Part shown: piece after piece, positions 1 to 64,000 of the stretch
Position numbering within the stretch: the first letter of the stretch is position 1
How the letters are laid out: each line of letters starts with the position of its first letter
Source of the DNA: Variovorax sp.
Lineage (GTDB): Bacteria; Pseudomonadota; Gammaproteobacteria; Burkholderiales; Burkholderiaceae_C
DNA length: 64,000 nt
Assembly: GCF_035634955.1 (NCBI RefSeq)
Contig: NZ_DASQBZ010000022.1
Coordinates: 100,730-164,729, forward strand
Direction: 5' to 3'
Made by a program: the position numbers and the translations under genes
The notes under the pieces: model-generated
The model's input: the letters and a program-made list of their open reading frames with translations, nothing else
Told to the model about the DNA's origin: nothing
Databases searched by the model: none

Positions 1-1071
1 TCCGGCACCACCGACCTCACGGTGGAAGTAGTGGCGGCGCCGCGCTGGGAGTTCGCGGTCGATGCCGACAACCACGGCACCGAGGAGACCGGGCGCTACC
101 GCCTGGGCGGACTGGCGCGCTGGCTCAGCCCGTTCGGCATCGGCGACAACATCGACCTGCGGTTGATCGCCGCCGACAGCAGCGGCATGGTGTTCGGCCG
201 CGCATCGTACGAGGCGCCCATCGGCGCCAGCGGGCTGCGCGCCGGCGTCGGCATCGCGCACGTGCAGTACGAGCTGGGCGGCGACTTCGCCGACCTGGAT
301 GCGCACGGCACCGCCGACATCGTCGACGCCTCGCTCAACTACCCGGTGATCCGCTCGCGCCGGCAGAACCTATTCCTGCGCCTGGGCGCCGACATGCAGG
401 ATCTGTCGGACCACTACGACGCGGTCGACTACAACCCGAGAAAGCGCATCGCCGGGCTCGGCCTGGGCTGGGCCTGGGAGCTGCGCGACGACATCTTCGG
501 CGGCGGCTACTGGGCCAGCTCCGGCACGCTCTACCACGGCAGGCTGGACCTGCGCGACGAGCTCACGCAGACGATCGACCAGGGTCCCAACGGCCTGGGC
601 ACCGAAGGCAGCTTCGACAAGCTCACCTTCCGCGTCTCGCGGCTGCAGGCGATCCTGCCGCGCCACTCGCTGTACCTGAGCCTGGGCGGGCAGATGGCCA
701 GCGGCAACCTCGACCCGTCGCAGAAGCTGTCGCTGGGCGGCGCACGCGCGGTGCGGGCCTATCCCTCGGGCGAGCTGCTGGTCGACGAGGGGCTGCTCGG
801 CACCATCGAATGGCGCTGGTCGCTCAACGACGAGGTCACGCCGTACGTGTTCTACGACGCCGCGCGCGGCAAGGTGTCGCACGACCCGCTGCCGCTCGGG
901 CAGGACAACACCCAGAGCCTGCGCGGCGTCGGCTTCGGGCTGGCCTGGGCGCGGGCCAACAACTTCGCCTTCAACGCCACGCTGGCGTGGCGCGACGGCA
1001 CGCGCGAGGCCATCACCGACGGCGGTGGCCACGATCCGCGGCTGTTCGTGCAGTTCCAGAAATTCTTCTAG
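1..1071 (+). CDS. TpsB (ShlB/FhaC/HecB family) outer-membrane secretion protein, 5'-partial
   Basis: Frame open from base 1. Amphipathic beta-strand pattern, TpsB-type motif 'QKLSLGGARAVRAYPSGE', C-terminal Phe (FVQFQKFF). Directly upstream of a TpsA-like gene. Confidence 0.9.
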   Translation, partial: SGTTDLTVEVVAAPRWEFAVDADNHGTEETGRYRLGGLARWLSPFGIGDNIDLRLIAADSSGMVFGRASYEAPIGASGLRAGVGIAHVQYELGGDFADLDAHGTADIVDASLNYPVIRSRRQNLFLRLGADMQDLSDHYDAVDYNPRKRIAGLGLGWAWELRDDIFGGGYWASSGTLYHGRLDLRDELTQTIDQGPNGLGTEGSFDKLTFRVSRLQAILPRHSLYLSLGGQMASGNLDPSQKLSLGGARAVRAYPSGELLVDEGLLGTIEWRWSLNDEVTPYVFYDAARGKVSHDPLPLGQDNTQSLRGVGFGLAWARANNFAFNATLAWRDGTREAITDGGGHDPRLFVQFQKFF

Positions 1072-1085
1072 GGCCGGTCAACGCC

Positions 1086-4000
1086 ATGCAGCCTCAACAC
1101 GCCCGATCGAACGCCTCGCGGCCGCCGCGCGCGCGCGCCCGCCTGCCCGCGCCGGTCCTGCGGCCGACGCCGCTGGTGCTCAGCCTGATCTGCCTGGGAC
1201 TGACCCCGGCCCTGGCGCAGACGCTGCCGACCGGCCTGACGCCCACGCCGGCCGTCACCGCCGAGACCGCCGGCGCGACGATGACGGTCCGGCAGAGCAC
1301 GCAGCGCGCGATCGCGCAGTGGCAGGCGTTCTCTATCGGCGCCGGCGGCACGGTCAACGTGGTGCAGCCCGGCAGCGCCAGCGTGCTGCTCAATCGCGTG
1401 GTCGGTGGCCAGGCCTCCAACATCGCCGGCAACCTCAACGCCAACGGCCATGTCTACCTGATCAACCCGGCGGGGGTGTTGTTCGGCCCGACCTCCTCGG
1501 TCAACGTCGGCGGCCTGGTGGCGTCCACGCTCGACATCACCGACGACAACGCGTTCCTCAACGGCAGCAGCCGGCTGGTCTTCCAGCGCGCCGCCGGCAA
1601 CAACGCCGCGGTGACCAACCAGGGCGTCATCAACGTGGGCGAGGGCGGCATCGCCGCGCTGATGGGCGCGCAGGTGACCAACAGCGGCACCATCGGCGTG
1701 GCGCGCGGCAGCGCCGGGCTGGTGTCGGCGCGCACGGTCACGCTGGACTTCGAGGGCGACGGCCTGACGCGCTTCACCATCCCCGCCGATTCCCTGGACG
1801 CGCTGGCGGCGGCCACCAACACCGGCGTCGTCACGGCCGACGGCGGCCGCATCGCCATGCAGGCGGCGTCCACCGCCAAGGCGCAGGTGGTCAACCAGGC
1901 AGGCGTCCTGCGAGCGCGCACGCTGGACGCACGCAGCGGCGAGATCGTGCTCGGCGCCGGCATCGGGACCGGCATCGACAACCTCAACAGCATGCGCGTG
2001 GCCGGCACGGTCGACGCCTCGGGGGGAAGCGGCGCCGGCGGACGCATCGACATCGGCGCCGGTGCGCTGACCGTGGCTGGCGCCTCGCTGGACGCCAGCG
2101 GTGCCAGCGGCGGGCAGATCGTGACCTCCGGCCACCGCGTGACGATCGACGACCAGGTCCAGGTGAACGCCGGCGGCACGGCGGGCAACGGCCAATGGAC
2201 GGTCAATTCCGACCAGGACATCCTCGTGACCGCCACGGCGCCGGACGACGCGCCGATCTTCATGGGCGGCATCATCAACGCCGGCGCGCTGGGCCGCGCA
2301 CTCGGCCGCAATACCGACGTGACGCTCAACAGCAACGCCACGCCGACCCCGTTCGACAACAACGGCTACTCCGGCGGCTTCGGCGTGACCTTCCTCGATG
2401 CGCCCATCACCAAGGACGCCGGCGGCGACGTCACGTTCTCGGTCAACTCGAACCGCTACGTGGCGCTGCAGCAGGCGAACCTGAGCTCGACCAGCGGGGC
2501 GCTCAACGTCAACCTGAATGCCGATGCCAAGGGCGCGCTCTCGTCGGCGCCGGCGCCGGTCACATCGGTGAACACGGCCAGCGGCGGCGCCGTGCTGATG
2601 GCGCAGTCGACCATCGAGACCAACGGCGGCAGCATCCGCGCCTACGGCCAGAGCGATCCGGCCAACGGCCGCGCGCGCGGCGTCGTCCTGCCCAACGGCC
2701 AGTACCAGCCGGACGGCGTCCAGGTCGGCGACACGCTGCTGTCCACCTGCGCCGCCGGCCAGGCCGCATGCACCGGCGCGGGCGACATCAGCCTGCGCGG
2801 CGAAGGCGTCACGCTGCAGATCGAGGGCACGGAATCGATCAGCGGCAACGGCGTCGGCGTGCACGGCAGCGTGCTGCGCACCGGCAGCGGCGCCGTCACG
2901 CTGGATGGGCGCGGCGGCATCGGCGCCTCGGGCGTGCGGCTGGACAGCGCCGGGCGCCTGTACCAGGGCCGCATCGAATCGGCCAGCGGCAACGTCTCGC
3001 TGCGCGGGGACACGCGCGGCTGGACCGCGGCCGATCCGGTGGTGATGCCGCAGGTGCAGTTCGACGGCGCCAACAGCGACGGCGATGCCGGCGGCGGCGG
3101 TGGCGTGGTGGTGGCCGATGCGGTCATCGCCACCGGCGGCGACGTGCGCATCGAGGGCCAGGGCGCCGACCTCACGGCGCTGGGCGCGCAGGCGGCCTTC
3201 CGCTCGGCGCTGCTGGCCAACAGCAACTCGGCGACGATGGGCAGCTCGCACGGCGTGGCGCTGTTCGACTCGGACGTGGGTGCCGGCGCCGGGCGTCGCA
3301 TCGACATCATCGGCACGGCCGGCAGCAACGGCTTCACGGCGGTCAGGCAGGCCGGCGTGATCTCGGTCGTGCCCGACACGCGCAGCGCCTACGGGGTCAC
3401 CGTCGATGCCAGCTTCGGCCGCGGCGCCGTCACCGCCAAGGGCGGGAGCATCACACTCGACGCGAACGGCACCGACGTCAACCTGGGCTACACCGACGAC
3501 TCGGAGGGCGGCCCGATCGCCCTGCTGGACGCGTCTTCCGACACCGGCCAGGGCGGCAGCATCTCGGTGACCGGCCGCAACCTGCTGGTGACGAACGACT
3601 ACACCGAGGAGGCGACCCCCGCCTTCATCGATGCGCGCGGTGCCACCGGCGGCGGCACCGTCGCCTTGCGCGCGAGCGGCGACATGGGCATCGACCAGAA
3701 CGCGAGCATCCGGGCCGACGCCACCGGGGCCACCGGCAACGGCGGCCGCATCGAGGCGGTGGCGCAGGGCGACCTGCGCAGCCACGGCGTGTACGGCGCG
3801 CGCGCGGGCACCGGCGGCGGCAACGGCGGCTTCGTCGAGACCTCCGGGCGCAATGTGGACCTGCGCGGCATCCGGGTGGATGCCGGCGCGCCGGCGGGCA
3901 ACGCCGGCCTGTGGCTGGTCGATCCGTTCGACATCACCGTCGCGCACGGCGACGCGGCCGGCACCCTGCCGGCGCAGCCGTTCGTGCCGCTGGCCAGCTC

Positions 4001-6434
4001 GACGGTCCAGGACGGCGACATCAATGCCGCGCTCAACAGCGGCACCAACGTCACGATCACCACCGGGGCGCCGGCGGCGAACTCGTTCACCGGCTCGATC
4101 TATCTCGACCGGGGCGTGGACATCAACCTCGGCACGGCCACCAGCACCGCGCCGCTGACATTGCGGCTGGAGGCCCAGCGCGACATCCAAAGCCTTGCCC
4201 GCGACACGCAGATCCGCAGCACCGGCACGCAGCCGCTGAACGTCGAGTTCGCCGCCGGGCTCGGCCCGGACGGCGGCAGCATCGACTATGGCGGCGGCAT
4301 CCTGACCAACGGCGGCAATGTCGCGATGACGGCGCTGGGCGGCCGCTTCGACCCCTGCACGATCTGCCTGACCGCCACGACCATCGACACGCGCACCGGC
4401 GGCAGCGATGCCAATGCCGGCGGCAGCGTCAGCCTGCAGGGCGTGCAGTCCACCGCCGCCATCGGCGAAGGCGGCATCTCCACCGATGCCGTGGTGGACC
4501 TCTACGACACGAGCATCAGCAGCAGCACCGGCAACGTCGAGGTGTCCGGCCGCGCCGCGATCGGCACCGGCGTTCGCATCCTGGCCCTCGACGCCGCGGC
4601 GCCCACCGGCATCCGCACCACCAGCGGCAGCATCGCCGTCACGGGCATCGGCGCCTACAGCAGCAACAGCAGCGACGGGCCTGGCCACGGCGTCAGCATC
4701 GACGGCGCGGTGCTGCGAACGACGGACGGCAGCATCGACGTGCGCGGCCTGCGCACCGGCGGTCCCGATCCTGCGCCACCGCCGCTCGCCCCGCTGGTCG
4801 TATTGCCCGAGCCGCCGGGGAACGGACGCGGCATCGGCGTGCTCATGGCCAATGGCGCCCTGGCCACCAGCACCGGCAGCGGCCGGATCGCCGTGACCGG
4901 CGAGACGCAGGGCGACGGCGCCGGCCTGCTGCTGACCGGGGCGGCCACCGACGTGTCCGGAGCGCCCGTGCCGGCCTCCCGCATCGACGGCAACAGCCTG
5001 GTGACGCTGCGAGCGGCCAACGACGGCAGCAGCGATGCGCTGGCACTGGACGGCACCGTGCGTGCCGGCCAGGTGCTCAACCTGCGGCCCGGCGGCGTCG
5101 ACCAGGCCAGCGGTGCCGGCGTCGACCGCACCGCCAACCCGATCACCCTGGGCGGTTCGGGCGGCACCGGCTTCGACATCTCGTCCGACGAGCTGGCGCG
5201 CCTGGATGCCGGCGCGCTGGTGGTCGGCAGCAACACCCATGCGGGAAGCATCACCGTGAATGCGGCCGTCAACTCGAGCGTGCCGCTGACGCTGCAAAAC
5301 GGCGGCGGTGGCGGCATCACGCTCGGCGCCCCCGTTACGGCGCCGCAACTGGGCCTGATCAGCGGCGGCAGCATCACGCAGGCGGCGGGCGAGGCCATCA
5401 CGGCGGGCACGCTGCTGGCGCGTTCGATCAATGGCGACGTGATCCTGGCCGACCCGGCCAACAACGTCAGCGCCAGCACCCTGGGCGGCGGCGCGGCGGG
5501 CCGTTTCGAGTACGTCAACGCCGGCAGCCTGCGCGTGGGCGCCGTCTCGGTCGTCGGCTGGGACGCCGCGGGCGAAGCGCCGCTGCCGGTCACCGCCACC
5601 TCGATGGCGGCGGACACGCTTCTCGTGCGCACCCTGTCTGGCGACCTGCTGCTGGACACCGCGGTGAGCAGCGTCGGCGGCGCCGACCTGGTCGCGGCCA
5701 ACACCTTCCAGAACCCCGGCGGCGGCAGCCTGGGCGGCGCGCCATGGCGGGTGTGGGCCGACACCTGGGTCGGCGAGACGCGCGGCGGGCTGGCCGGCTC
5801 GGGCGCCTTCCCCAACTACTACAACTGCGCTTTCCTCGGCGCCTGCGGCGTCACCGTCACGCCGGCCGACAACCATTTCATCTACCGACAGCAGCCGACG
5901 GCGACGGTCACCATCGGCAGTTTCCAGCGCACGGTCGGCACCGCCAATCCGCCGTTCGGCTTCACCGTATCCGGCCTGATCCTGGGCGACACCGGCGCCG
6001 GCATCGGCGGCACGACGAGCAGCCCGGCCGACGCCGCCAGTCCGCCCGGCAGCTACCCGGTCGACGGCAGCTTCACCTCCGCCGAAGGCTATGCGATCAA
6101 CGTCGTGCCCGGCCAGCTGCGGGTGGTGGCGCTGGAAGTGGTGCCACCGCCGCCAGTGCCACCGGCAGCGCCGCCGCCGGCCCCGCGAGAGGCCCCGCGC
6201 GCCGACATCCTGCCGCGCTTCGTCGATGTGCTGCGCGAGGAGCCCACCACCTGGCTGTACGACCGCAACATCGGCATCGCGCCGATCTGCCTGGCCAGCA
6301 GCGCGCCGTTGACCGGCGACCGGGCCGTGCAGGGCAACGACGTGCTGGCGCGCCAGTGGTCGATGGTGCGCACGCGTCCCAACCTCACCAGCTGCCTGGA
6401 CACCGAGCGGACCAACAGCTGCGGCGACTTCTGA
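1086..6434 (+). CDS. TpsA filamentous haemagglutinin-like exoprotein with C-terminal MBG-like and Cys-containing domains
   Basis: ATG at 1086, 14 nt after the tpsB stop. Signal peptide (LVLSLICLGLTPALA-Q). TPS domain 'LNRVVGG..SNIAGNLNANGHVYLINPAGVLFG'. Long G/N/T/A-rich beta-helix-like repeats. Confidence 0.9.
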   Translation: MQPQHARSNASRPPRARARLPAPVLRPTPLVLSLICLGLTPALAQTLPTGLTPTPAVTAETAGATMTVRQSTQRAIAQWQAFSIGAGGTVNVVQPGSASVLLNRVVGGQASNIAGNLNANGHVYLINPAGVLFGPTSSVNVGGLVASTLDITDDNAFLNGSSRLVFQRAAGNNAAVTNQGVINVGEGGIAALMGAQVTNSGTIGVARGSAGLVSARTVTLDFEGDGLTRFTIPADSLDALAAATNTGVVTADGGRIAMQAASTAKAQVVNQAGVLRARTLDARSGEIVLGAGIGTGIDNLNSMRVAGTVDASGGSGAGGRIDIGAGALTVAGASLDASGASGGQIVTSGHRVTIDDQVQVNAGGTAGNGQWTVNSDQDILVTATAPDDAPIFMGGIINAGALGRALGRNTDVTLNSNATPTPFDNNGYSGGFGVTFLDAPITKDAGGDVTFSVNSNRYVALQQANLSSTSGALNVNLNADAKGALSSAPAPVTSVNTASGGAVLMAQSTIETNGGSIRAYGQSDPANGRARGVVLPNGQYQPDGVQVGDTLLSTCAAGQAACTGAGDISLRGEGVTLQIEGTESISGNGVGVHGSVLRTGSGAVTLDGRGGIGASGVRLDSAGRLYQGRIESASGNVSLRGDTRGWTAADPVVMPQVQFDGANSDGDAGGGGGVVVADAVIATGGDVRIEGQGADLTALGAQAAFRSALLANSNSATMGSSHGVALFDSDVGAGAGRRIDIIGTAGSNGFTAVRQAGVISVVPDTRSAYGVTVDASFGRGAVTAKGGSITLDANGTDVNLGYTDDSEGGPIALLDASSDTGQGGSISVTGRNLLVTNDYTEEATPAFIDARGATGGGTVALRASGDMGIDQNASIRADATGATGNGGRIEAVAQGDLRSHGVYGARAGTGGGNGGFVETSGRNVDLRGIRVDAGAPAGNAGLWLVDPFDITVAHGDAAGTLPAQPFVPLASSTVQDGDINAALNSGTNVTITTGAPAANSFTGSIYLDRGVDINLGTATSTAPLTLRLEAQRDIQSLARDTQIRSTGTQPLNVEFAAGLGPDGGSIDYGGGILTNGGNVAMTALGGRFDPCTICLTATTIDTRTGGSDANAGGSVSLQGVQSTAAIGEGGISTDAVVDLYDTSISSSTGNVEVSGRAAIGTGVRILALDAAAPTGIRTTSGSIAVTGIGAYSSNSSDGPGHGVSIDGAVLRTTDGSIDVRGLRTGGPDPAPPPLAPLVVLPEPPGNGRGIGVLMANGALATSTGSGRIAVTGETQGDGAGLLLTGAATDVSGAPVPASRIDGNSLVTLRAANDGSSDALALDGTVRAGQVLNLRPGGVDQASGAGVDRTANPITLGGSGGTGFDISSDELARLDAGALVVGSNTHAGSITVNAAVNSSVPLTLQNGGGGGITLGAPVTAPQLGLISGGSITQAAGEAITAGTLLARSINGDVILADPANNVSASTLGGGAAGRFEYVNAGSLRVGAVSVVGWDAAGEAPLPVTATSMAADTLLVRTLSGDLLLDTAVSSVGGADLVAANTFQNPGGGSLGGAPWRVWADTWVGETRGGLAGSGAFPNYYNCAFLGACGVTVTPADNHFIYRQQPTATVTIGSFQRTVGTANPPFGFTVSGLILGDTGAGIGGTTSSPADAASPPGSYPVDGSFTSAEGYAINVVPGQLRVVALEVVPPPPVPPAAPPPAPREAPRADILPRFVDVLREEPTTWLYDRNIGIAPICLASSAPLTGDRAVQGNDVLARQWSMVRTRPNLTSCLDTERTNSCGDF

Positions 6435-6452
6435 CGGCGCCGCGGCCCGCCT

Positions 6453-7229
6453 TCAGCAGCCCAGCGCGCGGGCGAAGTCCCCGGTGTAGACCTTGTGGCC
6501 CTGGTGGGTCAGGCGCGCCCGGGTGTCGACGTGCACCTTGCCGCCGACAGATTGCCAGCGACGGCAGAAGGCGTAGTCCTCGCTCAGGTAGCGGCCGTTG
6601 CCTGGCTCGGCCATGACGTCGAAGAACCGGTAGTGCGCGGGTTGCCGCGCCGCCGCGCGGCCGCCCAGGTCGGGCGTGTAGCGCAATTCCGGCAGGGCGT
6701 CGGCCATGCGCTCGAAGACGTGGCGCGCGATCAGCATGAAGCCGGTCGGCGCGTCCAGCACTTCCAGAAAGCCGTGCGCATCCACCTCGCCCGGCGCGTG
6801 GCGCAGCAGGTTGGCCGGAAAGCTCGCGTAGCGCGCCTCGAAATCCTCGCGCGTGCTGCCCGCGGGCAGCGGCTGGTCCAGGCCCTGCGCGGGCCAGGCA
6901 TCGTGCTTGTGCGGGTAGACGCCGGCCACCACGTCATGGCCCGACAGCAGCAGCCGCAAGGCCGCCTCGGGCTCGAAGCCGATGTCGGCGTCGATCCAGA
7001 ACAGGTGCGTCCAGCGCGGGTCGGCCATGAACTCCGCCACCATGCGGTTGCGCGCCCGCGTGACCAGGCTGTCGCCGTCGAGAAAGCGCGTGTGCATGGC
7101 AAAGCCGTGCGCATACGCCAGGCCGACCAGGCCCAGCAGGCTGCGCACGTAGCCGGTGGTCAGCGCGCCGCTGTAGCTGGGCGTGGCGATCCAGGGCCGG
7201 ATGCCGGGGAGCGCGCCGGGCTCAAGCAT
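6453..7229 (-). CDS. GT-A-fold glycosyltransferase-like protein
   Basis: 'WIATPSYSG', 'SLVTRARN', 'THLFWIDADIGF' (DxD motif), 'YLSEDYAFC'. Start overlaps the stop of the upstream kinase. Confidence 0.6.
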   Translation of the reverse strand: MLEPGALPGIRPWIATPSYSGALTTGYVRSLLGLVGLAYAHGFAMHTRFLDGDSLVTRARNRMVAEFMADPRWTHLFWIDADIGFEPEAALRLLLSGHDVVAGVYPHKHDAWPAQGLDQPLPAGSTREDFEARYASFPANLLRHAPGEVDAHGFLEVLDAPTGFMLIARHVFERMADALPELRYTPDLGGRAAARQPAHYRFFDVMAEPGNGRYLSEDYAFCRRWQSVGGKVHVDTRARLTHQGHKVYTGDFARALGC

Positions 7230-9333
7230 GGAAGGGCACGGGCACCGGCGTGGCCGACTGGCGGCGGGTGGTGAGCAGGGCGCGCAGCTTGGCCGGCGCC
7301 ACCGGCTTGGTCAGCAGGCTCGCGTCATGCGCGCGCAGGCGCTTGAGCGATTCCGGCCCGGTGGCGCCGGACACCAGTACCGCCAGCGCATCGGGCTGCA
7401 GCTTGCGCGCCGAATCGATCACGGCCAGGCCGTCGTCATGGCCGGCCAGCTGCAGGTCGCACAGCACTACGTCGAACTGCGCGTCCGGCTCGGACATGAG
7501 GGCGATGGCATCGGCCACCGTCCGGGTGCACACCGGCACGCAGGCCCATTGGCGCAGCAGCTCGTGGGTGGCGTGCAGGATGGCGTCGTCGTCGTCCACC
7601 ACCAGGCAGCGCAGGCCCGCCAGCGGCGCGCCGGCGGGCGGGGCCGCCGACGGCCTCGGCGCGGGCGCCTGCCGCGCCTGCGCCAGCGTCAGCGAGAAGG
7701 TGCTGCCTTCGAGCAGTGCCGAGCGCAGCTCGATGCGCGAGCCCATCAGCGCCGCCAGCCGCGCGCAGATGGCCAGGCCCAGGCCGAAGCCCTGGCGCCG
7801 GTCGCGCTCGGTGTTGGCCACCTGGTAGAACTCCTCGAAGATGCGCTGCTGGTGGATCGGCGCGATGCCGATGCCGTTGTCGCGCACCTCGATGCGGGTC
7901 GTGCCCGGCCGCGTCCCGCGCCGTGCCGCCACCAGCACCGTGCCTTCGGGCGGGGCGTGGCGGATGGCGTTGCCGATCAGGTTGCCGACGATGCGCAGCA
8001 GCATCGCCGCGTCGCTGTGCACCAGCCGGCCCTGCGGCTTGAACACCATGCGCACCTGCGACTGCGCCGCCTGCGCGGCGTGCTGGGCGGCCAGCTGCTC
8101 GAACAGCGTATCCAGCGCCACCGGCGCCATCTTCGGCGTGAGCACCTGCGCGTCCAGCCGCGAGATCTCCAGCAGGTCGTCCAGCAGCAGCGTCATGAAC
8201 TGCGTGCCTTCCTGCAGGCGCAGTACGGCCGGGCGTTGCGCATCGCTGGCGCCGGGCAGCAGGCCGTCGATGAACAGGCCCATGGCATGCAGCGGCTGGC
8301 GCAGGTCGTGGCTGGCGGCCGCCAGGAAGCGGGCCCGCGACAGCGCGGCCTGCTCGGCCTCGGCCATGCGCTGCAGTGCGACCGACGTGGCCTCGCGCAC
8401 GCGCTCCTCGCTGACCTGGTGGTTGTGGGCCAGGCGTTCGGCCAGCCGGTTGACATCGTGCGCCAGGCTGGCGAGCTCGTGCGGGCGCGCGGCCTCCGCG
8501 GCGCCGCGCGCGGGCGCGGCCTCCACGTCGCAGCGCGTGTCGAAATGGCCGCCCTCGAGCGCGGCCACTGTCTGCGAGATGCGGCGCAGCGGACGGGTCA
8601 CGCTGCGCGCCATGTGACGCACCGAGGCCCAGGCCACCAGCAGCGCGATCAGCGCGATGCCGACGCCGGCCAGCAGCGAGCGATAGCGCTCGCGGCTGTA
8701 GGCGGTGGTGTCGCGAAACGCCTGCACCAGCCCGATCGGCGCCGCGCCGGGGCCCGGGGGGGCGGCGGCGGTGGCGCCGGGCGCCGGCGGGCCGAACGGG
8801 CTGGCGCCGGGCGATTCGCGCAGCCGCACCGGCGCCGTGTACACGCGCAGCTTCTCCAGGTTGCCGACGGCCGGGCCGGCACTGACGAACAGCCCGGCGT
8901 TGTTGCTGATCTCGACACGCGTCGCCTGGCCGCCGCGCAGCGCCGAGTTGGCCACGGCCTGCACGGCGGCCTGGTCGCCGGCGTACAGGCTCAGGTCGGT
9001 CAGCGCCGCCACCTGTCGCGCGATCGCCTGCCCCTCGGCGTCGAAAGAATGCTCCAGCGCCTCCAGCCGCGCATGCGTGAACCACGCGGTGAGCGCCAGC
9101 GCCGCCGCGGCGCAGGGCATCAGGCCCAGGCGCAGCAGGTCGCGCCGGAGATTGCCGCTCATGACGATCGCGTGCGGGCCCGGGCCGGAGCCCCGTGCGA
9201 AGGCGGCCGGCACGAAGGCCGAGCCGGGCGGGTCGTCGGCCGCCCCCGCCTCGGCCGGCGCCGGCGTGGTGCGACGCCGGTCGGCATCCCGCGGGGGTGG
9301 GGTGGCGGCCATGGCGGGCACGGCCGGGCTCAT
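7222..9333 (-). CDS. Hybrid sensor histidine kinase 1 (2 TM, HAMP, HisKA, HATPase, REC)
   Basis: H-box 'SHDLRQPLHA', N-box 'NLIGNAIRH', G-boxes 'DNGIGI' and 'GFGLGL', receiver 'LVVDDD..VLCDLQL..LTKPV'. Start uncertain: ATG at 9333, 9312 or 9162. Confidence 0.9.
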   Translation of the reverse strand: MSPAVPAMAATPPPRDADRRRTTPAPAEAGAADDPPGSAFVPAAFARGSGPGPHAIVMSGNLRRDLLRLGLMPCAAAALALTAWFTHARLEALEHSFDAEGQAIARQVAALTDLSLYAGDQAAVQAVANSALRGGQATRVEISNNAGLFVSAGPAVGNLEKLRVYTAPVRLRESPGASPFGPPAPGATAAAPPGPGAAPIGLVQAFRDTTAYSRERYRSLLAGVGIALIALLVAWASVRHMARSVTRPLRRISQTVAALEGGHFDTRCDVEAAPARGAAEAARPHELASLAHDVNRLAERLAHNHQVSEERVREATSVALQRMAEAEQAALSRARFLAAASHDLRQPLHAMGLFIDGLLPGASDAQRPAVLRLQEGTQFMTLLLDDLLEISRLDAQVLTPKMAPVALDTLFEQLAAQHAAQAAQSQVRMVFKPQGRLVHSDAAMLLRIVGNLIGNAIRHAPPEGTVLVAARRGTRPGTTRIEVRDNGIGIAPIHQQRIFEEFYQVANTERDRRQGFGLGLAICARLAALMGSRIELRSALLEGSTFSLTLAQARQAPAPRPSAAPPAGAPLAGLRCLVVDDDDAILHATHELLRQWACVPVCTRTVADAIALMSEPDAQFDVVLCDLQLAGHDDGLAVIDSARKLQPDALAVLVSGATGPESLKRLRAHDASLLTKPVAPAKLRALLTTRRQSATPVPVPFHA

Positions 9334-10370
9334 GGGGTGGCCGCCGCGACGCGCCGGGTCAACTCGTCGCTGCTGGGCAGCCGCAGGCCCAGGCTGCGCG
9401 CCACGTTGCCGTTGACGCTGACCGTCGACGGCCGGGCCGCCTCCACCAGCAAGGCCTCGTCCGGGCCGGCCACCAGCCGGCGCCCCAGCGCCTGTGCCTG
9501 CCGCGCCATCTGCGCCGGGCCGCACAGCGCGGACGCCAACGCGCCGGAGCGAACCATCGCGTCGCTGGCGCCGAACACCGGCACGCCGGCGCCGGCGGCC
9601 GCACGCAACACCGCGGCAGTGGCGGCGGCGTCGTCGCCGATGGCGTCGGGCAGCAACAGCAGGGCATCGCTGGCGGGCAGCACGTCACGCAGCGCGGGGC
9701 CGATGGCCTGCACGTCGGCGGCCGTGGCCACGTTCAGTGTCCAGGCGCTGCCCGCGGCCTGCTCCAGCGCCTGCACCAGCGGCTGCGACTGCGCCGCCGC
9801 CAGCACGCCCAGGCGGCGCCCCTGCGGCAGCGCCGCGGCGACCAGCCTCAGTTGCGCCGCCATGGAAGGGTCGCGCAGCAGCACGGCCACGCGCCGGCCG
9901 GCGCGGTGCAGGCCGGGGCTGGACTTGAGTTGCTCGTACTCGAGCTGGCTGAGCATGGCCAGCAGCAGCGGGTCGGCGCCGTCGCGCTCGACCGCCGAGC
10001 GCGCCGCTTCCGCACCGACCGCCACCGTCGTCGCCGCGCCGGCCGGGGCCGTGGCGGGTGCGATCCGGCCGCGGGTCCGCACGCCGGCATTCGCGGCCTC
10101 CTGGCCGGTCTCGTTGTCGGGCGCGAGCACGACCGCGGCTGCGGTGGTGCCGGCGCCGTCCAGCCGTATCACGCGGAAGTCGCCGCCCGGCTCCTCGAGC
10201 GTTCGCAGCTGGCGCACGAACTCGTCGTCGGCCGCGCCGCCGGCGGTCAGCACGGTCACGCGCGCCGATGCCGCCTGCGCCAGGCCAGGCGGCACGCCGG
10301 TCAGGATGAGCAGCACGGCGACGAGTGCCCGCAGGGCACCGGCGACGGTCCGCACGCTTTCGAGAAGCAT
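9330..10370 (-). CDS. Periplasmic ABC-type substrate-binding-like protein
   Basis: Signal peptide. C-terminal half 'DALLLLPDAIG..VPVFGASDAMVRSGALAS..VSVNGNVARSLGLRLP' resembles the ABC_sub_bind family. Stop overlaps the kinase 1 start. Confidence 0.7.
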   Translation of the reverse strand: MLLESVRTVAGALRALVAVLLILTGVPPGLAQAASARVTVLTAGGAADDEFVRQLRTLEEPGGDFRVIRLDGAGTTAAAVVLAPDNETGQEAANAGVRTRGRIAPATAPAGAATTVAVGAEAARSAVERDGADPLLLAMLSQLEYEQLKSSPGLHRAGRRVAVLLRDPSMAAQLRLVAAALPQGRRLGVLAAAQSQPLVQALEQAAGSAWTLNVATAADVQAIGPALRDVLPASDALLLLPDAIGDDAAATAAVLRAAAGAGVPVFGASDAMVRSGALASALCGPAQMARQAQALGRRLVAGPDEALLVEAARPSTVSVNGNVARSLGLRLPSSDELTRRVAAATP

Positions 10371-10467
10371 GAAGGTTCACCGCGGTGAGGATCGCCTGAC
10401 TGTAGGGACGCGGCTGGGTTCGCGCGATAAGGCGGAGGGCTTATGTCGCGTGCGTGGCGGCCCTGCG

Positions 10468-10500
10468 GGCATGCGCGCTATGCCGATCGGCATAGCTCAC
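10468..10500. promoter_or_regulatory. Dyad element GGCAT-N7-ATGCCG overlapping a perfect 20-bp palindrome (10477-10496)
   Basis: GGCATGCGCGCTATGCCG at 10468-10485 and GCTATGCCGATCGGCATAGC at 10477-10496, in the gap upstream of the SBP-kinase 1-GT operon. Near-identical element at 60777-60794. Confidence 0.55.
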
Positions 10501-10538
10501 GGGGATGAGGGGCGCGCCGCACGTCCCCGGAATCCGGT

Positions 10539-12446
10539 TCAGGCCGGTATGCGCAGCGCCGCCAGCTGCGCGCCGATGGCCTGGCGCAGCGCCCTCGGCG
10601 AGACCGGTTTGTAGAGCACCATCACGCCGGCCTGGGCGACTTCGCGCAGGCGGTCCGGCTTGGTCTCGCCGGTGACCAGCAGCCGCGCGGTGCCCGCGCC
10701 GATGCCGCGCGGGTGCTTCTCCAGCGCGGCCAGCACGTCCAGCCCGTTGTCGCCGCCTTGCAGCAGCAGGTCGGAGACCACCGCATCGGGCGGCGCGGCC
10801 CACTGGTCGGCCAGCGCCAGCGCCTCGGCGCGCGACTGCGCGGCCATGACCTCCATGCCCCAGTTCGTCAGCACGACCTGCAGGCCTTCGAGGATGGTGC
10901 GCTCGTCGTCGATCACCAGCACCCGCACGCCGGCCAGGTCGCCGGGCATCGGATCCGCCGGCGCCAGCGCCGCCGGCTCCGACGGTTGCGCATCGGCCAC
11001 CGGTTCGACCGCGCGCACCAGCATCCGCACGCGGGTGCCGCGGCCGGGCACCGAGGCGAGGTCGACGCGCGTGTTGAGCAGCGCCGTCAGCCGCTTGACG
11101 GTCGACAGCCCCAGGCCCATGCCGCGCGGCGAGCCGCTCTTGCGCTGCGGATCGATCTGGAAGAATTCCTCGAACACCCGGGCCTGGTGCTGCGGCGCGA
11201 TGCCCACGCCGGTGTCCCACACCTCGATGCGCACGCCGCGCCCGCGCCGGCGCGCCCCGACCAGGATGCCGCCTTCGTTCGTGTGGCGCAGCGAGTTCGA
11301 CACCAGGTTGTTGAGGATGCGCGAGAGCATCACGTAGTCGCAGCGCACCCAGAGGTCGGTCTTGCGCACCACCAGGCGCAGGCCCTGCTGCTCGGCCACG
11401 TTGCGGAAGTTGCGGCTGATCTCGTCGAACAGCCGGTCCAGCGGGAAGTCGGACCATTGCGGCTGCAGCACCCCGGCGTCGAGCTGCGACAGGTTCAGCA
11501 GTTCGGAGAACAGGCGGTCCAGAGAGTCCACGCATTCGCGGATGTGGCCGATGCGCGCCAGGCGCACCGGGTCGGTCTCGCCGTTGGCCAGGCCGTCGGA
11601 GAACAGGGTGAGCGCATGCAGCGGCTGGCGCAGGTCGTGGCTGGCGGCCGCCAGCAGCCTTGTCTTGGCCTGGCTCGCCACCTCGAGCTGCTGGTTCTTG
11701 CGGGCCAGCTCGGCGGTGGCCTCGCCAATGCGGCTTTGCAGCATCCGCCGGCTTTCTGCCAGCGCCATGGCCGCCTGGTTGAAGCCGTGCTGCAGGCGCC
11801 GGACCTCGGCGGTGCCGGCCACCGCCACCTGGGCATCCTCGCCGGCGCCGAGGCGGTCGACCGCCTCGCCCAGGCGCCGGATCGGTGCGCTGATGCGGCG
11901 CGCCGCCCACCAGCCGGCGAGCCCGACGCCGGCCAGGATGGCGCCGAGCACCAGCAGCACGTTGAGGAAGACGGCCTTGCGCGCAACGGTGACTTCGTCG
12001 AGGCTGATCTCCACCATCACCATGCCGCGGTTGGCGCCGTTGTCGCCGGTGATGGGCGAGTACACGCTCAGGCCCTCGCCGCGCCGCATGTCCGACGTCT
12101 GCGCGTCGGCCAGGATCTCGCCGTCGCTGGTGCGGATCTGCACCTGGTGGATGTGCGGCTGCGAGGCGCCGGCCTGCACCGTGCGCAGCAGGGCGCGCCG
12201 GTCCATCTGCGCCAGCGGCCCCTGCGCCAGGGAGGCGACCTGCAGCGCCACCGCCTGCGCGCTGGTGCGCATCAGTTCGGTCACGTTGGCCAGGTGCTGG
12301 CGCGTCAGGACCACGATGGCGCCGGCGGTGGCCAGCACCGCCGGCAGCACCGCCAGCAGCACCAGCTGCTGCGCCAGCGACAGCCGCGGCAGGCGTTGCA
12401 ACAGGCGCGTTGTGGGCGCGGCCGGCGCATTGGAAGAAGATGCCAT
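10539..12446 (-). CDS. Hybrid sensor histidine kinase 2 (2 TM, HAMP, HisKA, HATPase, REC)
   Basis: 'SHDLRQPLHAL', 'NNLVSNSLRH', 'DTGVGI', 'GMGLGL', receiver 'LVIDDE..VVSDLLL..LYKPV'. Same architecture as kinase 1. Confidence 0.92.
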   Translation of the reverse strand: MASSSNAPAAPTTRLLQRLPRLSLAQQLVLLAVLPAVLATAGAIVVLTRQHLANVTELMRTSAQAVALQVASLAQGPLAQMDRRALLRTVQAGASQPHIHQVQIRTSDGEILADAQTSDMRRGEGLSVYSPITGDNGANRGMVMVEISLDEVTVARKAVFLNVLLVLGAILAGVGLAGWWAARRISAPIRRLGEAVDRLGAGEDAQVAVAGTAEVRRLQHGFNQAAMALAESRRMLQSRIGEATAELARKNQQLEVASQAKTRLLAAASHDLRQPLHALTLFSDGLANGETDPVRLARIGHIRECVDSLDRLFSELLNLSQLDAGVLQPQWSDFPLDRLFDEISRNFRNVAEQQGLRLVVRKTDLWVRCDYVMLSRILNNLVSNSLRHTNEGGILVGARRRGRGVRIEVWDTGVGIAPQHQARVFEEFFQIDPQRKSGSPRGMGLGLSTVKRLTALLNTRVDLASVPGRGTRVRMLVRAVEPVADAQPSEPAALAPADPMPGDLAGVRVLVIDDERTILEGLQVVLTNWGMEVMAAQSRAEALALADQWAAPPDAVVSDLLLQGGDNGLDVLAALEKHPRGIGAGTARLLVTGETKPDRLREVAQAGVMVLYKPVSPRALRQAIGAQLAALRIPA

Positions 12447-12641
12447 TCGTCCGAACTTGGTTAGTGGTATCTAATTGTGTGCCTGCCGACGGTGCTTGAC
12501 CACCGGGCATTGGGCCTGTTCCTTCAGGCCGCCGTATCTGGAACACCGATGACGCTCGTCCGTTTCGCGAACTGCCTGCCGGCGCGACTGCTGCCTTCCC
12601 CCTCCAGCGACCCGTCGCGCGGGCAACGGATTGTCGGCTGG

Positions 12642-13706
12642 ATGCAGCGCCTGCGCCGCATCGCCGCGCTTCTGGTGCTTGCGCTGCCGGGCCTGCCGTC
12701 CATGGTCCATGCCCAGGACGGCGTGATCGAGGTGCCGGCCGTCGGCGGCGTGGTGATGGGCGCGCCGCTGCGCTTCGGCATCCTGCCGCTGGGCGGCGCC
12801 TTCGAGTCGCGCAACGACTGGGGACCGGTGCTGGCCGATTTGAGCCGCGCCATCGGCCGGCCGGTGAGCGTGCTGTCCGTCACCTCGTACGGCGCGCTGG
12901 AGGAGGCGATCCGCCGCAACGAGGTGGACATGGCCTTCCTGTCCGGGCGCATGGCGCTGGACGCGGTCACCCAGCACGGGATGATGGTGGTGGCGCAGGT
13001 CACGCGGCACGACGGCCTGCCCGGCTACCGCGCGCTGCTGCTGGCGCGCAAGGGCGACGCGCCGGCCTCGCTGGATGCGCTGCTCGCCGAGCCCGAGCGG
13101 TGGCGCATCGCGCGCGGCGAGCGGCGCTCGGTGTCGGGCTTCATCGTCCCGCAACTGCAGTTGTTCCTGCCACGCCACATCCAGATGGAGACCCGCTTTC
13201 GCAGCGAACTGGTGGGCACGCACCAGTACACCGCACTGGCGGTGGCCAACGGCGACGCCGACGTGGCCACCAACAACACCGCCGACTTGGAGCGCTTCCG
13301 GCTGCAGTTCCCGTCCGAGGCCGCCCGGCTGCGCGTGCTGTGGCAGTCCGAGCTGATCCCGCACGCGCAGATCGTCATGCGCCGCAGCTATCCGCCGGCG
13401 TTCCAGCAGCAGGTGCGCGACTTCCTGGTCGGCTACGGCCGCGCCCCCGGTCCCACCGGCGATGCCGAGCGCGCCCTGCTCAAGTCGCTGCACGACCTGG
13501 CCGGCTTCGTCGCAGCCGACGACGCCTCGCTGCGGCCGGCCGCCGAACTGGCCTACCAGTTGGCGCGCCAGAGCGCGATGGAAGCGCAATGGGTCGACAC
13601 CGCGTCGCGCGATGCACGGCTGGCGCGGCTGGCGCGCGAGTACGAGGAACAGATGCGCCTGCTCGGAGCGGGCGCCGGCGGCGACGATCGCCCGCCCGGG
13701 AAATAG
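12642..13706 (+). CDS. PhnD-like phosphonate/phosphate/phosphite-binding protein (orphan)
   Basis: Signal peptide MQRLRRIAALLVLALPGLPSMVHA. 'LRFGILP', 'RSVSGFIVP', 'HQYTALAVANGDADVATNNT'. Alternative start at 12549. No phnC/phnE in the window. Confidence 0.8.
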   Translation: MQRLRRIAALLVLALPGLPSMVHAQDGVIEVPAVGGVVMGAPLRFGILPLGGAFESRNDWGPVLADLSRAIGRPVSVLSVTSYGALEEAIRRNEVDMAFLSGRMALDAVTQHGMMVVAQVTRHDGLPGYRALLLARKGDAPASLDALLAEPERWRIARGERRSVSGFIVPQLQLFLPRHIQMETRFRSELVGTHQYTALAVANGDADVATNNTADLERFRLQFPSEAARLRVLWQSELIPHAQIVMRRSYPPAFQQQVRDFLVGYGRAPGPTGDAERALLKSLHDLAGFVAADDASLRPAAELAYQLARQSAMEAQWVDTASRDARLARLAREYEEQMRLLGAGAGGDDRPPGK

Positions 13707-13714
13707 CCCCCGCG

Positions 13715-14044
13715 CTACAGCGCCTTGAGCAGGCTGCCGGACACGTAGATCTTCAGGCCCAGTTCCGGGGGCTCGCAGCTGAGCCTGAAGGCGCTGTCGC
13801 CGATCGGCTTGCCGCGCCAGGTGAGCGTGAACATCGCGTCGCTGCCGAATGCCGACGGCGTCGAGAAATCGTGCCGCGTCACTTCCATGATCACCTGCGC
13901 CTCGTCATCGGACTGGTCGATCTCGCCGCGATAGAAATGCAGCTCGTCCGCGCCGACGAAGGCGCGCCCGCGGATCAGGATCGCGGTGGTGCCCAGCGCA
14001 CCCTTGCTGGTCGTGAACAGGGCTTCGTAGATTCCGTCTTGCAT
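13715..14044 (-). CDS. GrlR-family-like small beta-barrel protein
   Basis: N-terminus MQDGIYEALF..GTTAILIRGRAFVGAD..YRG parallels my recollection of EHEC GrlR (MKDGIYSIIF..GEGILIKNGNMITGGD..YQG). Similar length (109 aa). Confidence 0.55.
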   Translation of the reverse strand: MQDGIYEALFTTSKGALGTTAILIRGRAFVGADELHFYRGEIDQSDDEAQVIMEVTRHDFSTPSAFGSDAMFTLTWRGKPIGDSAFRLSCEPPELGLKIYVSGSLLKAL

Positions 14045-14075
14045 GGCTGTCTTCCTTGCATCCCAAGCACATCAC

Positions 14076-14095
14076 ACACGCGCGGCCGCGCGTGT
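14076..14095. promoter_or_regulatory. Perfect 20-bp palindrome in the grlR-like/tssK divergent promoter region
   Basis: ACACGCGCGGCCGCGCGTGT is its own reverse complement. Confidence 0.4.
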
Positions 14096-14260
14096 AGGAG
14101 TGGCGCCTGAACCCCCATCCGAGGCGTGCGCGCACCGGCGAAGACTAGGACCTTCGCACTAGGGGCGCGCCGTCGGCTAGTCCATAGGACGGATTTGCCC
14201 CGCGCGGCAAGGGTCCGAAACTTCGCGTCTGCGGCACCCCTGCCGACGCATGGAGCGCGG

Positions 14261-15589
14261 ATGAGCTGGCGAACAAAAGTGGTGTGGAGCGAGGGGATGC
14301 TGTTGCAGCCCCAGCACCTTCAGCAAAGCGAGCGCCATGCCGACCATGCCCGCCATTTGCTGCTGCGCAGCACCGTCGCCCACGGTCGCGGCTTCGCCGA
14401 ACTGGAGATCGACAGCGCGGCGCTGGCGCTGGGCAAGCTGGCCCTAGTGCGCGCGGTCGGTGTGTTCGGCGACGGCACGCCGTTCGACATGCCGGCGGTG
14501 GACCCGCTGCCCGAAGCAATCGAGATCGCCGGCGCGGCCAGGAGCGAGGACATCGTGCTGGCGCTGCCGCTGCGCCGGGCCGGCGCGCGCGAGTCCGACG
14601 CCGAAGGCTACGAGGACCTGGTGCGCCACCGCGTGCTCGAAGTGGAAGTGCCCGACGCCAACACCGCCGGCGAGCGCAGCGCCACGTTGCAGCTGGGCGC
14701 GCTGCACACGCGCCTGATGCGCGCCGGCGACGCCACCGATGCCTGGACCACGCTGCGCATCGCGCGCGTGGTCGAGCGCCGCGTGGACAACCAGGTCGCG
14801 CTCGATCGCAACCTCGTGCCTCCGCTGCTCGACGTGGCCGCGCACGCGTTGCCGCGCAGCTGGCTGGACGAACTGCTCGGCCTGCTGCGCCAGCGCGGCG
14901 ACGAGCTGGCCGGCTCGCTCACCGCGGGGGGCACCGGCGGCGTGGCCGAGATCGCCGACTTCCTCATGCTGCAGACCATCAACCGTCACGAGGCGCTGTT
15001 CGCGCACCTGGCGCAGCCGGGGCTGCTTCATCCGCAGCGGCTGTTCGAGCACGCGCTGGCACTGGCCGGCGACCTGGCGACCTTCCGCGACGGACGCCGC
15101 ACCGCGCGCTTCGGCCCCTACGTGCACGACGACCTGGCGCTGTCGTTCCGACCGGTCATGGACGACCTGCGGCGCAGCTTCTCGATGGTGATCGAGCGCG
15201 CGGCCATCCGCATCGACCTGCACGAGCGCAAGAACAACGTGCACGTGGCGCTCATCAAGGACGTGGAGCTGCAACGCAAAGCCACGTTCGTGCTGGCCGT
15301 CAATGCGCAGATGCCGGGCGAGGCGCTGCGCGCACGCTTTCCCACGCAGGTCACCATCGGGCCGGTCGAGCGCATCCGCGACCTGGTCACGCTGGCGCTG
15401 CCCGGCGTCGCACTGGCGGCGATGCCGGTGGCGCCGCGCCAGATCCCGTTCCACACGGGCGCCAGCTACTTCGAGCTGGAGACGCGCAACAGCGACTTGT
15501 GGCGCCAGCTCGAGCAATCGGGCGGCATGGCGATGCATGTGGCCGGCGATTTCCCCGGGCTCGAACTCTCCTTCTGGGCCGTGCGATGA
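14261..15589 (+). CDS. tssK: T6SS baseplate subunit TssK
   Basis: N-terminal 'KVVWSEGMLLQPQHLQQ', C-terminal 'HVAGDFPGLELSFWAVR'. Confidence 0.95.
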   Translation: MSWRTKVVWSEGMLLQPQHLQQSERHADHARHLLLRSTVAHGRGFAELEIDSAALALGKLALVRAVGVFGDGTPFDMPAVDPLPEAIEIAGAARSEDIVLALPLRRAGARESDAEGYEDLVRHRVLEVEVPDANTAGERSATLQLGALHTRLMRAGDATDAWTTLRIARVVERRVDNQVALDRNLVPPLLDVAAHALPRSWLDELLGLLRQRGDELAGSLTAGGTGGVAEIADFLMLQTINRHEALFAHLAQPGLLHPQRLFEHALALAGDLATFRDGRRTARFGPYVHDDLALSFRPVMDDLRRSFSMVIERAAIRIDLHERKNNVHVALIKDVELQRKATFVLAVNAQMPGEALRARFPTQVTIGPVERIRDLVTLALPGVALAAMPVAPRQIPFHTGASYFELETRNSDLWRQLEQSGGMAMHVAGDFPGLELSFWAVR

Positions 15590-16908
15590 CCGCCCCTGAT
15601 CCGTTCTCGGGGGAGGCCGAGCGCACGGTGATCAAGCCGCGGCCGCGCCAGCCTGCGGGGGCGCCGGCGACGGTTGCGGGCGGTGCGGCTGCGGCGCCGG
15701 TGCCGATGGACATGGGTGCGCTGGGGCTGGTCAATCCGCTGGTGTCGGCGGCGGGGCGGTTGCTGGTGCTGATCGGCAAGCTGCGCAACCTGGTGCAGCC
15801 GCGCGACGTGGCCACGCTGCGCGCATCGACCGCCGATGCAGTGAACCAGTTCGACGCCGACGCGCGCCGCGCGGGCATCGGCAACGAGTCGGTGCTGGCG
15901 GCGCGCTACGTGCTGTGCACGGCGCTCGACGAGGCGGCGGCCAACACGCCTTGGGGTTCGCAGGGCGGGTGGAACAAGCACAGCCTGCTGGTGCAGTTCC
16001 ACAACGAGGCGTGGGGCGGCGAGAAGGTGTTCCAGCTGCTGGCCAGGCTGGCGCAGGACGTGCCCCGGCACCGCGACCTGCTCGAACTCGTCTACTGCGT
16101 GCTCGCGCTCGGCTTCGAGGGGCGCTACCGCGTGCTCGACAACGGCCGCGCGCAGCTGGACAACGTGCGCCAGCGGCTGGCCGACCTGATCGCGAAGGAC
16201 AGGCCGGCAACCGAGCCGGCGCTGTCCCCGCATTGGCAAGGCGCCGGGGCGGGCAGCGTGCGGCTGCGCGACACGCTGCCCCTGTGGGTCGTGGGCGCGC
16301 TGTTCCTGCTGGTGCTGGCGCTGGCCTGGTTCGGCATGCGCCTGTGGGTCAACAACCGGTCCGACCAGACCTATGCCGACGTGTCCTCGCTGCGCGTGCC
16401 GCAGCTGCAGATCGCCCCGCCGGCCGCGGTGATCCCGGCGAAGGCGCCGCGGCTGGCGAAGTTCCTCGAAGCCGAGGTCAGGCAGGGCCTGGTGACCGTG
16501 ACCGACGAAGCCGACCGCAGCACCGTGCGCCTGAGCGGCGACAGCTTCTTCGCCTCGGGCAGCGCCGAGCCGCGGGCGGCCGCGCTGCCGGTGCTGGCGC
16601 GCATCGGGGAGGCGCTGGCCGAGGTGCCGGGCGAAGTGCTGATCACCGGCCATTCGGACAACGTGCCGATCCGCTCGATGCGCTACCCATCCAACTGGCA
16701 CTTGTCCGCCGCGCGTGCCGACGCCGTCAAGGGCGCCTTGTCGAGCCGGGTCGAGCCCGCCCGCATGCGGGCCGAGGGCCGCGCCGACGCCGAGCCCGTC
16801 GCGCCCAACGACACGCCGGCCAACCGCGCCCGCAACCGCCGCGTCGAGATCGTGCTGCTGGCCCCGCCCGAGCGGGTGGCCGCGCAGACGCCGGAGCCCA
16901 GGCGATGA
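15586..16908 (+). CDS. tssL: T6SS TssL (DotU domain, TM, OmpA-like peptidoglycan-binding domain)
   Basis: ATGA overlap with tssK. 'SLLVQFHNEAWGGEKVF', 'CVLALGFEGRY', OmpA-like 'TGHSDNVP..SNWHLSAARA..NRRVEI'. Confidence 0.95.
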   Translation: MTAPDPFSGEAERTVIKPRPRQPAGAPATVAGGAAAAPVPMDMGALGLVNPLVSAAGRLLVLIGKLRNLVQPRDVATLRASTADAVNQFDADARRAGIGNESVLAARYVLCTALDEAAANTPWGSQGGWNKHSLLVQFHNEAWGGEKVFQLLARLAQDVPRHRDLLELVYCVLALGFEGRYRVLDNGRAQLDNVRQRLADLIAKDRPATEPALSPHWQGAGAGSVRLRDTLPLWVVGALFLLVLALAWFGMRLWVNNRSDQTYADVSSLRVPQLQIAPPAAVIPAKAPRLAKFLEAEVRQGLVTVTDEADRSTVRLSGDSFFASGSAEPRAAALPVLARIGEALAEVPGEVLITGHSDNVPIRSMRYPSNWHLSAARADAVKGALSSRVEPARMRAEGRADAEPVAPNDTPANRARNRRVEIVLLAPPERVAAQTPEPRR

Positions 16909-19900
16909 CGAAGAAGCTGCTGCGCGCCGTCTTCCATCCGCTGTTGCTCACGCTGCTGGCGTTGCTGGTGCTGGGCTTGCTGGTGTGGTGGGTCGGACCG
17001 CTGATCCGCGTCGGCGAGCATGCGCCGCTGCAGGGCGAACTGGCGCGGGGCGTCACGATCGGCGTCATCGTCGCGCTGGTCGCTCTGCGCGCGCTGTGGC
17101 GCAGGCTGCGCACGCGCCGCGCCAGCCGGCAGCTGGGCGACACGCTGATGCAGCCGGCCCCGGCGCGGCCGGAGCAGCCGCACAGCGCCGAGCAGAAGGT
17201 GCTCGACGAACGCTTCACCCAGGCGGTGGCCACCCTGCGGCAGATGCGCCTGTCGGCGGCCGGCCGCAAGCCGGGCTGGCGCGACTGGCTGTCGCTGTCG
17301 GGCGGCAGCTACCTGTACGACCTGCCTTGGTACGTGTTCATCGGCGCGCCGGGCGCGGGCAAGACCACGGCGCTCATCAACTCGGGCCTGTCGTTCCCGC
17401 TGGCCGAGAAGTTCGGGCCCGGCGCCATTCGCGGCGTCGGTGGCACGCGCAACTGCGACTGGTGGTTCACCGACGACGCGGTGCTGATCGACACCGCCGG
17501 ACGCTACACCACGCAGGACAGCCACCAGGCCGAGGACAAGGGCGCATGGGACGCGTTCCTGGGACTGCTCAAGAAGGTGCGTCCGCGCCGGCCGCTCAAC
17601 GGCGTGTTCCTCAGCATCAGCGCCGGCGACCTGCTGACGCAGGGCCCGGAGCAGCGCGCCGGCCTGGCGGCTGCGCTGCGCGCGCGCCTGCTCGAGCTCG
17701 ACGCGCAGCTCGCGACACGGCTTCCGGTGTATGTGCTGGTCACCAAGACCGACCTGCTGTACGGCTTCACCGACTACTTCGACGACCTGGGCAAGGAGCA
17801 GCGCGCGCAGGTGTTCGGCTTCACGCTGGGCCTGGCCGAGGGCGAGCAGGTCGCGCAGCAGGGACAGGCGCCGCAGCAGTCGATGGGCGCGGCGTTCGGG
17901 CGCGAGTTCGCGTTGCTGCACCGGCGCCTCAACGACGGGCTGATCGCGCGCATGCAGCGCGAGAGCGACGGCGCGCGGCGCGCGGCCATCTTCGGCTTTC
18001 CGGCGCAGTTCGGTGCCATCGGCCCGCTGGTGTCGGACCTGCTCGAGCAGGTGTTCACCGCGTCGCGCTTCGCCCGCACGCCATGGGTGCGCGGCGTCTA
18101 CTTCACCAGCGGCACGCAGGAGGGCAGCCCCATCGATCGCGTCATGGGCGGCATGGCGCGCGGCTTCGGGCTCGAGCGCGCGACGCTGCCGCCGCAGCAC
18201 GACAACGGGCGCAGCTACTTCATCACGGCGCTGCTGCGGCAGGTGGTGTTCCCCGAGCAGAACCTGGCCGGCGCCGACGTGAAGCTCGAGCGCAGGCGCC
18301 ACCTGCTGCGCCTCGGCGCGGTCTCGGCGATGGCGCTGCTCACGCTCGGCCTGCTGGCCGCCTGGGGCTGGAGCGGGTGGCGCAACCTGGACTACCTCGC
18401 CTCGGTGCAGGCGCGCGTGGCGCCGGCGCGCGAGACGCTGGCGGCGCTACCGCGGACCGCGAGCAACCTGGTGCAGGTGGCGCCGCTCCTGGACGGGCTG
18501 CGCGACATCTGGCGCACGCCGGCCAACCGCGACGGCGACCCGCCGCTGGGCATGACGCTGGGCCTGTACCAGGGCGACAAGCTCGAGGCCGCCGCCATGC
18601 TGGCGCACCAGCGGGCCCTGAACGAAGCCTTCCTGCCGCAGATCGCCAAGCGCGTCGAGGACCAGTTGCGGCTGGCGCAGAAGGACAACCTCGAGTTCAC
18701 CTACGAGGCGCTCAAGGCCTACCTGATGCTGCACCAGCCCGAGCATTTCGACGGCGACGCGCTCCGGGCGTGGGTGACGCTGGACTGGTCGCGCAACCTG
18801 GACCGCGCCGTCTCCGAGGACCAGCGCCGCATGCTCGAGGACCAGCTCGACCTGCTGATCGCGCAGGGCCCGCCGCGCGCGCCGCTGCAGACCGACGAGG
18901 CGCTGGTGCGCAACGTGCGCGCGCTGCTGGCCAGCTACCCGCTGGAGCAGCGCGTGTTCAGCCGGCTCAAGCGCCAGCGCCTGGGCCAGGACGTGGCGCC
19001 GTTCACGGTGGCCGGTGCGGCCGGGCCTTCGGCGCCGCTGGTCTTCGAGCGCGTCAGCGGCAAGCCGCTGACCGACGGCGTGCCGGGCCTGTTCACCTTC
19101 GACGGCTATCACAAGCGGTTCCAGCGCGAGGTGCTGGTGGTGACCACGCTGCTGTCGCAGGAAGACCCGTGGGTGCTGGGCCAGCAGGGCGGCACCGCCG
19201 AGCGATTGCGCGAGGCTGGCGGGCTGGACGCGCTGACCGATCGGGTGCGGCGCCTGTACCTGCAGGAGTACGTGAAGGTGTGGGACGCGTTCCTGGCCGA
19301 CGTGCGCCTGATCCGCGCGCCGAGCCTGGACAAGAGCATCGAGGAGGCGCGCATCCTATCGGGCGCGGTCTCGCCGCTGGCCGGCTTCCTGCGCGGTGTC
19401 GTCAAGGAAACCACGCTGGTCCCGCCGGACAACAAGGACGTCGTCAGCAAGGCCACCGAGACGGTGCGCGGCGCGCGCCAGAGCCTGGAGGCGCTGCTCG
19501 GCGCGGCACCCGGCGCCGCCCCGGGCGGCGCGCCGCCCGGCAAGCGCATCGAGAGCATCGTGGACGACCATTTCGAGCCGCTGCGCCGGCTGGTGACGCC
19601 GGCCGCGCCCGGCGCGCCGGCCCCGCTGGACGAGGCGCTCAAGCTGTTCAACGAGGTGTACGTCTACCTGACGGCGGTGGACACCGCGGTCAAGGCGCGC
19701 AGCTCGCCGCCGCCGGGCGACGTGGCGGGCAAGCTCAAGTCGGACGCGGCGCGCCTGCCCGAGCCGGCGCGTTCCATGATCGAGGACCTGAGCCAGGCCG
19801 GCGCGACGCAGGCGAGCGTGGCCGAGCGCGGCAACCTCAACCAGGACCTCAGGCCGGTGACCGAGTTCTGCCAGCGCGCCATCGCCGGGCGCTACCCGTT

Positions 19901-20528
19901 CGTGCTCAAGTCCCGGCGCGACGTGCTGCCCGAGGACTTCGGCCAGTTCTTCGGTCCCGGTGGGCTCATGGACGAGTTCTTCCAGAAGCGCCTGGCACCG
20001 CTGGTGGACACCAGCACCCGGCCGTGGCGCTACAAGCCGGTGGCCGAACGCGCCGGCGTCACCACGCAGGCGCTGGCGCAGTTCGAACGCGCCGCGCGCA
20101 TCAAGGACATCTTCTTCCGCGGCGGCGGGCGCGGCCCGTCCATGCGGCTGGACTTCCGCCCGATGGAGATGGACGCCGGCATCTCGCAGTTCGTGCTGGA
20201 CGTGGACGGCCAGTTGGTGAAGTACGCGCACGGCCCGGTGGTGCCGATGGCGGTGCAGTGGCCGGGGCCCAAGGGCAGCAACCAGGTGCGGCTCGAACTG
20301 AGCCCGCCGTCCTCGTCCGGGCCTTCGGGTGCCACCACGGACGGGCCATGGGCGCTGTTCCGCCTGCTCGACGACGGCCAGCTCGAAGCAGGCGACGCGC
20401 CCGAGAAGTTCTTCATCACCTTCCAGGTCGGCGCGCGGCGCGCCCGCTTCGAGGTGACCACCAACAGCGTGCAGCACCCGATACGCCTGAAGGAGCTGCG
20501 CGAATTCACCTGTCCCGAGGGGCTATGA
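16905..20528 (+). CDS. tssM: T6SS membrane complex TssM (IcmF)
   Basis: ATGA overlap with tssL. N-terminal TMs, Walker A 'GAPGAGKTT', 'CDWWFTDDAVLIDTAGRY', 'RGVYFTSGTQEG'. 1207 aa. Confidence 0.96.
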   Translation: MTKKLLRAVFHPLLLTLLALLVLGLLVWWVGPLIRVGEHAPLQGELARGVTIGVIVALVALRALWRRLRTRRASRQLGDTLMQPAPARPEQPHSAEQKVLDERFTQAVATLRQMRLSAAGRKPGWRDWLSLSGGSYLYDLPWYVFIGAPGAGKTTALINSGLSFPLAEKFGPGAIRGVGGTRNCDWWFTDDAVLIDTAGRYTTQDSHQAEDKGAWDAFLGLLKKVRPRRPLNGVFLSISAGDLLTQGPEQRAGLAAALRARLLELDAQLATRLPVYVLVTKTDLLYGFTDYFDDLGKEQRAQVFGFTLGLAEGEQVAQQGQAPQQSMGAAFGREFALLHRRLNDGLIARMQRESDGARRAAIFGFPAQFGAIGPLVSDLLEQVFTASRFARTPWVRGVYFTSGTQEGSPIDRVMGGMARGFGLERATLPPQHDNGRSYFITALLRQVVFPEQNLAGADVKLERRRHLLRLGAVSAMALLTLGLLAAWGWSGWRNLDYLASVQARVAPARETLAALPRTASNLVQVAPLLDGLRDIWRTPANRDGDPPLGMTLGLYQGDKLEAAAMLAHQRALNEAFLPQIAKRVEDQLRLAQKDNLEFTYEALKAYLMLHQPEHFDGDALRAWVTLDWSRNLDRAVSEDQRRMLEDQLDLLIAQGPPRAPLQTDEALVRNVRALLASYPLEQRVFSRLKRQRLGQDVAPFTVAGAAGPSAPLVFERVSGKPLTDGVPGLFTFDGYHKRFQREVLVVTTLLSQEDPWVLGQQGGTAERLREAGGLDALTDRVRRLYLQEYVKVWDAFLADVRLIRAPSLDKSIEEARILSGAVSPLAGFLRGVVKETTLVPPDNKDVVSKATETVRGARQSLEALLGAAPGAAPGGAPPGKRIESIVDDHFEPLRRLVTPAAPGAPAPLDEALKLFNEVYVYLTAVDTAVKARSSPPPGDVAGKLKSDAARLPEPARSMIEDLSQAGATQASVAERGNLNQDLRPVTEFCQRAIAGRYPFVLKSRRDVLPEDFGQFFGPGGLMDEFFQKRLAPLVDTSTRPWRYKPVAERAGVTTQALAQFERAARIKDIFFRGGGRGPSMRLDFRPMEMDAGISQFVLDVDGQLVKYAHGPVVPMAVQWPGPKGSNQVRLELSPPSSSGPSGATTDGPWALFRLLDDGQLEAGDAPEKFFITFQVGARRARFEVTTNSVQHPIRLKELREFTCPEGL

Positions 20529-20564
20529 CGCAACCCCGGCCCCGCCGCACCGCAGGACCTCGAC

Positions 20565-21281
20565 ATGAAGCGTGAACAATCGCCCGCGCGCGTCGAGGCG
20601 CATCCGTTGCCCGGCTGGTGGGGCAAGCTGCCGGGCATGGGCGACTTCGCCCACCGGCGGCTGCCGGACGAGTTTCGCCACGCCTGGGACCATTGGCTGC
20701 AGGCCGGGCTGCTGCAACTGCGCGCGCGCCACGCCGACTGGACCGGGCGCTACCTGTCGGCGCCGCTGTGGTGCTTCATGCTGGGCGACGGCGTGATCGG
20801 CGCCGGCGCCTGGATGGGCGTGCTGATGCCCTCGGTGGACGCCGTCGGCCGCTACTTCCCGTTCACGGTGGCCGACGCCATGGGGCCGGGCCCGGCCAGG
20901 CTGCATGGGCCAATGCTGGCGCACGCCCGCCACTGGCTGGAGCGGGCCGCGCAATGCGCCATCGACGGACTGGAGCAGGACCTGGACGCGCTGCGTTTCG
21001 ACGCGCTGGTGCTGCAGCGCTTCGGCGACGGTGCGGGCACAGGCGCGGCCCCGGGCGAACCGCCATTGCCGGGCGACGCGGCCGATGGCGAGGGCGGCGA
21101 CGATGGCGCGCAGGACGCGGGCGAGCCGATCGGGCTGGCCCTGCCCGAGTTCGGCCAGTCGCTGTGGTTCACCGATCCGGCGGCGCGCGGCGGCCAGGGC
21201 ATGAGCACCCTGGGACTGCCGCAGGACGAGCAATTCGACGCGCTGTTCGGCTTTCCGGCCGGCGACGTGGCGGACCAATAG
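20565..21281 (+). CDS. tagF: T6SS-associated TagF
   Basis: 'GWWGKLPGMGDF', 'PSVDAVGRYFP'. Confidence 0.9.
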   Translation: MKREQSPARVEAHPLPGWWGKLPGMGDFAHRRLPDEFRHAWDHWLQAGLLQLRARHADWTGRYLSAPLWCFMLGDGVIGAGAWMGVLMPSVDAVGRYFPFTVADAMGPGPARLHGPMLAHARHWLERAAQCAIDGLEQDLDALRFDALVLQRFGDGAGTGAAPGEPPLPGDAADGEGGDDGAQDAGEPIGLALPEFGQSLWFTDPAARGGQGMSTLGLPQDEQFDALFGFPAGDVADQ

Positions 21282-21292
21282 CGGAACCGGTC

Positions 21293-23176
21293 ATGCACGA
21301 CGGCCCATTCCCGCACGACGAAACGGACGCGACGCGCATCGCCGGCGCGCCGGCCCCGGCGCAGGACGGTGCCGGCCTGCTGCCCGTCGGCAGCCGCCTG
21401 GCCGAATTCGAGCTGACCCGCGTGGTCGGGCAGGGCGGCTTCGGCGTGGTCTACGAGGCGTGGGACACCGACCTCGAGCGCGTGGTCGCGATCAAGGAGT
21501 ACCTGCCGGTGTCGCTGTCCACCCGCCAGGGCGACGGCACGGTGATGCCGCTGTCCGAGCGCACGCGCGAGACGTTCGACCTGGGCATGCGCAGCTTCAT
21601 CAACGAGGCGCGGCTGCTGGCGCAGTTCGACCACCCCTCGCTGCTGAAGGTGCTGCGCTTCTGGCAGGAAAGGGGCACCGCCTACATGGCGATGCCGTTC
21701 TACCGCGGCCAGACCCTGCGCCAGGCGCTGGGCGGGCAGCGCGACGGCGGCGCGGGTGAAGCCTGGCTCATGGACATCCTGGACGGTGTGACGCAGGCGC
21801 TGGCCGTCATGCACGCGGCCAACTGCTATCACCGCGACATCGCGCCGGACAACATCATCCTGCTGGAAGATTCGGGCCGTCCTGTGCTGCTCGACTTCGG
21901 CGCGGCGCGTCGCGTCATCAGCGACAAGACGCAGGCCATCACGGTCATCCTCAAGCCGGGCTACGCGCCGGTCGAGCAATACGCCGAGATGCCCGACATG
22001 GCGCAGGGCGCCTGGACCGACGTCTATGCGCTGGCGGCGGTGATGCACGTGGCCGTGACCGGCCGGCCGCCGCCGCCTTCGGTGGCGCGCATGCTCAACG
22101 ACAGCTACCTGCCGCTGGCCGCCGACGAAGGACTGCGCACGCGCTACAGCGCGCGCCTGCTGTCGGCGATCGATGCGGGACTGGGCGTGCGTCCGCAGGC
22201 GCGCCCGCAGTCCATGGCCGAGCTGCGCGGCCTGCTGGGGCTGGAACCCGGCGACGTGCCGCGCCGCGTGCCGGCGGGCGACGGCGACGACGACCGGACG
22301 GTGATCCTGCCCCGCGCAACGCCGGGCGGCGGCCCCGCGGCTGCCCGCGCGCCGGCGGGGCGCGGGCGCACCGCGGCCGCGCTGGCCGTGCTCGCGCTGC
22401 TGGGCATCGGCGGCGCGTGGTGGTGGATGCAGCAACGCGGCGACGGCGTGCCGACGGCGAACGGCCCGGCGCCTGTCGCGGCAACGCCCGGCGTCGGCGC
22501 GCCAGCGCCGTCGATGCCGGACGCCGCGCCTGCCGGGCCTTCGCCAACCCCTGCGCCAAGCGCGGCGCTGGCGCCGGTGCCCGCGCCGCCCCCGGTCGCG
22601 CAAGCCGCGCCGCCCGCCGCACCGGCGCCGGAAGCAGCGCCGCCGCCGCCGGTCGCGCCGCGCGCGGTGACGCCGCTCGAATCGCTGCAGTCGCTCGCGC
22701 GCGGTGCCACTGCCGGCTTCGACGTGACGGCGCGGCCGGCCAAGGCGGAGGTGAACATCGGCAAGGACGCGCTGGGGTTCGACCTGCGCAGCAACCGGGC
22801 GGGCTTCGTCTACGTGTTCCTGCTGTCCTCGGGCAACGAGTTGTTCCTGCTGTTCCCGAACCTGCTGGACAAGTACAACAGGATCACGCCGAACACCACG
22901 CTCACGCTGCCGCGCGCATCCTGGCCCATGAATTCGGGCGGGCCGCCCGGCAGCAACGAGTTCGCCGTGCTGGTGAGCGAGCACGAGCGCGATTTCTCCG
23001 GCACCGGCGTCATCACCGACGGTGTCTTTCCGCAGTTTCCGTTGCCCGCCCTGGCGGCGCTGGAGGCCGTGCGCGGCACCGGCCCCGCGCCGCTGCTCGG
23101 GCGGGCGGTGTGCGCGCCCGGCACCCCCTGCCGGGATGCCTATGGCGTTGGTCGATTCAAGATCGTCGAGAAGTAA
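21293..23176 (+). CDS. ppkA: Membrane Ser/Thr kinase (PpkA-like) with Pro/Ala linker and C-terminal DUF4384-like domain
   Basis: 'GQGGFGVVY', 'VAIKEY', 'HRDIAPDNI', 'DFG', 'GYAPVEQY'. TM 'AAALAVLALLGIGGAWWW'. C-terminal 'GFVYVFLLSSGNELFLLFPN..N'. Confidence 0.85.
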   Translation: MHDGPFPHDETDATRIAGAPAPAQDGAGLLPVGSRLAEFELTRVVGQGGFGVVYEAWDTDLERVVAIKEYLPVSLSTRQGDGTVMPLSERTRETFDLGMRSFINEARLLAQFDHPSLLKVLRFWQERGTAYMAMPFYRGQTLRQALGGQRDGGAGEAWLMDILDGVTQALAVMHAANCYHRDIAPDNIILLEDSGRPVLLDFGAARRVISDKTQAITVILKPGYAPVEQYAEMPDMAQGAWTDVYALAAVMHVAVTGRPPPPSVARMLNDSYLPLAADEGLRTRYSARLLSAIDAGLGVRPQARPQSMAELRGLLGLEPGDVPRRVPAGDGDDDRTVILPRATPGGGPAAARAPAGRGRTAAALAVLALLGIGGAWWWMQQRGDGVPTANGPAPVAATPGVGAPAPSMPDAAPAGPSPTPAPSAALAPVPAPPPVAQAAPPAAPAPEAAPPPPVAPRAVTPLESLQSLARGATAGFDVTARPAKAEVNIGKDALGFDLRSNRAGFVYVFLLSSGNELFLLFPNLLDKYNRITPNTTLTLPRASWPMNSGGPPGSNEFAVLVSEHERDFSGTGVITDGVFPQFPLPALAALEAVRGTGPAPLLGRAVCAPGTPCRDAYGVGRFKIVEK

Positions 23177-23239
23177 TCGTCTGCGCCAGGTGAAGGCCGG
23201 CCATGCGGACGACCTTCGGATTCGACAAGGAGGTCTCGC

Positions 23240-24898
23240 ATGAACAGCCTTTCGCCACCGCCGCCGGCCGCCGCTTCCGCCGTCCGGAAGGCGGCGCTGG
23301 CCGTGCTGCTCGCCGGCCTGGCCGGGTGCGCCGGCATGCCGCCATCCGGCGCGCCAGCCGCCCCGGACGCCGCCGCCACGCCCGCCGCGGCGCCGGCCCC
23401 GGCGACCCCACCGCCGCCGGCCCCGATCAGCCTCGACGACCGCGCGCCCGCGCGCCCGGCTGCGGGCGCCTCGGCCGGCCCGGGCGCCAGCGTGGCCGGA
23501 CAGTCGCGCACCTTCTCGACCAGCGTGGCCACCTACACCTCGGTCGGCTACGACAAGCTGCCCGGCTGGGTGCAGGACGATTTCTCCCAGACCTGGCCGG
23601 CCTTCCTGACCAGCTGCCAGGTGCTCGACCGGCGCGGCGAGGCGTGGCGCAGCATCTGCGGGCGCGCACGCGCGGTCGACAGCCGCAACGACGCGGCCAT
23701 CCGCAACTTCTTCGAATCCGAGTTCTCCGCCTACCAGATCCGCGACGACGACCGCCGCACCGACGGCGTGGTCACCGGCTACTTCGAACCCGAACTCGCG
23801 GGCAGCCGCAACTACGCGCCGCCGTTCATCTACCCGGTGTACGGCCAGCCGCAGGACATGCTGTTCCTGGACGCGCGCAAGATTCCCGCCGGCGCCAGCA
23901 GCGTGCCGGCCCGGCTGCAGGGCAACCAGGTGATCCCGCAGGCCGGCCTGTCGACGCGCGACCTGGGCGCCCCCGGCATCTACGTGCTGGAGCTGTCGGA
24001 CGTGACCCGCGACACGCTCGATCGCAAGGTCCGGCTGCGCGCCGAGGGCCGGCGCCTGCTGCCCTACTACACGCGCCAGGAGATCGAGGCGCGCGGCGCG
24101 CCCAACGCCAGGGTGCTGGCCTTCGTGGACAACGCGATGGCGCTGTACGAGATGCAGATCCAGGGCTCGGGCCGCATCCGCCTCAAGGACGGCGAGGTGA
24201 TCCGCGTCTCGTACGCCGAGCAGAACGGGCAGCCCTTCCGGCCCACGCTGGCGAAGAACGCCAAGGGCAAGAGCAAGACCGCGGTGCGCACCCGCGGCGG
24301 TGCGGTCGAGCTGGTGCTGGACGACGATGACGACGATCTCCAGGCCGGCGACACCGACACCGGCAGCGTGCGCGTGCGCGGCTTCACGCTGGCCCGCCCG
24401 GCCGTGATGGGCGCGGTGGCGGTGCCGGGCCAGCGCACCACGGCCGCGGCCACCGGCAGCGGCATCCAGGACCCGAGCTACGTCTTCTTCAAGGAAGGCC
24501 AGTCCGGAGCCGGCGGTCCGGTCGGGGCGTTCGGCGTGCCGCTGGAGCCGGGGCGCTCGATCGCGGTGGACCCGCGCGCCACGCCGCTGGGCTACCCGGT
24601 GTACATCTCCACCCGCGAGCCGGTGGGCAACAAGCCCATGCAGCGCCTGACGGTGGCGCAGGACACCGGCGGCGCCATCCGCGGCGCGGTGCGGGCCGAC
24701 TATTTCTTCGGCAACGGCACCGAGGCCGCCGCGCAGGCGCGGCGCATGAAGGAGCGCGGCCAGTTGTGGATCCTGCTGCCGCGCGGACTGCCGGTGGCGG
24801 CGGCCGCGTCCGGCGGCATCCGCACCCGGGGCGGCGCGGCCGGCGCAAGCCTGCCGCAATGCCTGGTCGAGGAGGAGGACCTGTGCGTCGACGACTGA
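23240..24898 (+). CDS. mltA: MltA-family lytic transglycosylase lipoprotein with insertions
   Basis: Lipobox 'LAGLAGC', 'VTGYFEP', 'IQGSGRI', 'DPSYVFF', 'SIAVDP..PLG', catalytic 'AQDTGGAIRG..RADYFFG'. Confidence 0.9.
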   Translation: MNSLSPPPPAAASAVRKAALAVLLAGLAGCAGMPPSGAPAAPDAAATPAAAPAPATPPPPAPISLDDRAPARPAAGASAGPGASVAGQSRTFSTSVATYTSVGYDKLPGWVQDDFSQTWPAFLTSCQVLDRRGEAWRSICGRARAVDSRNDAAIRNFFESEFSAYQIRDDDRRTDGVVTGYFEPELAGSRNYAPPFIYPVYGQPQDMLFLDARKIPAGASSVPARLQGNQVIPQAGLSTRDLGAPGIYVLELSDVTRDTLDRKVRLRAEGRRLLPYYTRQEIEARGAPNARVLAFVDNAMALYEMQIQGSGRIRLKDGEVIRVSYAEQNGQPFRPTLAKNAKGKSKTAVRTRGGAVELVLDDDDDDLQAGDTDTGSVRVRGFTLARPAVMGAVAVPGQRTTAAATGSGIQDPSYVFFKEGQSGAGGPVGAFGVPLEPGRSIAVDPRATPLGYPVYISTREPVGNKPMQRLTVAQDTGGAIRGAVRADYFFGNGTEAAAQARRMKERGQLWILLPRGLPVAAAASGGIRTRGGAAGASLPQCLVEEEDLCVDD

Positions 24899-24923
24899 AC
24901 ACGGCGCCGCGCCGCTGATTCCC

Positions 24924-25712
24924 ATGCAAGACACCCTGTCCCTCGACGAGAGCGGCGAACTGGTCCGCCTCTGGCGGCGCCGGCAGCAGCTGTCGCCCCA
25001 AGAGATGGGGCGCATGTACCGCATCGTGGGCGAGGCGCTACGCACCTGCAACCCGCCCGAGCTCAAGGTGCTGGGCGAGGGGCGGCAGGAGCTGGTGGCC
25101 CAGTTCATCTACGTGAAGGTGCTGCGGCTGGACGCCGATGCCCAGGACGTGGGCGCCGAGCCGGGCGAGGCCGACGGCGACGGCGGGGCCGGCGAGGGCG
25201 CGGGCAGCGCGCCATCCAGTGCCTACGCCCTGTGCGCCTACTTCCGCCGCTACCTGATCGACTGCACCCGCGCCAGCAGCTTCCGGCGGCGGCTGTCGAT
25301 CGGCGACCAGGTCAGCGAGGCGCAGCTCGAGACGCAGCTGGGCAGCCAGCCTGGCCCGGCGGACGACAGTCTGGCCGAACACGGCCTGTCGGACGAGGCG
25401 GTGCAGCAGGCGGCGCGCCGATTCATCGCCGGCCTGGGCGAGCCCGAGCGGCTGCTGCTGTGCGAAGGCTTCGGCCGGGAGATGCCCGGCGGGCTGTCGG
25501 GCGTGGCGGCGCGCCATGCGATCGCGTCCTACCACTACCGCGCCGGACGGCTGGGCCTGGTGCACCGGCGCGAGGCGCTGCCGGCCGACTATGCCCGCAC
25601 CGAACTCGGGGGCTGGATCCAGGGCACGCTGGGCATCGCCATCGAGCCGGACAACATGCCCGCGATCCTGCGGGTCTTCAAAATCCTGGGGGCTGAGGCG
25701 TCTTGCGTGTAG
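24924..25712 (+). CDS. Divergent ECF-like sigma factor
   Basis: Region-2-like 'ELVAQFIYVKVL' and 'AYFRRYLIDCTR'. Region-4-like 'FIAGLGEPERLLL...LSGVAARHAIASYHYRAGRLG'. Followed by a single-TM partner gene. Confidence 0.5.
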   Translation: MQDTLSLDESGELVRLWRRRQQLSPQEMGRMYRIVGEALRTCNPPELKVLGEGRQELVAQFIYVKVLRLDADAQDVGAEPGEADGDGGAGEGAGSAPSSAYALCAYFRRYLIDCTRASSFRRRLSIGDQVSEAQLETQLGSQPGPADDSLAEHGLSDEAVQQAARRFIAGLGEPERLLLCEGFGREMPGGLSGVAARHAIASYHYRAGRLGLVHRREALPADYARTELGGWIQGTLGIAIEPDNMPAILRVFKILGAEASCV

Positions 25713-25736
25713 CGCCGCATCACCACAGGACCGAGT

Positions 25737-26921
25737 ATGCCCATCGAACTATGGCCTCCGCTTCACCTCATCCGCAGTCAGCTGGAACCGGCCTCGCCGG
25801 TGCCGGGCGGCGAGCCGGTGCGGATGGCCGGCGTCGATGCGGACGGCGCGGCGGCGCGCGCGGCCATGCCGGCCGACCTGCTGCTGCCGCTGACCGAGCT
25901 GGCGCGCCGGCGCGAGGCGCTGGCCGCGCGGGCGTTCGGCGCGCGCTGGACGCCGGGGCGCCTTGTCGGCGTGCTGCTGGATGGCCGCCTGCTGGGCGTG
26001 CTGCTCGACCGCCAGGCGCCCGGCGGCGCGTGGCACGGCTTCATGGCCGCCGGCGAGGCCGACTGGGCCGGTCCGCACGACGTGCTGCTCGAGCCTGCCG
26101 ATGAACCCTTCGAGCCGCTGTTCGGAATGATCCAGGCCTGGAACCCGGTCACCCTGATGCCCGCGCCGCAATGGCTGGCGCGGGTGCAGGGCGAGGTTTC
26201 GGCCACGCGGCTGGCCGCCGTCCGCGCGGTGCACGACGAGCATGCGGCCGGCCACGTGCCGGACATCGCGTGCGAGCCCGGGCGCATCGCCCTGCGCACG
26301 ACCGGCGGGGGCGCGTTCAGCGTGCTCAGCGGCACCCCGCTCGCCCCGGACGACGAGCGCGGCGCCTACCAGCGGCTCTACCGCGACGCGGCCGCGCGCC
26401 TGGTCGCCGCCAGCCGCCGCCTGGCCGGTGCGGACGGCACCGGCGCCGCGCCGGCCCGACATGCCGGCCCGGCCGGTGGCGCGGCGGCCGGGGCCGTCGA
26501 CCGGACGGCGGATGCGGCGCCGGCCGCGGCGCCACCGCGCGCGGCGGACGACGGGCCCTGGCAACGCCTGCGGCGCTGGCTGGGCGCCGACGGCTGGGTC
26601 CGGCCCGCGTTCGCGCTGCTGGCGCTGGTGGTGGTCGTGCAGAACCTCGTGCTGCCCGGCGGCGCAGGCGACGCGGACGACGCGCTGCGCTTTCGCGGCC
26701 TGCCCGGAGCGGCGACCGACGCGCCCACCGCCGACCTGGCGCTCAGCTTCCGACCGGACGTGCGCATGGCCGACGCGCAGCGCCTGCTGCAATCGGTGCA
26801 GGCCGAGGTGGTGGCCGGGCCGGATGCGCGCGGGACCTGGTACCTGCGCGTGCCCGACGTGACCGCCAGCCGCGCCGCGCTGGCCGCCTCGCCGCTGGTC
26901 GGCGCGGTCGGGCCGCCCTGA
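25737..26921 (+). CDS. Single-pass membrane protein, putative anti-sigma factor
   Basis: RBS AGGA upstream. Cytoplasmic N-domain, A/P/G linker, TM 'PAFALLALVVVVQNLVL', 'LRFRG', and a C-terminal module 'LSFRPD..AQRLLQSVQAEVVAGPDARGTWYLRV' like that of protease-associated anti-sigma proteins. Confidence 0.55.
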   Translation: MPIELWPPLHLIRSQLEPASPVPGGEPVRMAGVDADGAAARAAMPADLLLPLTELARRREALAARAFGARWTPGRLVGVLLDGRLLGVLLDRQAPGGAWHGFMAAGEADWAGPHDVLLEPADEPFEPLFGMIQAWNPVTLMPAPQWLARVQGEVSATRLAAVRAVHDEHAAGHVPDIACEPGRIALRTTGGGAFSVLSGTPLAPDDERGAYQRLYRDAAARLVAASRRLAGADGTGAAPARHAGPAGGAAAGAVDRTADAAPAAAPPRAADDGPWQRLRRWLGADGWVRPAFALLALVVVVQNLVLPGGAGDADDALRFRGLPGAATDAPTADLALSFRPDVRMADAQRLLQSVQAEVVAGPDARGTWYLRVPDVTASRAALAASPLVGAVGPP

Positions 26922-26942
26922 CGCGCCGGAAGGGATTCGCCC

Positions 26943-28979
26943 ATGCACGCGCTGCTGCCACCGCCCCGCTGGATGCAGGCCCTGCTGCTGGGTGCGGCAC
27001 TGTTGCTGGCCGGCGGCCAGATACAGGCGGCACATGCGGCGCGGCGCGCGCTGCTGGTGGGCGTGTCGGAACTGGCCCACCAGAGCCCTTCGCTGTGGCT
27101 GCAGGCGCCGCGCAACGACGTGCTCCTGATGCGCGACGCGCTGCAGCGCCAGGGATTCGCGCCGGGCGAGATCGCCGTGCTGGCCGACGGCATCGACGGC
27201 GCCGCGCTGCCGGATTCGCGCGGCATCCACGACGCCCTGGCCGACCTGCTCGCCCGCTCGGGCAGCGGCGACTTCGTGCTGCTGTACTTCTCCGGCCACG
27301 GCACGCGCGTGCGCGACCGCGCCAAGGCGTACGCCGAGCCCGACGGCCTGGCCGAGAACTTCCTGGCGCGTGACGCGCTGCTGCCTCCCGGCGGGGGCGA
27401 CATGCCGCTGGCCGGCGGCCTGCGCGACGTCGACGTCGACGGCTGGATCCGCGCCTTCCTGGCGCGCGGCGTGTTCGTCTGGTCGGTGTTCGACACCTGC
27501 GCGGCCACCTCCATGACGCGCGGCGTGCGCGCCCTGCCGTCCGGCCCGGCAGACGCCGACATCGACGACGTCGACGACCCGGTGCGGTTTCGCGGCATCC
27601 GCCTCGACCAGCTGGCGCAGGCGCCGGCCGGCACGCCGCTGCCGGCCGACCTGGCGCCGCCGCCCTGGCCGCCGGTGCCGCGGGCGCGCTACGTCGCCTT
27701 CTTCGCGTCGGAAAGCCACCAGGTGACGCCCGAACTGCGCCTGCCGCGCGGCGATCGCAGCGCGCGACCGCAGGGACTGCTGACCTGGGCCGTCGCGCAG
27801 GCGATGGCGCGGCGGCCGGCCACCTTCCGCGAACTCTTCAACCAGGTGGTCTCGCTGCAGGCCCCGGTGATCGGCGAGCTGGCGCCGCGCTTTCCCACGC
27901 GCGAACTGCCGTCGCCGGTGGCCGAGGGCAACCTGGACCTGCCGCTGTACGGCGCCGCGCCGGCGCCGCTGACCACGCGGCCGGCCTGGCCGGCGCGGCG
28001 CGCGGGCGGCCAGCTGCTGCTGGCGGCGGGGTTGCTCGATGGCCTGGAGCCCGGCCAGCCGGTGCGGGTGCTGGCCACGCTGGAAGGCGGCGCGCAGCGC
28101 AGCGCCACGCTTGCGTTGACGGAGGTCGACCTCGGCACCGCGCAACTGCCGGTGCCGACCGCGCTGGCCGCGCTCGGCGACGACGCGCTGTGGAGCGTGG
28201 TGCCGTCGGCCGATTCGCCGTCCGCCCAGTTGCGGGTGGGTGGCGGCGTGGCGCTGCCGGCAGCGATCAGCCTGGCCTGGCCGGCCGCGCTCCGCGCCGC
28301 GAGCGCCGGCGAAGCGGCCGACGTGACGCTCGTGCGCACGGCCGACGGCGTGCAGGCCCGCATCGTCTCGCCCGACCTGGCCGCGCTGATCAACGAGCAG
28401 GCCGTGCCGCTGGCGGACCAGGACGCGTTGCGCACCTACCTGCAGGCGCTGGCAGAACTCAAGTGGCTCGGCCGCCTGCAGCGGCTCGCGCGGGGCCGGC
28501 AGCTCGACGGCTTCGATGCCACCGTCGAGGTCTGGTCCGGCAGCCGGCTGCTGCGCAGCGAGCCGGCCGAGGCCGGCAGCGGCGCGCCACTCGAAGCCGG
28601 CGAACGGCTGAGCCTGTCGGTGCGCAACGCCAGCGGCCAGTCGCTGGATCTGGTGGTGGTCGGCATCGATGCCGATGGCGCCATCCGGCAGGTGTATCCG
28701 CCGGCCATGAGCGAGACGAATCGCTTCGAGCGCGGCAGCCGCGAGCGGCCGGCCATGCAGCGCTTCGAGCTGCCGTGGCTGGACCCGGCGCGCGGCGGCC
28801 GCCTGCTGGTGGTGGCCGCGCCGGCCGCGCCTTTTTCCGCGCCGCGCCTGTTCGGCGCGGCCGCGCCGGATGCGACGCCGCCCGCCGGCATGCGGCTGCG
28901 CGGCACACGGCCGGCGGCGCCCGACGCGCGGCGCCAGCTGTACGGCGCGCTGGCCGCATGGCCCGCGGGCGCGCGATGA
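26943..28979 (+). CDS. Exported caspase-like peptidase (family C14, ortho/metacaspase type) with C-terminal DUF4384-like domain
   Basis: Signal peptide. 'ALLVGV..RNDV', catalytic His in 'YFSGHG' (27297-27299), catalytic Cys in 'FDTC' (27498-27500). C-terminal 'AGERLSLSVRN..DLVVVGIDADGAIRQVYP'. Confidence 0.88.
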   Translation: MHALLPPPRWMQALLLGAALLLAGGQIQAAHAARRALLVGVSELAHQSPSLWLQAPRNDVLLMRDALQRQGFAPGEIAVLADGIDGAALPDSRGIHDALADLLARSGSGDFVLLYFSGHGTRVRDRAKAYAEPDGLAENFLARDALLPPGGGDMPLAGGLRDVDVDGWIRAFLARGVFVWSVFDTCAATSMTRGVRALPSGPADADIDDVDDPVRFRGIRLDQLAQAPAGTPLPADLAPPPWPPVPRARYVAFFASESHQVTPELRLPRGDRSARPQGLLTWAVAQAMARRPATFRELFNQVVSLQAPVIGELAPRFPTRELPSPVAEGNLDLPLYGAAPAPLTTRPAWPARRAGGQLLLAAGLLDGLEPGQPVRVLATLEGGAQRSATLALTEVDLGTAQLPVPTALAALGDDALWSVVPSADSPSAQLRVGGGVALPAAISLAWPAALRAASAGEAADVTLVRTADGVQARIVSPDLAALINEQAVPLADQDALRTYLQALAELKWLGRLQRLARGRQLDGFDATVEVWSGSRLLRSEPAEAGSGAPLEAGERLSLSVRNASGQSLDLVVVGIDADGAIRQVYPPAMSETNRFERGSRERPAMQRFELPWLDPARGGRLLVVAAPAAPFSAPRLFGAAAPDATPPAGMRLRGTRPAAPDARRQLYGALAAWPAGAR

Positions 28980-29004
28980 ACGATCCCCACGCACGGAGCA
29001 CGCC

Positions 29005-29562
29005 ATGAACCTGAACGCGGATGCACAACTGGATGCGGGCGAGGTGCAACGCCTGCTCGACCACATGTCGCAGGAGACCGGCAACGACTACCTGATGCTG
29101 ATCGAGAGCAAGGGCAGCGCGGTCGAAGGCGAATCCAGCCGCGCCTTCGAGGACGGCAAGCGGCGCATGCAGATCGGCGGCTACAGCTACGTGGCCGCGG
29201 TGCAGACCCCGCCGGGCACCGCCAAGGGCCAGGTGCGCATGAGCGCCGTCATGGTCGTGCGCGAATGCGATGCGGCCACGGCCACCATCGCCAGTCTGCT
29301 GAAGAACCAGGAGAGCGACCTGAAGGTGCAGATCTCCGTGTTCAAGGCCAGCGGCGACAGCTCCAGCGACCAGCAGCCGATGCTGGAGTTCGTGCTGGAG
29401 AACGCGCGCATCACCACGCAGGCGATTCTCACCGGCGGCAATCCGCGCCGGCCTTGCGAGATCATCTGCCTGACGCCGCGCAAGCTGGAGATCCGCTCGG
29501 CGCCGCAGCAGCAGACGGGCCTGCGCGGTGCGGTGCGCACCTGCACGTTGACCCAGCCCTAG
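29005..29562 (+). CDS. Divergent Hcp-like protein with N-terminal extension
   Basis: 'YLMLIESKGSAVEGES', 'VMVVRECDAATATI', 'VFKASG..QPMLEFVLENARIT', 'EIICLTPRKLEIRSAPQ' follow the Hcp pattern. RBS GGAG upstream. Confidence 0.7.
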   Translation: MNLNADAQLDAGEVQRLLDHMSQETGNDYLMLIESKGSAVEGESSRAFEDGKRRMQIGGYSYVAAVQTPPGTAKGQVRMSAVMVVRECDAATATIASLLKNQESDLKVQISVFKASGDSSSDQQPMLEFVLENARITTQAILTGGNPRRPCEIICLTPRKLEIRSAPQQQTGLRGAVRTCTLTQP

Positions 29563-29729
29563 CAGGCCGCACGGGCGCCGCGCGGACATTGCGCGCGGGG
29601 CGTCCCTCCCCTGACATACGCCGCCCGGCAGATGCGCCGCGCCGCGGTCGTGCCTAAGCTTTTGCTCAACAGATCCGCGCTGGCGCGCCGTGCGTTGCGT
29701 GCCCATCAACGCCATCGCAAGGACCCGCC

Positions 29730-30560
29730 ATGACCCGCTCCGCAGAGATGCTCCAGGCGGCCGACCCGGCCGGTGCGCTCCAGGCCCTGACCGACGAGAT
29801 CCGCGCCAGGCCGGCCGACGCGAAGCTGCGCGTGTTCATGGCGCAACTGCTGTGCGTACTCGGCCAGTGGGAGCGCGCAATCAACCAGCTGACCGTGGCC
29901 GCCGAGATGGACGCGCTGGCGGTGCCGATGAAGCAGGTCTACGGCGACGCGATCCGCTGCGAGAGCCTGCGCGCCGATGTCTTTGCCGGCCGGCGCACGC
30001 CGATGATCTTCGGCGAGCCGGACCCGTGGCTCGCCCTGCTCATCGAATCGCTGCTGCGCCTCGGCGCGGGCGAGCCCGACATGGCCGAGGACCTGCGCGT
30101 GCGTGCCTTCGATGCCGCGCCGGCGAGTCCCGGCACCATCGACGGCGAGGCTTTCCAATGGCTGGCCGATGCCGACATGCGCCTGGGCCCGGTGCTGGAG
30201 GCGTTCGTCAACGGACGCTACTACTGGGTGCCGTTCGCGCGCCTGGCGCAGGTGCGGCTGGAGCCGCCGGAGGATCTGCGCGACATGGTGTGGCTGCCGG
30301 CGCACCTGGTCTTCGAGAACGGCGGCGAGACGCTGGCGCTGATCCCGTCGCGCTACGAAGGCAGCGAGCATGCCGCCGACGGCGCGGTGCAGCTGGCGCG
30401 CAAGACCGAGTGGCGCGCGCTGCGCCCCGATGTCTGGGCCGGCCTGGGCCAGCGCATGTGGAGCAGCGACATCGGCGACGAAGGCAGCGAGCACCCGATG
30501 CTGCAGGTGCGCGCGATCGACTTCGCGCCGCAGGCCGGGGCGGGGCAGGCGGATGCCTGA
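29730..30560 (+). CDS. tagJ: T6SS accessory TagJ (ImpE)
   Basis: 'QLLCVLGQWERAINQL', 'WLADADMRLGPVLE', 'YYWVPF', 'LIPSRY', 'GLGQR'. Confidence 0.93.
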   Translation: MTRSAEMLQAADPAGALQALTDEIRARPADAKLRVFMAQLLCVLGQWERAINQLTVAAEMDALAVPMKQVYGDAIRCESLRADVFAGRRTPMIFGEPDPWLALLIESLLRLGAGEPDMAEDLRVRAFDAAPASPGTIDGEAFQWLADADMRLGPVLEAFVNGRYYWVPFARLAQVRLEPPEDLRDMVWLPAHLVFENGGETLALIPSRYEGSEHAADGAVQLARKTEWRALRPDVWAGLGQRMWSSDIGDEGSEHPMLQVRAIDFAPQAGAGQADA

Positions 30561-31059
30561 GCTGACCGCGCAGGAGCGGCTGCAGCCGTCGCTGCTCGAT
30601 CGTCTGGTGGACCATGCGCCGGGCGAGACGCGCGAAGGCGACGAGCAGCGCGTGCTGACCCGCCAGGCGCTGCGCGAGGCGGTGCTGCGCGACCTCAGCT
30701 GGTTGTTCAACGCCACCGAGATGGGACCGCGCGTCATCGACGAGCGGCGACATCCGCACGCGGCGCGCTCGGTGCTGAACTACGGATTGCCTATGCTGTC
30801 CGGCCAGTTCACCTCGTCGGTGCAGCGTGCCAGCATGGAACAGGCACTCAGGAACGCGATCACGCAGTTCGAGCCGCGCATCCTGCCCCGCACCCTCGAA
30901 GTGGAACTTCTCATGGAAGGCTCGGCCCTCGAATCGCACAACCGCATCGGGCTGGTCATCCGCGGCATGCTGTGGGCGCAGCCGGTGCCGCTGGAGTTCC
31001 TCATGCGCAGCCGCATCGACCTCGAGGAAGGGCGCATCGAGATCGAGGACGGCCGCTGA
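30553..31059 (+). CDS. tssE: T6SS baseplate TssE
   Basis: 'ERLQPSLLDRL', 'VLRDLSWLFN', 'SVLNYGLP', 'FEPRI'. Confidence 0.95.
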   Translation: MPELTAQERLQPSLLDRLVDHAPGETREGDEQRVLTRQALREAVLRDLSWLFNATEMGPRVIDERRHPHAARSVLNYGLPMLSGQFTSSVQRASMEQALRNAITQFEPRILPRTLEVELLMEGSALESHNRIGLVIRGMLWAQPVPLEFLMRSRIDLEEGRIEIEDGR

Positions 31060-31087
31060 CCGGTTCGCCGGCGCCGCAGGAACGACC

Positions 31088-32986
31088 ATGGATCCCAGGC
31101 TGCTGAACCTCTACGAACAGGAGCTTCGCTACTTCCGCGAAAGCGGCGCGGAGTTCGCGCAGGCGTTCCCGAAGATCGCGCATCGACTCGGCATGGAAGG
31201 CCAGGAGGTCGCCGACCCGTACGTGGAGCGGCTGATCGAGGCGACCGCATTCCTCTCGGCCCGGGTCGGCCTGAAGCTGGACGCCGAATACCCGCGCTTC
31301 ACCGGGCACCTGCTGGACATCGTCTATCCGAACTTCCTGGCGCCCACGCCCGCCATGATGGTCGCCGGCCTGGAGCCCGACACCGAGGACGCCAGCCTGG
31401 CCACCGGCCCGACCGTGCCACGCGGCAGCGGCCTGCGCGCGCGCCATGCGGCCGGGCTGCACACCTACTGCGAGTTCCGCACCAGCCATGCGGTGCGGCT
31501 GTGGCCGGTGCAGGTGCGCCGGGCCCAGTACTTCAGCTACGCGCCCGACCTGCCGCTGGCCCAGCACCCCGCGGGCCGGGACATCCGCGGCGGCCTGCGC
31601 ATCGCGTTGCATGCCGGTGGCGGGCTGCAGTTCCGGCAGCTGCCGATCGACGAGCTGGTGTTCCATCTCGCGGGCGCCGACGACGTGGCCTGGCAACTGC
31701 ACGCCTGCCTGCTGGGCAAGCCGCTCGGCGTGATGGTTCAGCCGCTGTCGGCCGCCGGGCAGGCGACCGGGCAGGCCGGCGCGATCCGCCACCTGCCGGC
31801 GCAATGCGTGGCGCCGGTGGGCTTCGAGGACGACGAGGCACTCCTGCCGGTGACGGCCACGGGCTTCTCGGGGCATCGCCTGGTGCAGGAGTACTTCGCC
31901 TTCGCCCAGCGCTTCCAGTTCGTGCGCATCACCGGCCTGGCCGAGGCGCTGGCGCAGGTGGCCGGCAGCGACGTGGAACTGGTCGTGCTCTTCTCGCGCG
32001 GCGATGCCGCGCTGGAAAAGCTGGTGAGCGCGGACAACCTGCGCCTGCACTGCGTGCCGGCGATCAACTTGTTCTCCAGGCGGCTGGACCGCGTGGTGGT
32101 CAACGAAGGGGCCAGCCAGTTCCACCTGCTGGCCGATCGCACCCGTCCGCAGGACTTCGAGGTGCACAGCGTGCAGTCGGTGGTGGGCCACGGCAGCCCC
32201 GGCAATGGCGACGTGGCCGAGACCACCTTCCTGCCCTTCTATGCCGCCTTCCACGGCGCGCGGCCGGGGCATCCGGCCTACTTCACCACCACGCGCGAGC
32301 CGCGCGTGCATTCGCAGCGCCAGCGCAGCGAGGGCCACCGCAGCAGCCACATCGGCTCCGAGCTGTACATGCAGATCGTGGACGCGCAGCAGGCGCCGTA
32401 CGCCGCCTCGCTGCGCCAGCTGGCGGTGACCGCGCTGGTCACCAACCGCGATCTGCCGCTGCTGATGCCGCTGGGTCAGGGCAACGACTTCGAATGCATG
32501 GACTCGCAGCCGGTGCAGCGCGTGCGCGTGCTGCGCGGCCCGTCGCGCCCGGTGTCGCCGGTGGTCAGCCAGGGACTGGGCTGGCGCGTGCTCGACCACC
32601 TGGCGCTGAACTACCTTTCGCTGGCCGACAGCACCGCGCAGGAAGGCGCGGCCGCGCTGCGAGAGATGCTGATGCTCTACGCGGCGCACGGCGACGAGGC
32701 GCGCCAGTCGCAGGTGCGCGGCCTGTTGTCGGTCAAGTCGCGCCCGGTGGTGCGGCGCCTGCCGCTGCCGGGTCCGATCGCCTTCGGCCGAGGGCTCGAG
32801 GTGGCGCTGGAAGTGGACGCGGCCGCCTTTCGCGGCCACAGCGCGTTCCTGTTCGGGGCGGTGCTGGCGCGCTTCCTGGCGCGGCATGTCGAGGTGAACC
32901 ATTTCGTCGAGACCGCGCTGGTGCTGGCCGGCCGCGGCGAGGTCATGCGCTGGAGGCCGCTGTGCGGAACCCGACCGATCCTGTAG
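31088..32986 (+). CDS. tssF: T6SS baseplate TssF
   Basis: 'MDPRLLNLYEQELRYFRE..EFA..FPKIA', 'DPYVERLIEATAFL', 'LHCVPAINLF'. Confidence 0.96.
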   Translation: MDPRLLNLYEQELRYFRESGAEFAQAFPKIAHRLGMEGQEVADPYVERLIEATAFLSARVGLKLDAEYPRFTGHLLDIVYPNFLAPTPAMMVAGLEPDTEDASLATGPTVPRGSGLRARHAAGLHTYCEFRTSHAVRLWPVQVRRAQYFSYAPDLPLAQHPAGRDIRGGLRIALHAGGGLQFRQLPIDELVFHLAGADDVAWQLHACLLGKPLGVMVQPLSAAGQATGQAGAIRHLPAQCVAPVGFEDDEALLPVTATGFSGHRLVQEYFAFAQRFQFVRITGLAEALAQVAGSDVELVVLFSRGDAALEKLVSADNLRLHCVPAINLFSRRLDRVVVNEGASQFHLLADRTRPQDFEVHSVQSVVGHGSPGNGDVAETTFLPFYAAFHGARPGHPAYFTTTREPRVHSQRQRSEGHRSSHIGSELYMQIVDAQQAPYAASLRQLAVTALVTNRDLPLLMPLGQGNDFECMDSQPVQRVRVLRGPSRPVSPVVSQGLGWRVLDHLALNYLSLADSTAQEGAAALREMLMLYAAHGDEARQSQVRGLLSVKSRPVVRRLPLPGPIAFGRGLEVALEVDAAAFRGHSAFLFGAVLARFLARHVEVNHFVETALVLAGRGEVMRWRPLCGTRPIL

Positions 32987-34110
32987 CGCCAGCGGCCGTG
33001 CACGACGGCGGCGCGCCGGCGCCGGGCACGCCGCGCGAGCGGGTCGCAGCCTGGCTGCAGGCGCGATGCGCAGCGCCTTGGGCGTACGACTACTTCGCCG
33101 TCATGCGCCGCCTCGAGGCGGTGGCCGCGCCGGCGCCGCGCTGGGGCCACGCGCTGCTGCCCGGTGCCGAGCCGGTGCGCGTCGGGCAGGAGGCCTCGCT
33201 GTCGTTCGCGCCGTCCAGCCTGAGCGGCTTCGAGCCCGGCGCCACGCCTGCGCCGCGCCTGCGCCAGGCCTTCTTCGGCTACATGGGCCCGAACGGGCCG
33301 CTGCCGCTGCACCTGAGCGACTTCATCCGCGAGCGCACCCGCAACCACGGCGACCCCACCTGGCTCGCCTTCCTGGACGGATTCGCGCACCGGTTCTCGC
33401 TGTACTTCTACCGGGCCTGGGCCCAGGCCCGGCCGGCGGTGGGCATGGACCGGCCGCAGGAGGACGGCTTCCGGCGCCGGCTGGGCGCGCTGGTGGGCGT
33501 GGGCACCGCGGCGCGCTGCGGGCGCGACGAAGTGCCCGACGACGCGCGCCTGTACTTCTCCGGCTGGCTCGGACGCCAGGTGCACAGCACCGAGGCGGTG
33601 GAGCGCGTGCTGACCCGCTACTTCGACGTGCCGGTGCGGCTCGAACCCTGGGTCGGCCACTGGATGGCACTGCCGGCGTCCGACCTGACGCGGCTCGGCC
33701 GCGGCGGCGCCGCCGGTGCGCTCGGCGCCGGCGCCATGCTCGGAAGCCGGGCCTGGGACCGGCAGCATCGCGTGCGGTTGCACGTGGGGCCGCTGTCGCT
33801 GGCCGAGTACCGGCGCTTCCTGCCCACCGGTGCCGCCCGGCCGCAGCTGCAGCGCTGGATGCAGCAGCTGCTGGCCGACGAGCTGTTCTGGGACGCGCAA
33901 CTGGTGCTGCACAAGGCGCAGGTGCCCGACACCCGCCTGGGGCGGCACCGCGGCAATGCGCCGCGCCTGGGCTGGGTGTCCTGGCTCGGCGCGGGGCCGC
34001 GCCGGCGCGACGCGGCCGACGTGCGCATCGACGGGGACGCGCGCTACGCGGCGGCAGCCGCCTGCGCGCCGCCAGTTTCCGCCGCGCCCGACACAGGAGA
34101 CACGCCATGA
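32962..34110 (+). CDS. tssG: T6SS baseplate TssG
   Basis: GTG start at 32962 after GGAGG. 'FFGYMGPNGPLPLHL', 'FLDGFAHR', 'LGWVSWLG'. Confidence 0.93.
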   Translation: MRNPTDPVAPAAVHDGGAPAPGTPRERVAAWLQARCAAPWAYDYFAVMRRLEAVAAPAPRWGHALLPGAEPVRVGQEASLSFAPSSLSGFEPGATPAPRLRQAFFGYMGPNGPLPLHLSDFIRERTRNHGDPTWLAFLDGFAHRFSLYFYRAWAQARPAVGMDRPQEDGFRRRLGALVGVGTAARCGRDEVPDDARLYFSGWLGRQVHSTEAVERVLTRYFDVPVRLEPWVGHWMALPASDLTRLGRGGAAGALGAGAMLGSRAWDRQHRVRLHVGPLSLAEYRRFLPTGAARPQLQRWMQQLLADELFWDAQLVLHKAQVPDTRLGRHRGNAPRLGWVSWLGAGPRRRDAADVRIDGDARYAAAAACAPPVSAAPDTGDTP

Positions 34111-36848
34111 GCGAGATCAGCCGCACGGCCCTTTTCGGCAAGCTCAATCCACTGGCCTACAAGGCCATCGAGGGCGCAACCGTGTTCTGCAAGATGCGCG
34201 GCAATCCGTACGTCGAGCTGGAGCACTGGTTCGCGCAACTGCTGCAGCTTCCCGATTCCGACCTGAACCGCGTCATCGCGCACTACGGGCTCGACGTGTC
34301 GGTGCTGGCGCGCGACCTGACCGCCGCGCTGGACAGGCTGCCGCGCGGGGCCACCGCCATCAGCGACTTCTCGCCGCACATCGAGAACGCCGTCGAGCGC
34401 GGCTGGACCTATGCCACCTTGCAGTTCGGCGAAGCGCAGGTGCGCACCGGCTACCTGCTGGTGGGCATGCTCAGGACGCCCAGCCTGCGCAACCCGCTGC
34501 TGGCCATCTCCAGGCAGTTCGAGAAGGTCAAGGCCGAGGACCTGGCCGACCACTTCGCCAAGATCTGCGATGCCTCGCCCGAGTCGAGGATGCGGGCGCA
34601 GGACGGCACCGGCATGGGCTCGGGCGCGCCTGGAGAAGACGCCGGCGCGATGGCCCCGGCCGCCATGGGCAAGGGCGATGCGCTTAGAAAATTTGCTGTC
34701 GACCTCACGGAGAAGGCGAGGAAGGGAGAGATGGATCCGGTGACCGGGCGGGACGAGGAAATCCGCCAGATCGTCGACATCCTGATGCGGCGCCGCCAGA
34801 ACAACCCGCTGCTGACGGGCGAGGCGGGCGTCGGCAAGACGGCGGTGGTGGAAGGCTTCGCGCAGCGGCTCGCCCGCGGCGATGTGCCGCCGCAGCTCAA
34901 GGGCGTGAAGCTGCTCACGCTCGACATCGGCCTGCTGCAGGCCGGCGCCAGCATGAAGGGGGAGTTCGAGCAGCGGCTGCGCCAGGTCATCGACGAGGTA
35001 CAGGCCTCGGCGCAGCCCATCATTCTTTTCATCGACGAGATCCACACGCTGGTGGGCGCGGGCGGCGCCGCCGGCACCGGCGACGCGGCCAACCTGCTCA
35101 AGCCCGCACTGGCGCGCGGCAACCTGCGCACCGTCGGCGCCACCACCTGGGCCGAATACAAGAAGTACATCGAGAAGGACCCTGCGCTGACGCGTCGGTT
35201 CCAGGTGGTGCAGGTGCCCGAGCCGGACGAGCGCAAGGCCATCGGCATGTTGCGCGGCGTCGCCGGCATGCTCGAGAAGCACCACCGCGTGCAGCTGCTG
35301 GACGAGGCGATCGAGGCGGCGGTGAAGCTGAGCCATCGCTACATTCCGGCGCGGCAACTGCCGGACAAGGCGGTGAGCCTGCTCGACACCGCCTGCGCCC
35401 GGGTGGCCGTGAGCCAGCATGCCATGCCGCCGGAGGTGGAAGACTGCCAGCGCCGCATCGAGGCGCTGACGGTCGAGCGCGAGATCATCGGGCGCGAAGG
35501 CGCCATCGGCATCGACGTGGCCGCGCGTTCCGGCGAGGTCGAGGCGGCGCTGGCCCAGGCGCGCGCCGAGCTGGAAAGGCTCGACGCGCGGTGGAAGGAA
35601 GAAAAGGAACTGGTCGACCGCCTGCTGGCCCTGCGCGCCAGGCTGCGCGACGGCAACAAGCCGGTGGACGCGCCGCAGCCCGAGCCCGCCGCTTCCGCCG
35701 AGGGCGGCGCCGCCGCGCCGGGCGATGCCGCGTCCGTGGCCGACGCGCCGGAGCCGGACCGTGCCGCGCTGCTGGACGAGCTGCACGCGCTGCAGCAGCG
35801 CATCGGTGCGGTGCAGGGCGAGTCGCCGCTGATCCTGCCGTCGGTCGACGCGCAGGCCGTGTCCTCGGTGGTAGCCGACTGGACCGGCATTCCGGTCGGG
35901 CGCATGCAGCGCAACGAGATCGACACCGTGCTGAACCTGCCGCGGCTGCTGGCGCAGCGCGTGATCGGCCAGGACCACGCGATGGAGATGATCGCCAGGC
36001 GCATCCAGACCTCGCGCGCCGGCCTGGACAACCCGGGCAAGCCGATCGGCGTGTTCATGCTCGCCGGCACTTCCGGCGTGGGCAAGACCGAGACCGCGAT
36101 CGCGCTGGCCGAGGCGCTGTACGGCGGCGAGCAGAACATGATCGTCATCAACATGAGCGAGTACCAGGAGGCGCACACGGTCTCCTCGCTCAAGGGTGCG
36201 CCGCCGGGCTACGTCGGCTACGGCGAAGGCGGCGTGCTGACCGAGGCGGTGCGCCGCCGTCCGTACAGCGTGGTGCTGCTCGACGAGGTGGAGAAGGCCC
36301 ATCCGGACGTGCACGAGCTGTTCTTCCAGGTGTTCGACAAGGGCTTCATGGAAGACGGCGAGGGCCGCAGCATCGACTTCAAGAACACGCTGATCCTGCT
36401 GACCACCAATGCCGGCACCGACCTGATCGCCAGCATGTGCAGGGACCCGGAGCTGATGCCCGAGCCCGAGGGCATGGCCAAGGCGCTGCGCGAGCCGCTG
36501 TTGAAGATATTTCCGCCAGCGCTGCTGGGCCGGCTGGTGACCATTCCCTACTACCCGCTGTCGGACGACATGCTCGGCCGGATCGTGGTGCTGCAGCTCG
36601 AGCGCATCAGGAAGCGCGTGCAGGCGCGCTACCAGATCCCCCTCGACTACGGGGACGACGTCGTCAAGCTGGTGGTCAGCCGCTGCACCGAGAGCGAATC
36701 GGGCGGCCGCATGATCGACGCGATCCTGACCAACACGATGCTGCCGGACATCAGCCGCGAGTTCCTGGGCCGGATGATGGCCGGCACACCGATCGGCGGC
36801 GTGCGGGTGTCGGCCGAGAACGGCGCCTTCGCCTACCACTTCGCCTGA
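34107..36848 (+). CDS. tssH: T6SS AAA+ ATPase ClpV (TssH)
   Basis: 'MSEISRTALFGKLN', Walker A 'GEAGVGKT' and 'GTSGVGKT', Walker B 'FIDEIH' and 'LLDEVEKAH'. Confidence 0.97.
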   Translation: MSEISRTALFGKLNPLAYKAIEGATVFCKMRGNPYVELEHWFAQLLQLPDSDLNRVIAHYGLDVSVLARDLTAALDRLPRGATAISDFSPHIENAVERGWTYATLQFGEAQVRTGYLLVGMLRTPSLRNPLLAISRQFEKVKAEDLADHFAKICDASPESRMRAQDGTGMGSGAPGEDAGAMAPAAMGKGDALRKFAVDLTEKARKGEMDPVTGRDEEIRQIVDILMRRRQNNPLLTGEAGVGKTAVVEGFAQRLARGDVPPQLKGVKLLTLDIGLLQAGASMKGEFEQRLRQVIDEVQASAQPIILFIDEIHTLVGAGGAAGTGDAANLLKPALARGNLRTVGATTWAEYKKYIEKDPALTRRFQVVQVPEPDERKAIGMLRGVAGMLEKHHRVQLLDEAIEAAVKLSHRYIPARQLPDKAVSLLDTACARVAVSQHAMPPEVEDCQRRIEALTVEREIIGREGAIGIDVAARSGEVEAALAQARAELERLDARWKEEKELVDRLLALRARLRDGNKPVDAPQPEPAASAEGGAAAPGDAASVADAPEPDRAALLDELHALQQRIGAVQGESPLILPSVDAQAVSSVVADWTGIPVGRMQRNEIDTVLNLPRLLAQRVIGQDHAMEMIARRIQTSRAGLDNPGKPIGVFMLAGTSGVGKTETAIALAEALYGGEQNMIVINMSEYQEAHTVSSLKGAPPGYVGYGEGGVLTEAVRRRPYSVVLLDEVEKAHPDVHELFFQVFDKGFMEDGEGRSIDFKNTLILLTTNAGTDLIASMCRDPELMPEPEGMAKALREPLLKIFPPALLGRLVTIPYYPLSDDMLGRIVVLQLERIRKRVQARYQIPLDYGDDVVKLVVSRCTESESGGRMIDAILTNTMLPDISREFLGRMMAGTPIGGVRVSAENGAFAYHFA

Positions 36849-36866
36849 CCGCGCAGGAGCGTCGCC

Positions 36867-38246
36867 ATGGCTGCCGGATCCGAGTTCCACCCGCCCAACC
36901 TCGAGCCGTCTCCCGCGGCGCCGGTGCGCCTCGGGCTGCCCGAGGCCATGGGCCTGGCGCTCGGCCTGCACCAGGCCGGCCGGCTCGACGATGCGCAGGT
37001 CCTGTACCAGCGCGTGCTGGCGGCCGAGCCCGAGCATGCGGACGCGCTGCACTTCATGGGCGTGCTGACGCACCAGCGCGGCCGCAGCGACGAGGCGGCC
37101 ACGCTGATCCGCCGCTCCATCGCCCACCAGCCCGGCATCGCCGACTGGCACAACAACCTGGGCAACGTGCTGCTGGAGTCCGGCCGCGTCGACGAGGCGG
37201 GCGCGGCCTATGAAGAGGCGGCCCGCCTGGCGCCCGAACGCGCCGACGTGCACAACAACCTGGGCGTCCTGCGGCGCGAGCAGAAGCGCCCGGAGGAATC
37301 CGAGGCGGCCTACCGCCGCGCGATCGCGCTGGACCCGTCGTTCGTCGACGCCCACACCAACCTGGGCAACCTGCTGCACAGCCTGCACCGCAACGAGGCG
37401 GCGCTGATCAGCTATTGCGAGGCGCTGGCCCTGCGGCCGCAGAACGTGCGCGCGCGGCAGGCGCTGGGCATGGCGTACTACACGCTGGGCCGCTTCGAGG
37501 AAGCCACCCGCGTCTACGCCGACTGGCTGCGCGACGAGCCCGAAAGCCCGCAGGCGCGGCATCACCTGGCGGCATGCTCCGGCCGCGACGTGCCTGCGCG
37601 GGCCGCCGACGACTACGTGGCCGAAGTGTTCGACGGCTTTGCCGGCAGCTTCGACGCCAAGCTGGCGCACCTGCACTACCGCGCGCCGCAACTGCTGGAG
37701 CAGGAGGTGCGCCGGCGCCTGGGCCCGCCGCGCGCGGCCCTGGCGGTGCTCGACGCCGGCTGCGGCACCGGGTTGTGCGGCCCGCTCCTGCGGCCGTGGG
37801 CGCGCCGGCTGCAAGGGGTCGACCTGTCGGCCGGGATGCTTGCCAGGGCCGAGCCGCGCGGCGTGTACGACGGCCTGGAAAAGGCCGAGCTGACCGCCTG
37901 GATCGCCGCCGCCACCGCCGGCAGCTACGACCTGATCGTCTCGGCCGACACGCTGTGCTACTTCGGCGACCTGGCCGAGGTCTGCCGCGCCTGCGCCTCG
38001 GCCCTGACGCCCGGCGGCTGGCTGATGTTCACCGTCGAGGCGCTCGACGACGATGCCGCCGAGCCGGTGCGGCTCAATCCGCACGGGCGCTACGGCCACC
38101 GTGCCGACTACCTGCGCCAGGTGCTGGCGGGCGCCGGCCTGGGCGCAACCGAAGTGCAGGCGGCGCACCTGCGCACCGAGGGCGGACGGCCGGTGGCCGG
38201 CTGGCTGGTGTCGGCCTGCAAAGCCGGCGAGGCTGGATCGTCTTGA
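36867..38246 (+). CDS. TPR-repeat protein with C-terminal class I SAM-dependent methyltransferase
   Basis: TPRs ('WHNNLGNVL', 'HNNLGVL', 'HTNLGNLL'), 'YVAEVFDGFAGSFD', SAM motif 'VLDAGCGTGLCG'. Confidence 0.88.
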   Translation: MAAGSEFHPPNLEPSPAAPVRLGLPEAMGLALGLHQAGRLDDAQVLYQRVLAAEPEHADALHFMGVLTHQRGRSDEAATLIRRSIAHQPGIADWHNNLGNVLLESGRVDEAGAAYEEAARLAPERADVHNNLGVLRREQKRPEESEAAYRRAIALDPSFVDAHTNLGNLLHSLHRNEAALISYCEALALRPQNVRARQALGMAYYTLGRFEEATRVYADWLRDEPESPQARHHLAACSGRDVPARAADDYVAEVFDGFAGSFDAKLAHLHYRAPQLLEQEVRRRLGPPRAALAVLDAGCGTGLCGPLLRPWARRLQGVDLSAGMLARAEPRGVYDGLEKAELTAWIAAATAGSYDLIVSADTLCYFGDLAEVCRACASALTPGGWLMFTVEALDDDAAEPVRLNPHGRYGHRADYLRQVLAGAGLGATEVQAAHLRTEGGRPVAGWLVSACKAGEAGSS

Positions 38247-38291
38247 GCATGGATTCCAACTGACGCCGACGGGCAGGAGCAAGGCAGACGC

Positions 38292-40694
38292 ATGGCCGAC
38301 AAGCACTTCAGCATCCAGGGCGATTCGCCGGTCGTTGGCGACCTGATGTTCTGGTGCATCGTCGGCCAGGAGTCGTTGTCGCGGCCGGCGCACTACGAGC
38401 TGACCGTGCTGTCCGAGCGCGACGACATCGAGGCCAGGGACGTACTGGGCCACGCCTTCGACGTGGTGATCGGCTTCGCGGATGCCGACGACGCCCGGCA
38501 CGAGCGCCATTGCCAGGGCCACGCCGTGCGTTTCATGCGGCGCGGGCCCGCGGGGCGCTACTTCGAGTACCGCCTGACCCTGCGCAGCTGGTTCTGGCTG
38601 CTCGACAAGCGCATCAACTCGCGCATCCTGCAGGACAAGGCGGCAATGGACATCCTCGACGCGGTGGTGGACGGCAGCCCGGTCAAGCGCTTCAAGAAGG
38701 TCAAGGCCAGCCTGATCGGCAAGCATGAGCCGCGCCGCTACAGCGTTCAGCACCAGGAGAGCGACTACCGCTACCTGTCGCGCCTGCTGGAGGACGAGGG
38801 CATCTACTACTGGTTCGACGCGCACGACGCGCCGGGCACCATGAAGGTGGCCGACGACAGCGCGGTGGCGCACGAGAAGCTGCCCGTCGCCGACACGCTG
38901 GACTACATCCCGTTCGGCAGCACGGAGGCGCGCTTCGCCGAGATCTCGCGCTGGGTGGACTCGCACCGGCTGCATTCGGGCAGGTTCGCCTCGCGCGACA
39001 GCGACTTCAAGGCCATCAGGAAGACGCTCGACGGCGACAAGGACGACCCCGATTCGCACGAGCTGGCCGACCTGGAGGTGTTCGAATATCCCGGCGGCTA
39101 CTTTCGCAACGACGACACGGCGGACGCGGCGAAGGTCCGCATGGAGGAGCTGGCCGCGCGCCGCCACCTGAGCTGGGCCCTGACGCCCTGGCCGGACGTG
39201 GCGGTGGGCGGCACCTTCACCTTCCACGGCCACCCCATGGGCGACAAGGACGCCGACTTCCTGGTCGCCGGCTGCAGCTTCGTGCTGGTGCACGAGGGCT
39301 ACGAGGGCATGGGCGAGCACGACACGAACGTGCAGCGCCAGGGCCGGGTGCTGCTGGAGATGATGAAGGAAGACCCGCTCAACGCGGACTGGCAGGGGCA
39401 GCTGCGCGACATCGTCTACGGCACGCCCGACCTGGTCGCGCCGATGCGCGGCGTCGGCACCTTCCTGGTCACCGTGCTGCCGGCGCAGGCGCCCTTCCGG
39501 CCGCCGCGGGTGACGCCGCGCACAACCATGCCGGGGCCGCAGAGCGCGATCGTGGTCGGGCCGGCCGGCGAGGAGATCCATGCCGACGACTTCGGCCGCG
39601 TCAAGGTGCACTTCCACTGGGACCGCTACGACGAGCGCAACGAGAAGTCCACCTGCTGGGTGCGCGTGTCGCAGCCCTGGGCCGGCAAGGGCTGGGGCGG
39701 CTACTTCATCCCGCGCATCGGGCAGGAGGTGATCGTCGACTTTCTCAACGGCGACCCGGACCGGCCGGTCATCGTCGGGCGCGTCTACAACGACGACCAG
39801 CCCAAGCCGTTCGACAGCCACACGCAAAGCGGCTTTCGCACCCGCTCGACGCCCGGCGGCAGCGCGGCCAACTGCAACGAGTTGCGCTTCGACGACAAGA
39901 AGGGCAGCGAGCAGGTCTACCTGCACGCCGAGAAGAACCAGGACATCTCGGTGGAGAACGACGAGACGCACACAGTGGGGCACGACCGCGCCAAGACCAT
40001 CGACAACGACGAGACCACGCTCGTCAAGCACGACCGCACCGAGACGGTGGGCAACAACGAGACCATCACCGTGGGCGTGGACCGCACCGAAAGCGTGGGC
40101 AGCAACGAGACCATCTCCATCGGCGCGAACCGCACCGAGAGCGTGGGCAGCAACGAGACCATTTCCATCGGCGCCAACCGCAGCGAGAACGTGGCGGCCA
40201 ACGAGACCATCGGCATCGGCGCCAACCGCAGCATCACCGTGGGCGCCAGCGAGACGGCGACGGTGGCGCTGCAGCGCACCCACACGGTGGGCGTGAACGA
40301 GACCATCACGGTGGGCGCGGCGCAGGAGGTGACGGTGGGCGCCATGCAGGCCATCACCGTCGGCGCGAACCAGACCACCAGCGTGGGGATCAACCGCTCC
40401 GTGTCGGTCGGCTCGAACCTGTCGACCGACGTGGGCAGCGACGAGTCGCGCAGCGTCGGCGGCGGGCGCACCACGAGTGTCGGCAAGGACGACGAACTCA
40501 CGGTGGCGAAGAACCTGAAGATCAGCGCCGGCGACTCGATCTCCATCGTCACCGGCAGCGCCAGCATCACGATGAAGAAGGACGGGACCATCGTGATCAA
40601 GGGCAAGGACATCACGATCGACGGCTCCGGGAAGATCAACGCGAAGGCCGGCGGCGACATCGTGATGAAGGGATCGAAGATCCTGCAGAACTGA
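38292..40694 (+). CDS. vgrG: T6SS spike VgrG with long gp5-like C-terminal repeats
   Basis: 'QHQESDYRYLSRLLEDEGIYYWF', 'GPQSAIVVG..GRVKVHFHWDR', 'PRIGQEVIVDFLNGDPDRP', 'NELRFDDKKGSEQ', and 8/16-residue repeats. Confidence 0.96.
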   Translation: MADKHFSIQGDSPVVGDLMFWCIVGQESLSRPAHYELTVLSERDDIEARDVLGHAFDVVIGFADADDARHERHCQGHAVRFMRRGPAGRYFEYRLTLRSWFWLLDKRINSRILQDKAAMDILDAVVDGSPVKRFKKVKASLIGKHEPRRYSVQHQESDYRYLSRLLEDEGIYYWFDAHDAPGTMKVADDSAVAHEKLPVADTLDYIPFGSTEARFAEISRWVDSHRLHSGRFASRDSDFKAIRKTLDGDKDDPDSHELADLEVFEYPGGYFRNDDTADAAKVRMEELAARRHLSWALTPWPDVAVGGTFTFHGHPMGDKDADFLVAGCSFVLVHEGYEGMGEHDTNVQRQGRVLLEMMKEDPLNADWQGQLRDIVYGTPDLVAPMRGVGTFLVTVLPAQAPFRPPRVTPRTTMPGPQSAIVVGPAGEEIHADDFGRVKVHFHWDRYDERNEKSTCWVRVSQPWAGKGWGGYFIPRIGQEVIVDFLNGDPDRPVIVGRVYNDDQPKPFDSHTQSGFRTRSTPGGSAANCNELRFDDKKGSEQVYLHAEKNQDISVENDETHTVGHDRAKTIDNDETTLVKHDRTETVGNNETITVGVDRTESVGSNETISIGANRTESVGSNETISIGANRSENVAANETIGIGANRSITVGASETATVALQRTHTVGVNETITVGAAQEVTVGAMQAITVGANQTTSVGINRSVSVGSNLSTDVGSDESRSVGGGRTTSVGKDDELTVAKNLKISAGDSISIVTGSASITMKKDGTIVIKGKDITIDGSGKINAKAGGDIVMKGSKILQN
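40081..40176 (+). repeat. 48-bp tandem duplication inside the vgrG needle repeats
   Basis: 40081-40128 and 40129-40176 match at 45 of 48 bases; the differences are synonymous. Confidence 0.9.
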
Positions 40695-40710
40695 AGCGAA
40701 AGGGCGAGCG

Positions 40711-41193
40711 ATGAGTGGCAGAGACGCGTGTTTCGAACAGGGACTTGCGCACACGCCGGCGCCGATGCCGGCCCCGATGTGCATCGGCCGCCTGCTGGCG
40801 ATCGGCGACGAGGGGCGCACGCCGCTCGTGGTCTTCGAGGGACAGGCCGGCAGCGCCGCGCTGCCGGCGCGCAGCACCGTCGACCTGCGCGCCGAGCACG
40901 TCGGCGCGCAGGTGCTGCTGGCCTTCGCCGGCGAAGGCCGGTGCCCGGTGGTGACCGGCGTGCTGCGCGACAGCTTGCCGGCCTGGCCGGCGGCCGAGTT
41001 GCCGCCGGCGGTGAGCGTGGATGCGGACGGCCAGCGCCTGCTGGTCAGCGCCGGCGAGCAGCTGGTGCTGCGCTGCGGCAAGGCCAGCATCACGCTCACC
41101 CGCGCCGGCAAGGTGCTGATACAGGGCAGCTACGTGCTCAGCCGCTCGAGCGGGACGCACCGCATCAAGGGCGGCTCGGTCCAGATCAACTGA
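40711..41193 (+). CDS. DUF6484-like protein
   Basis: C-terminal 'LVLRCGKASITLTRAGKVLIQGSYVLSRSSGTHRIKGGSVQIN'. Position immediately after vgrG. Confidence 0.75.
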   Translation: MSGRDACFEQGLAHTPAPMPAPMCIGRLLAIGDEGRTPLVVFEGQAGSAALPARSTVDLRAEHVGAQVLLAFAGEGRCPVVTGVLRDSLPAWPAAELPPAVSVDADGQRLLVSAGEQLVLRCGKASITLTRAGKVLIQGSYVLSRSSGTHRIKGGSVQIN

Positions 41194-41223
41194 GCAGGCC
41201 GCCGGCGCAGGACCCGCATCGAC

Positions 41224-42360
41224 ATGGAAATCGTCAACGCAAGCGGCCACACCGTGGGCTACACGCAGGGCGTGGAGCCCAGCGGGCGCGAGTGGCTGGT
41301 GGTCGTGGCCAAGGGCACTTTCAGCCTGCCGGCGCCGGACGATCCGGCGGGTGCGCTCGCGCCGCGCCATCCGATGCAGGTGCCGCTGGTGACCGCCGAT
41401 ACCTTCACCGGCGAGCCCGGCTTCTCGGCGCCCCGGCTGGAGGTCGACTTCGCGCTGCGCAAGCCGCGCTGCGACATCCTGCTCAACGGCAGCGCCCATG
41501 CGCCCGATGGCGAGCCGGTCGAGCGGGTGCTGGTCGGCGCGCGCGTGACGGCCGGGGCGCAGTCTTGGCAGAAGTCCATGGCGGTCGTCGGGCCGCGGCA
41601 CTGGTCCAGCGGCCTGGGCGGCATACGCGCGAGTCCGCCGCAGTCCTTCGTGCGTCAGCCGATCTCCTACGACGTGGCCTTCGGCGGCCTGGACCAGCGC
41701 CATGAAGACCCGGCCGAGCATGCCGCGTACCGGCGCAATCCCGTCGGGCGCGGCTGGCACCGGCACCTGCAGGGGCGCTACGTGGACGGCGCGCCGCTGC
41801 CCCTGACCGAGCAGGTGGACGCGCCGGTGAGCGCGCCGGACGGCGACCACGTGCCGATGGCCTATGGCCCCGTCGGGCGCGGATGGTCGTCGCGCCTGCC
41901 CTACGCGGGCACGTACGACCAGGACTGGATCGACAACACGTTCCCTTTCCTGCCGGCCGACTTCCAGGACGCCTACTACCAGGCGGCGCCGATGGACCAG
42001 CAGATCGCGCACCCCATCGACGCGGCATCGCTCGAGGTCACGCTGGTACACCTGACCGGGCAGCCGCACGTGCGCTTCCGGCTGCCGTGCCAGGGGCTGC
42101 CGGTGTCGTTCTTCCGCCGCCGCGGCGGTCACGAGCAGGTGACGGCGGTGATGGACACGCTGGTCATCGATACCGATGCGCACTGGGCCACCGTCACCTG
42201 GCGTGCCGCGCTGCCCCTGCGCAAGAGCATGCTGGAGATCAGCAACGTGCTGGTGGGCACCATGTCCCAGGGCTGGTGGCGCGCCCGCGCGCTGGGCAAG
42301 ACCTGGCATCCGTCGCTGGGCGCGCTGGTGCGCAATCGCGGCGCGGAGGATGCGGCATGA
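41224..42360 (+). CDS. DUF2169 T6SS adaptor/chaperone
   Basis: 'WLVVVAKGTF', 'DFALRKPRCDILLNGSAHAP', 'YAGTYDQDW..PFLPADF..YYQAAP', 'MDTLVID'. Confidence 0.9.
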   Translation: MEIVNASGHTVGYTQGVEPSGREWLVVVAKGTFSLPAPDDPAGALAPRHPMQVPLVTADTFTGEPGFSAPRLEVDFALRKPRCDILLNGSAHAPDGEPVERVLVGARVTAGAQSWQKSMAVVGPRHWSSGLGGIRASPPQSFVRQPISYDVAFGGLDQRHEDPAEHAAYRRNPVGRGWHRHLQGRYVDGAPLPLTEQVDAPVSAPDGDHVPMAYGPVGRGWSSRLPYAGTYDQDWIDNTFPFLPADFQDAYYQAAPMDQQIAHPIDAASLEVTLVHLTGQPHVRFRLPCQGLPVSFFRRRGGHEQVTAVMDTLVIDTDAHWATVTWRAALPLRKSMLEISNVLVGTMSQGWWRARALGKTWHPSLGALVRNRGAEDAA

Positions 42361-43412
42361 ATGCGCTGGCCGTGCAGCGTGTCGGCCTGGTCACGGGCGT
42401 GGGCCTCGACGCCGCGTCCACCTGCGCAGCCATTCGCGGGGCGATCGACAATTTCCAGGAGACGCGCTTTCGCGACCACGGCGGCGAATGGCTCATGGGC
42501 TGCGAGGTGCCGTGGCCGGGCAAGCCGCTGCGTGGCGAGCAGCGACTGCTGGCCATGGCCGCACGCGCGGCGCGCGAATGCCTGGACGGCTGGCAATGCG
42601 CCGATTGCGCCGCCGTGCCGCTCCTGCTGTGCCTGGCCGAAGGCGGGCGCCCGGGGCGCGCGGTGCGCGACGACGGCGCCTTCCTGCTGGCGCTCGAGCA
42701 GGCGCTCGGGTGCCGCTTTCATCCCAGCTCGTCGATCATCGCCGGCGGGCGGGTGTCGGCCGCCGTGGCGCTGCTGCACGCGCGCCGCTGGCTGGCCGAA
42801 GGCGTGGCCGAGCGGGTGCTGGTGGTGGCGGTGGATTCGCTGCTGGCGGCCGCCACGCTGGCCGACGCCGAGGCGCGCGACCGGCTCCTGTCGAGCGAGA
42901 ACTCCGACGGGTTCATCGCCGGCGAGGCGGCCGCGGCGCTGCTGCTGGCGCCGCTCGACGCCGACGCCGACGCCGACGCCGGCCAGCTGGCCTGCCACGG
43001 GCTGGGCTTCGCGGTCGAGCCGGCGCACATCGACTCGGGCCAGCCGCTGCGGGCCGACGGCCTGACCCGCGCCATCAAGGACGCGCTGCAAGACGCGGGC
43101 TGGGGCGAAAGCGTGTTGCAGTTCAAGATCGTCGATGCCTCGGGTGGGCAGTACCCCTTCAAGGAGTCGGCGCTGGCGTTCTCGCGCATCGACCGGACCA
43201 AGCGCACCGAGTTCGACATCTGGCATCCGGCCGACTGCATCGGCGAGGTGGGCGCGCCGATCGGGCTGGTGATGCTGGCCGTGCTCAAGGCCGCATGCGA
43301 GAAGGCCTATTCGCGCGGCCAGCGGATGCTGGCCCACCTGGGCAACGACGACGGTCGGCGCGCCGCGATGGTGCTGGCCTGGCACCCGGCGCGCGCCGGG
43401 CAGGGCGGTTGA
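42357..43412 (+). CDS. Thiolase/ketoacyl-synthase-like T6SS accessory protein (PRK06147-like)
   Basis: ATGA overlap with DUF2169. 'GLVTGVGLDAASTCAAIR', 'GFIAGEAAAALL', 'HPADCIGEVGA'. Typical DUF2169-thiolase-DUF4150 context. Confidence 0.8.
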   Translation: MNALAVQRVGLVTGVGLDAASTCAAIRGAIDNFQETRFRDHGGEWLMGCEVPWPGKPLRGEQRLLAMAARAARECLDGWQCADCAAVPLLLCLAEGGRPGRAVRDDGAFLLALEQALGCRFHPSSSIIAGGRVSAAVALLHARRWLAEGVAERVLVVAVDSLLAAATLADAEARDRLLSSENSDGFIAGEAAAALLLAPLDADADADAGQLACHGLGFAVEPAHIDSGQPLRADGLTRAIKDALQDAGWGESVLQFKIVDASGGQYPFKESALAFSRIDRTKRTEFDIWHPADCIGEVGAPIGLVMLAVLKAACEKAYSRGQRMLAHLGNDDGRRAAMVLAWHPARAGQGG

Positions 43413-43413
43413 G

Positions 43414-44547
43414 ATGGCCAACCAGGTGTTCGCCAACGGCCGCGAACTCGCCTGCAAGGCCGGCGCGGGAAAGACCATCTGCGCCCTGCCCGACGTGTGC
43501 ATGACGCCGCCCGAGAACCCCGCCACCCCGCCCGGCGTGCCGGTGCCCTATCCCAACACCGGCCTGGCCTCGGACACTACCGACGGCAGCCGCTCGGTGC
43601 AGATCTCGGGCAAGGAGGTCATGCTCAAGAACAAGTCGTACTTCAAGACGTCGAGCGGGGACGAGGCCGGCTGCGCGGCCAAGAAGGGCGTCGTCTCGAG
43701 CAAGAACAAGGGCAAGGTCTATTTCATCGACTGGTCGATGGACGTGAAGCTCGAGGGCGAGAACGCGGTGCGCCATCTCGACAAGACCACCAACAACCAC
43801 GGCAGCCCCACGGCCAACGAGGCGGTGCCCTGGCCATTCGTCGACTCGATGGACGACGCCGAGATCAAGGCGTTGTGCGACAAGGACAAGGCGCAGGAGA
43901 AGGCCGCGTGCGCGGACTACAAGCCGCACAAGGCGGATGGCAAGGACGTGTGCGCCCAGACCGGCCTGGATGGCGACTTCGCCTCCATCAAGGGCGACCT
44001 GCCCGGCGCAGCCAAGAAGGCCAGCGAGAACCCTTGCCTGGCGGCGCGGCGCTGCCGGCTGGTGCCCTACAAGGCGTCGCCCGAGGTGGCCGACGGAATC
44101 GGCGGCTGCTGCCCCGCGCAGACGGGCGACCACATCGTGCCCAAGAGTTCGTTCTTCAAGGACAAGTTCGGCGGCACGCCCATCGGCGGCTGGACCTACA
44201 GCATGAACAAGGCCCCGTGCATGTGTACCGAGGGCGGCAGCTGCTCGGGCACGCACGGCCTGCGGCACACGCACCACAAGACCACGTCGGCGGTGGCCCA
44301 CGGCAAGCCGGTGCCGTTCGAGACCGAGGTCAAGCATTGCGCCAAGGGTGCCAAGGCGGTGGCGCCCCAATGCAACGAGGAGTGCCTGGCGGCGCAGCTG
44401 CGCGAGGGGCACAAGGACATGGGCGATCCGGCCACGGACATCAAGCACTCGTCCACCGGCAAGCCCGACATCACGCACTACGACTCGCTCAAGCAGACGA
44501 TCGACCAGACCGCCGGCAAGCTGGGCCACCCACTTCCATTTCCCTGA
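43414..44547 (+). CDS. T6SS effector: DUF4150 PAAR-like domain fused to a Tox-GHH2-like HNH/EndoVII nuclease
   Basis: N-terminal 'VFANG..PDVCMTPP..GVPVPYPNT..MDVKLEGENAVR..TTNN'. C-terminal 'CLAARRCRLVPY..GCCPAQTGDHIVP..APCMCTEG..HG..H'. Confidence 0.8.
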   Translation: MANQVFANGRELACKAGAGKTICALPDVCMTPPENPATPPGVPVPYPNTGLASDTTDGSRSVQISGKEVMLKNKSYFKTSSGDEAGCAAKKGVVSSKNKGKVYFIDWSMDVKLEGENAVRHLDKTTNNHGSPTANEAVPWPFVDSMDDAEIKALCDKDKAQEKAACADYKPHKADGKDVCAQTGLDGDFASIKGDLPGAAKKASENPCLAARRCRLVPYKASPEVADGIGGCCPAQTGDHIVPKSSFFKDKFGGTPIGGWTYSMNKAPCMCTEGGSCSGTHGLRHTHHKTTSAVAHGKPVPFETEVKHCAKGAKAVAPQCNEECLAAQLREGHKDMGDPATDIKHSSTGKPDITHYDSLKQTIDQTAGKLGHPLPFP

Positions 44548-44564
44548 GCAGGAGGATCCATGTC

Positions 44565-45449
44565 ATGAGCAAGCGTGTGGCGGACGAGCGCGAATTCGTG
44601 CGGGGCGCGGCGTACATGGGCGAGCTGGTCTACGTGATCACCAAGGTCAAGTCGCTGCGCGAGCAGGACATTGCCCACACCAGCCTGGTCGGCGTGTACA
44701 AGGGCGCGTGGGGCGACGCGTTCAACACCACCTGGGACTCCACCGCCCTGGCCTTCGCCAGGCGCGCGCCCGAAAAGGCGGTGCTGATCGGCGAGGACGG
44801 CGAAGTGGCCACCTACGGCAAGGGCCAGCGCACGGACGAGTCGATCCGGCCCGCGCCGGTGATGATCCGCAATGCCCGCACCATCGAGGGCGACGTCTAC
44901 GCCTGCGGCGCCAAGCGGCAGGTGTATCGCCGCACCGGCGAGCACCAGTGGTTGGACATCAGCGCGCCGCGCGCCGCGCAGACCGAGGCGCTGGGTTTCG
45001 AGGCGATCGACGGGTATGGCCACGACGACATCTACGCCGCCGGATGGGCCGGCGAGATATGGCACTACGACGGCCAGGCCTGGCGCTCGTGCGACAGCCC
45101 CACCAACGTGATCCTCACGGCCGTGTGCTGCGCCGGCGACGGCGTCGTGTACGCGGCCGGCCAGGGCGGCGTGATGGTGCGCGGCCGGGGCGACGCCTGG
45201 GAGACCATCGCCTGGGAGGACGAGGTGACGATCGACATGTGGGACCTGTGCTGGTTCCAGGACACGCTCTACGTCGCCGGCAGCACCGCGCTGTTCACGC
45301 TCGCGCAGGACCGCCTGGTGCCGGTGGACATGGGCGGCATCGGGCCGGTGAGCTGCTTCAGCCTGTCGACCGCGCAGGGCGTGCTGTGGTCGGTGGGCAA
45401 GGCCAACGTGGTGGCCTTCGACGGCGCGACCTGGCAGCGCTTCGACTGA
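44565..45449 (+). CDS. Beta-propeller-like protein, putative cognate immunity protein
   Basis: GGAGG RBS. Directly follows the effector. Repeated blades ('DIYAAGWAGEIWHYDGQAW', 'VVYAAGQGGVMVRGRGDAW'). No signal peptide. Confidence 0.6.
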   Translation: MSKRVADEREFVRGAAYMGELVYVITKVKSLREQDIAHTSLVGVYKGAWGDAFNTTWDSTALAFARRAPEKAVLIGEDGEVATYGKGQRTDESIRPAPVMIRNARTIEGDVYACGAKRQVYRRTGEHQWLDISAPRAAQTEALGFEAIDGYGHDDIYAAGWAGEIWHYDGQAWRSCDSPTNVILTAVCCAGDGVVYAAGQGGVMVRGRGDAWETIAWEDEVTIDMWDLCWFQDTLYVAGSTALFTLAQDRLVPVDMGGIGPVSCFSLSTAQGVLWSVGKANVVAFDGATWQRFD

Positions 45450-45460
45450 GACGGCGCGCA

Positions 45461-46765
45461 ATGAACACGCCGGACCCGATCACCGCCGACCCGCCGCATG
45501 CCTTGCCGCTGGTGGTGGGGCGCCACGTGGAGGAAGCGGCGTTGCTGTGCGTGCAGCGGCTGTTCCTGGTGCGCGCCGCACACGTGCGGCTGCACCAGCT
45601 GCGGCGCCTGGACGACCGGCTGGCAGCGCACCTCGACGGCCTGTCGGTGGCCGGGCCGGCCGGTGCCGCGCTGGCGCAGCGCGCACTCGCGGACGCCGGG
45701 CGCGGCGAGATGTTCGCGGCGGTCGCGCTGTCGCTCGAGCGCCGCGACGGCCGGGCGCTGGACGGCCTGCTGGCCGTCGCCGAGGCGCTGCCGCAGACGC
45801 AGGAGGCGGTGGTGTGGGCGCTGGGCTGGGCGTCTGCCGCCTCGCTGCGCGGCGTCACGCGCGACCTGCTCGCATCCGCGTCGGCGTTCCATCGCCGCCT
45901 CGGCCTGGCGGCTTGCGCCATGCACCGGGTGGACCCGGGCGCCTTCCTGCCGCCGGCGCTGGAGGACGACGACGAGGCGCTGTGCATGCAGGCGCTGCGC
46001 AGCGCCGGCGAGGGCGGGCGCACCGACCTGCTGCCGGCCTGCCTGGCGCGGATGCGCCAGGGCGGTGTGCCCACGCGGTATGCGGCAGCCCGCGCCGCGC
46101 TGCTGCTCGGCGAGCACGGGCCGGCCGCGCAGGTGCTCGGCGAGCTGGTCGCCGGGCCGGCGCTGCTCGGCCAGCCGGAGCGCTCGGCCGCCCTGCAACT
46201 GGCCTTGCGCGTCCTGCCGGCGCGACAGGCCGCGCCGGTGCTGCAGGCCGTGCGCGACAGCCCGGGCGGGCTGGCCGAGGCGGTGCGCGCCGTGGGACAC
46301 CTGGGCGATCCGCACTTCGCGCCCTGGCTGATCGAGCGGATGGACGACCCCGCGCTGGCCCGTGCGGCGGGCGAGGGCTTCTCGCTGCTCACCGGCGCGG
46401 ATCTGGCGGCGCTGGACCTGGAAGGCCCGCAGCCGCAGGGCTTCGAGGGCGGGCCGGACGACGACCCCGAAGACGACGCGATCGATTCCGATGCAGACGA
46501 CGGCCTGCCCTGGCCCGCGCCCGCTCGCGTGCATGCCTGGTGGCAGGCGCATGCGGCGGGCTTCGTGCCGGGCGGGCGCTATTTCATGGGCGCGCAGCCG
46601 TCGGCCGGGCATGCCGCGCGGGTGCTGCGCGAGGCCGCCCAGCGCCAGCGCATCGCCGCTGCCGAATGGCTGTGCCTGCTGCGGCCCGGCACGCCCTTGT
46701 TCAACACGGCAGCTCCCGCGTGGCGCCAGCAGCGCTGGCTGGACGCGATGGACGGCCCCGCCTGA
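45461..46765 (+). CDS. TIGR02270 family protein
   Basis: 'HVEEAALLC..QLRRLDDRLAAHLDGL', 'DDGLPWPAP..VHAWW', 'QRQRIAAA'. Found with DUF2169/DUF4150 loci. Confidence 0.8.
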   Translation: MNTPDPITADPPHALPLVVGRHVEEAALLCVQRLFLVRAAHVRLHQLRRLDDRLAAHLDGLSVAGPAGAALAQRALADAGRGEMFAAVALSLERRDGRALDGLLAVAEALPQTQEAVVWALGWASAASLRGVTRDLLASASAFHRRLGLAACAMHRVDPGAFLPPALEDDDEALCMQALRSAGEGGRTDLLPACLARMRQGGVPTRYAAARAALLLGEHGPAAQVLGELVAGPALLGQPERSAALQLALRVLPARQAAPVLQAVRDSPGGLAEAVRAVGHLGDPHFAPWLIERMDDPALARAAGEGFSLLTGADLAALDLEGPQPQGFEGGPDDDPEDDAIDSDADDGLPWPAPARVHAWWQAHAAGFVPGGRYFMGAQPSAGHAARVLREAAQRQRIAAAEWLCLLRPGTPLFNTAAPAWRQQRWLDAMDGPA

Positions 46766-46774
46766 GCGCGACGC

Positions 46775-46954
46775 ATGCAGGCCCGCCACATCCTGACCAT
46801 CGTCGCTGCCGCATTCCTTGCCGCGGCGCTGGTGCGGCTGGTGCGCGACGGCGGGCGCCTCGGCCCGGCCAGCCGAACCTGGCTGCTGGTGGCGCTGGTC
46901 TTCGGCGGCATCTCGGCATGGCTGTGGCGGACCCACGGAGGAACCTTGCAATGA
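46775..46954 (+). CDS. Small 59-aa two-TM membrane protein (absent from the ORF track)
   Basis: MQARHILTIVAAAFLAAALVRLVRDGGRLGPASRTWLLVALVFGGISAWLWRTHGGTLQ. Fills the gap exactly. Stop overlaps the tagH start (ATGA). Confidence 0.7.
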   Translation: MQARHILTIVAAAFLAAALVRLVRDGGRLGPASRTWLLVALVFGGISAWLWRTHGGTLQ

Positions 46955-48549
46955 TCCGCATCTCAGTGCGATCCCACCAGGGCGCGCCGGTGGCGCGGCC
47001 CCCCGCCGCGCAGTTCGGGCCGCAGGGCGGCACCATCGGCCGGGCTGCGCACAACACGCTGGTGCTCGACGATCCGGACCGCACCGTCTCGCGCGTGCAT
47101 GCGCAGGTGCAGTACCGCGATGGCCGGCACTTCATCGTCGATCGCGGCAGCAATGCGCTGTCGTGCGACGGCCGGCCGCTGGGTGCCGGCAACGAGGCCG
47201 AGCTGCAGCCGGGCATGCAGCTGCTGATCGGCGGCTTCGAGCTTGGCGTGGAGTCGCTGGCCACGGTCACCGGCGTGGACGACCCGGCCGCAGCCCCGGC
47301 CCGGCCGCGCGACGACGATCCCTTCGCCGACCTGCTGGCGGGGCTGGATGGCGGCAGCGCGGCGCCGACGCCCACGCCCACGCCGGCGACAGCGAAGCCG
47401 GCCGACGATGGCCTGTTCCCCGACCCGATGGCCACGCCATCCGGAGGCGGCCGTGCCCAGCGCGCCGCGGCAGCCCCGTCCAGTGCCGATGATCCGTTCG
47501 CCGACCTGCTGGGCAGCGACACCGCGGCGCCGCAGCCGGGCGCCATCGAAGACTTCTCCGACCTCGGCCTGCGGGCGCCGGACGCGGCCGCCGGCATCGA
47601 CCACCTGTTCGGCGGCGCGCCCAGGCCGGGGGAAGACCCGCTCGCGCTCTCGCCGCTGGCCGATCCGCTGCGGCGGCCCAACACCGCCGGCAACAAGGAT
47701 CCGCTGGCGGCCTTGGCCGGCGGCCCGGCCCGCGCCGCGCCGGCGCCGAAGGCGGACCACCTGCCGGTCGAGCGCTTCGGGTTCGACGTGCCCAGGGCGG
47801 TCGTGCCCGCGGCGCCGTCGGCCGATGCGCCGTTCGCCGATCTGCTGCCGGCGGCGCCGGTGTCCGCGCCAGCCGTCGCTCCTGTCGCCGCGCCGGCGGC
47901 GCCGGTCGCGGCACGCGAGGCGGTGCCTGCGCCGGCCGCCGGCGGCGCGGTGGACGACGCCGCGCTGCTCGCCGCCCTCGTGCGCGGGCTGGCCAGCACG
48001 CACCAGATGCCGCAACGGCTCACGCCCGAACTGATGGAGCGCATCGGCGTGCTGCTGCGCACCGCCACCGAGGGCACGCTGCAGATGCTGCTGGCCCGCC
48101 AGGAAGTGAAGAAGGGCGTGCATGCCGAAGTGACCATGATCGCCGCGCAGGCCAACAACCCGCTCAAGTTCTCGCCGACCGCCGAGGTGGCGCTGGGCCA
48201 TCTGCTGGGGCCCGGCATGCGCGGCTTCATGGGCGCGGAAGAGGCCATGCGCGATGCCTATGACGATCTGCGCGCGCACGAGTTCGGCGTGATGGTGGGC
48301 ATGCGCGCCGCCCTCGCGCACGTGCTGGCGCGCTTCACCCCGGAGGAGCTGGAGAAGAAGATCGCCGCCAGGAGCGCGCTGGATTCGCTTTTCACCGCCA
48401 ATCGCAAGGCCAGGCTGTGGGACCAGTTCGTCGCGCTCTACGGCGCCATCGCGTCGGAGGCGGAGGACGACTTCCACAGCCTGTTCGGCAAGGCCTTCGT
48501 ACAGGCCTACGAGGAACAGATGAAGCGACTGAAGTCGGGCGGCGGCTGA
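46951..48549 (+). CDS. tagH: T6SS FHA-domain protein TagH/Fha
   Basis: FHA 'IGRAAHNTLVLDDPDRTVSRVHA', Pro/Asp-rich middle, C-terminal 'NNPLKFSP..YDDLRAHE..FGKAFVQAYEEQ'. Confidence 0.92.
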   Translation: MIRISVRSHQGAPVARPPAAQFGPQGGTIGRAAHNTLVLDDPDRTVSRVHAQVQYRDGRHFIVDRGSNALSCDGRPLGAGNEAELQPGMQLLIGGFELGVESLATVTGVDDPAAAPARPRDDDPFADLLAGLDGGSAAPTPTPTPATAKPADDGLFPDPMATPSGGGRAQRAAAAPSSADDPFADLLGSDTAAPQPGAIEDFSDLGLRAPDAAAGIDHLFGGAPRPGEDPLALSPLADPLRRPNTAGNKDPLAALAGGPARAAPAPKADHLPVERFGFDVPRAVVPAAPSADAPFADLLPAAPVSAPAVAPVAAPAAPVAAREAVPAPAAGGAVDDAALLAALVRGLASTHQMPQRLTPELMERIGVLLRTATEGTLQMLLARQEVKKGVHAEVTMIAAQANNPLKFSPTAEVALGHLLGPGMRGFMGAEEAMRDAYDDLRAHEFGVMVGMRAALAHVLARFTPEELEKKIAARSALDSLFTANRKARLWDQFVALYGAIASEAEDDFHSLFGKAFVQAYEEQMKRLKSGGG

Positions 48550-48579
48550 TCCGCCCGCGCAAGGCCAGAGGAGAGCGCA

Positions 48580-49350
48580 GTGGACTTCGACATCGAGATC
48601 GTGACGCTCTCCAGGACGGGGGGACGCAGCTACAACGAGGACGCGTTCGGCCACTGGAACGACGGGCAGCACGTGGTCTGCGTGGTGGCCGATGGCGCCG
48701 GCGGCCATGGCGGCGGCGACGTGGCCTCGCAGGTGGTGCGGGCCAGCGTGCTGGGCGGGTTCGCCGAGCGACCCGGGGTGGATGCGCAGCTGCTGCGCGA
48801 GTTGGTCGAACGGGCCAACCTCGACGTCGTGGCGCGCCAGTCGGAGGGCGGCAGGCTGGCCGGCATGCGCTCGACCGTGGTGCTGGCGGCGATCGACCTG
48901 CCCACGCAGCGTGTCGCCTTTGCCCACTGCGGCGACAGCCGGGCGTACCTGTTCCGCGGCGGCCGGCTGCTGCTGCGGACCGTGGACCACAGCCTGGTGC
49001 AGCAGATGGTGACTGGCGGCATGCTCGACGAGGAGGGCGCCCGCAGCCATCCGCAGCGCAACATGCTGCTGTCGGCGCTCGGGTCGGTCGAGGTGGCGCC
49101 GGACATCACCGTGTCGCCGCCGCTTCCCTTGCAGGTGGGCGACGTGCTGCTGCTGTGCACCGACGGACTGTGGGAGCCGCTGGACGACGACTGCCTGACG
49201 GAGCTGCTGGCCGCCTCGCGCGACGCTGGCGGCTGGGTGGCGCAGCTCGATGCGCAGGTGCGCGCGCGGGCGAAGCCGGGCCACGACAACTACACGGCGC
49301 TGGTGCTGTGGGCGCGCGAGGACGACGAGACCACGCGCCTGCTGCCCTAG
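48580..49350 (+). CDS. pppA: PP2C-family Ser/Thr phosphatase (PppA-like)
   Basis: GTG start. 'NEDA', 'VADGAGGHGGGDVAS', 'HCGDSRAY', 'LLCTDGLW', 'HDNYT'. Confidence 0.88.
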   Translation: MDFDIEIVTLSRTGGRSYNEDAFGHWNDGQHVVCVVADGAGGHGGGDVASQVVRASVLGGFAERPGVDAQLLRELVERANLDVVARQSEGGRLAGMRSTVVLAAIDLPTQRVAFAHCGDSRAYLFRGGRLLLRTVDHSLVQQMVTGGMLDEEGARSHPQRNMLLSALGSVEVAPDITVSPPLPLQVGDVLLLCTDGLWEPLDDDCLTELLAASRDAGGWVAQLDAQVRARAKPGHDNYTALVLWAREDDETTRLLP

Positions 49351-50573
49351 CCTGGCGCTTCGGACCGGCGCGGATGCACGCGCCGGTTCAGCAGCACCGA
49401 GGCCGCCAGGCCCGCCGCACCGATGACCAGCGCCGCCAGCGCGGCCGCGTCATGCCCGGCGCGCGCGATGATGAAGGCGAAGATCATCGGCGAGGCGGCC
49501 GCCAGCCACAGGGCGGGCCTGAGCACCTTGCCGACCGTGCGGCCATAGGTGCCGGCGTCGAAGATCACAAGCGGGATGGCGCCGCGCGTGATGGTGGCCA
49601 GGCCGTTGCCGGCGCCGTAGAGAAAAGCGAAGGCGCCCGCGCCCCACAGCGTGCGACCCGCCACGAGGTAGAGCAGGAAGGACAGGCACAGCCAGGCGCA
49701 AGGCAGCAGGTTCAGGCGCACGGCATCGACGCGGCGCGCCCAGGTCGCCACGCTGAAGCGGCCGGCGAACTGGCCGAAGCCCAGCAGGGTGGACAGCAGC
49801 ACCGCCGTCGCCGCATCCCAGCCGCGGCCGCGCAGCAGCTCCAGGAACTGGGCCGCCATGGCCGTCTGAAGGAACAGCACGCTGATGGCGATGACCGCGA
49901 ACAGCCGATACGCACCGCGCACCGGCACCACGGTGGCCGGCCCGGCCGCCGTGCCGGACGCGTGTGCCGCCGCGCGCCGGCCGGCGCTGGCGGGCAGCGC
50001 CAGATGCAGCAGCGACGCGGCCGCAAGCAGCCCGGCGTAGACCACCAGCGCCGTGCGCCAGCCCAAGCCGTCGATGAGGGCCTGGCCCAGCGGCCAGAAG
50101 ACGGTGGAGGCAAAGCCGCCGAACAGCGTGATGAAAGCGATGTGGCGCCGGGCACCGGCACCGGCCACGTGCGCCATCGAGGCGAAGGCGGCGTCGTAGA
50201 GCGACAGGCGCATCGCCAGCCCGATGAAGACCCAGGCGACGACGAACTGCGCCTTGGCGTGCGTCGTCGCCAGCAACAGGCAGCCGGCGGCGCCGAGCCA
50301 GCAGCCGGCCATCATGGCGGCGCGGCCGCCGTGCCGGTCGATCCAGGCGCCGACGCGGTACGAGGCCAGGCCCATGGTCACCAGTGCCAGCGAGAAGCCG
50401 CCCTGCACGAAGGTCGGGCTCCATTGCATGGTGGCGCCGATCGGGGCGGCGAACAGCCCGATCAGGTAGTGCAGCGTGCCCCAGCCGACGACCTGCGACA
50501 GGCCCAGGCAGACGAGCAGGGGAAAGCCGAGGGAACGGCCGGCGGCGGGCAGGGTCGATGCGGGCGTGGTCAG
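49347..50573 (-). CDS. MFS transporter (start probably non-canonical)
   Basis: About 12 TM segments. TM1 'LGLSQVVGWGTLHY' lies upstream of the first in-frame ATG (50429). The CTG at 50573 follows a GGA. Confidence 0.8.
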   Translation of the reverse strand: MTTPASTLPAAGRSLGFPLLVCLGLSQVVGWGTLHYLIGLFAAPIGATMQWSPTFVQGGFSLALVTMGLASYRVGAWIDRHGGRAAMMAGCWLGAAGCLLLATTHAKAQFVVAWVFIGLAMRLSLYDAAFASMAHVAGAGARRHIAFITLFGGFASTVFWPLGQALIDGLGWRTALVVYAGLLAAASLLHLALPASAGRRAAAHASGTAAGPATVVPVRGAYRLFAVIAISVLFLQTAMAAQFLELLRGRGWDAATAVLLSTLLGFGQFAGRFSVATWARRVDAVRLNLLPCAWLCLSFLLYLVAGRTLWGAGAFAFLYGAGNGLATITRGAIPLVIFDAGTYGRTVGKVLRPALWLAAASPMIFAFIIARAGHDAAALAALVIGAAGLAASVLLNRRVHPRRSEAPG

Positions 50574-50609
50574 GGCGTGGTCCGTGATCGGGGCGGGTGG
50601 ATGCCGACT

Positions 50610-51554
50610 CTAGCCGGTGGCCGCTGCCGGCTGCTCCCGCACGGCCGCCGGCGCGCGCCATTGCCGCACCTGCGCGGCCTCGGCGCGGATCCAGTCCGCC
50701 ACCTGGCGCACCTGCTCGCGCGGCTGCTCGTCGGCCAGCAGCAGCCAGATCGCGTACGGGCTCTTCATCGGCTTGCAGGCCATCTCGACGATCGACAACT
50801 GGCCGCTGTCGATCAGCGGCTGCAGCAGTTCGATGCGCCCGATCGCCAGGCCCTGGCCGGCGAGGGCCGCCTGGACCACCTGGTCGTACTGGTTGAAGCG
50901 CATCATCTGTCGCCGCGGGGGCGGGCTGGACGCATCGGCCAGCCAGGTGCGCCAGTGCAGCCAGGTGCGCGTGTCGTCGTATTCGAGCAGCGGGCAAGGC
51001 TCGCCGCGTGCCAGCGCCTGCGCCACGCGCGGATGCGCCACCGGCGCCAGCGTCTCGTCGAACAGGCGCAGCGCCGCCGACGGGACGGCACCTTCGCGCG
51101 CATAGCGCAGGGCGATGTCGATGCCGTCGGCGCGCAGGTCGCTCACGCGATTGTTGGTGGACAGGCGAACGTCCAGGCCCGGGTGCCGGCCCTGCAGGCG
51201 CGACAGGCGCGGCAGCAGCCACACGGCCATGACGCCGACGCTGGCCGTGAGCGTGACCGCGTGTGCCGCACTGCCGCCGCCGGCGAGTTCGGCGGCGGCT
51301 TCCTGCAACTGCTGCACGGCCGGGTCGGCGCTGCGGAACAGGCGCTCGCCCGCCGGCGTGAACGCCACGCCGCGCTGCAGGCGGACGAACAGGCGCGTGC
51401 CGACCTGGGCTTCCAGCGCATGAACCTGCCGGCTCACGGCGGACTGGGTCAGGCACAGGTCGTCGGCGGCCTGCGTGATGCTCAGCCGCCGCCCGGTGGC
51501 GACGAAGGCCTTGAGCAGGTCGAGCGAGAAGAGACGGGCCAGGGGTACGGACAT
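50610..51554 (-). CDS. LysR-family regulator (GcvA-like)
   Basis: HTH 'LLKAFVATGRRLSITQAADDLCLTQSAVSRQVHALE..LFVR', 'WLLPRL', 'AALAGQGLAI'. Confidence 0.93.
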   Translation of the reverse strand: MSVPLARLFSLDLLKAFVATGRRLSITQAADDLCLTQSAVSRQVHALEAQVGTRLFVRLQRGVAFTPAGERLFRSADPAVQQLQEAAAELAGGGSAAHAVTLTASVGVMAVWLLPRLSRLQGRHPGLDVRLSTNNRVSDLRADGIDIALRYAREGAVPSAALRLFDETLAPVAHPRVAQALARGEPCPLLEYDDTRTWLHWRTWLADASSPPPRRQMMRFNQYDQVVQAALAGQGLAIGRIELLQPLIDSGQLSIVEMACKPMKSPYAIWLLLADEQPREQVRQVADWIRAEAAQVRQWRAPAAVREQPAAATG

Positions 51555-51612
51555 GCAGCGGCGACGCGAACGGATCGTCATTGCATCACATGCCGGCGCA
51601 TGGCGCAGCGCG

Positions 51613-51936
51613 TCAGCCGCAGCCAGCCAGCGCGGCGGCGCCGGGCGGCAGGCGCAGCACCAGCCAGGCGTCGGCGCGCGGCACCCGGACGGCGGCGGGC
51701 GACGGCGCTTCGAGGAGCAGCACCTGGCCGCGCGCCCAGGCGTCGATCAGGCGGACGTCGGTGGCATGGAGCACGCGCGCCATGGCCGGCCCGGGCGCGC
51801 CGCGCGTGAACACCCACATGTGCACCGCCGCCGACGAGCGCGCGGCCAGGGCCTGCTGCGCGGCCAGGCCGGCCAGCGCCAGCGCGCCGAGGATGAGGCA
51901 TGCCGCCAGATGCTGGCGCAGGGCATGGCGCTCCAT
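51613..51936 (-). CDS. Small hypothetical protein with N-terminal hydrophobic segment
   Basis: Fills the gap between the MFS and LysR genes on the same strand. Signal/TM-like 'LAACLILGALALAGLAA'. Confidence 0.5.
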   Translation of the reverse strand: MERHALRQHLAACLILGALALAGLAAQQALAARSSAAVHMWVFTRGAPGPAMARVLHATDVRLIDAWARGQVLLLEAPSPAAVRVPRADAWLVLRLPPGAAALAGCG

Positions 51937-51945
51937 CGCGTGCCT

Positions 51946-53178
51946 TCAGCCCTGGAGCGCCATGAAGCGCTGCGACGGCCGCTCGCGGATCGGCAGGTTG
52001 ACGGCCGCGGCGGCCATCGAGAGGACGATGCACAGCCACCAAACGGTGTCGTAGCTGCCGGTGCGTGCGTAGAGATGCCCGCCCAGGTAGACGCCGAGGA
52101 ACGAGCCGACCTGGTGGCTCAGGAAGACGAACCCGAACAGCATGGCCATGTAGCGCGTGCCGAAGAACGACGCCACCAGGCCGGACGTGGGCGGCACGGT
52201 GGACAGCCACATCAGCCCCATTGCCGCGCTGAACACCAGCACCGTGGCAGGGCTGAGCGGCGCCAGGATGAACAGCCCGATCGCGACGGCGCGGCCGACG
52301 TAGAGGCCGGCCAGGAGCCTGCCCTTGCCAAGGCGCGCGCTCCAGGCGCCGGCCAGGTAGGCGCCGGCGACGTTGAACAAGCCGATCAGCGCGATCGCCC
52401 ACGACGCCAGCGCCGGATGGATGCCGCGGTCGGCCAGGTACGCCGGGAAGTGCGTGGCAATGAAGGCCAGCTGGAAGCCGCAGACGAAGAAGCCGAGCAC
52501 CAGCAGTGCGTAGTCCCGGTCACGCAATGCGGTGCGCAGCAGGCGCAACGGCGAGGGGCCGGCGCCGCCGACGGCCAAGCCGCCGGCCGGCCTGTCGCGC
52601 ACCAGCAGCGCCGCGGGAATGGCGAGCGCCATGGCCGCCGCCATGAGCCACGCGCCCGCTCGCCATCCGTCCACCCCGATCGCCGCCTGCGTCAGCGGGA
52701 CCACGACGAACTGCCCCAGCGAACTGGCGGCCGTGCCCAGTCCCAGTGCCCAGCCGCGGTGCGTCTGCGGCATGACGCGGCCGAGCGCGGCGAGTGCGGT
52801 CGTGAACGAAGCGCCGCCCATGCCGAGGCCGACCAGCACGCCGCCGCACAGCACGATCTGCAACGCCGAGGTGGAAATGGCCAGTCCCGCGACGCCCAGG
52901 GCGTAGAGCACGGCGCCGGCCAGCATGACCCAGCGGGCCCCGAAGCGATCGGCCAGGTAGCCGGCCACCGGCTGCGTCAGGCCCCAGGCCAGGTTCTGGA
53001 TGGCGATGGCAACGGCGTACGCCTCGCGCGAGACACCCAGCTCGCGCGTGAGCGGATCGGTGAACAGGCCGAAGGCGGCGCGCACGCCGAATGAAAGGCA
53101 GGCCACGGCGCAGGCCGCGACCAGCGTGACCCAGAGGGCGGCGCCCAGCGGGGCGGTGGAACGGGAGGTTGGAGTCAT
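51946..53178 (-). CDS. MFS transporter
   Basis: 'FGVRAAFGLF', 'WGLTQPVAGYLADRFG', 'GFFVCGFQLAFIATHFPAYL', 'SHQVGSFLG'. Confidence 0.92.
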   Translation of the reverse strand: MTPTSRSTAPLGAALWVTLVAACAVACLSFGVRAAFGLFTDPLTRELGVSREAYAVAIAIQNLAWGLTQPVAGYLADRFGARWVMLAGAVLYALGVAGLAISTSALQIVLCGGVLVGLGMGGASFTTALAALGRVMPQTHRGWALGLGTAASSLGQFVVVPLTQAAIGVDGWRAGAWLMAAAMALAIPAALLVRDRPAGGLAVGGAGPSPLRLLRTALRDRDYALLVLGFFVCGFQLAFIATHFPAYLADRGIHPALASWAIALIGLFNVAGAYLAGAWSARLGKGRLLAGLYVGRAVAIGLFILAPLSPATVLVFSAAMGLMWLSTVPPTSGLVASFFGTRYMAMLFGFVFLSHQVGSFLGVYLGGHLYARTGSYDTVWWLCIVLSMAAAAVNLPIRERPSQRFMALQG

Positions 53179-53327
53179 GGCGCCGATGGTGATGCCGGCG
53201 CGCCGGCGCCGGCATGCATCCTCGCGTGCGCGGACATGCGAATCCGGAATGCCCGGGGCATCGTCCGACACCGACTGGCGCCGCTTTCCCTTGCCCGGCG
53301 CTGGGAGGGCGCGCAAAGTCCCGCGCC

Positions 53328-53744
53328 ATGGACGACAGCAAGAGCTCGTGGTATTCGCGCTTTGCCAAGGTGGCGGCGCGCTTCTGTGGCCGGCCGCATG
53401 TGTTCACCATCGCGGCCGCGTTGATCGTCGTGTGGATCGTCAGCGGGCCGCTGTTCGGCTTCAGCGACACCTGGCAGCTGGTGATCAACACCGGCACCAC
53501 CATCGTCACCTTCCTGATGGTGTTCCTGATCCAGAACACGCAGAACCGCGACACCGAGGCGATGCAGGTCAAGCTCGATGAACTGATCCGCGCGACGAAG
53601 GGCGCCCACAACGCCCTGCTGGACCTGGAGGAACTCGAGGAGGACAAGCTCGAAGCGTTTCGCCGGCGCTACCAGGCACTGGCCAAGCAGGCGCGCGGCG
53701 AGATCGACCTCGGCGCGGTGGATACGGACTGTCCCGAGGCTTGA
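53328..53744 (+). CDS. Low-affinity iron permease family protein
   Basis: 'GPLFGFSDTWQLVINTGTTIVTFLMVFLIQNTQNRDTEAMQVKLDELI'. Confidence 0.88.
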   Translation: MDDSKSSWYSRFAKVAARFCGRPHVFTIAAALIVVWIVSGPLFGFSDTWQLVINTGTTIVTFLMVFLIQNTQNRDTEAMQVKLDELIRATKGAHNALLDLEELEEDKLEAFRRRYQALAKQARGEIDLGAVDTDCPEA

Positions 53745-53750
53745 GCGCTT

Positions 53751-53767
53751 CCGGGCCTCCTGCCCGG
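53751..53767. terminator. Short hairpin between convergent iron permease and hcp genes
   Basis: CCGGGC-ctcct-GCCCGG, with no U-tract. Confidence 0.3.
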
Positions 53768-53768
53768 C

Positions 53769-54251
53769 TCACACCTTCTTGTTCGCGGCAATATCCCAGC
53801 CGATGGTCTTGGCCGCGCCGCCGGCGCCCTTGGCATCCTGAGGCACGTATTCGTACTTGAACTTGCCGAAGTTCAGCGTGACGTTCTCGGTCAGGCGGTC
53901 CTCGCCGCCGCTGCCGCCGGTGCTCACCGACGAGACGATCAGGTCGTTGAGCGTGATCTTGATGTATTCCAGCGGAGTCTCGCCCGCCTTGCGCACCACC
54001 AGCGTCGCCTCCTCGATGTGCTTGCCGTTGCAGCAGGCCAGCAGCAGCGCATGGGAGGCCGAATCGATGTACTTGGTGAGCGACAGGTCCTGCACGTTCA
54101 CCTTGCCGGAGCCGGCGCCGCCGCCCATGTGCGCGGTGCCCGACTGCGACACGCCCCAGTTCCAGGCCAGGACGTCGATCTCCTTCTTGTGCTTGTCGTC
54201 GGCCGACTCGCCCTCGATGTCCTTGATCTTGATAAACATGTCTACGGCCAT
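53769..54251 (-). CDS. hcp: T6SS tube protein Hcp (TssD)
   Basis: 'MAVDMFIKIKDIEGESADDKHKKEIDVLAWNWG', 'QDLSLTKYIDSAS', 'ENVTLNFGK', 'GWDIAANK'. Confidence 0.97.
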   Translation of the reverse strand: MAVDMFIKIKDIEGESADDKHKKEIDVLAWNWGVSQSGTAHMGGGAGSGKVNVQDLSLTKYIDSASHALLLACCNGKHIEEATLVVRKAGETPLEYIKITLNDLIVSSVSTGGSGGEDRLTENVTLNFGKFKYEYVPQDAKGAGGAAKTIGWDIAANKKV

Positions 54252-54400
54252 GATGCTCACCTTTCGGATGTGTGGGTGGAACGACGGTGCTGTCCGGATC
54301 GCTGCCGAGGCGGTGGGCTGATCCGGGAGCTATCTGGAAGACGAACCAGCCGGCCCGGTTGAAAGACGCGTCCGGCCGGCCGGCGAAAACCTCCTTCGCG

Positions 54401-55900
54401 TCAGCCGGCGCCCTTGGCCGAGGGAAGCTTGGAGACGAGCCGCAGCGACACGGTCAGGCCTTCGAGCTGGTAGTGCGGGCGCAGGAAGAACTTGGAGGCG
54501 TAGTAGCCGGGGTTGCCTTCCACCTCCTCCACGACCACCTCGGCGGCGGCGAGCGGGCGTCGCGCCTTGGTCTCTTCCGACGAGTTGGCCGGGTCGCCGT
54601 CCACGTAGTTCATGATCCACTTGTTGAGCCAGCGCTCCATGTCCGCGCGCTCCTTGAAGCTGCCCACCTTGTCGCGCACGATGCACTTGAGGTAGTGCGC
54701 GAAGCGGTTGCAGGCGAACAGGTACGGCAGGCGCGCGGCCAGGTTGGCGTTGGCGGTAGCGTCCGGATCGTCGTACTCGGCCGGCTTGTGCAGCGACTGG
54801 GCACCGATGAAGGCGGCGAAGTCGGAGTTCTTGCGATGGATGAGCGACAGCAGGCCGGCCTTGGACAGCTCCGCCTCGCGCCGGTCGCTGATGGCGATCT
54901 CGGTCGGGCACTTCTGGTCGACACCGCCGTCGTCACTCGGGAAGGTGTGCAGCGGCAGGTTCTCCACCGCGCCGCCGGACTCGATGCCGCGAATGCGCGA
55001 GCCCCAGCCGTACAGCTTGTACGAACGGTTGATGTTGGTGGCCATCGCATAGGCGGCGTTGGCCCAGGCGTACTTGCCGTGGTCGGCGCCGTCGGTGTCC
55101 TCCTCGAAGTCGAACTCTTCCACCGGGTTGGTCTTGGCGCCGTAGGGCGTGCGCGCCAGGAAACGCGGCATGCACAGGCCGATGTACTTGGAGTCGTCCG
55201 ATTCGCGCAGCGAGCGCCAGGCGGCGTATTCGGGCGTGGAGAAGATCTTGGTCAGGTCGCGCGGGTTGGCCAGCTCCTGCCACGATTCCATCTGCATCAG
55301 GTTGGGGCTTGCGCCGGTGATGAACGGCGCGTGCGCCGACGCCGCGATCTTGGCCATCTCGCCGAGCAGTTCCACGTCCGGCGGGCTCTGGTCGAAGTGA
55401 TAGTCGCCCAGGATGGCGCCGAACGGCTCGCCGCCGAACTGCCCGTACTCCTGCTCGTAGATCTTCTTGAACAACGGGCTCTGGTCCCAGGCCGTTCCCT
55501 TGAATTTCCTGAGCTGCTTGTGCAGTTCCTTCTTCGAGATGTCCATCACCCGGATCTTCAGGTTCTCGTCCGTCTCGGTGTTGTTGACCATGTAGTGCAG
55601 CCCGCGCCACGCGCTCTCGAGCTTCTGGTAGTCCTCGTGGTGGATGATCCGGTTGACCTGCTCGGTGAGCTTGGCGTCGATGGCCGCGATCATGGCCTGG
55701 ATCGACTGCGTCACATCCTTGCCGATGATCGTGGTGTTGGCCAGCGCCTGCTGCGCCAGCGTCTGCACGGCGGCCTCGACGGCGCTGCGGGCCTCGTCGC
55801 TGCGCGGCTTGAACTCCTTGCTCAGCAGCGACGAGAAGTCGCTGCCGGCGTATTCCACTTCCTTGAGTGCGCTTTGCTGCTGTTCGGCGGCGTCGGCCAT
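54401..55900 (-). CDS. tssC: T6SS sheath large subunit TssC
   Basis: 'QKLESAWRGL', 'EYGQFGGEPFG', 'HAPFI', 'CPTEIAISDRRE', 'LRPHYQLEGL'. Confidence 0.97.
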   Translation of the reverse strand: MADAAEQQQSALKEVEYAGSDFSSLLSKEFKPRSDEARSAVEAAVQTLAQQALANTTIIGKDVTQSIQAMIAAIDAKLTEQVNRIIHHEDYQKLESAWRGLHYMVNNTETDENLKIRVMDISKKELHKQLRKFKGTAWDQSPLFKKIYEQEYGQFGGEPFGAILGDYHFDQSPPDVELLGEMAKIAASAHAPFITGASPNLMQMESWQELANPRDLTKIFSTPEYAAWRSLRESDDSKYIGLCMPRFLARTPYGAKTNPVEEFDFEEDTDGADHGKYAWANAAYAMATNINRSYKLYGWGSRIRGIESGGAVENLPLHTFPSDDGGVDQKCPTEIAISDRREAELSKAGLLSLIHRKNSDFAAFIGAQSLHKPAEYDDPDATANANLAARLPYLFACNRFAHYLKCIVRDKVGSFKERADMERWLNKWIMNYVDGDPANSSEETKARRPLAAAEVVVEEVEGNPGYYASKFFLRPHYQLEGLTVSLRLVSKLPSAKGAG

Positions 55901-55934
55901 GGTGTTCTCCTGGTGGATCGGTGGGGCCGCGTGC

Positions 55935-56456
55935 TCAGGCAGCGGCCGGCGGCTCGGCGGCGGGCTTGGCGGTGGCGGCCAGGGACTTGAGCAGTTCCGG
56001 GTCGTCCAGCACCTTGGCCAGCAGGTTCTCGGCGCCGCCCTTGCCGTCCATGTAGGTGACCAGGTTGGCCAGCTGGGCACGTGCCTGCAGCAGCTTGTCG
56101 AGCGCGTCCACCTTGCGTGCCACGGCGGCCGGCGAGAAGTCGTCCATGCTCTCGAAGTTCAATTCGACCTTGAGATTGCCCTCGCCGGTGAGCGTGTTGG
56201 GCACCTCGAACGCGGCGCGCGGCTTCATGGCCTTCATGCGCGAATCGAAGTTGTCCACGTCGATCTCGAGGAACTTGCGCTCCCCCGGGGGCGTGACCTT
56301 GTCCGGCTCGGCCGGCTTGCCCGACAGGTCGGCCAGCACGCCCATGACGAAAGGCAGCTGGATCTTCTTCTCGGCGCCGTACAGCTCGACGTCGTACTCG
56401 ATCTGCACGCGCGGCGCCCGGTTGCGGGCGATGAACTTCTGACTGCTCTGGGCCAT
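55935..56456 (-). CDS. tssB: T6SS sheath small subunit TssB
   Basis: 'SSQKFIARNRAPRVQIEYDVE..LPFVMGVLADLSG', 'FESMDDFSP'. Confidence 0.97.
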   Translation of the reverse strand: MAQSSQKFIARNRAPRVQIEYDVELYGAEKKIQLPFVMGVLADLSGKPAEPDKVTPPGERKFLEIDVDNFDSRMKAMKPRAAFEVPNTLTGEGNLKVELNFESMDDFSPAAVARKVDALDKLLQARAQLANLVTYMDGKGGAENLLAKVLDDPELLKSLAATAKPAAEPPAAA

Positions 56457-56511
56457 GGTCTTCTCCTTGCGGGGGAACTGGGTCGTGACGGGCGGTATGC
56501 GCTACGGCGTG

Positions 56512-57558
56512 CTACTGCGCCTGGGCCGACTGCCTGCCCGTGACGGTCTCGATGGTGTCGATCGCGCCCGGTGCCAGGTCGGCCATGATCTCCATGAAGC
56601 TCACGCCGATGAGCTTCTTGGCGCGCATGATCAGCAGCGGCGCCGGATTTCCCGGCTCGGTCTGCTGCAGGTAGTGGATGACGCGGTCGAGCACCTGCAG
56701 CGCCTCCTGGCGGCTGCGGATCTCGGTGCGTTCGCCGGAAGCGCCGTCGACGCGGTCGCCGCCGTCGTCGATGGCGCCACTCGCCGAGGCGTGGCCACCT
56801 GCCGGCGAGGTGCCTGCACCCGCCTCGAGCGGGGCGCAGGCCTTGGCGAGCATGTTGCAGATGCCGCGCAGCGGCGCCAGGTCGATCGCGTCGCCTCGAC
56901 CGGTGTGCCGCGACAGCAGCGCCTGCAGTCCGTCGACCTGCGCCGCGAGTGCGGCCAGCGTGCGGATGCGCTCGGGCGCCTGCGCATGGATGCTGGCGAG
57001 CGCGCCGTCGATCTGCGCCGGCGATGGCGCGGCCTCGCCAGCCGGCGCGGCGAGCTGGCCGTGCGCAATGGCCACATCGCGCACGCGCAGCGCACCGGTG
57101 CCACGCGCCACGCCGATCTGCGCGTCGTACAGGTCGCGCAGCACCGTGCGTTCGTCGGCGAGCGGTGCCAGCGCGTTCAGCCGCATGGTGGGGTCGTTGC
57201 CGTCGTCCGCATCGAGTTGCGGATGCAGCGTGTCCCAGTAGCGTTCGAGCAGCCCGCCGAGCAGTGACAGGCACTGCGAGAAGCCTTCGATGCCTTGCAG
57301 GCGCGTGCTGGCGCGCAGCAGCAGCATGGCCACGCGCGCATCCTTGCTGCGTGCCAGCAGTGACTGCGCCTGCTCCTGCACGAGTCGCCAGTCGGGCTCG
57401 ACCGCGGCAATGACGGTGTCGCCGAACTGCTGCTCCGGCTTGCCCTGGGACGCCGAATCCAGCGCGATGTAGGCGCTGTCGTATTCGAGGTTGTCGCCCG
57501 TCGGCGAGTCCTCGCTGATGGGCGCCTGCAGTTCAGCTACACGTTCGGGTGTCAGCAT
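56512..57558 (-). CDS. tssA: T6SS TssA (ImpA-N domain)
   Basis: 'PISEDSPTGDNLEYD', 'PDWRLV..LLARSKDARV', 'RYWDTLHPQLD', C-terminal 'IRSRQEAL..EPGNPAPLLI'. Confidence 0.93.
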   Translation of the reverse strand: MLTPERVAELQAPISEDSPTGDNLEYDSAYIALDSASQGKPEQQFGDTVIAAVEPDWRLVQEQAQSLLARSKDARVAMLLLRASTRLQGIEGFSQCLSLLGGLLERYWDTLHPQLDADDGNDPTMRLNALAPLADERTVLRDLYDAQIGVARGTGALRVRDVAIAHGQLAAPAGEAAPSPAQIDGALASIHAQAPERIRTLAALAAQVDGLQALLSRHTGRGDAIDLAPLRGICNMLAKACAPLEAGAGTSPAGGHASASGAIDDGGDRVDGASGERTEIRSRQEALQVLDRVIHYLQQTEPGNPAPLLIMRAKKLIGVSFMEIMADLAPGAIDTIETVTGRQSAQAQ

Positions 57559-57560
57559 GG

Positions 57561-57588
57561 TTGTCGCCTGGCGTTGACTGGGGATAAT
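57561..57588 (+). promoter_or_regulatory. Possible sigma70-type promoter for tssJ
   Basis: TTGTCG-N16-GATAAT in the short divergent tssA/tssJ gap. Confidence 0.3.
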
Positions 57589-57630
57589 CAAAGATGCACC
57601 CAGCACGGTCAATGCAACGAAGGCAATAGC

Positions 57631-58179
57631 ATGCACGCCAACCGAACCGGCCTTTTGCCCTATGCGCATCGCGCGCGACTCGCTGCGCAGGCGCCCGGGG
57701 GCCGCATCGCGACGCTGTCGCGCCGGCCGCTTCTCGTGGCCGGCGCACTGGCGGTGCTGGCGGTGCTGGCGGGCTGCGCTTCTGCGCCCAAGCCGGTGGT
57801 GACCGCGGTCACGCTCGACATCACGGCCGCGGCCGACCTCAACCCCGACGCGCGCGGCCGTGCCTCTCCGCTGACGGTGCGCGTGTACGCGCTCAAGACG
57901 CCGGGCGTGTTCCAGTCGGCCGACTTCTTCTCGCTCTACGACAAGGACAGCGCCACGCTCGGCGCCGAACTGGTCAAGCGCGAGGAATTCCAGCTCGCGC
58001 CGGGCGAGAAGAAGACGCTGCAAATGACGCTGGAGCCCGATGCCAGGAGCCTGGGCGTGATGGCGGCCTACCGCGACCTGGAGCGCGCCCGCTGGCGCGA
58101 CCTGCAGCCGTTGCAGGTCGGCCAGGGGAACAGCTTCAAGTTGAACCTCGGCGCGCGGCAGGCAAGCCTGTCCAGATAG
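57631..58179 (+). CDS. tssJ: T6SS lipoprotein TssJ
   Basis: Lipobox 'VLAGC', 'DLNPDARGRASPLTVRVYAL', 'FQSADFFSL', 'GVMAAYRDL..WR'. True start may lie further downstream. Confidence 0.92.
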   Translation: MHANRTGLLPYAHRARLAAQAPGGRIATLSRRPLLVAGALAVLAVLAGCASAPKPVVTAVTLDITAAADLNPDARGRASPLTVRVYALKTPGVFQSADFFSLYDKDSATLGAELVKREEFQLAPGEKKTLQMTLEPDARSLGVMAAYRDLERARWRDLQPLQVGQGNSFKLNLGARQASLSR

Positions 58180-58203
58180 CCGCCGGGCTGGCGCGGCGCG
58201 CGC

Positions 58204-59304
58204 TCAGCGGCGAAGGCGCGCGAAGGCGCGTTCGGCCGGCAGGAATCGCCCGAACAGGTCGTCGACGAAGGCGGCGCGCGGTGCCTGCGCGTCGTTGCCC
58301 GGCGCCGCCACGAAGTAGAGCCCGCGTCCGCGCAGCCGATAGGGCGCGCCGCCCGGGGCGAACAGGCGCTTGAGCAGCAGGCTCAGGCCGGCCTGCAGCG
58401 CCAGCCACTGGTCGAAGAAGCGGTGCACGGCCAGTTGATGGCCGGCATCGGCGTGGTCGCGCACGAGCCCCATGCGCAGCGCGCGCAGCCGATTGCCCAG
58501 ATCGTCCAGCGCGTCGTCGATCACCAGCAGCGCGCCCGGCGGCACGCGGATTCCCACGGCTTGCGCCGGCATCGGCTCGGGAAGCAGTTCGCGTACCGGC
58601 GCGTAGCCGGGCAGGCGGTCCAGCCCGGTGACCAGCACCTGTGTGGGCAGGCGCAGGCGCAGATGCTGCGAGGCCTCGTCGGCGCGCCGGCGCAGGCGCG
58701 CCGCCAGGTCGGCCGCGGCATCCGGCGTGCGCAGTATCTGCTGCGCATCGACGCACAGCACGATGCCGTCCAGCGGCAGCGCGCTGCGCCGCTGCGCCAG
58801 CAGCAGCAAGGCCGCGTACCAGCGCGCCAGCGCCGACCGCGCCTGCGCCGAGTCTTCCTGCGCGCTTGGCAGTTCGACGAGCAGGGGATCGAGCTCGATG
58901 GCCACGAGCTGCGGCAGCAGGTGCCAGCGCCAGAAGGTGCGTGGCAGCCTGCCGTGCGAGGGGGCGGCCGGCGCGGCGGCATGCATCAGGTCGCCGACGC
59001 GGCTGTCGGACTCTCCGAGGAACAGCACCCACGGCCGGTGATAGAGCGCCATGCGGCCCGCACCCGGCTGCGCCGCCTGCAGCGCGGCGCATGCCTGGTC
59101 GAACGTGTCGCGCAGCGCCTGCGTCGCAGGCGCGTCTGCGGCGGCATCCTGCACCCGCGCCAGTGCCCCGCGCAGCGAGCGCAGCCGGCGCCACCGCCGG
59201 GCGCCGCGCACGGACCACCACAGCAGCGCCAGGCCGGCGCAGCAGGCCAGCGCCAGCTTCCACAGCCAGGCGGTCTCGAGGGCGGCCTGCAGCGCCGGGT
59301 TCAT
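58204..59304 (-). CDS. Stand-alone truncated TssM-like protein (TM plus cytoplasmic IcmF N-domain only)
   Basis: 'LYHRPWVLFLG', 'FWRWHLLPQLVAIE', 'RSALPLDGIVLCV', 'LRLPTQVLVTGLDRLPGY', 'RGRGLYF' parallel TssM motifs. Ends at 366 aa. Confidence 0.7.
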   Translation of the reverse strand: MNPALQAALETAWLWKLALACCAGLALLWWSVRGARRWRRLRSLRGALARVQDAAADAPATQALRDTFDQACAALQAAQPGAGRMALYHRPWVLFLGESDSRVGDLMHAAAPAAPSHGRLPRTFWRWHLLPQLVAIELDPLLVELPSAQEDSAQARSALARWYAALLLLAQRRSALPLDGIVLCVDAQQILRTPDAAADLAARLRRRADEASQHLRLRLPTQVLVTGLDRLPGYAPVRELLPEPMPAQAVGIRVPPGALLVIDDALDDLGNRLRALRMGLVRDHADAGHQLAVHRFFDQWLALQAGLSLLLKRLFAPGGAPYRLRGRGLYFVAAPGNDAQAPRAAFVDDLFGRFLPAERAFARLRR

Positions 59305-59323
59305 GGCGGGGCCCCGGCGGCAG

Positions 59324-60646
59324 TCACTGGCGCTCCACGGTGTCGAGCTCGATGATGTCGGCTGCCAGCCGGTCGTCACCGCGCTGGGCGGCCAGCATCT
59401 CGCGCAGGCGCTGGAGGTAGGCCGAGGCCAGCTCGAACGGCGGCCGGTCCTCCGTCCCCGCGATGGGCGAGGGCGAAGCCAGTACCGTGACCATCACCGT
59501 GCCGAACGGCGGACTGACGAGCCAGCTGGCCGGGATGTCCTGCCCCAGGTCGAGCTGCTGCCCGGCGGCGAGGGCCTGGCGCGGCCGGCCGGCCAGCAGG
59601 TGGAGCACCGAACCGTCGGCGGTGTAGTAGTCCACCCAGAAGTTGCCGTCGAACGCAGCCTGGCGCACGCGCAGGACGACCGGATCGCCCTCGCGCAGCC
59701 GGCCATCGCGGGCGGAAGGGGCGCTGATGCGCAAGCCGTAGCCCTTGGCCTGGTTGCGGGCCTGGTAGGGCTTGAGGATGGCGTGCACTTCGCAATGCGG
59801 CCACGGACGCAGGCCCAGGTCGAAGCGCGCCGCGCTGACGCCGGGCACGTCCTGTACTTCGCGCCGCACGGCCTGCATGTCCTGCGGGCGGGAGACGAAG
59901 CCGCCGACCCGCACGAGGCCGCCTTCGGCCTGCACGTTCAGGTCGGCGCACGGCAGGTGCTGCAGTTGCGCGTCGACGCGCTGGGCCAGCGAGGGGCGCG
60001 CCTCGCCGTGGCCGGCCAGCAGCAGCCAGCCCAGCGCCAGCACGGGCATGAGCAACGCGAGCAGTGCGCCGCTGGTGAGCACGCGGCGTTCACGCAGCAG
60101 CGCCTGGCCCGGGCGCGCCGGATCGGGCACCTCGTAAGGTTGCGGCGTCAGGCGCGCGTCGTCGTGCGGCGCCAGCGGGGGCGTGCGCAACTGGCGCCCG
60201 TGCAGCGCCTTGAGCTTGCCCAGCTCCCCCCGGTCGCCGTCCTCGAAGTAGTACTGGCCGGCAAAGCCCAGCGCCAGGGCGGTCCAGTAGACCTCGCGCA
60301 GCTCGTCGTCCTGCGGCTGCAGGCCCGACAGGTGATGGAAGAACTCGGTGCGCGCGTTGCCGGAGTTGAACAGGCGCTGCTGCACGGGCGTGTCGGCGCC
60401 CGGAACGTCGTGCCCGGCCGCGCGCGACAGGATCTCGTCGACCCAGGCCGCCATCGCGAAGCTGGCCGACTCGATCGCCGGGCCGGGATAGCCGGCGGCG
60501 GCCGCTGCCGCCCGCGCCTGATCGAGCAGGACGAAGGCGCGCTCGCGCTGCGCCGCATTCGCTGGCGGGTCGGCGCGCGCCGGCTGGCCCGCGAGCATGA
60601 GGCCATGCTCGATCAATGGAGAAAAGAAGTCGAGCAGGCGAGTCAT
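59324..60646 (-). CDS. Second TssL/DotU-family protein with BON-like and DUF4384-like C-terminal domains
   Basis: DotU motifs 'FAMAAWVDEIL', 'QQRLFNSGNARTEFF', 'REVYWTALALGFAGQY'. TM, then 'VRVGGFV', 'RPWPHCEV', 'LREGDPVVLRV..VDYYTADGSVLHL..VSPPFGTVMVTVLAS'. Confidence 0.8.
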   Translation of the reverse strand: MTRLLDFFSPLIEHGLMLAGQPARADPPANAAQRERAFVLLDQARAAAAAAGYPGPAIESASFAMAAWVDEILSRAAGHDVPGADTPVQQRLFNSGNARTEFFHHLSGLQPQDDELREVYWTALALGFAGQYYFEDGDRGELGKLKALHGRQLRTPPLAPHDDARLTPQPYEVPDPARPGQALLRERRVLTSGALLALLMPVLALGWLLLAGHGEARPSLAQRVDAQLQHLPCADLNVQAEGGLVRVGGFVSRPQDMQAVRREVQDVPGVSAARFDLGLRPWPHCEVHAILKPYQARNQAKGYGLRISAPSARDGRLREGDPVVLRVRQAAFDGNFWVDYYTADGSVLHLLAGRPRQALAAGQQLDLGQDIPASWLVSPPFGTVMVTVLASPSPIAGTEDRPPFELASAYLQRLREMLAAQRGDDRLAADIIELDTVERQ

Positions 60647-60774
60647 GGCGTCTCGCCGCCTTTTCGGGCCGCGGTGGCTGTGGCCGTGCGCCGGCAACTC
60701 TGGCAGACGCTCATCGTCCCACCGCGTTTTGTGAAGTGAAGCGAATTCTTCCCAGCGCTCCCGCGCCGCACCAT

Positions 60775-60795
60775 ACGGCATGTGAGCTATGCCGT
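60775..60795. promoter_or_regulatory. Dyad ACGGCAT-N7-ATGCCGT between divergent tssL2 and response regulator genes
   Basis: Perfect 7-bp arms. The core 60777-60794 matches 10468-10485 at 16 of 18 bases. Confidence 0.55.
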
Positions 60796-60884
60796 TAGAA
60801 AGGCGCGACGCCTTGCTGAGTAATGCTTTCGACGCTATCGTCGGCGTCTTAGAAACATAACGGCCACATTCCCTGGGAAATGTC

Positions 60885-61592
60885 ATGAAGATCCTGATCG
60901 CCGACGACCATCGGCTCGTCACCGAGGCGGTCAAGTCCAAGCTGTCCGAGATCGAGGACGGCATCGAGTTCCTGATCGCGCTGAGCGTGGACGAACTGCT
61001 GGGCATGGCCTCCGACGACGTCGACCTCGCCGTGGTCGACCTCAACATGCCGGGGGCGGACGGTTATTCCCACATCGACGAATTGCGCCGGCGACACCCC
61101 AGCGTGCCGGTGATCGTGCTCTCGGGCCACGAGGACCCGCAACTTATGCGAGCGGCGCTCGAGCGCGGCGCGCTGGGCTTCATTCCCAAGGCCTACTCGC
61201 CCGAGGTGATGCTCTCGGCGGTGCGGCTGGTGCTTGCCGGCGGCGTCTACGTGCCGCCGATGATGCTGTCGGCAGTGCCGAGCGGCGTGATCGCCGCCAG
61301 CGGCGCGGAAGCGGCGCCCGGCATGGCCGGCGGCCTGGCGCCACGGCCGGCGGGCAGCGGCGCCGCCACGCTCGACAGCCTGCGCAAGGTGCTCACCGAG
61401 CGCCAGGTCGAGGTGCTGCAGCTGTTGTCCCAGGGCAAGCCCAACAAGCTGATCGGCCGCAGCCTGGGCATCAGCGAGGGGACGGTCAAGATCCACCTGG
61501 CGGCGATCTTCCGGGCGCTGAACGTGCGCAACCGCACCGAGGCGGTGGTCGCGGCGCAGAGCCTCAACGAAGCCTCCACGTCGTCCAGCTGA
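60885..61592 (+). CDS. NarL/LuxR-family response regulator
   Basis: REC 'ILIADDHRLV..VVDLNMP..FIPK' and HTH 'LTERQVEVLQLLSQGKPNKLIGRSLGISEGTVKIHL'. Confidence 0.95.
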   Translation: MKILIADDHRLVTEAVKSKLSEIEDGIEFLIALSVDELLGMASDDVDLAVVDLNMPGADGYSHIDELRRRHPSVPVIVLSGHEDPQLMRAALERGALGFIPKAYSPEVMLSAVRLVLAGGVYVPPMMLSAVPSGVIAASGAEAAPGMAGGLAPRPAGSGAATLDSLRKVLTERQVEVLQLLSQGKPNKLIGRSLGISEGTVKIHLAAIFRALNVRNRTEAVVAAQSLNEASTSSS

Positions 61593-61608
61593 TCGCGGGC
61601 GCGGCGAA

Positions 61609-61630
61609 CCGGCCCCGTGGGCGGGGCCGG
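61609..61630. terminator. GC-rich hairpin between convergent genes
   Basis: CCGGCCCCG-tggg-CGGGGCCGG, a 9-bp stem with no clear U-tract. Confidence 0.4.
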
Positions 61631-61655
61631 ACGCATCCGGCCCCGGGCCTGCCGG

Positions 61656-62288
61656 TTACTGAGCCTTCTTGGCCTTCGCGGCCGGCTTGACCTGCACGGC
61701 CAGCGATTCGGTCACGCGCGCGGCGACCTGGTCGCCCACCTTGACGTCCTTGATGGCCTGTGCGTCGCGCACGACCACGTCGACCAGGTTGCCCTGCGGC
61801 CCCTTGAGCGTGACGATGTTCTTCTTCTTGTCGACCGCCTCGACATTCGCCACGACGGTGGTCACGGCCACCGCTGCGGCGCCGGGCTTCTCGCCGGGCG
61901 CAGCGACGGCACCGCCTTCGGTTTCGACGCGCTGGCGGATCTCGTCGCCGCCCTTGAGCAGGGCGAGCGCGACGCCGACCCGGTAGGTCAGCTGGACGCG
62001 GTCGCCCACCTTGACCTGCGCCAGGTTCTTGACGGCAGGATCGACGCGAAGGTCGGCGATGTTGCCTCTCGGTCCCTTGATCGAGACGACGCGCTGCGCC
62101 ACGTCGACCTGGGTGATCTCGCCCACGACCGTCACCGTCTGCACGCCGCCCTTGGCGTCGGCGAGTTCGACCGTCTTGTGCGCGGGCGGCGAGGCCGCCT
62201 GGGCCTGCGTGGCGATGGCGCCCAGGCTGAGCGTGAGGGCGCTTGCCGCGGCAACCAGCGCGCCGTGACGAGTGGAAAGCTTTCGCAT
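61656..62288 (-). CDS. Exported protein with two tandem OB-fold-like repeats
   Basis: Signal peptide. Repeats 'EITQVD..VVSIKGPRGN..QVKVGDRV' and 'NVEAVD..IVTLKGPQGN..DVKVGDQV'. Confidence 0.7.
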   Translation of the reverse strand: MRKLSTRHGALVAAASALTLSLGAIATQAQAASPPAHKTVELADAKGGVQTVTVVGEITQVDVAQRVVSIKGPRGNIADLRVDPAVKNLAQVKVGDRVQLTYRVGVALALLKGGDEIRQRVETEGGAVAAPGEKPGAAAVAVTTVVANVEAVDKKKNIVTLKGPQGNLVDVVVRDAQAIKDVKVGDQVAARVTESLAVQVKPAAKAKKAQ

Positions 62289-62353
62289 GAAGATTCTCCT
62301 GAACGGGGCCGGTGTTGACGGCGGCCGGCCCGTGTCCGCCGGGTAATGACCCC

Positions 62354-64000
62354 TCAACGCCGGAAACCTCCGCCGCGCATGCCGCCGCCGAAACCGCCGC
62401 CGTGGAAGCCGCCGCCGAACCGGCCACCGCCGCCGGAAAAGCCGCCGCCCTGGTAGTGGCCGCCGCCGAAGCTGCGGTTGAGGTTGGCGGTCGATTGCTG
62501 GTGCTGGCCGCTGCGCAACTGGCCTTCGGACCGCGCCTGTCGCGCCTGGTCGAGCTGCTGTTGCACCTCGGGACGGGCAGCGGCCGTCCCGCCGTTCGCC
62601 GGCTCCCAGCCGCCGTCCGTGTGCTTCTGCCAGCCGTCGCCGGTATTGCGGTAGATGTTGCCGTCATGCCCGGCGTAGACGTCGTCCCCGATGCGCGCGG
62701 CGCCGCCTTGCTGGCCGTGGACGCCGGACACCGCGGTGCGCTCGCCGGTCGCCGGGTTGTAGACGAAGCCGCGACCGCCGCTGACCCGGTCGCCGCTGTA
62801 GATGTTGCCGGCGGTGCCGTGGGCGCCGCCCGCCACCACGCCGCCAGGGCCGCGCACCACGCCACGGGAGCCGGCGGCGAAGTTGCCGGTGTAGATGTTG
62901 TTCACCACGCCGCGCTGGCCGGCCGCCATGGCGCCGGTGCGCGAGTTGTAGGCGATGCCGGTGCGCCCGGCCCAGCGGTTGCCGCTCCAGGCATTGAAGC
63001 CGCCCGAGGCGCGCGACACGCCGGCAACGTCGCCCCAGCGGTGATAGATCGGCCCGGAGAAACCGGCCCAGCCGCCCGGGCCCCAGGCCAGCGCGCCGCC
63101 GGCCGGGCCGTAGGCCACGCCGCCCCACCAGCCGCCCCAGCCGTAGCCCCACGGGCCCCAGTACGGATAGGGCCCCCAGCCCCAGCCCCAGGCGGAGGTG
63201 GCCGCACCCCAGGCCCAGCCGAAGCAGAAGCCGAAGCCCCAGCCCATCCACGGGGTGTAGGCCACGGCGGCGCCGTAGCCGTACGTCAGCGGGGCCCCGA
63301 CCCAGACCGTGCCGACCCACGGGTCGTACACGTAGCCGGTGCCGTACACCACCACGCCGCTTGCCGGGTCCACGTACTCGCCCTGGTAGCCGCCGGAATA
63401 GCCCACGTACACATACTCGTCGTTGGCGCCGAACACGCGCACGTAGGTCACGTAGTGCAGTGGCGAACTGGGCGGAATGGCATAGATGGCCGGCGGCACC
63501 GCGGTGGCGACCACCCACGGTCCGTCGGCGCCCGGGGCGGTGAACCACACGCCGTTTTCCAGCGCGTAGTAGCTGTGCTCGTCGACCCGCAGTAGCGGCG
63601 TCGGCGTGTTGGGCGCGTAGCTCAGCGACGTGCCGCCGATGGCGCGCCACTGCGGGGCGCCGCCGTCGAAACGCAAGGGGGTCAGCCGTGCGTCGGCGCG
63701 TTTGACGGCCGCGGTCTGCGGCACCGAGGTGGCGATCGCCGCCTCGCGCGCCTGGCTCGTGCCGGCCACCGAGGCCTTGACGTTTTCCTTCTCGCTGTCG
63801 TCCGGGATGCCGGCGAATGCCGGTGGCAGCGAATTGGCCGCCACGAAGGTCCATGGGCCAGCCTCGGTCGGCGCGCGGAACCAGCGGCCGGACACCAGCA
63901 GGTAGACCTGCTGGTCGTCGTTGTCGCGCAGCACGTTGCCGGTGGTGTTCTTCACGTAGAGCAGCGGCGTGCCGGCCAGCGGCGTCCATTGCCATGGACC
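62354..64000 (-). CDS. Large hypothetical protein, 5'-partial, with Y/W-rich repeats and a G/W/R-rich low-complexity tail
   Basis: Frame open from the window edge. Repeated 'GRWF.AP..AGPW' and 'GVWFTAP..DGPW' units, 'VVVYGTGY', and a tail ending in 'GGGFRR'. Confidence 0.75.
   Translation of the reverse strand, partial: GPWQWTPLAGTPLLYVKNTTGNVLRDNDDQQVYLLVSGRWFRAPTEAGPWTFVAANSLPPAFAGIPDDSEKENVKASVAGTSQAREAAIATSVPQTAAVKRADARLTPLRFDGGAPQWRAIGGTSLSYAPNTPTPLLRVDEHSYYALENGVWFTAPGADGPWVVATAVPPAIYAIPPSSPLHYVTYVRVFGANDEYVYVGYSGGYQGEYVDPASGVVVYGTGYVYDPWVGTVWVGAPLTYGYGAAVAYTPWMGWGFGFCFGWAWGAATSAWGWGWGPYPYWGPWGYGWGGWWGGVAYGPAGGALAWGPGGWAGFSGPIYHRWGDVAGVSRASGGFNAWSGNRWAGRTGIAYNSRTGAMAAGQRGVVNNIYTGNFAAGSRGVVRGPGGVVAGGAHGTAGNIYSGDRVSGGRGFVYNPATGERTAVSGVHGQQGGAARIGDDVYAGHDGNIYRNTGDGWQKHTDGGWEPANGGTAAARPEVQQQLDQARQARSEGQLRSGQHQQSTANLNRSFGGGHYQGGGFSGGGGRFGGGFHGGGFGGGMRGGGFRR

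Follow-up and report, generated by a model that had tools for sequence, protein, structure and literature searches.

The 64,000-nucleotide stretch of DNA that was analysed (the window) encodes, within a T6SS cluster, a caspase-fold protease with a predicted signal peptide. Conserved gene order marks this protein as an accessory component dedicated to one T6SS lineage, found in Comamonadaceae and in at least one bacterium that is more distantly related. Its flexible linker shares a motif with the product of the adjacent gene, the membrane protein unk2, and this pointed to a periplasmic proteolytic switch. The reading that we prefer is an Arg-specific periplasmic protease that would cut itself and unk2 after the Arg of VRFR, signalling across the membrane to the T6SS; we give it slightly less than an even chance.

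The caspase-like gene and its product

The gene was preceded by an AAGGGA-type ribosome-binding site 8-14 nt 5' of the ATG, and its codon-position GC (0.80/0.57/0.93) was the typical coding pattern for this window of 72% GC. Antisense ORFs overlapping it were rejected as high-GC artefacts. In its product, four parts followed one another from the N-terminus: a Sec-type signal peptide, the metacaspase-like catalytic domain, a beta domain in the middle and, at the C-terminus, a beta sandwich.

26943..28979, forward strand: caspase-like (metacaspase/orthocaspase-like, family C14) gene, 678 aa, ATG start
26943..27038, forward strand: predicted Sec signal peptide, aa 1-32, cleavage A-H-A/A (inspection, AF2 helix at aa 9-28, family conservation)
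27039..27932, forward strand: caspase-fold catalytic domain, aa 33-330 (Pfam, AF2, alignments)
27297-27299, forward strand: catalytic His119, within SGHG
27498-27500, forward strand: catalytic Cys186, within DTC
27987..28364, forward strand: middle beta-rich domain, aa 349-474 (AF2 strands, pLDDT about 80-90)
28512..28823, forward strand: C-terminal beta sandwich, aa 524-627, DUF4384-like (AF2; Pfam below threshold)

The Pfam model Peptidase_C14 (PF00656) matched aa 34-133 only, with 36.8 bits against a cut-off of 21.4 (E=4.3e-9). A profile of the caspase family matched the metacaspases AtMC4, Yca1 and TbMCA2 through both the His and the Cys motifs (E=1e-19 to 1e-14), and Geobacter GSU0716 at E=1.7e-8. 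Foldseek with the AF2 model gave AtMC4, AtMC9, MALT1 and Yca1 as the best matches (E 1.7e-7 to 3e-5, probability 1.0). The model, Foldseek and Pfam placed the protein in the caspase/haemoglobinase fold of peptidase family C14 (clan CD). These matches bore out the caspase-like protease of the initial annotation, and the AF2 strands at aa 349-474 its middle beta-rich domain.

The signal peptide was called by inspection and a hydropathy heuristic. R9 lay in a positive n-region, followed by the h-region WMQALLLGAALLLAGG (aa 10-25) and by A30-H31-A32/A33, with small residues at -3 and -1 as expected for Sec export. Inspection of this N-terminus found neither a lipobox Cys nor the twin-arginine motif S/T-R-R-x-F-L-K. 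A comparable hydrophobic segment preceded the caspase domain in 116 of 119 orthologues and 128 of 135 distant representatives. The layout and the family-wide segment agreed with the cleavable-looking signal peptide, predicted as it is, that had been noted initially. The premise that such a peptide is surprising was overstated: the entire wider family (520 clusters at E<=1e-30) carries one, and a survey of 671 prokaryotic metacaspases (PMC3501461) found many with a single N-terminal helix, probably a signal peptide.

In the alignment to Yca1, H119 and C186 fell on its His and Cys motifs. Together with D59, S117 and D184 they were invariant across 19 aligned orthologues. H119, C186, D59 and D184 were also invariant in a 13-sequence alignment down to 27% identity, and S117 was replaced by Ala (AGHG) in some distant relatives. 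All 120 orthologues had SGHG, and 115 of them had DTC. The putative S1-pocket residues were D59, S117 and D184, and N58-D59 was also conserved. The AtMC4 counterparts of H119, C186, S117 and D184 are His86, Cys139, Ser84 and Asp137 (PMC7206013), and this comparison identified D184, S117 and N58-D59 as a putative acidic S1 pocket of the subfamily C14B type; for pocket residues on the p10 side, the mapping was not reliable. As far as its sequence tells, the protein is apparently an active protease.

The active-site stretch was FDTCAATS in the window protein and DTC[SA]A.S in 115 of the 120 orthologues, as against D[STAN]CH[SA][GA] in the outgroup. The latter form was retained in distant relatives of about 700 aa, which have signal peptides. 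By this comparison, one clade is marked by DTC[SA]A as the setting of its catalytic Cys, and the atypical DTCAAT context pointed out in the initial annotation stood.

DNA metagenomes of soil and of mosquitoes were the only data sets in which the window organism was seen. Sequencing runs with a V. paradoxus locus, of unspecified run type, gave fragmentary low-depth contigs over the whole region that were uninformative on transcription.

Conserved position in the T6SS cluster

The caspase gene lay among the following genes.

20565..21281, forward strand: TagF (Pfam)
21293..23176, forward strand: PpkA-like Ser/Thr kinase, with a cytoplasmic kinase domain, a transmembrane helix (22373-22429), a Pro/Ala linker and a periplasmic DUF4384 (22760-22984)
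23240..24898, forward strand: MltA/3D-domain lytic-transglycosylase-like lipoprotein
24924..25712, forward strand: unk1, uncharacterised cytoplasmic all-helical protein, 262 aa; the gene always adjoins that of unk2
25737..26921, forward strand: unk2, uncharacterised bitopic membrane protein, 394 aa, the proposed substrate
29006..29562, forward strand: divergent Hcp-like paralogue, directly 3' of the caspase gene
29730..30560, forward strand: TagJ (ImpE) (Pfam)
46951..48549, forward strand: T6SS Fha (FHA domain and T6SS_FHA_C), start approximate
48580..49350, forward strand: PppA-like PP2C phosphatase

From the kinase through the Hcp-like gene, the intergenic gaps were 21-64 nt, an operon-like packing. 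The kinase, Fha, PppA and TagF made up a complete threonine-phosphorylation set within the cluster. The kinase, the MltA-like lipoprotein, unk1 and unk2, the last of which bears the linker motif of the protease, were missing from the initial annotation. It is these neighbours that give the caspase finding its meaning.

Gene order was scored in 57 Comamonadaceae loci from six named genera. Wherever the contig flank was long enough, the order was TssM-TagF-kinase (with periplasmic DUF4384)-MltA-like lipoprotein-unk1-unk2-caspase-Hcp-like-TagJ-TssF, and the caspase gene was inside the T6SS cluster in 57/57, with 46-88% identity of the protein across the six genera. It was also inside the cluster on one distant contig of 58% GC, whose caspase was 37% identical; unk1-unk2-caspase-Hcp-TagJ-TssE-TssF was kept over the stretch covered. 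The gene thus showed the conserved co-localisation with core T6SS genes that defines a T6SS accessory (Tag) gene. The caspase, unk1 and unk2 families had similar cluster counts (295, 340 and 319). Around caspase relatives of 27-39% identity, no T6SS gene was found within 10 kb (22/22 loci).

Motif shared by the protease linker and unk2

The two sites were as follows.

26676..26699, forward strand: unk2 periplasmic juxtamembrane motif DDALRFRG, aa 314-321, with R320 invariant
27573..27596, forward strand: caspase linker motif DDPVRFRG, aa 211-218, with R217 as the proposed P1

The caspase motif was located in the disordered p20-p10-like linker (aa 187-248). Its AF2 pLDDT was <50, in line with a cleavable linker. 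DDEVR[FW]RG occurred in the linker after Cys186 in all 120 caspase orthologues. For unk2, the predicted topology was about 287 cytoplasmic N-terminal aa, a transmembrane helix at aa 288-306 (26598-26654) and about 85 periplasmic aa. The sequence [DE]D[ED]VRFR[ASNG]VP was present in 120/120 unk2 homologues, 8-15 residues past the helix.

A looser form of the motif was found only in the caspase and unk2 among the 37 predicted proteins of the window (19,553 aa), and shuffled unk2 matched it with p about 0.001. The strict form recovered only the caspase and unk2 sites in 3.0 million six-frame residues (the window and 81 loci). The kinase, the MltA-like protein and every other protein encoded in the cluster lacked the motif. 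In the most distant caspase/unk2 pair, Ile replaced Val at P4 in both proteins. Because the pattern was defined after being seen, the chance estimates err on the optimistic side, and the counts for conservation and exclusivity weigh more. The motif could also be a docking or pseudosubstrate site, not a cleavage site.

Descent of the motif from a DNA-level repeat was set aside: its two coding stretches of 24 nt were alike, yet this was uninformative because the codon bias is very strong. A substrate-like motif in a conserved secreted neighbour (about 200 aa) of the non-T6SS relatives was also discarded, as it was not conserved.

Proposed mechanism

On the preferred reading, the caspase would be exported to the periplasm, as its sequence suggests, and the signal peptide would be removed after A32. 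Its own flexible linker would then set DDEVRFR in the acidic S1 pocket (D59, S117, D184), between His119 and Cys186. By homology with AtMC4 and the type II metacaspases, the linker would keep the enzyme in a zymogen state until it cuts itself after R217. In AtMC4, self-cleavage occurs first at Lys225 of the linker, a residue placed between the two catalytic ones (PMC7206013).

The active enzyme would recognise the same heptapeptide on unk2, 8-15 residues outside the membrane, as the shared motif suggests. A cut after R320 would result in loss of the small periplasmic domain of unk2. More speculatively, this change would pass through the large cytoplasmic domain of unk2 to its partner unk1, and the signal would join T6SS control beside the PpkA-like kinase, Fha, PppA and TagF. 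Positioning the enzyme on a partner, possibly the periplasmic DUF4384 of the kinase, would be the task of the middle and C-terminal beta domains. We infer a role as a periplasmic regulator from these features.

In its fullest form, the caspase-fold protease would be the periplasmic site-1 protease of an undescribed trans-envelope module, formed by unk2 and unk1 with the DUF4384 kinase, that times T6SS building or firing, its zymogen linker and its substrate sharing DDEVRFR. Its support is the shared motif and the topology of unk2, and we regard it as possible but doubtful.

An ECF sigma/anti-sigma pair was considered for unk1 and unk2 and set aside as possible but unsupported. The idea was prompted by the topology of unk2, by stretches of unk1 that looked sigma-like on inspection and by a single UniRef name, 'Sigma-70 family' (P0357). 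Domain, profile and structure searches gave it no support. Neither protein had a Pfam or NCBIfam match, and no sigma family was found in 20 unk1 homologues scanned at E<=1. Profiles of the two proteins found no sequence match in the PDB. Foldseek with the low-confidence AF2 model of unk1 (pLDDT 62) found no match with E<1, and sigma factors came up only at E about 7-8. An hhalign comparison with an approximate E. coli RpoE sequence gave E=0.11 over an irrelevant segment. No site-2 protease was seen in the cluster.

Alternative readings

The caspase may instead be a co-activator like TagR, which binds the periplasmic DUF4384 of the kinase, perhaps through its own DUF4384-like domain, and promotes kinase activation and Fha phosphorylation. 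Proteolysis would then be secondary, or directed at the kinase and not at unk2. The transmembrane kinase, whose DUF4384 match was firm (E=1.9e-12), always co-occurs with the caspase and lies upstream of it, with the MltA-like, unk1 and unk2 genes between. The FGE-sulfatase domain is found in TagR of P. aeruginosa. Proteo1-family kinases bear DUF4384 or FGE-sulfatase (bioRxiv 10.1101/2025.01.12.632604), and both domains recur on prokaryotic caspase homologues (PMC3501461).

The DUF4384 of the caspase, which the initial annotation had assigned outright, stood only in part. The C-terminal beta sandwich was DUF4384-like, but Pfam DUF4384 (PF14326) scored 17.4 bits on aa 551-616 (E=0.0047), short of the gathering threshold of 27 bits, and distant relatives of the caspase gave no DUF4384 match. 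A specific homology to the kinase domain was set aside as marginal: BLASTP gave E=0.28, and profile-profile hhalign E=0.067 with the core strands in register. The two domains are barely similar. The co-activator reading also leaves the strict dyad conservation and the motif shared with unk2 unexplained, and the kinase has no VRFR-type motif. We consider it rather unlikely.

A somewhat smaller chance is given to a role in envelope remodelling or assembly, in which the protease and the MltA-like lytic transglycosylase would create an opening in the cell wall for the T6SS membrane complex, maybe through activation of the transglycosylase or processing of a membrane-complex subunit. The MltA/3D-domain lipoprotein is indeed in the same conserved block, and other T6SSs depend for their assembly on peptidoglycan-cleaving enzymes, for example MltE in enteroaggregative E. 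coli and TagX in Acinetobacter. On the other hand, the motif was confined to the caspase and unk2 within the cluster, and this reading gives no role to unk1 or unk2.

The protein could also be a pseudoprotease or scaffold, its caspase fold serving as a periplasmic module that holds the DDEVRFR of unk2 and of its own linker without cutting. The His after the catalytic Cys, near-universal in relatives, was lost in the window caspase clade together with the canonical CHSG context, and the Cys half of the domain was no longer matched by the Pfam model. For these reasons, altered or reduced activity is possible, which also counts against the preferred reading. Catalytically inactive bacterial orthocaspases are mentioned in PMC6426788. 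In known pseudo-orthocaspases, however, it is exactly the dyad residues that are replaced, and essentially every orthologue, even at 37% identity, retained His119 and Cys186. We consider the pseudoprotease reading improbable.

The cluster also contained an effector module, separate from the caspase gene and 9-15 kb downstream of it.

38292-40694: VgrG
41224-42360: DUF2169
43414-44547: PAAR-like Tox-GHH2, nuclease toxin

A T6SS effector role is unlikely, as the initial annotation had held, and a reading as either an effector or an immunity protein against a periplasm-acting effector is barely credible: the gene is in a T6SS cluster and adjoins an Hcp-like gene, and immunity proteins against periplasm-acting toxins do carry signal peptides, but effectors are not expected to have one, 678 aa is too large for the Hcp lumen, the position among regulatory and baseplate genes was fixed in 57 loci with 46-88% identity and none of the strain-to-strain variability of effector-immunity pairs, and the gene was not adjacent to VgrG, PAAR or an adaptor, the module having its own toxin.

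Comparison with known systems

Bacterial metacaspase homologues are abundant, but a substrate or a cellular role is known for hardly any of them. Our searches found no literature on a T6SS-linked caspase or metacaspase, the matches concerning host caspases, and no paper tying a prokaryotic metacaspase or orthocaspase to a secretion system or a candidate physiological substrate. Here the genomic context and the shared heptapeptide name a specific candidate substrate, unk2, and a specific candidate scissile bond. If the site-1 protease reading is true, a bacterial metacaspase homologue would gain a defined substrate in the cell's physiology and a part in signalling other than death. Should the motif be only a docking site, the caspase would still add a new accessory component to the T6SS.

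The best sequence and fold matches were the type II plant metacaspases AtMC4 and AtMC9 (C14B; PDB 6W8S, 8A53, 9N3D), a class defined for eukaryotes. Shared with them were SGHG, D-x-C, the acidic S1-pocket residues, an acidic loop (E-x-DG-x-x-E-x-F/I-x-x-x-D) that follows the His, and a long flexible post-Cys linker with basic residues. In AtMC4 this linker inhibits the enzyme and carries the first self-cleavage site (PMC7206013). As in the plant enzymes, an N-terminal prodomain seemed to be absent: the predicted mature protein begins 1-2 residues ahead of its first caspase strand. Unlike them, the window protein is bacterial and has a predicted export signal. Its linker, at aa 187-248, is shorter, with about 60 aa where AtMC4 has about 150. 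CHSG is replaced by C[SA]A at the Cys, and there are two extra C-terminal beta domains.

The prokaryotic orthocaspases, such as Microcystis MaOC1 and Geobacter GSU0716 (PDB 3BIJ), belong to the same family, with a His-Cys dyad and an expected Arg/Lys specificity. Combinations with DUF4384 and probable signal-peptide helices are documented for them as well (PMC3501461). What sets the present clade apart is its fixed place inside T6SS clusters.

The proposed logic, a periplasmic cut of an N-in/C-out single-pass regulator whose cytoplasmic domain holds a partner, is that of the site-1 proteases (DegS on RseA; Prc or CtpA on FecR-like anti-sigma factors). DegS, Prc and CtpA are serine proteases, whereas a caspase fold would act here. 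Unlike in DegS/RseA-type systems, unk1 and unk2 had no detectable similarity to sigma or anti-sigma factors, and no site-2 protease gene was nearby.

A close regulatory parallel was the H1-T6SS pathway of P. aeruginosa (TagQRST-PpkA-Fha1-PppA, with TagF as the brake). The window cluster likewise encodes a membrane Ser/Thr kinase with a periplasmic domain, Fha, a PP2C phosphatase and TagF, and both systems have periplasmic or lipoprotein accessory genes beside the kinase. The periplasmic domain of the kinase is DUF4384 here and von Willebrand A in PpkA, and a TagR-type FGE-sulfatase domain was not matched among the window proteins scanned. In place of TagQRST, the window cluster has the MltA-like lipoprotein, unk1, unk2 and the protease, which with the DUF4384 kinase make a conserved five-gene, periplasm-spanning putative input module. 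This suggested that proteolysis can feed a threonine-phosphorylation switch.

Identity of the caspase-like gene

The GC content of the window is about 72%, and long spurious ORFs therefore occur on every strand. In the ORF at 26943-28979 (+), GC at codon positions 1, 2 and 3 was 0.80, 0.57 and 0.93, matching the real genes of the window. The ORF starts with ATG and has an AAGGGA ribosome-binding site 5' of it. Many Variovorax genomes encode full-length homologues (56-88% identity) under the annotation 'caspase family protein'. The gene is real and has 678 codons. An antisense ORF of 1111 aa over the entire gene (25749-29084, -) was rejected as a high-GC artefact, its codon-position GC being a shadow of the plus-strand genes.

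The product has the following layout:

aa 1-32, predicted signal peptide (positive n-region, 16-residue hydrophobic core, A-H-A↓A)
aa 33-330, catalytic domain (Pfam, family profile, AF2 fold)
aa 120-159, disordered segment 1, the acidic loop after His (pLDDT <50)
aa 187-248, disordered segment 2, the linker after Cys (pLDDT <50)
aa 349-474, middle beta domain (AF2 model)
aa 493-516, long helix (AF2 model)
aa 524-627, C-terminal beta sandwich (AF2 model)

The Pfam caspase match was limited to the first half of the catalytic domain (aa 34-133, E=4.3e-9). The family profile matched yeast metacaspase Yca1 (E=3e-19) in an alignment spanning the His motif, the acidic loop and the Cys motif, and further matched AtMC4, AtMC9, TbMCA2 and Geobacter GSU0716. 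The AF2 model (pLDDT 67 overall, 80-90 in the core strands) retrieved AtMC4, AtMC9, MALT1 and Yca1 as the best folds.

His119 (YFSGHG) and Cys186 (FDTCAAT) were placed at strand ends in a caspase-like arrangement. In AtMC4, the pocket for the basic P1 side chain is formed by Ser84 and Asp137 (PMC7206013). Their counterparts, S117 and D184, were kept among the orthologues together with N58-D59. D184 and N58-D59 were invariant down to 27% identity, while S117 was Ala in some distant relatives (AGHG). By fold, dyad and pocket residues, the protein is a metacaspase-like member of family C14. As judged from the sequence, the retained His and Cys argue against a pseudoprotease and in favour of catalytic activity.

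The initial annotation had described a middle beta-rich domain and DUF4384. The former was recovered in the model. The latter was matched only below threshold: the beta sandwich scored 17.4 bits against DUF4384, under the Pfam cut-off of 27, and the protein is not a confident member.

Export and the wider family

When 1.84 billion representative proteins were searched with a profile, 520 clusters were found at E<=1e-30, many of them about 700 aa long and matched over the full length. Signal peptides were present in the distant members, which have the canonical FD[ST]CHSG. A hydrophobic segment preceded the caspase domain in 128 of 135 representatives and 116 of 119 orthologues, so export is the norm for the caspase homologues of this family. 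Exported homologues of this type have been noted before (PMC3501461). The signal peptide proposed initially was thus supported by inspection and by the family, but not the view that export is exceptional. Inspection of aa 1-32 revealed neither a lipobox nor a twin-arginine motif.

The atypical DTCAAT context, also pointed out initially, proved to be a lineage trait. CHSG was replaced by C[SA]A.S in 115 of 120 orthologues and almost none of the outgroup sequences; the replacement sets the window protein's clade apart.

The T6SS cluster and its conservation

The features of the cluster are as follows:

14126-15589, TssK
15915-20528, TssM (full-length, 1537 aa)
20565-21281, TagF
21293-23176 (+), Ser/Thr kinase: transmembrane helix, Pro/Ala-rich linker, then periplasmic DUF4384 (E=1.9e-12)
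23240-24898, MltA/3D-domain lipoprotein
24924-25712 (+), unk1, uncharacterised cytoplasmic protein
25737-26921 (+), unk2, uncharacterised bitopic membrane protein
26943-28979 (+), caspase-like gene
29006-29562 (+), divergent Hcp-like paralogue (Pfam E=1.6e-6)
29730-30560, TagJ
30827-32986, TssF
33066-36848, ORF with ClpV-type AAA domains in its C-terminal two-thirds
36867-38246 (+), TPR repeats fused to a SAM-dependent methyltransferase domain, between the ClpV-containing ORF and VgrG
38292-40694 (+), VgrG
40711-41193 (+), small DUF6484/DUF2345-like ORF of the effector module
41224-42360 (+), DUF2169
42361-43065 (+), unassigned effector-module ORF between the DUF2169 and PAAR-like genes
43414-44547 (+), PAAR-like protein with Tox-GHH2 HNH-type nuclease domain
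about 46951-48549, Fha
48580-49350, PppA-like PP2C
53769-61048 (-), TssA, TssB, TssC, canonical Hcp and DotU (TssL)
53769-54260 (-), the canonical Hcp (E=5e-43), adjoining TssB and TssC

The intergenic gaps from the kinase through the MltA-like, unk1, unk2 and caspase genes to the Hcp-like gene were 21-64 nt. The periplasmic domain of Pseudomonas aeruginosa PpkA is von Willebrand A, whereas that of the window kinase is DUF4384. The kinase ends in a conserved C-x5-C...FKIVEK tail.

Several other features were observed. A 391-aa protein with the IcmF N-terminal domain alone, additional to the full-length TssM, adjoins the 574-aa DotU (TssL) at 58204-61048 (-); the latter has a 137-aa N-terminal extension. 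The TPR-methyltransferase gene had tblastn matches in many related loci, sometimes outside the ClpV-VgrG interval. At 22-6434 (+) are two-partner secretion genes: an ORF matching a ShlB/FhaC-type transporter overlaps an exoprotein ORF read in another frame, which exceeds 1800 aa and contains TPS and MBG domains. Two hybrid histidine kinases (7222-9525 and 10539-12446, minus strand), a periplasmic binding-protein-like gene following one of them (9330-10370) and a phosphonate-binding-like protein gene just upstream of tssK (12477-13706, +) are possible additional regulators of the cluster.

Scanning a single genome per species gave 79 loci. All 57 Comamonadaceae loci among them (46-72% identity) kept the order TssM-TagF-kinase-MltA-unk1-unk2-caspase-(Hcp)-TagJ-TssF-ClpV-VgrG wherever the contig reached; they belong to Variovorax, Xenophilus, Xylophilus, Pseudacidovorax, Polaromonas, Ottowia and several assemblies that are unclassified or carry other labels. 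On a metagenomic contig of 58% GC, a 37% identical caspase (DTCSAAS) lay in the order unk1-unk2-caspase-Hcp-TagJ-TssE-TssF. This indicated that the T6SS-linked clade is old and that unk1 and unk2 accompany the caspase. In most loci, as on this distant contig, the Hcp-like paralogue comes directly after the caspase gene.

None of the 22 loci with caspases of 27-39% identity had T6SS genes within 10 kb. A small secreted protein is conserved in their vicinity, and some also lie close to TPR-CHAT, trypsin or CHASE2 genes. In the relatives at 27-30% identity, this secreted neighbour has about 200 aa, the C-terminus YALMTN or YDILTN (L062:7263-7931, L074:9328-9972 and L076:9331-9915) and no Pfam match.

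A motif shared by the caspase and unk2

Neither unk1 nor unk2 had relatives in Pfam, NCBIfam or PDB, and their homologues are named 'hypothetical'. They were found in 340 and 319 clusters, respectively, both confined to this T6SS lineage, with orthologue identities of about 75% and 55%. An invariant RHAIASYHYRAGRLGLVH stretch is present in unk1. unk2 has a single transmembrane helix (aa 288-306), flanked by basic residues on its N-terminal side and acidic ones on its C-terminal side; about 287 residues are therefore predicted to be cytoplasmic and about 85 periplasmic.

Just outside the membrane, unk2 of the window carries DDALRFRG, and the caspase linker carries DDPVRFRG. The caspase homologues showed D-D-E-V-R-[F/W]-R-G, with P1 R and P4 V in 120 of 120. 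The unk2 homologues showed [D/E]-D-[E/D]-V-R-F-R-[A/S/N/G]-V-P, with P1 R in all 120, always 8-15 residues past the helix. The most distant pair had Ile at P4 in both (EDYIRYRG and QDDIRFRN).

In a six-frame translation of the window plus 81 loci, 3.0 million residues in all, the strict motif [DE][DE][DEP]VR[FWY]R was confined to the caspase and unk2 sites. Of the 37 predicted window proteins, these two alone matched the looser form [DE][DE]x[VILM]R[FWYL]R. Shuffled unk2 matched it with p ~0.001, a soft value because the pattern was defined after being seen; conservation and exclusivity hold.

A second similar element, [DN]LxVRWKxG, lies about 20 residues past the first in unk2 orthologues, where the periplasmic domain begins (in the window LSFRPD, 26730-26760, aa about 332-342). 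The Phe codon of the motif is TTT in both window genes (27588-27590 and 26691-26693), as in 17/20 caspase and 16/36 unk2 Phe-containing motifs (window and related loci L001-L066). TTT is rare elsewhere (1/56 Phe codons in TssM, 1/33 in TssF).

The gene itself is not novel, since the protein already bears the NCBI name 'caspase family protein'. The literature search returned no paper in which a T6SS cluster includes a caspase homologue, or in which one is given a periplasmic substrate. Three features appear not to have been described before: the fixed T6SS association, the five-gene module from kinase to caspase and the shared heptapeptide. The prediction drawn from the motif is sharp and cheap to test.

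Proposed function

A role as a TagR-like co-activator of the kinase fits the domain network of DUF4384, FGE-sulfatase, kinase and caspase, but leaves both the conserved dyad and the shared motif unexplained. The caspase could possibly help the MltA-like enzyme to open the cell wall; however, the motif is carried by no protein besides the caspase and unk2. The conserved His and Cys argue against a scaffold without catalysis. An effector or immunity protein is argued against by the signal peptide, the size, the fixed position in the cluster and the separate location of the VgrG/PAAR toxin module, in agreement with the initial preference for a periplasmic regulator over a T6SS effector.

The fold, the dyad, the pocket residues, the export signal, the synteny and the motif were all observed in the sequence analysis; from them we infer the localisation, activity and specificity of the protease, its cleavage of unk2 and the output as follows. 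After export, the protease would keep its own DDEVRFR in the pocket and, on activation, cleave itself after R217. Its next target would be the identical sequence on unk2, whose periplasmic domain would thereby be shed. Since the kinase, Fha, PppA and TagF are co-encoded, the obvious output would be the threonine-phosphorylation switch or transcription of the cluster. The beta domains may, on weak sequence evidence, dock the enzyme on the DUF4384 domain of the kinase.

This proposal was drawn by analogy with AtMC4, the best structural relative of the window protein. In AtMC4, the linker after the p20 part crosses the active site, placing Lys225 in an acidic pocket between His86 and Cys139; Ca2+ triggers a cut at Lys225, and substrates are then cleaved after Arg (PMC7206013).

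Follow-up and report, generated by a model that had tools for sequence, protein, structure and literature searches.

A TssL/TssM-type pair outside a type VI secretion system (T6SS) is known from the Dot/Icm system of Legionella, where DotU (IcmH) and IcmF form an accessory, stabilising membrane module; this is a precedent for exaptation. Within the T6SS, TagL and other inner-membrane accessory anchors equip the TssL/TssM complex with a periplasmic domain that binds the envelope. In A. tumefaciens, cytoplasmic cross-talk between TssL and TssM is established, and the cytoplasmic parts of both proteins constitute a regulatory unit recruiting Fha and Hcp (PMC3346141, PMC3953482). In this species the two proteins also stabilise each other, and the phosphorylated threonine of TssL sits in an N-terminal extension (PMC3953482). 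No paper was found on PF14331, on DUF4384 in connection with type VI secretion, or on PDB entry 9n4v. Nothing concerning the pair described here was found in the accessible portions of the Variovorax T6SS literature, and the available part of a review of Xanthomonadales T6SS groups the clusters as 1, 3 and 4 without describing the divergent lineage presented below.

We analyzed a window of 64,000 nucleotides from Variovorax sp. It encodes a T6SS of the H1/i3 type with its own TssJ, TssK, TssL and TssM, together with PpkA, PppA, Fha and TagF, and next to it a second TssL/TssM-type pair, called here TssL' and the TssM' stub (Table 1). With canonical TssL/TssM (A. tumefaciens, EAEC Sci-1) this pair has in common the DotU fold with a single TM helix, the G-domain-like fold of TssM and the tssL-tssM gene order; its orthologues are moreover the only TssL/TssM detected in a real T6SS cluster. 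It differs in that canonical TssM has three TM helices instead of one, periplasmic IcmF-related and IcmF_C domains and both Walker A and Walker B motifs, and canonical TssL carries an OmpA-type peptidoglycan-binding domain in place of BON-like and DUF4384 domains. The IcmF of Legionella likewise differs from the stub: it is a full-length protein that has both a periplasmic domain and a Walker A motif, and it goes with a type IVB system rather than a two-component system. TagL, which adds an envelope-binding domain as TssL' may do, has no DotU homology, binds peptidoglycan by an OmpA-like domain and has no pseudo-GTPase partner. As for the A. tumefaciens switch built on TssM ATPase, phospho-TssL and Fha, the window resembles it in also encoding PpkA, PppA, Fha and TagF; unlike it, the stub is devoid of canonical nucleotide motifs and TssL' begins right at the DotU core, with no such N-terminal extension.

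Table 1. Features of the window discussed in the text
Feature	Coordinates	Strand	Basis and context
Perfect 20-bp palindrome GCTATGCCGATCGGCATAGC	10478..10497	.	after the kinase stop and before gene 9333-10376(-) begins
Hybrid histidine kinase (HAMP-HisKA-HATPase-REC)	10539..12446	-	Pfam; T6SS cluster, opposite end
Periplasmic PhnD-like (Phosphonate-bd) binding protein	12642..13706	+	Pfam; divergent from kinase; start at signal-peptide-like MQRLRR
Canonical TssK-TssL(OmpA)-TssM set	14126-20528		
Canonical TssL, OmpA-type C-terminus	15586-16908		
Canonical TssM, Walker A GAPGAGKTT	16905-20528		
TssM' N-terminal stub, 366 aa from ATG	58204..59304	-	Pfam/NCBIfam, TM prediction, AF2, Foldseek, dN/dS
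TssL-like gene TssL', 440 aa	59324..60646	-	Pfam/NCBIfam, TM prediction, alignment, AF2, Foldseek
Putative promoter/operator block	60745..60796	-	conservation; within divergent intergenic region 60647-60884
LuxR/NarL-type response regulator (REC + GerE)	60885..61592	+	Pfam; divergent from the pair

Domain structure of the second pair

An earlier note, drawn from the sequence of the window, had described region 58204-60646 as a second, minimal TssL-TssM pair that cannot build a channel alone. Both ORFs were recovered where that note had placed them, the stub range fitting the protein read from the ATG. Since the canonical set already includes an OmpA-type TssL, to which TssL' is only distantly related, the pair is truly a second one.

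TssL' is composed of a DotU domain (about residues 1-152), a TM helix (193-211), a periplasmic BON-like unit of alpha-beta-beta-alpha-beta topology (220-279), a helix, a DUF4384/Ig-like beta-sandwich (306-391) and an alpha/beta tail. Its DotU domain reaches 84.6 bits with PF09850 (E 9.4e-24, cut-off 27) but only 62.9 with NCBIfam TIGR03349, under the cut-off of 89.95, and TssL' is therefore a divergent member of the family. DUF4384 (PF14326, 21.1 bits) and BON (PF04972, 17.9 bits) both stay under the Pfam cut-off of 27; DUF4384 is significant in orthologues (40.7 bits at locus L041), and PF14326 is precomputed for many matches. The AF2 model (pLDDT 75) has a beta-sandwich in the DUF4384 region. 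In Foldseek searches the cytoplasmic domain matched the TssL structures 6y4r, 3u66, 4v3i and 4acl (TMt 0.68-0.80), and the BON-like unit matched OsmY, DolP and BonA at probabilities of 0.97-1.0 but with low TM-scores, as well as T3SS ring-building motifs; Ig-like sandwiches were also matched. Neither Pfam nor Foldseek gave an OmpA-type match in the C-terminal region. Full-length orthologues are 37-71% identical to TssL', and the alignment shows a very strongly conserved periplasmic domain with two invariant cysteines, C233 and C285.

The stub starts with an ATG 19 nt past the TssL' stop (an alternative GTG start lies at 59379). IcmF-related_N is the only domain matched (PF14331, 96.3 bits, cut-off 25), and TIGR03348, with a cut-off of 388, gives 99 bits. 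A single TM helix (residues 14-32) precedes a basic stretch, and the protein ends before the position of TM3, about 10 residues beyond the motif that precedes this helix in TssM. Periplasmic IcmF-related (PF06761) and the C-terminal, TssJ-binding IcmF_C (PF06744) are missing, in line with the earlier note, which had seen no periplasmic TssJ-binding part. At the Walker A position the stub reads G-ESDSRVG-D (canonical form GxxxxGK[ST]), and the Walker B equivalent is AIELDP, versus IDTAGR in the TssM of the window (canonical form hhhhDxxG). The AF2 model has a pLDDT of 89.4 and a pTM of 0.88, and Foldseek matched it to the G domains of G-alpha, EngB, FeoB and Sar1/Arf. Without a periplasmic part and without a P-loop in the stub, the pair has no means of building a channel; the stub is predicted to be unable to bind or hydrolyse nucleotide via canonical motifs. 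Walker motifs are not universal in TssM. Among the 189 top relatives, 144 have lost both Walker A and Walker B, and the losses across the family include 36 long proteins. Decay of the P-loop as a result of truncation was therefore dismissed.

Relation to a divergent T6SS lineage

The pair's relatives lead to a divergent T6SS lineage, called here lineage X, found in Thermomonas, Luteimonas, Lysobacter, Rhodanobacter, Dyella, Pigmentiphaga, Corticibacter and Hydrocarboniphaga. In 56 lineage-X loci an orthologue of TssL' and a Walker-less, full-length TssM' (about 1080-1195 aa) are the sole TssL and TssM detected in the cluster. The gene order is a regulator divergent from gumN-tssK'-tssL'-tssM'-tssA-B-C-hcp, adjoining the same hybrid kinase and binding protein as in the window; the clusters hold tssK', tssA, tssBC, hcp, tssE and tssF. 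No PpkA, PppA, Fha or TagF was found within 10 kb of them, a further difference from the A. tumefaciens switch. That the long relatives are divergent full TssMs, and not proteins of another kind, follows from a profile-profile alignment with TssM over 956 columns (hhalign, Prob 100, E 1e-80). Other comparisons returned less: Pfam matched IcmF_N only, hhalign against a single TssM aligned the N-terminal domain only, and PDB sequences gave no match.

Two claims of the earlier note have to be amended in this light. The BON-like and DUF4384 domains do stand where OmpA is expected, but the exchange did not arise in this pair, being ancestral to the divergent lineage; similarly, the loss of Walker A is real but is already seen in full-length TssM' of lineage X.

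The T6SS structural genes of the window are of another type. Its TssC scores 856 bits with 5n8n and 501 with 9n4v, whereas lineage-X TssC scores 649 with 9n4v (a 'DUF877 family protein', the nearest solved sheath protein) and 522 with 5n8n. Between the window and lineage X, identity is only 42-51% for TssB/C, 52-67% for the regulator and 45-60% for the kinase; of the proteins compared, TssC evolves most slowly within Variovorax. These comparisons indicate that the window locus is chimeric, with the pair and its regulator and kinase from lineage X and T6SS structural genes of other type. As source lineage, lineage X shares with the Variovorax pair a TssL' with DUF4384, a Walker-less TssM', the response regulator, the hybrid kinase, the binding protein and the promoter motif; it differs in its full-length TssM' and in keeping the structural genes listed above in the cluster.

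Distribution, reduction and selection

About 29 Variovorax-type loci have the same arrangement of LuxR regulator, TssL-like gene and stub. In this group tssM' has been cut down to TM2 and the cytoplasmic pseudo-GTPase domain, and tssK' has been lost. Two other reduced forms were observed. At least four Dyella species have a single protein in which both cytoplasmic domains are joined in-frame, and in Rhodanobacter terrae there are two truncated genes; a stop-to-stop ORF at the R. terrae locus had suggested a fusion there, which was discarded once the frames showed two separate genes. Both forms have lost the periplasmic domain altogether. All three reductions have their end points within about 20 residues of one common domain boundary, and the comparison indicates that reduction of TssL'/TssM' was repeated across lineages. 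R. terrae falls inside a full-length Rhodanobacteraceae clade with 100% bootstrap in an NJ tree, and its truncation looks recent and could be plain decay. In this tree the Dyella fusions group weakly (27%) with Variovorax, and the outgroup sits among the long branches; we treat this grouping as long-branch attraction, which gives no origin for the Dyella fusion.

Association of the pair with T6SS genes is only partial. The pair abuts tssJ-tssA-tssBC-hcp in 18 of the about 29 Variovorax-type loci, but no T6SS structural gene lies within 10 kb of it in 10 Variovorax loci, three Dyella species and R. terrae. This goes part of the way towards the missing T6SS association that the earlier note had named as speaking against its reading. 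It bears on the role suggested there, according to which the pair would join, as sensor or decoy, the main membrane complex, which is of the H1/i3 type, with its periplasmic DUF4384 talking to PpkA or to a caspase-like protease. The 18 adjacent loci speak for such a role, as do six loci that have lost the structural genes and keep PppA near the pair (five of them also PpkA and TagF), the DUF4384 carried by PpkA of the window (E 2e-12) and the strong conservation of the periplasmic domain with its two cysteines. However, pairwise comparison detected no similarity of the TssL' DUF4384 region to that of PpkA or to the caspase protein, and a special kinship with either was dismissed. The BON/DUF4384 domain is ancestral in TssL' of lineage X, whose clusters had no PpkA, PppA, Fha or TagF within 10 kb, the Dyella and R. 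terrae forms are conserved without any periplasmic domain, and four Variovorax loci consist of the regulator and the pair only, amid housekeeping genes. In addition, TssL' has no N-terminal extension of the kind that bears the phospho-Thr of A. tumefaciens TssL (PMC3953482). We thus regard a sensor or decoy role as unlikely, and the presentation of DUF4384 to kinase or protease found no specific support.

The same distribution weighs on a second possibility, that TssL' replaces or supplements canonical TssL, with another periplasmic anchor and under other conditions, and that the stub is only a stabilising chaperone. TssL' is a complete TssL with TM helix and periplasmic domain, apparently functional as such in lineage X, and the mutual stabilisation of TssM and TssL in A. 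tumefaciens (PMC3953482) would agree with a chaperone. This is very improbable all the same: TssL' is distant from canonical TssL, its cognate TssK' and the periplasmic part of TssM' are gone, and persistence without nearby T6SS genes and fusions without a periplasmic domain would be left unexplained.

The earlier note had named a strain-specific pseudogene fragment as an outcome that would speak against it. This was not found: stub ORFs are intact (347-392 aa) in many species, synteny is conserved, and conservation is genus-wide with dN/dS of about 0.3. Two Variovorax loci are exceptions in ORF structure, the TssL-like match being split in two in one (L089) and the stub ORF reading through in the other (L084). 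Estimated dN/dS lies at 0.11-0.41 in the stub and 0.13-0.36 in TssL', with dS reaching values above 1 and with loci lacking nearby T6SS genes and Dyella fusions included, which indicates purifying selection on the pair even at loci without T6SS structural genes. Among the cluster genes dN/dS is highest in the stub, which also sits on long branches in the tree; its constraint is therefore relaxed compared with full-length TssM'. Could the pair then be a neutral relic, the undecayed and functionless leftovers of a deleted T6SS? It is clearly derived by deletion from a larger cluster, the stub evolves faster than its neighbours, the R. terrae version resembles a recent deletion product, and the two exceptional loci are of the kind such a relic would show. 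Against this stand the intact, constant-length ORFs of the about 29 Variovorax-type loci although their stubs have diverged to 37% identity, the dN/dS values, the in-frame Dyella fusion, the common end point of the three reductions and the high-confidence fold predicted for the stub. A relic is accordingly given very little probability.

Regulatory context and proposed role

The most constant neighbour of the pair is the response regulator, which is adjacent and divergent in every locus reaching it (52-86% identity). Kinase orthologues (45-60% identical) flank the lineage-X clusters and the reduced Dyella and R. terrae loci. Orthologues of the binding protein (44-58%) lie beside the regulator in Dyella, Rhodanobacter and Luteimonas and beside the kinase in Pigmentiphaga. 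The constant partner of the pair is thus a LuxR-type regulator, usually with hybrid kinase and binding protein, rather than a T6SS. Such adjacency amounts to co-regulation at most and does not imply a part of the pair in signalling. Concerning transcription, the sequence was found in metagenomic DNA runs only and in no RNA runs.

A dyad, which may be the shared one that the earlier note had placed in the promoter region of the pair, is real: the motif AACGGCATAGCTCACATGCCGTATGG at 60771-60796 contains the perfect dyad ACGGCAT-N7-ATGCCGT (60775-60795), and a -10-like AAGAAT lies about 21 nt downstream, at 60745-60750. The exact dyad GGCAT-N7-ATGCC is absent from the other loci and was dropped as the conserved element. 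What is conserved is a looser motif, [CAT]TAG-N9-12-[AG]TATGG, which 68 of 81 loci, spread over all lineages, carry upstream of the regulator gene (background 0.007 per 300 nt), and the block is probably a promoter or operator. The palindrome GCTATGCCGATCGGCATAGC near the kinase is made of the half-site CGGCATAGC, which it shares with the motif of the pair; the window contains exactly two copies of the 13-mer CGGCATAGCTCAC, at 10488-10500 on the plus strand and at 60782-60794 on the minus strand. The palindrome is therefore a candidate binding site of the LuxR-type regulator.

On balance we lean towards reading the pair as a regulator-controlled membrane adaptor with a putative activity, derived from a second T6SS membrane complex and kept by selection. 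It is maintained genus-wide along with a signalling system, and its part is therefore probably regulatory now and not that of a channel. With input from the binding protein and the hybrid kinase, the LuxR-type regulator would act on the motif of the divergent promoter and drive both genes. The cytoplasmic DotU and pseudo-GTPase domains would then link TssL' and the stub into an inner-membrane heterocomplex, which has no channel and no nucleotide switch and would serve as regulatory adaptor. It might do so either by docking or titrating cytoplasmic T6SS parts (TssK, TssG, TssE, Fha) or as an accessory to the two-component system, and in Variovorax the periplasmic BON/DUF4384 domain would add an envelope contact. 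A bolder reading, which we hold to be possible but rather doubtful, makes the cytoplasmic TssL-TssM(N) unit a T6SS-independent signalling device, in which a membrane DotU/pseudo-GTPase adaptor works with the PhnD-like protein, the hybrid kinase and the LuxR regulator. Such a device would have been carved from the T6SS at least three separate times, in Variovorax and in R. terrae as a pair and in Dyella as a single-chain fusion.

T6SS membrane-complex proteins are treated as purely structural. The loci described here point to a natural series from a full machine to a channel-less pair and to a single-chain fusion of both cytoplasmic domains, all of them under selection, with the same two-component system kept and a conserved promoter motif in common, and this series sets the cytoplasmic interface of TssL and TssM apart as a unit valuable in itself. 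The Dyella fusion is a ready-made construct for structures of this contact. The series also exposes a poorly described T6SS lineage, with a TssM devoid of both Walker motifs and a TssL with BON/DUF4384, and its Walker-less TssM bears on the debated purpose of the TssM NTPase domain. Should the unit titrate baseplate or Fha components, it would be a T6SS brake or timer of a new kind; should it work independently of any T6SS, a part of a secretion system would have been reused for signalling.

The pair and its genomic setting

The window encodes a complete H1/i3-type T6SS cluster, whose TssC has the P. aeruginosa-type sheath 5n8n as its best match (856 bits). At the cluster's right-hand edge is the pair studied here, a TssL-like gene and a stub of tssM. 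The G+C content of the window is about 72%, and that of the Variovorax loci checked is lower (67-69%). The features of the window are listed in the table.

Features of the window, in order of position
Feature	Positions	Strand	Description
Two-partner secretion system	1-6431		left edge of the window; end of ShlB/FhaC-type transporter and TpsA-type exoprotein of ~1790 aa (TPS domain, MBG domain)
Two paralogous hybrid histidine kinases	7225-12446		stretches ~79% identical in DNA: 7822-7896 and 11157-11231; 8228-8325 and 11557-11654
ABC-type substrate-binding gene	9333-10376	-	
Palindrome GCTATGCCGATCGGCATAGC	10478-10497		between hybrid kinase stop and start of the ABC-type substrate-binding gene
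tssK	14126-15589		
tssL	15586-16908		OmpA-type C-terminus
N-terminal extension of TssL	15586-15720		~45 residues before the DotU core (MTAPDPFSGEAERTVIKPRP...)
tssM	16905-20528		Walker A GAPGAGKTT
Caspase-like gene and Hcp-like ORF	26922-29559		Peptidase_C14 protein of ~685 aa, then ORF with weak Hcp-like domain; in the T6SS cluster, flanked by two ORFs without Pfam match and by tagJ
TPR-repeat protein fused to class I methyltransferase domain	36849-38243		clpV on one side, vgrG on the other
Effector module	38247-44544		VgrG, DUF6484, DUF2169, ORF without match, PAAR-like protein with GHH2 (HNH/EndoVII) nuclease toxin domain
gp5-type repeats of VgrG	39985-40416		eight copies, 48-nt spacing
hcp, tssC, tssB, tssA	tssA: 56512-57558	opposite strand	
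tssJ	about 57631-58179		divergent from tssA
TssM stub	ATG at 59304	-	366 aa; starts 19 nt past the TssL-like stop
TssL-like gene	59324-60646	-	440 aa
Dyad ACGGCAT-N7-ATGCCGT	60775-60795		perfect; in the divergent intergenic region
Further cluster genes (some also in rows above)			tagF, ppkA (C-terminal DUF4384), MltA-like gene, caspase-like gene, tagJ, tssF, clpV, vgrG, PAAR-like/GHH2 toxin, fha, pppA

The extension of the canonical TssL presumably resembles the region that carries phospho-Thr14 in A. tumefaciens TssL. Only the second of the paralogous kinases has orthologues in the conserved module discussed below.

Two minus-strand ORFs fill the region 58204-60646. In the TssL-like protein the DotU domain is significant; DUF4384 and BON matches stay under the Pfam thresholds, DUF4384 being significant in orthologues. 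The AF2 model (pLDDT 75) consists of a helical N-domain matching solved TssL cytoplasmic domains, a single transmembrane helix (residues 193-211), an alpha-beta-beta-alpha-beta unit with matches among BON proteins (OsmY, DolP and BonA), and finally a beta-sandwich and an alpha/beta tail. The stub comprises one transmembrane helix, a strongly basic stretch and the IcmF-related N-terminal domain only, and it ends about ten residues beyond the FLPxE/DxxxA motif, which precedes the third transmembrane helix (TM3) in TssM. The sequence GESDSRVGD stands at its Walker A position, and its Walker-B/G3 equivalent is AIELDP, versus IDTAGR in TssM. Its AF2 model is confident (pLDDT 89, pTM 0.88) and the nearest folds are the G domains of G-alpha, EngB, FeoB and Sar1/Arf, so the stub is a pseudo-GTPase. 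The TssL-like gene passes the domain tests of its family, and the stub fails three defining features of TssM: full architecture, Walker motifs and TssJ-binding end. The TssL make-up with BON-like and DUF4384-like domains, the stop after the cytoplasmic domain, the replaced Walker A and a dyad in the promoter region had all been proposed in the earlier note, and are borne out.

Conservation and selection

Full-length relatives of the stub (347-392 aa) share 38-71% identity with it. Relatives of the TssL-like protein number more than 270; they come almost all from named Variovorax and are 54-71% identical to it over the full length. The order LuxR regulator<- ->TssL-like-stub is common to about 29 Variovorax-type loci. 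By a simple counting method applied to very GC-rich genes (Nei-Gojobori, 16 pairs), the stub has a dN/dS of 0.11-0.41 and the TssL-like gene one of 0.13-0.36, compared with 0.15-0.29 for TssA, 0.10-0.26 for TssJ and 0.03-0.13 for TssB/C. The stub is the least constrained of these genes, yet clearly under purifying selection, which acts on both members of the pair. The pair is no pseudogene, and the strain-specific fragment that the earlier note had considered is ruled out by the shared order and these ratios.

Metagenome assemblies from soil and mosquito (runs X1-X13) contain exact copies of 58204-60900; among named relatives, Variovorax dokdonensis is the nearest (TssC 96%, pair 66-73%). Possible lesions were seen in Variovorax sp. 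KK3, whose stub ORF runs about 200 codons beyond the usual stop, antisense to tssJ (L084:9962-11668), and in V. ureilyticus P51, where the TssL-like match is in two pieces (L089:8415-9738).

Origin in a divergent T6SS lineage

A profile of the stub family was run against 1.84 billion representative proteins. At the top of the ranking stand short stubs, DotU-IcmF_N fusions of 513-600 aa and, at about 1080-1195 aa, full-length proteins; GK[ST] is missing from all of them, and canonical Walker-A TssMs rank lower. In the long relatives Pfam finds IcmF_N alone, and profile-profile comparison aligns 956 columns with canonical TssM (Prob 100, E 1e-80). The 56 loci fetched for these long proteins come from Thermomonas, Luteimonas, Lysobacter, Rhodanobacter, Dyella, Pseudoxanthomonas, Stenotrophomonas nitritireducens, Hydrocarboniphaga, Pigmentiphaga and Corticibacter. 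We call this divergent T6SS group lineage X (L013-L068, e.g. L041:5494-19016 and L059:5892-23432), and mark by primes the subunits of its type. Its order is regulator<- ->TraB/GumN-tssK'-tssL'-tssM'-tssA-tssB-tssC-hcp-(tssE), followed by a hybrid kinase and often a PhnD-like binding protein, with tssF and clpV upstream. TssL' aligns over its full length with the TssL-like protein of the window (37-47% identity) and contains DUF4384. No second TssL or TssM was detected in these loci; a BON/DUF4384 TssL and a Walker-less TssM, as the only ones detected, are therefore what this separate T6SS lineage normally uses as subunits. The nearest PDB structure of its TssC is 9n4v, not 5n8n.

The full-length TssM' is without both Walker motifs, and its periplasmic part is not recognised by Pfam; a TraB/GumN-family gene precedes tssK'. 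In Thermomonas sp. S9 and T. fusca (L060 and L065, near 11690) a possible lesion interrupts the TssM' frame at about codon 610. TssJ, Fha and PpkA were not detected within +/-10 kb by tblastn with the proteins of the window as queries. In the parts consulted, a Xanthomonadales T6SS review does not describe lineage X. NCBI already labels proteins of the pair "DotU family" and "IcmF/TssM N-terminal domain-containing"; our literature search found no paper on them.

The window shares with lineage X the regulator (52-67%), the kinase (45-60%), the binding protein (46-58%), TssL' and the N-terminal part of TssM', whereas TssB/C are just 42-51% identical. Among the compared proteins, TssC evolves most slowly within Variovorax (86-96% identity, versus 74-86% for the regulator). 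By these comparisons the Variovorax locus is chimeric, with an i3-type machine standing between a lineage-X regulatory module and reduced lineage-X membrane subunits. The pair is a TssL/TssM derivative.

Conserved blocks surround the dyad in 13 aligned Variovorax intergenic regions (238 bp in the window). In 68 of 81 loci, spread over all lineages, the motif [CAT]TAG-N9-12-[AG]TATGG, with GAAAGAAT about 21 nt on, precedes the regulator gene; both strands of all fetched DNA contain only 83 matches (background 0.007 per 300 nt). Since the motif is kept across lineages, the pair inherited the putative promoter heading the lineage-X tssK'-to-hcp operon. The full motif is unique in the window, and its half-site CGGCATAGC also builds the perfect 20-bp palindrome adjoining the hybrid kinase. 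The LuxR-type regulator may bind both kinds of site.

Repeated reduction and a possible adaptor role

Dyella humicola, D. soli and Dyella sp. 20L07 encode one protein of 567-608 aa with the layout DotU-TM-short loop-TM-IcmF_N and no periplasmic domain; Dyella sp. C9 also encodes a fusion of this kind. At the first three loci, the gene has the regulator and binding protein to one side of it and the hybrid kinase to the other; tol-pal, queC/E and glnS surround this group, and T6SS genes are absent within 10 kb. The dN/dS of the fusion gene is 0.18-0.34 (dS >1). Rhodanobacter terrae carries two separate truncated genes in the corresponding slot: DotU, TM and a short tail, then TM1-TM2-cytoplasmic domain, stopping just before TM3. 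This truncation is an independent event, because its IcmF_N domain nests in the full-length Rhodanobacteraceae TssM' clade with 100% bootstrap, in a neighbour-joining tree with evident long-branch effects. Ten Variovorax loci have no T6SS structural genes within 10 kb. Four retain regulator and pair alone (in L070, the one annotated, between trpE/HAD and rlmL/rpoN) and six retain regulator, pair and PppA. Five of the latter also have a PpkA match and TagF, and both binding proteins where the locus extends far enough; in L073, the one annotated, the next gene after the pair is EF-G-like, and the PpkA is kinase-only. The dN/dS of the pair is unchanged in the ten loci. The three truncations of the ~1190-aa protein stop no more than about 20 residues from a common domain boundary, the pattern expected where only domains with correct borders survive.

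The earlier note had suggested that the pair presents DUF4384 to PpkA or to the caspase. This idea found no support of its own: no similarity was found between the DUF4384 regions of the TssL-like protein and PpkA, and Dyella and R. terrae can do without the periplasmic domain. Moreover the TssL-like protein has no extension before the DotU core, in contrast to A. tumefaciens TssL, which is phosphorylated there (PMC3953482).

The origin, architecture, topology and nucleotide-motif loss of the pair are established, gene fusion physically links the two cytoplasmic domains in Dyella, and the linkage of the pair with the regulator, and with the promoter motif of the latter, is constant. By analogy with A. 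tumefaciens, where TssL and TssM form a complex via their cytoplasmic domains (PMC3346141, PMC3953482), the two proteins would form an inner-membrane complex in the same way. Because such a complex would have neither channel nor nucleotide switch, a role as regulated adaptor is suggested. The adaptor may dock or titrate cytoplasmic T6SS parts, or it may be an accessory of the two-component system.
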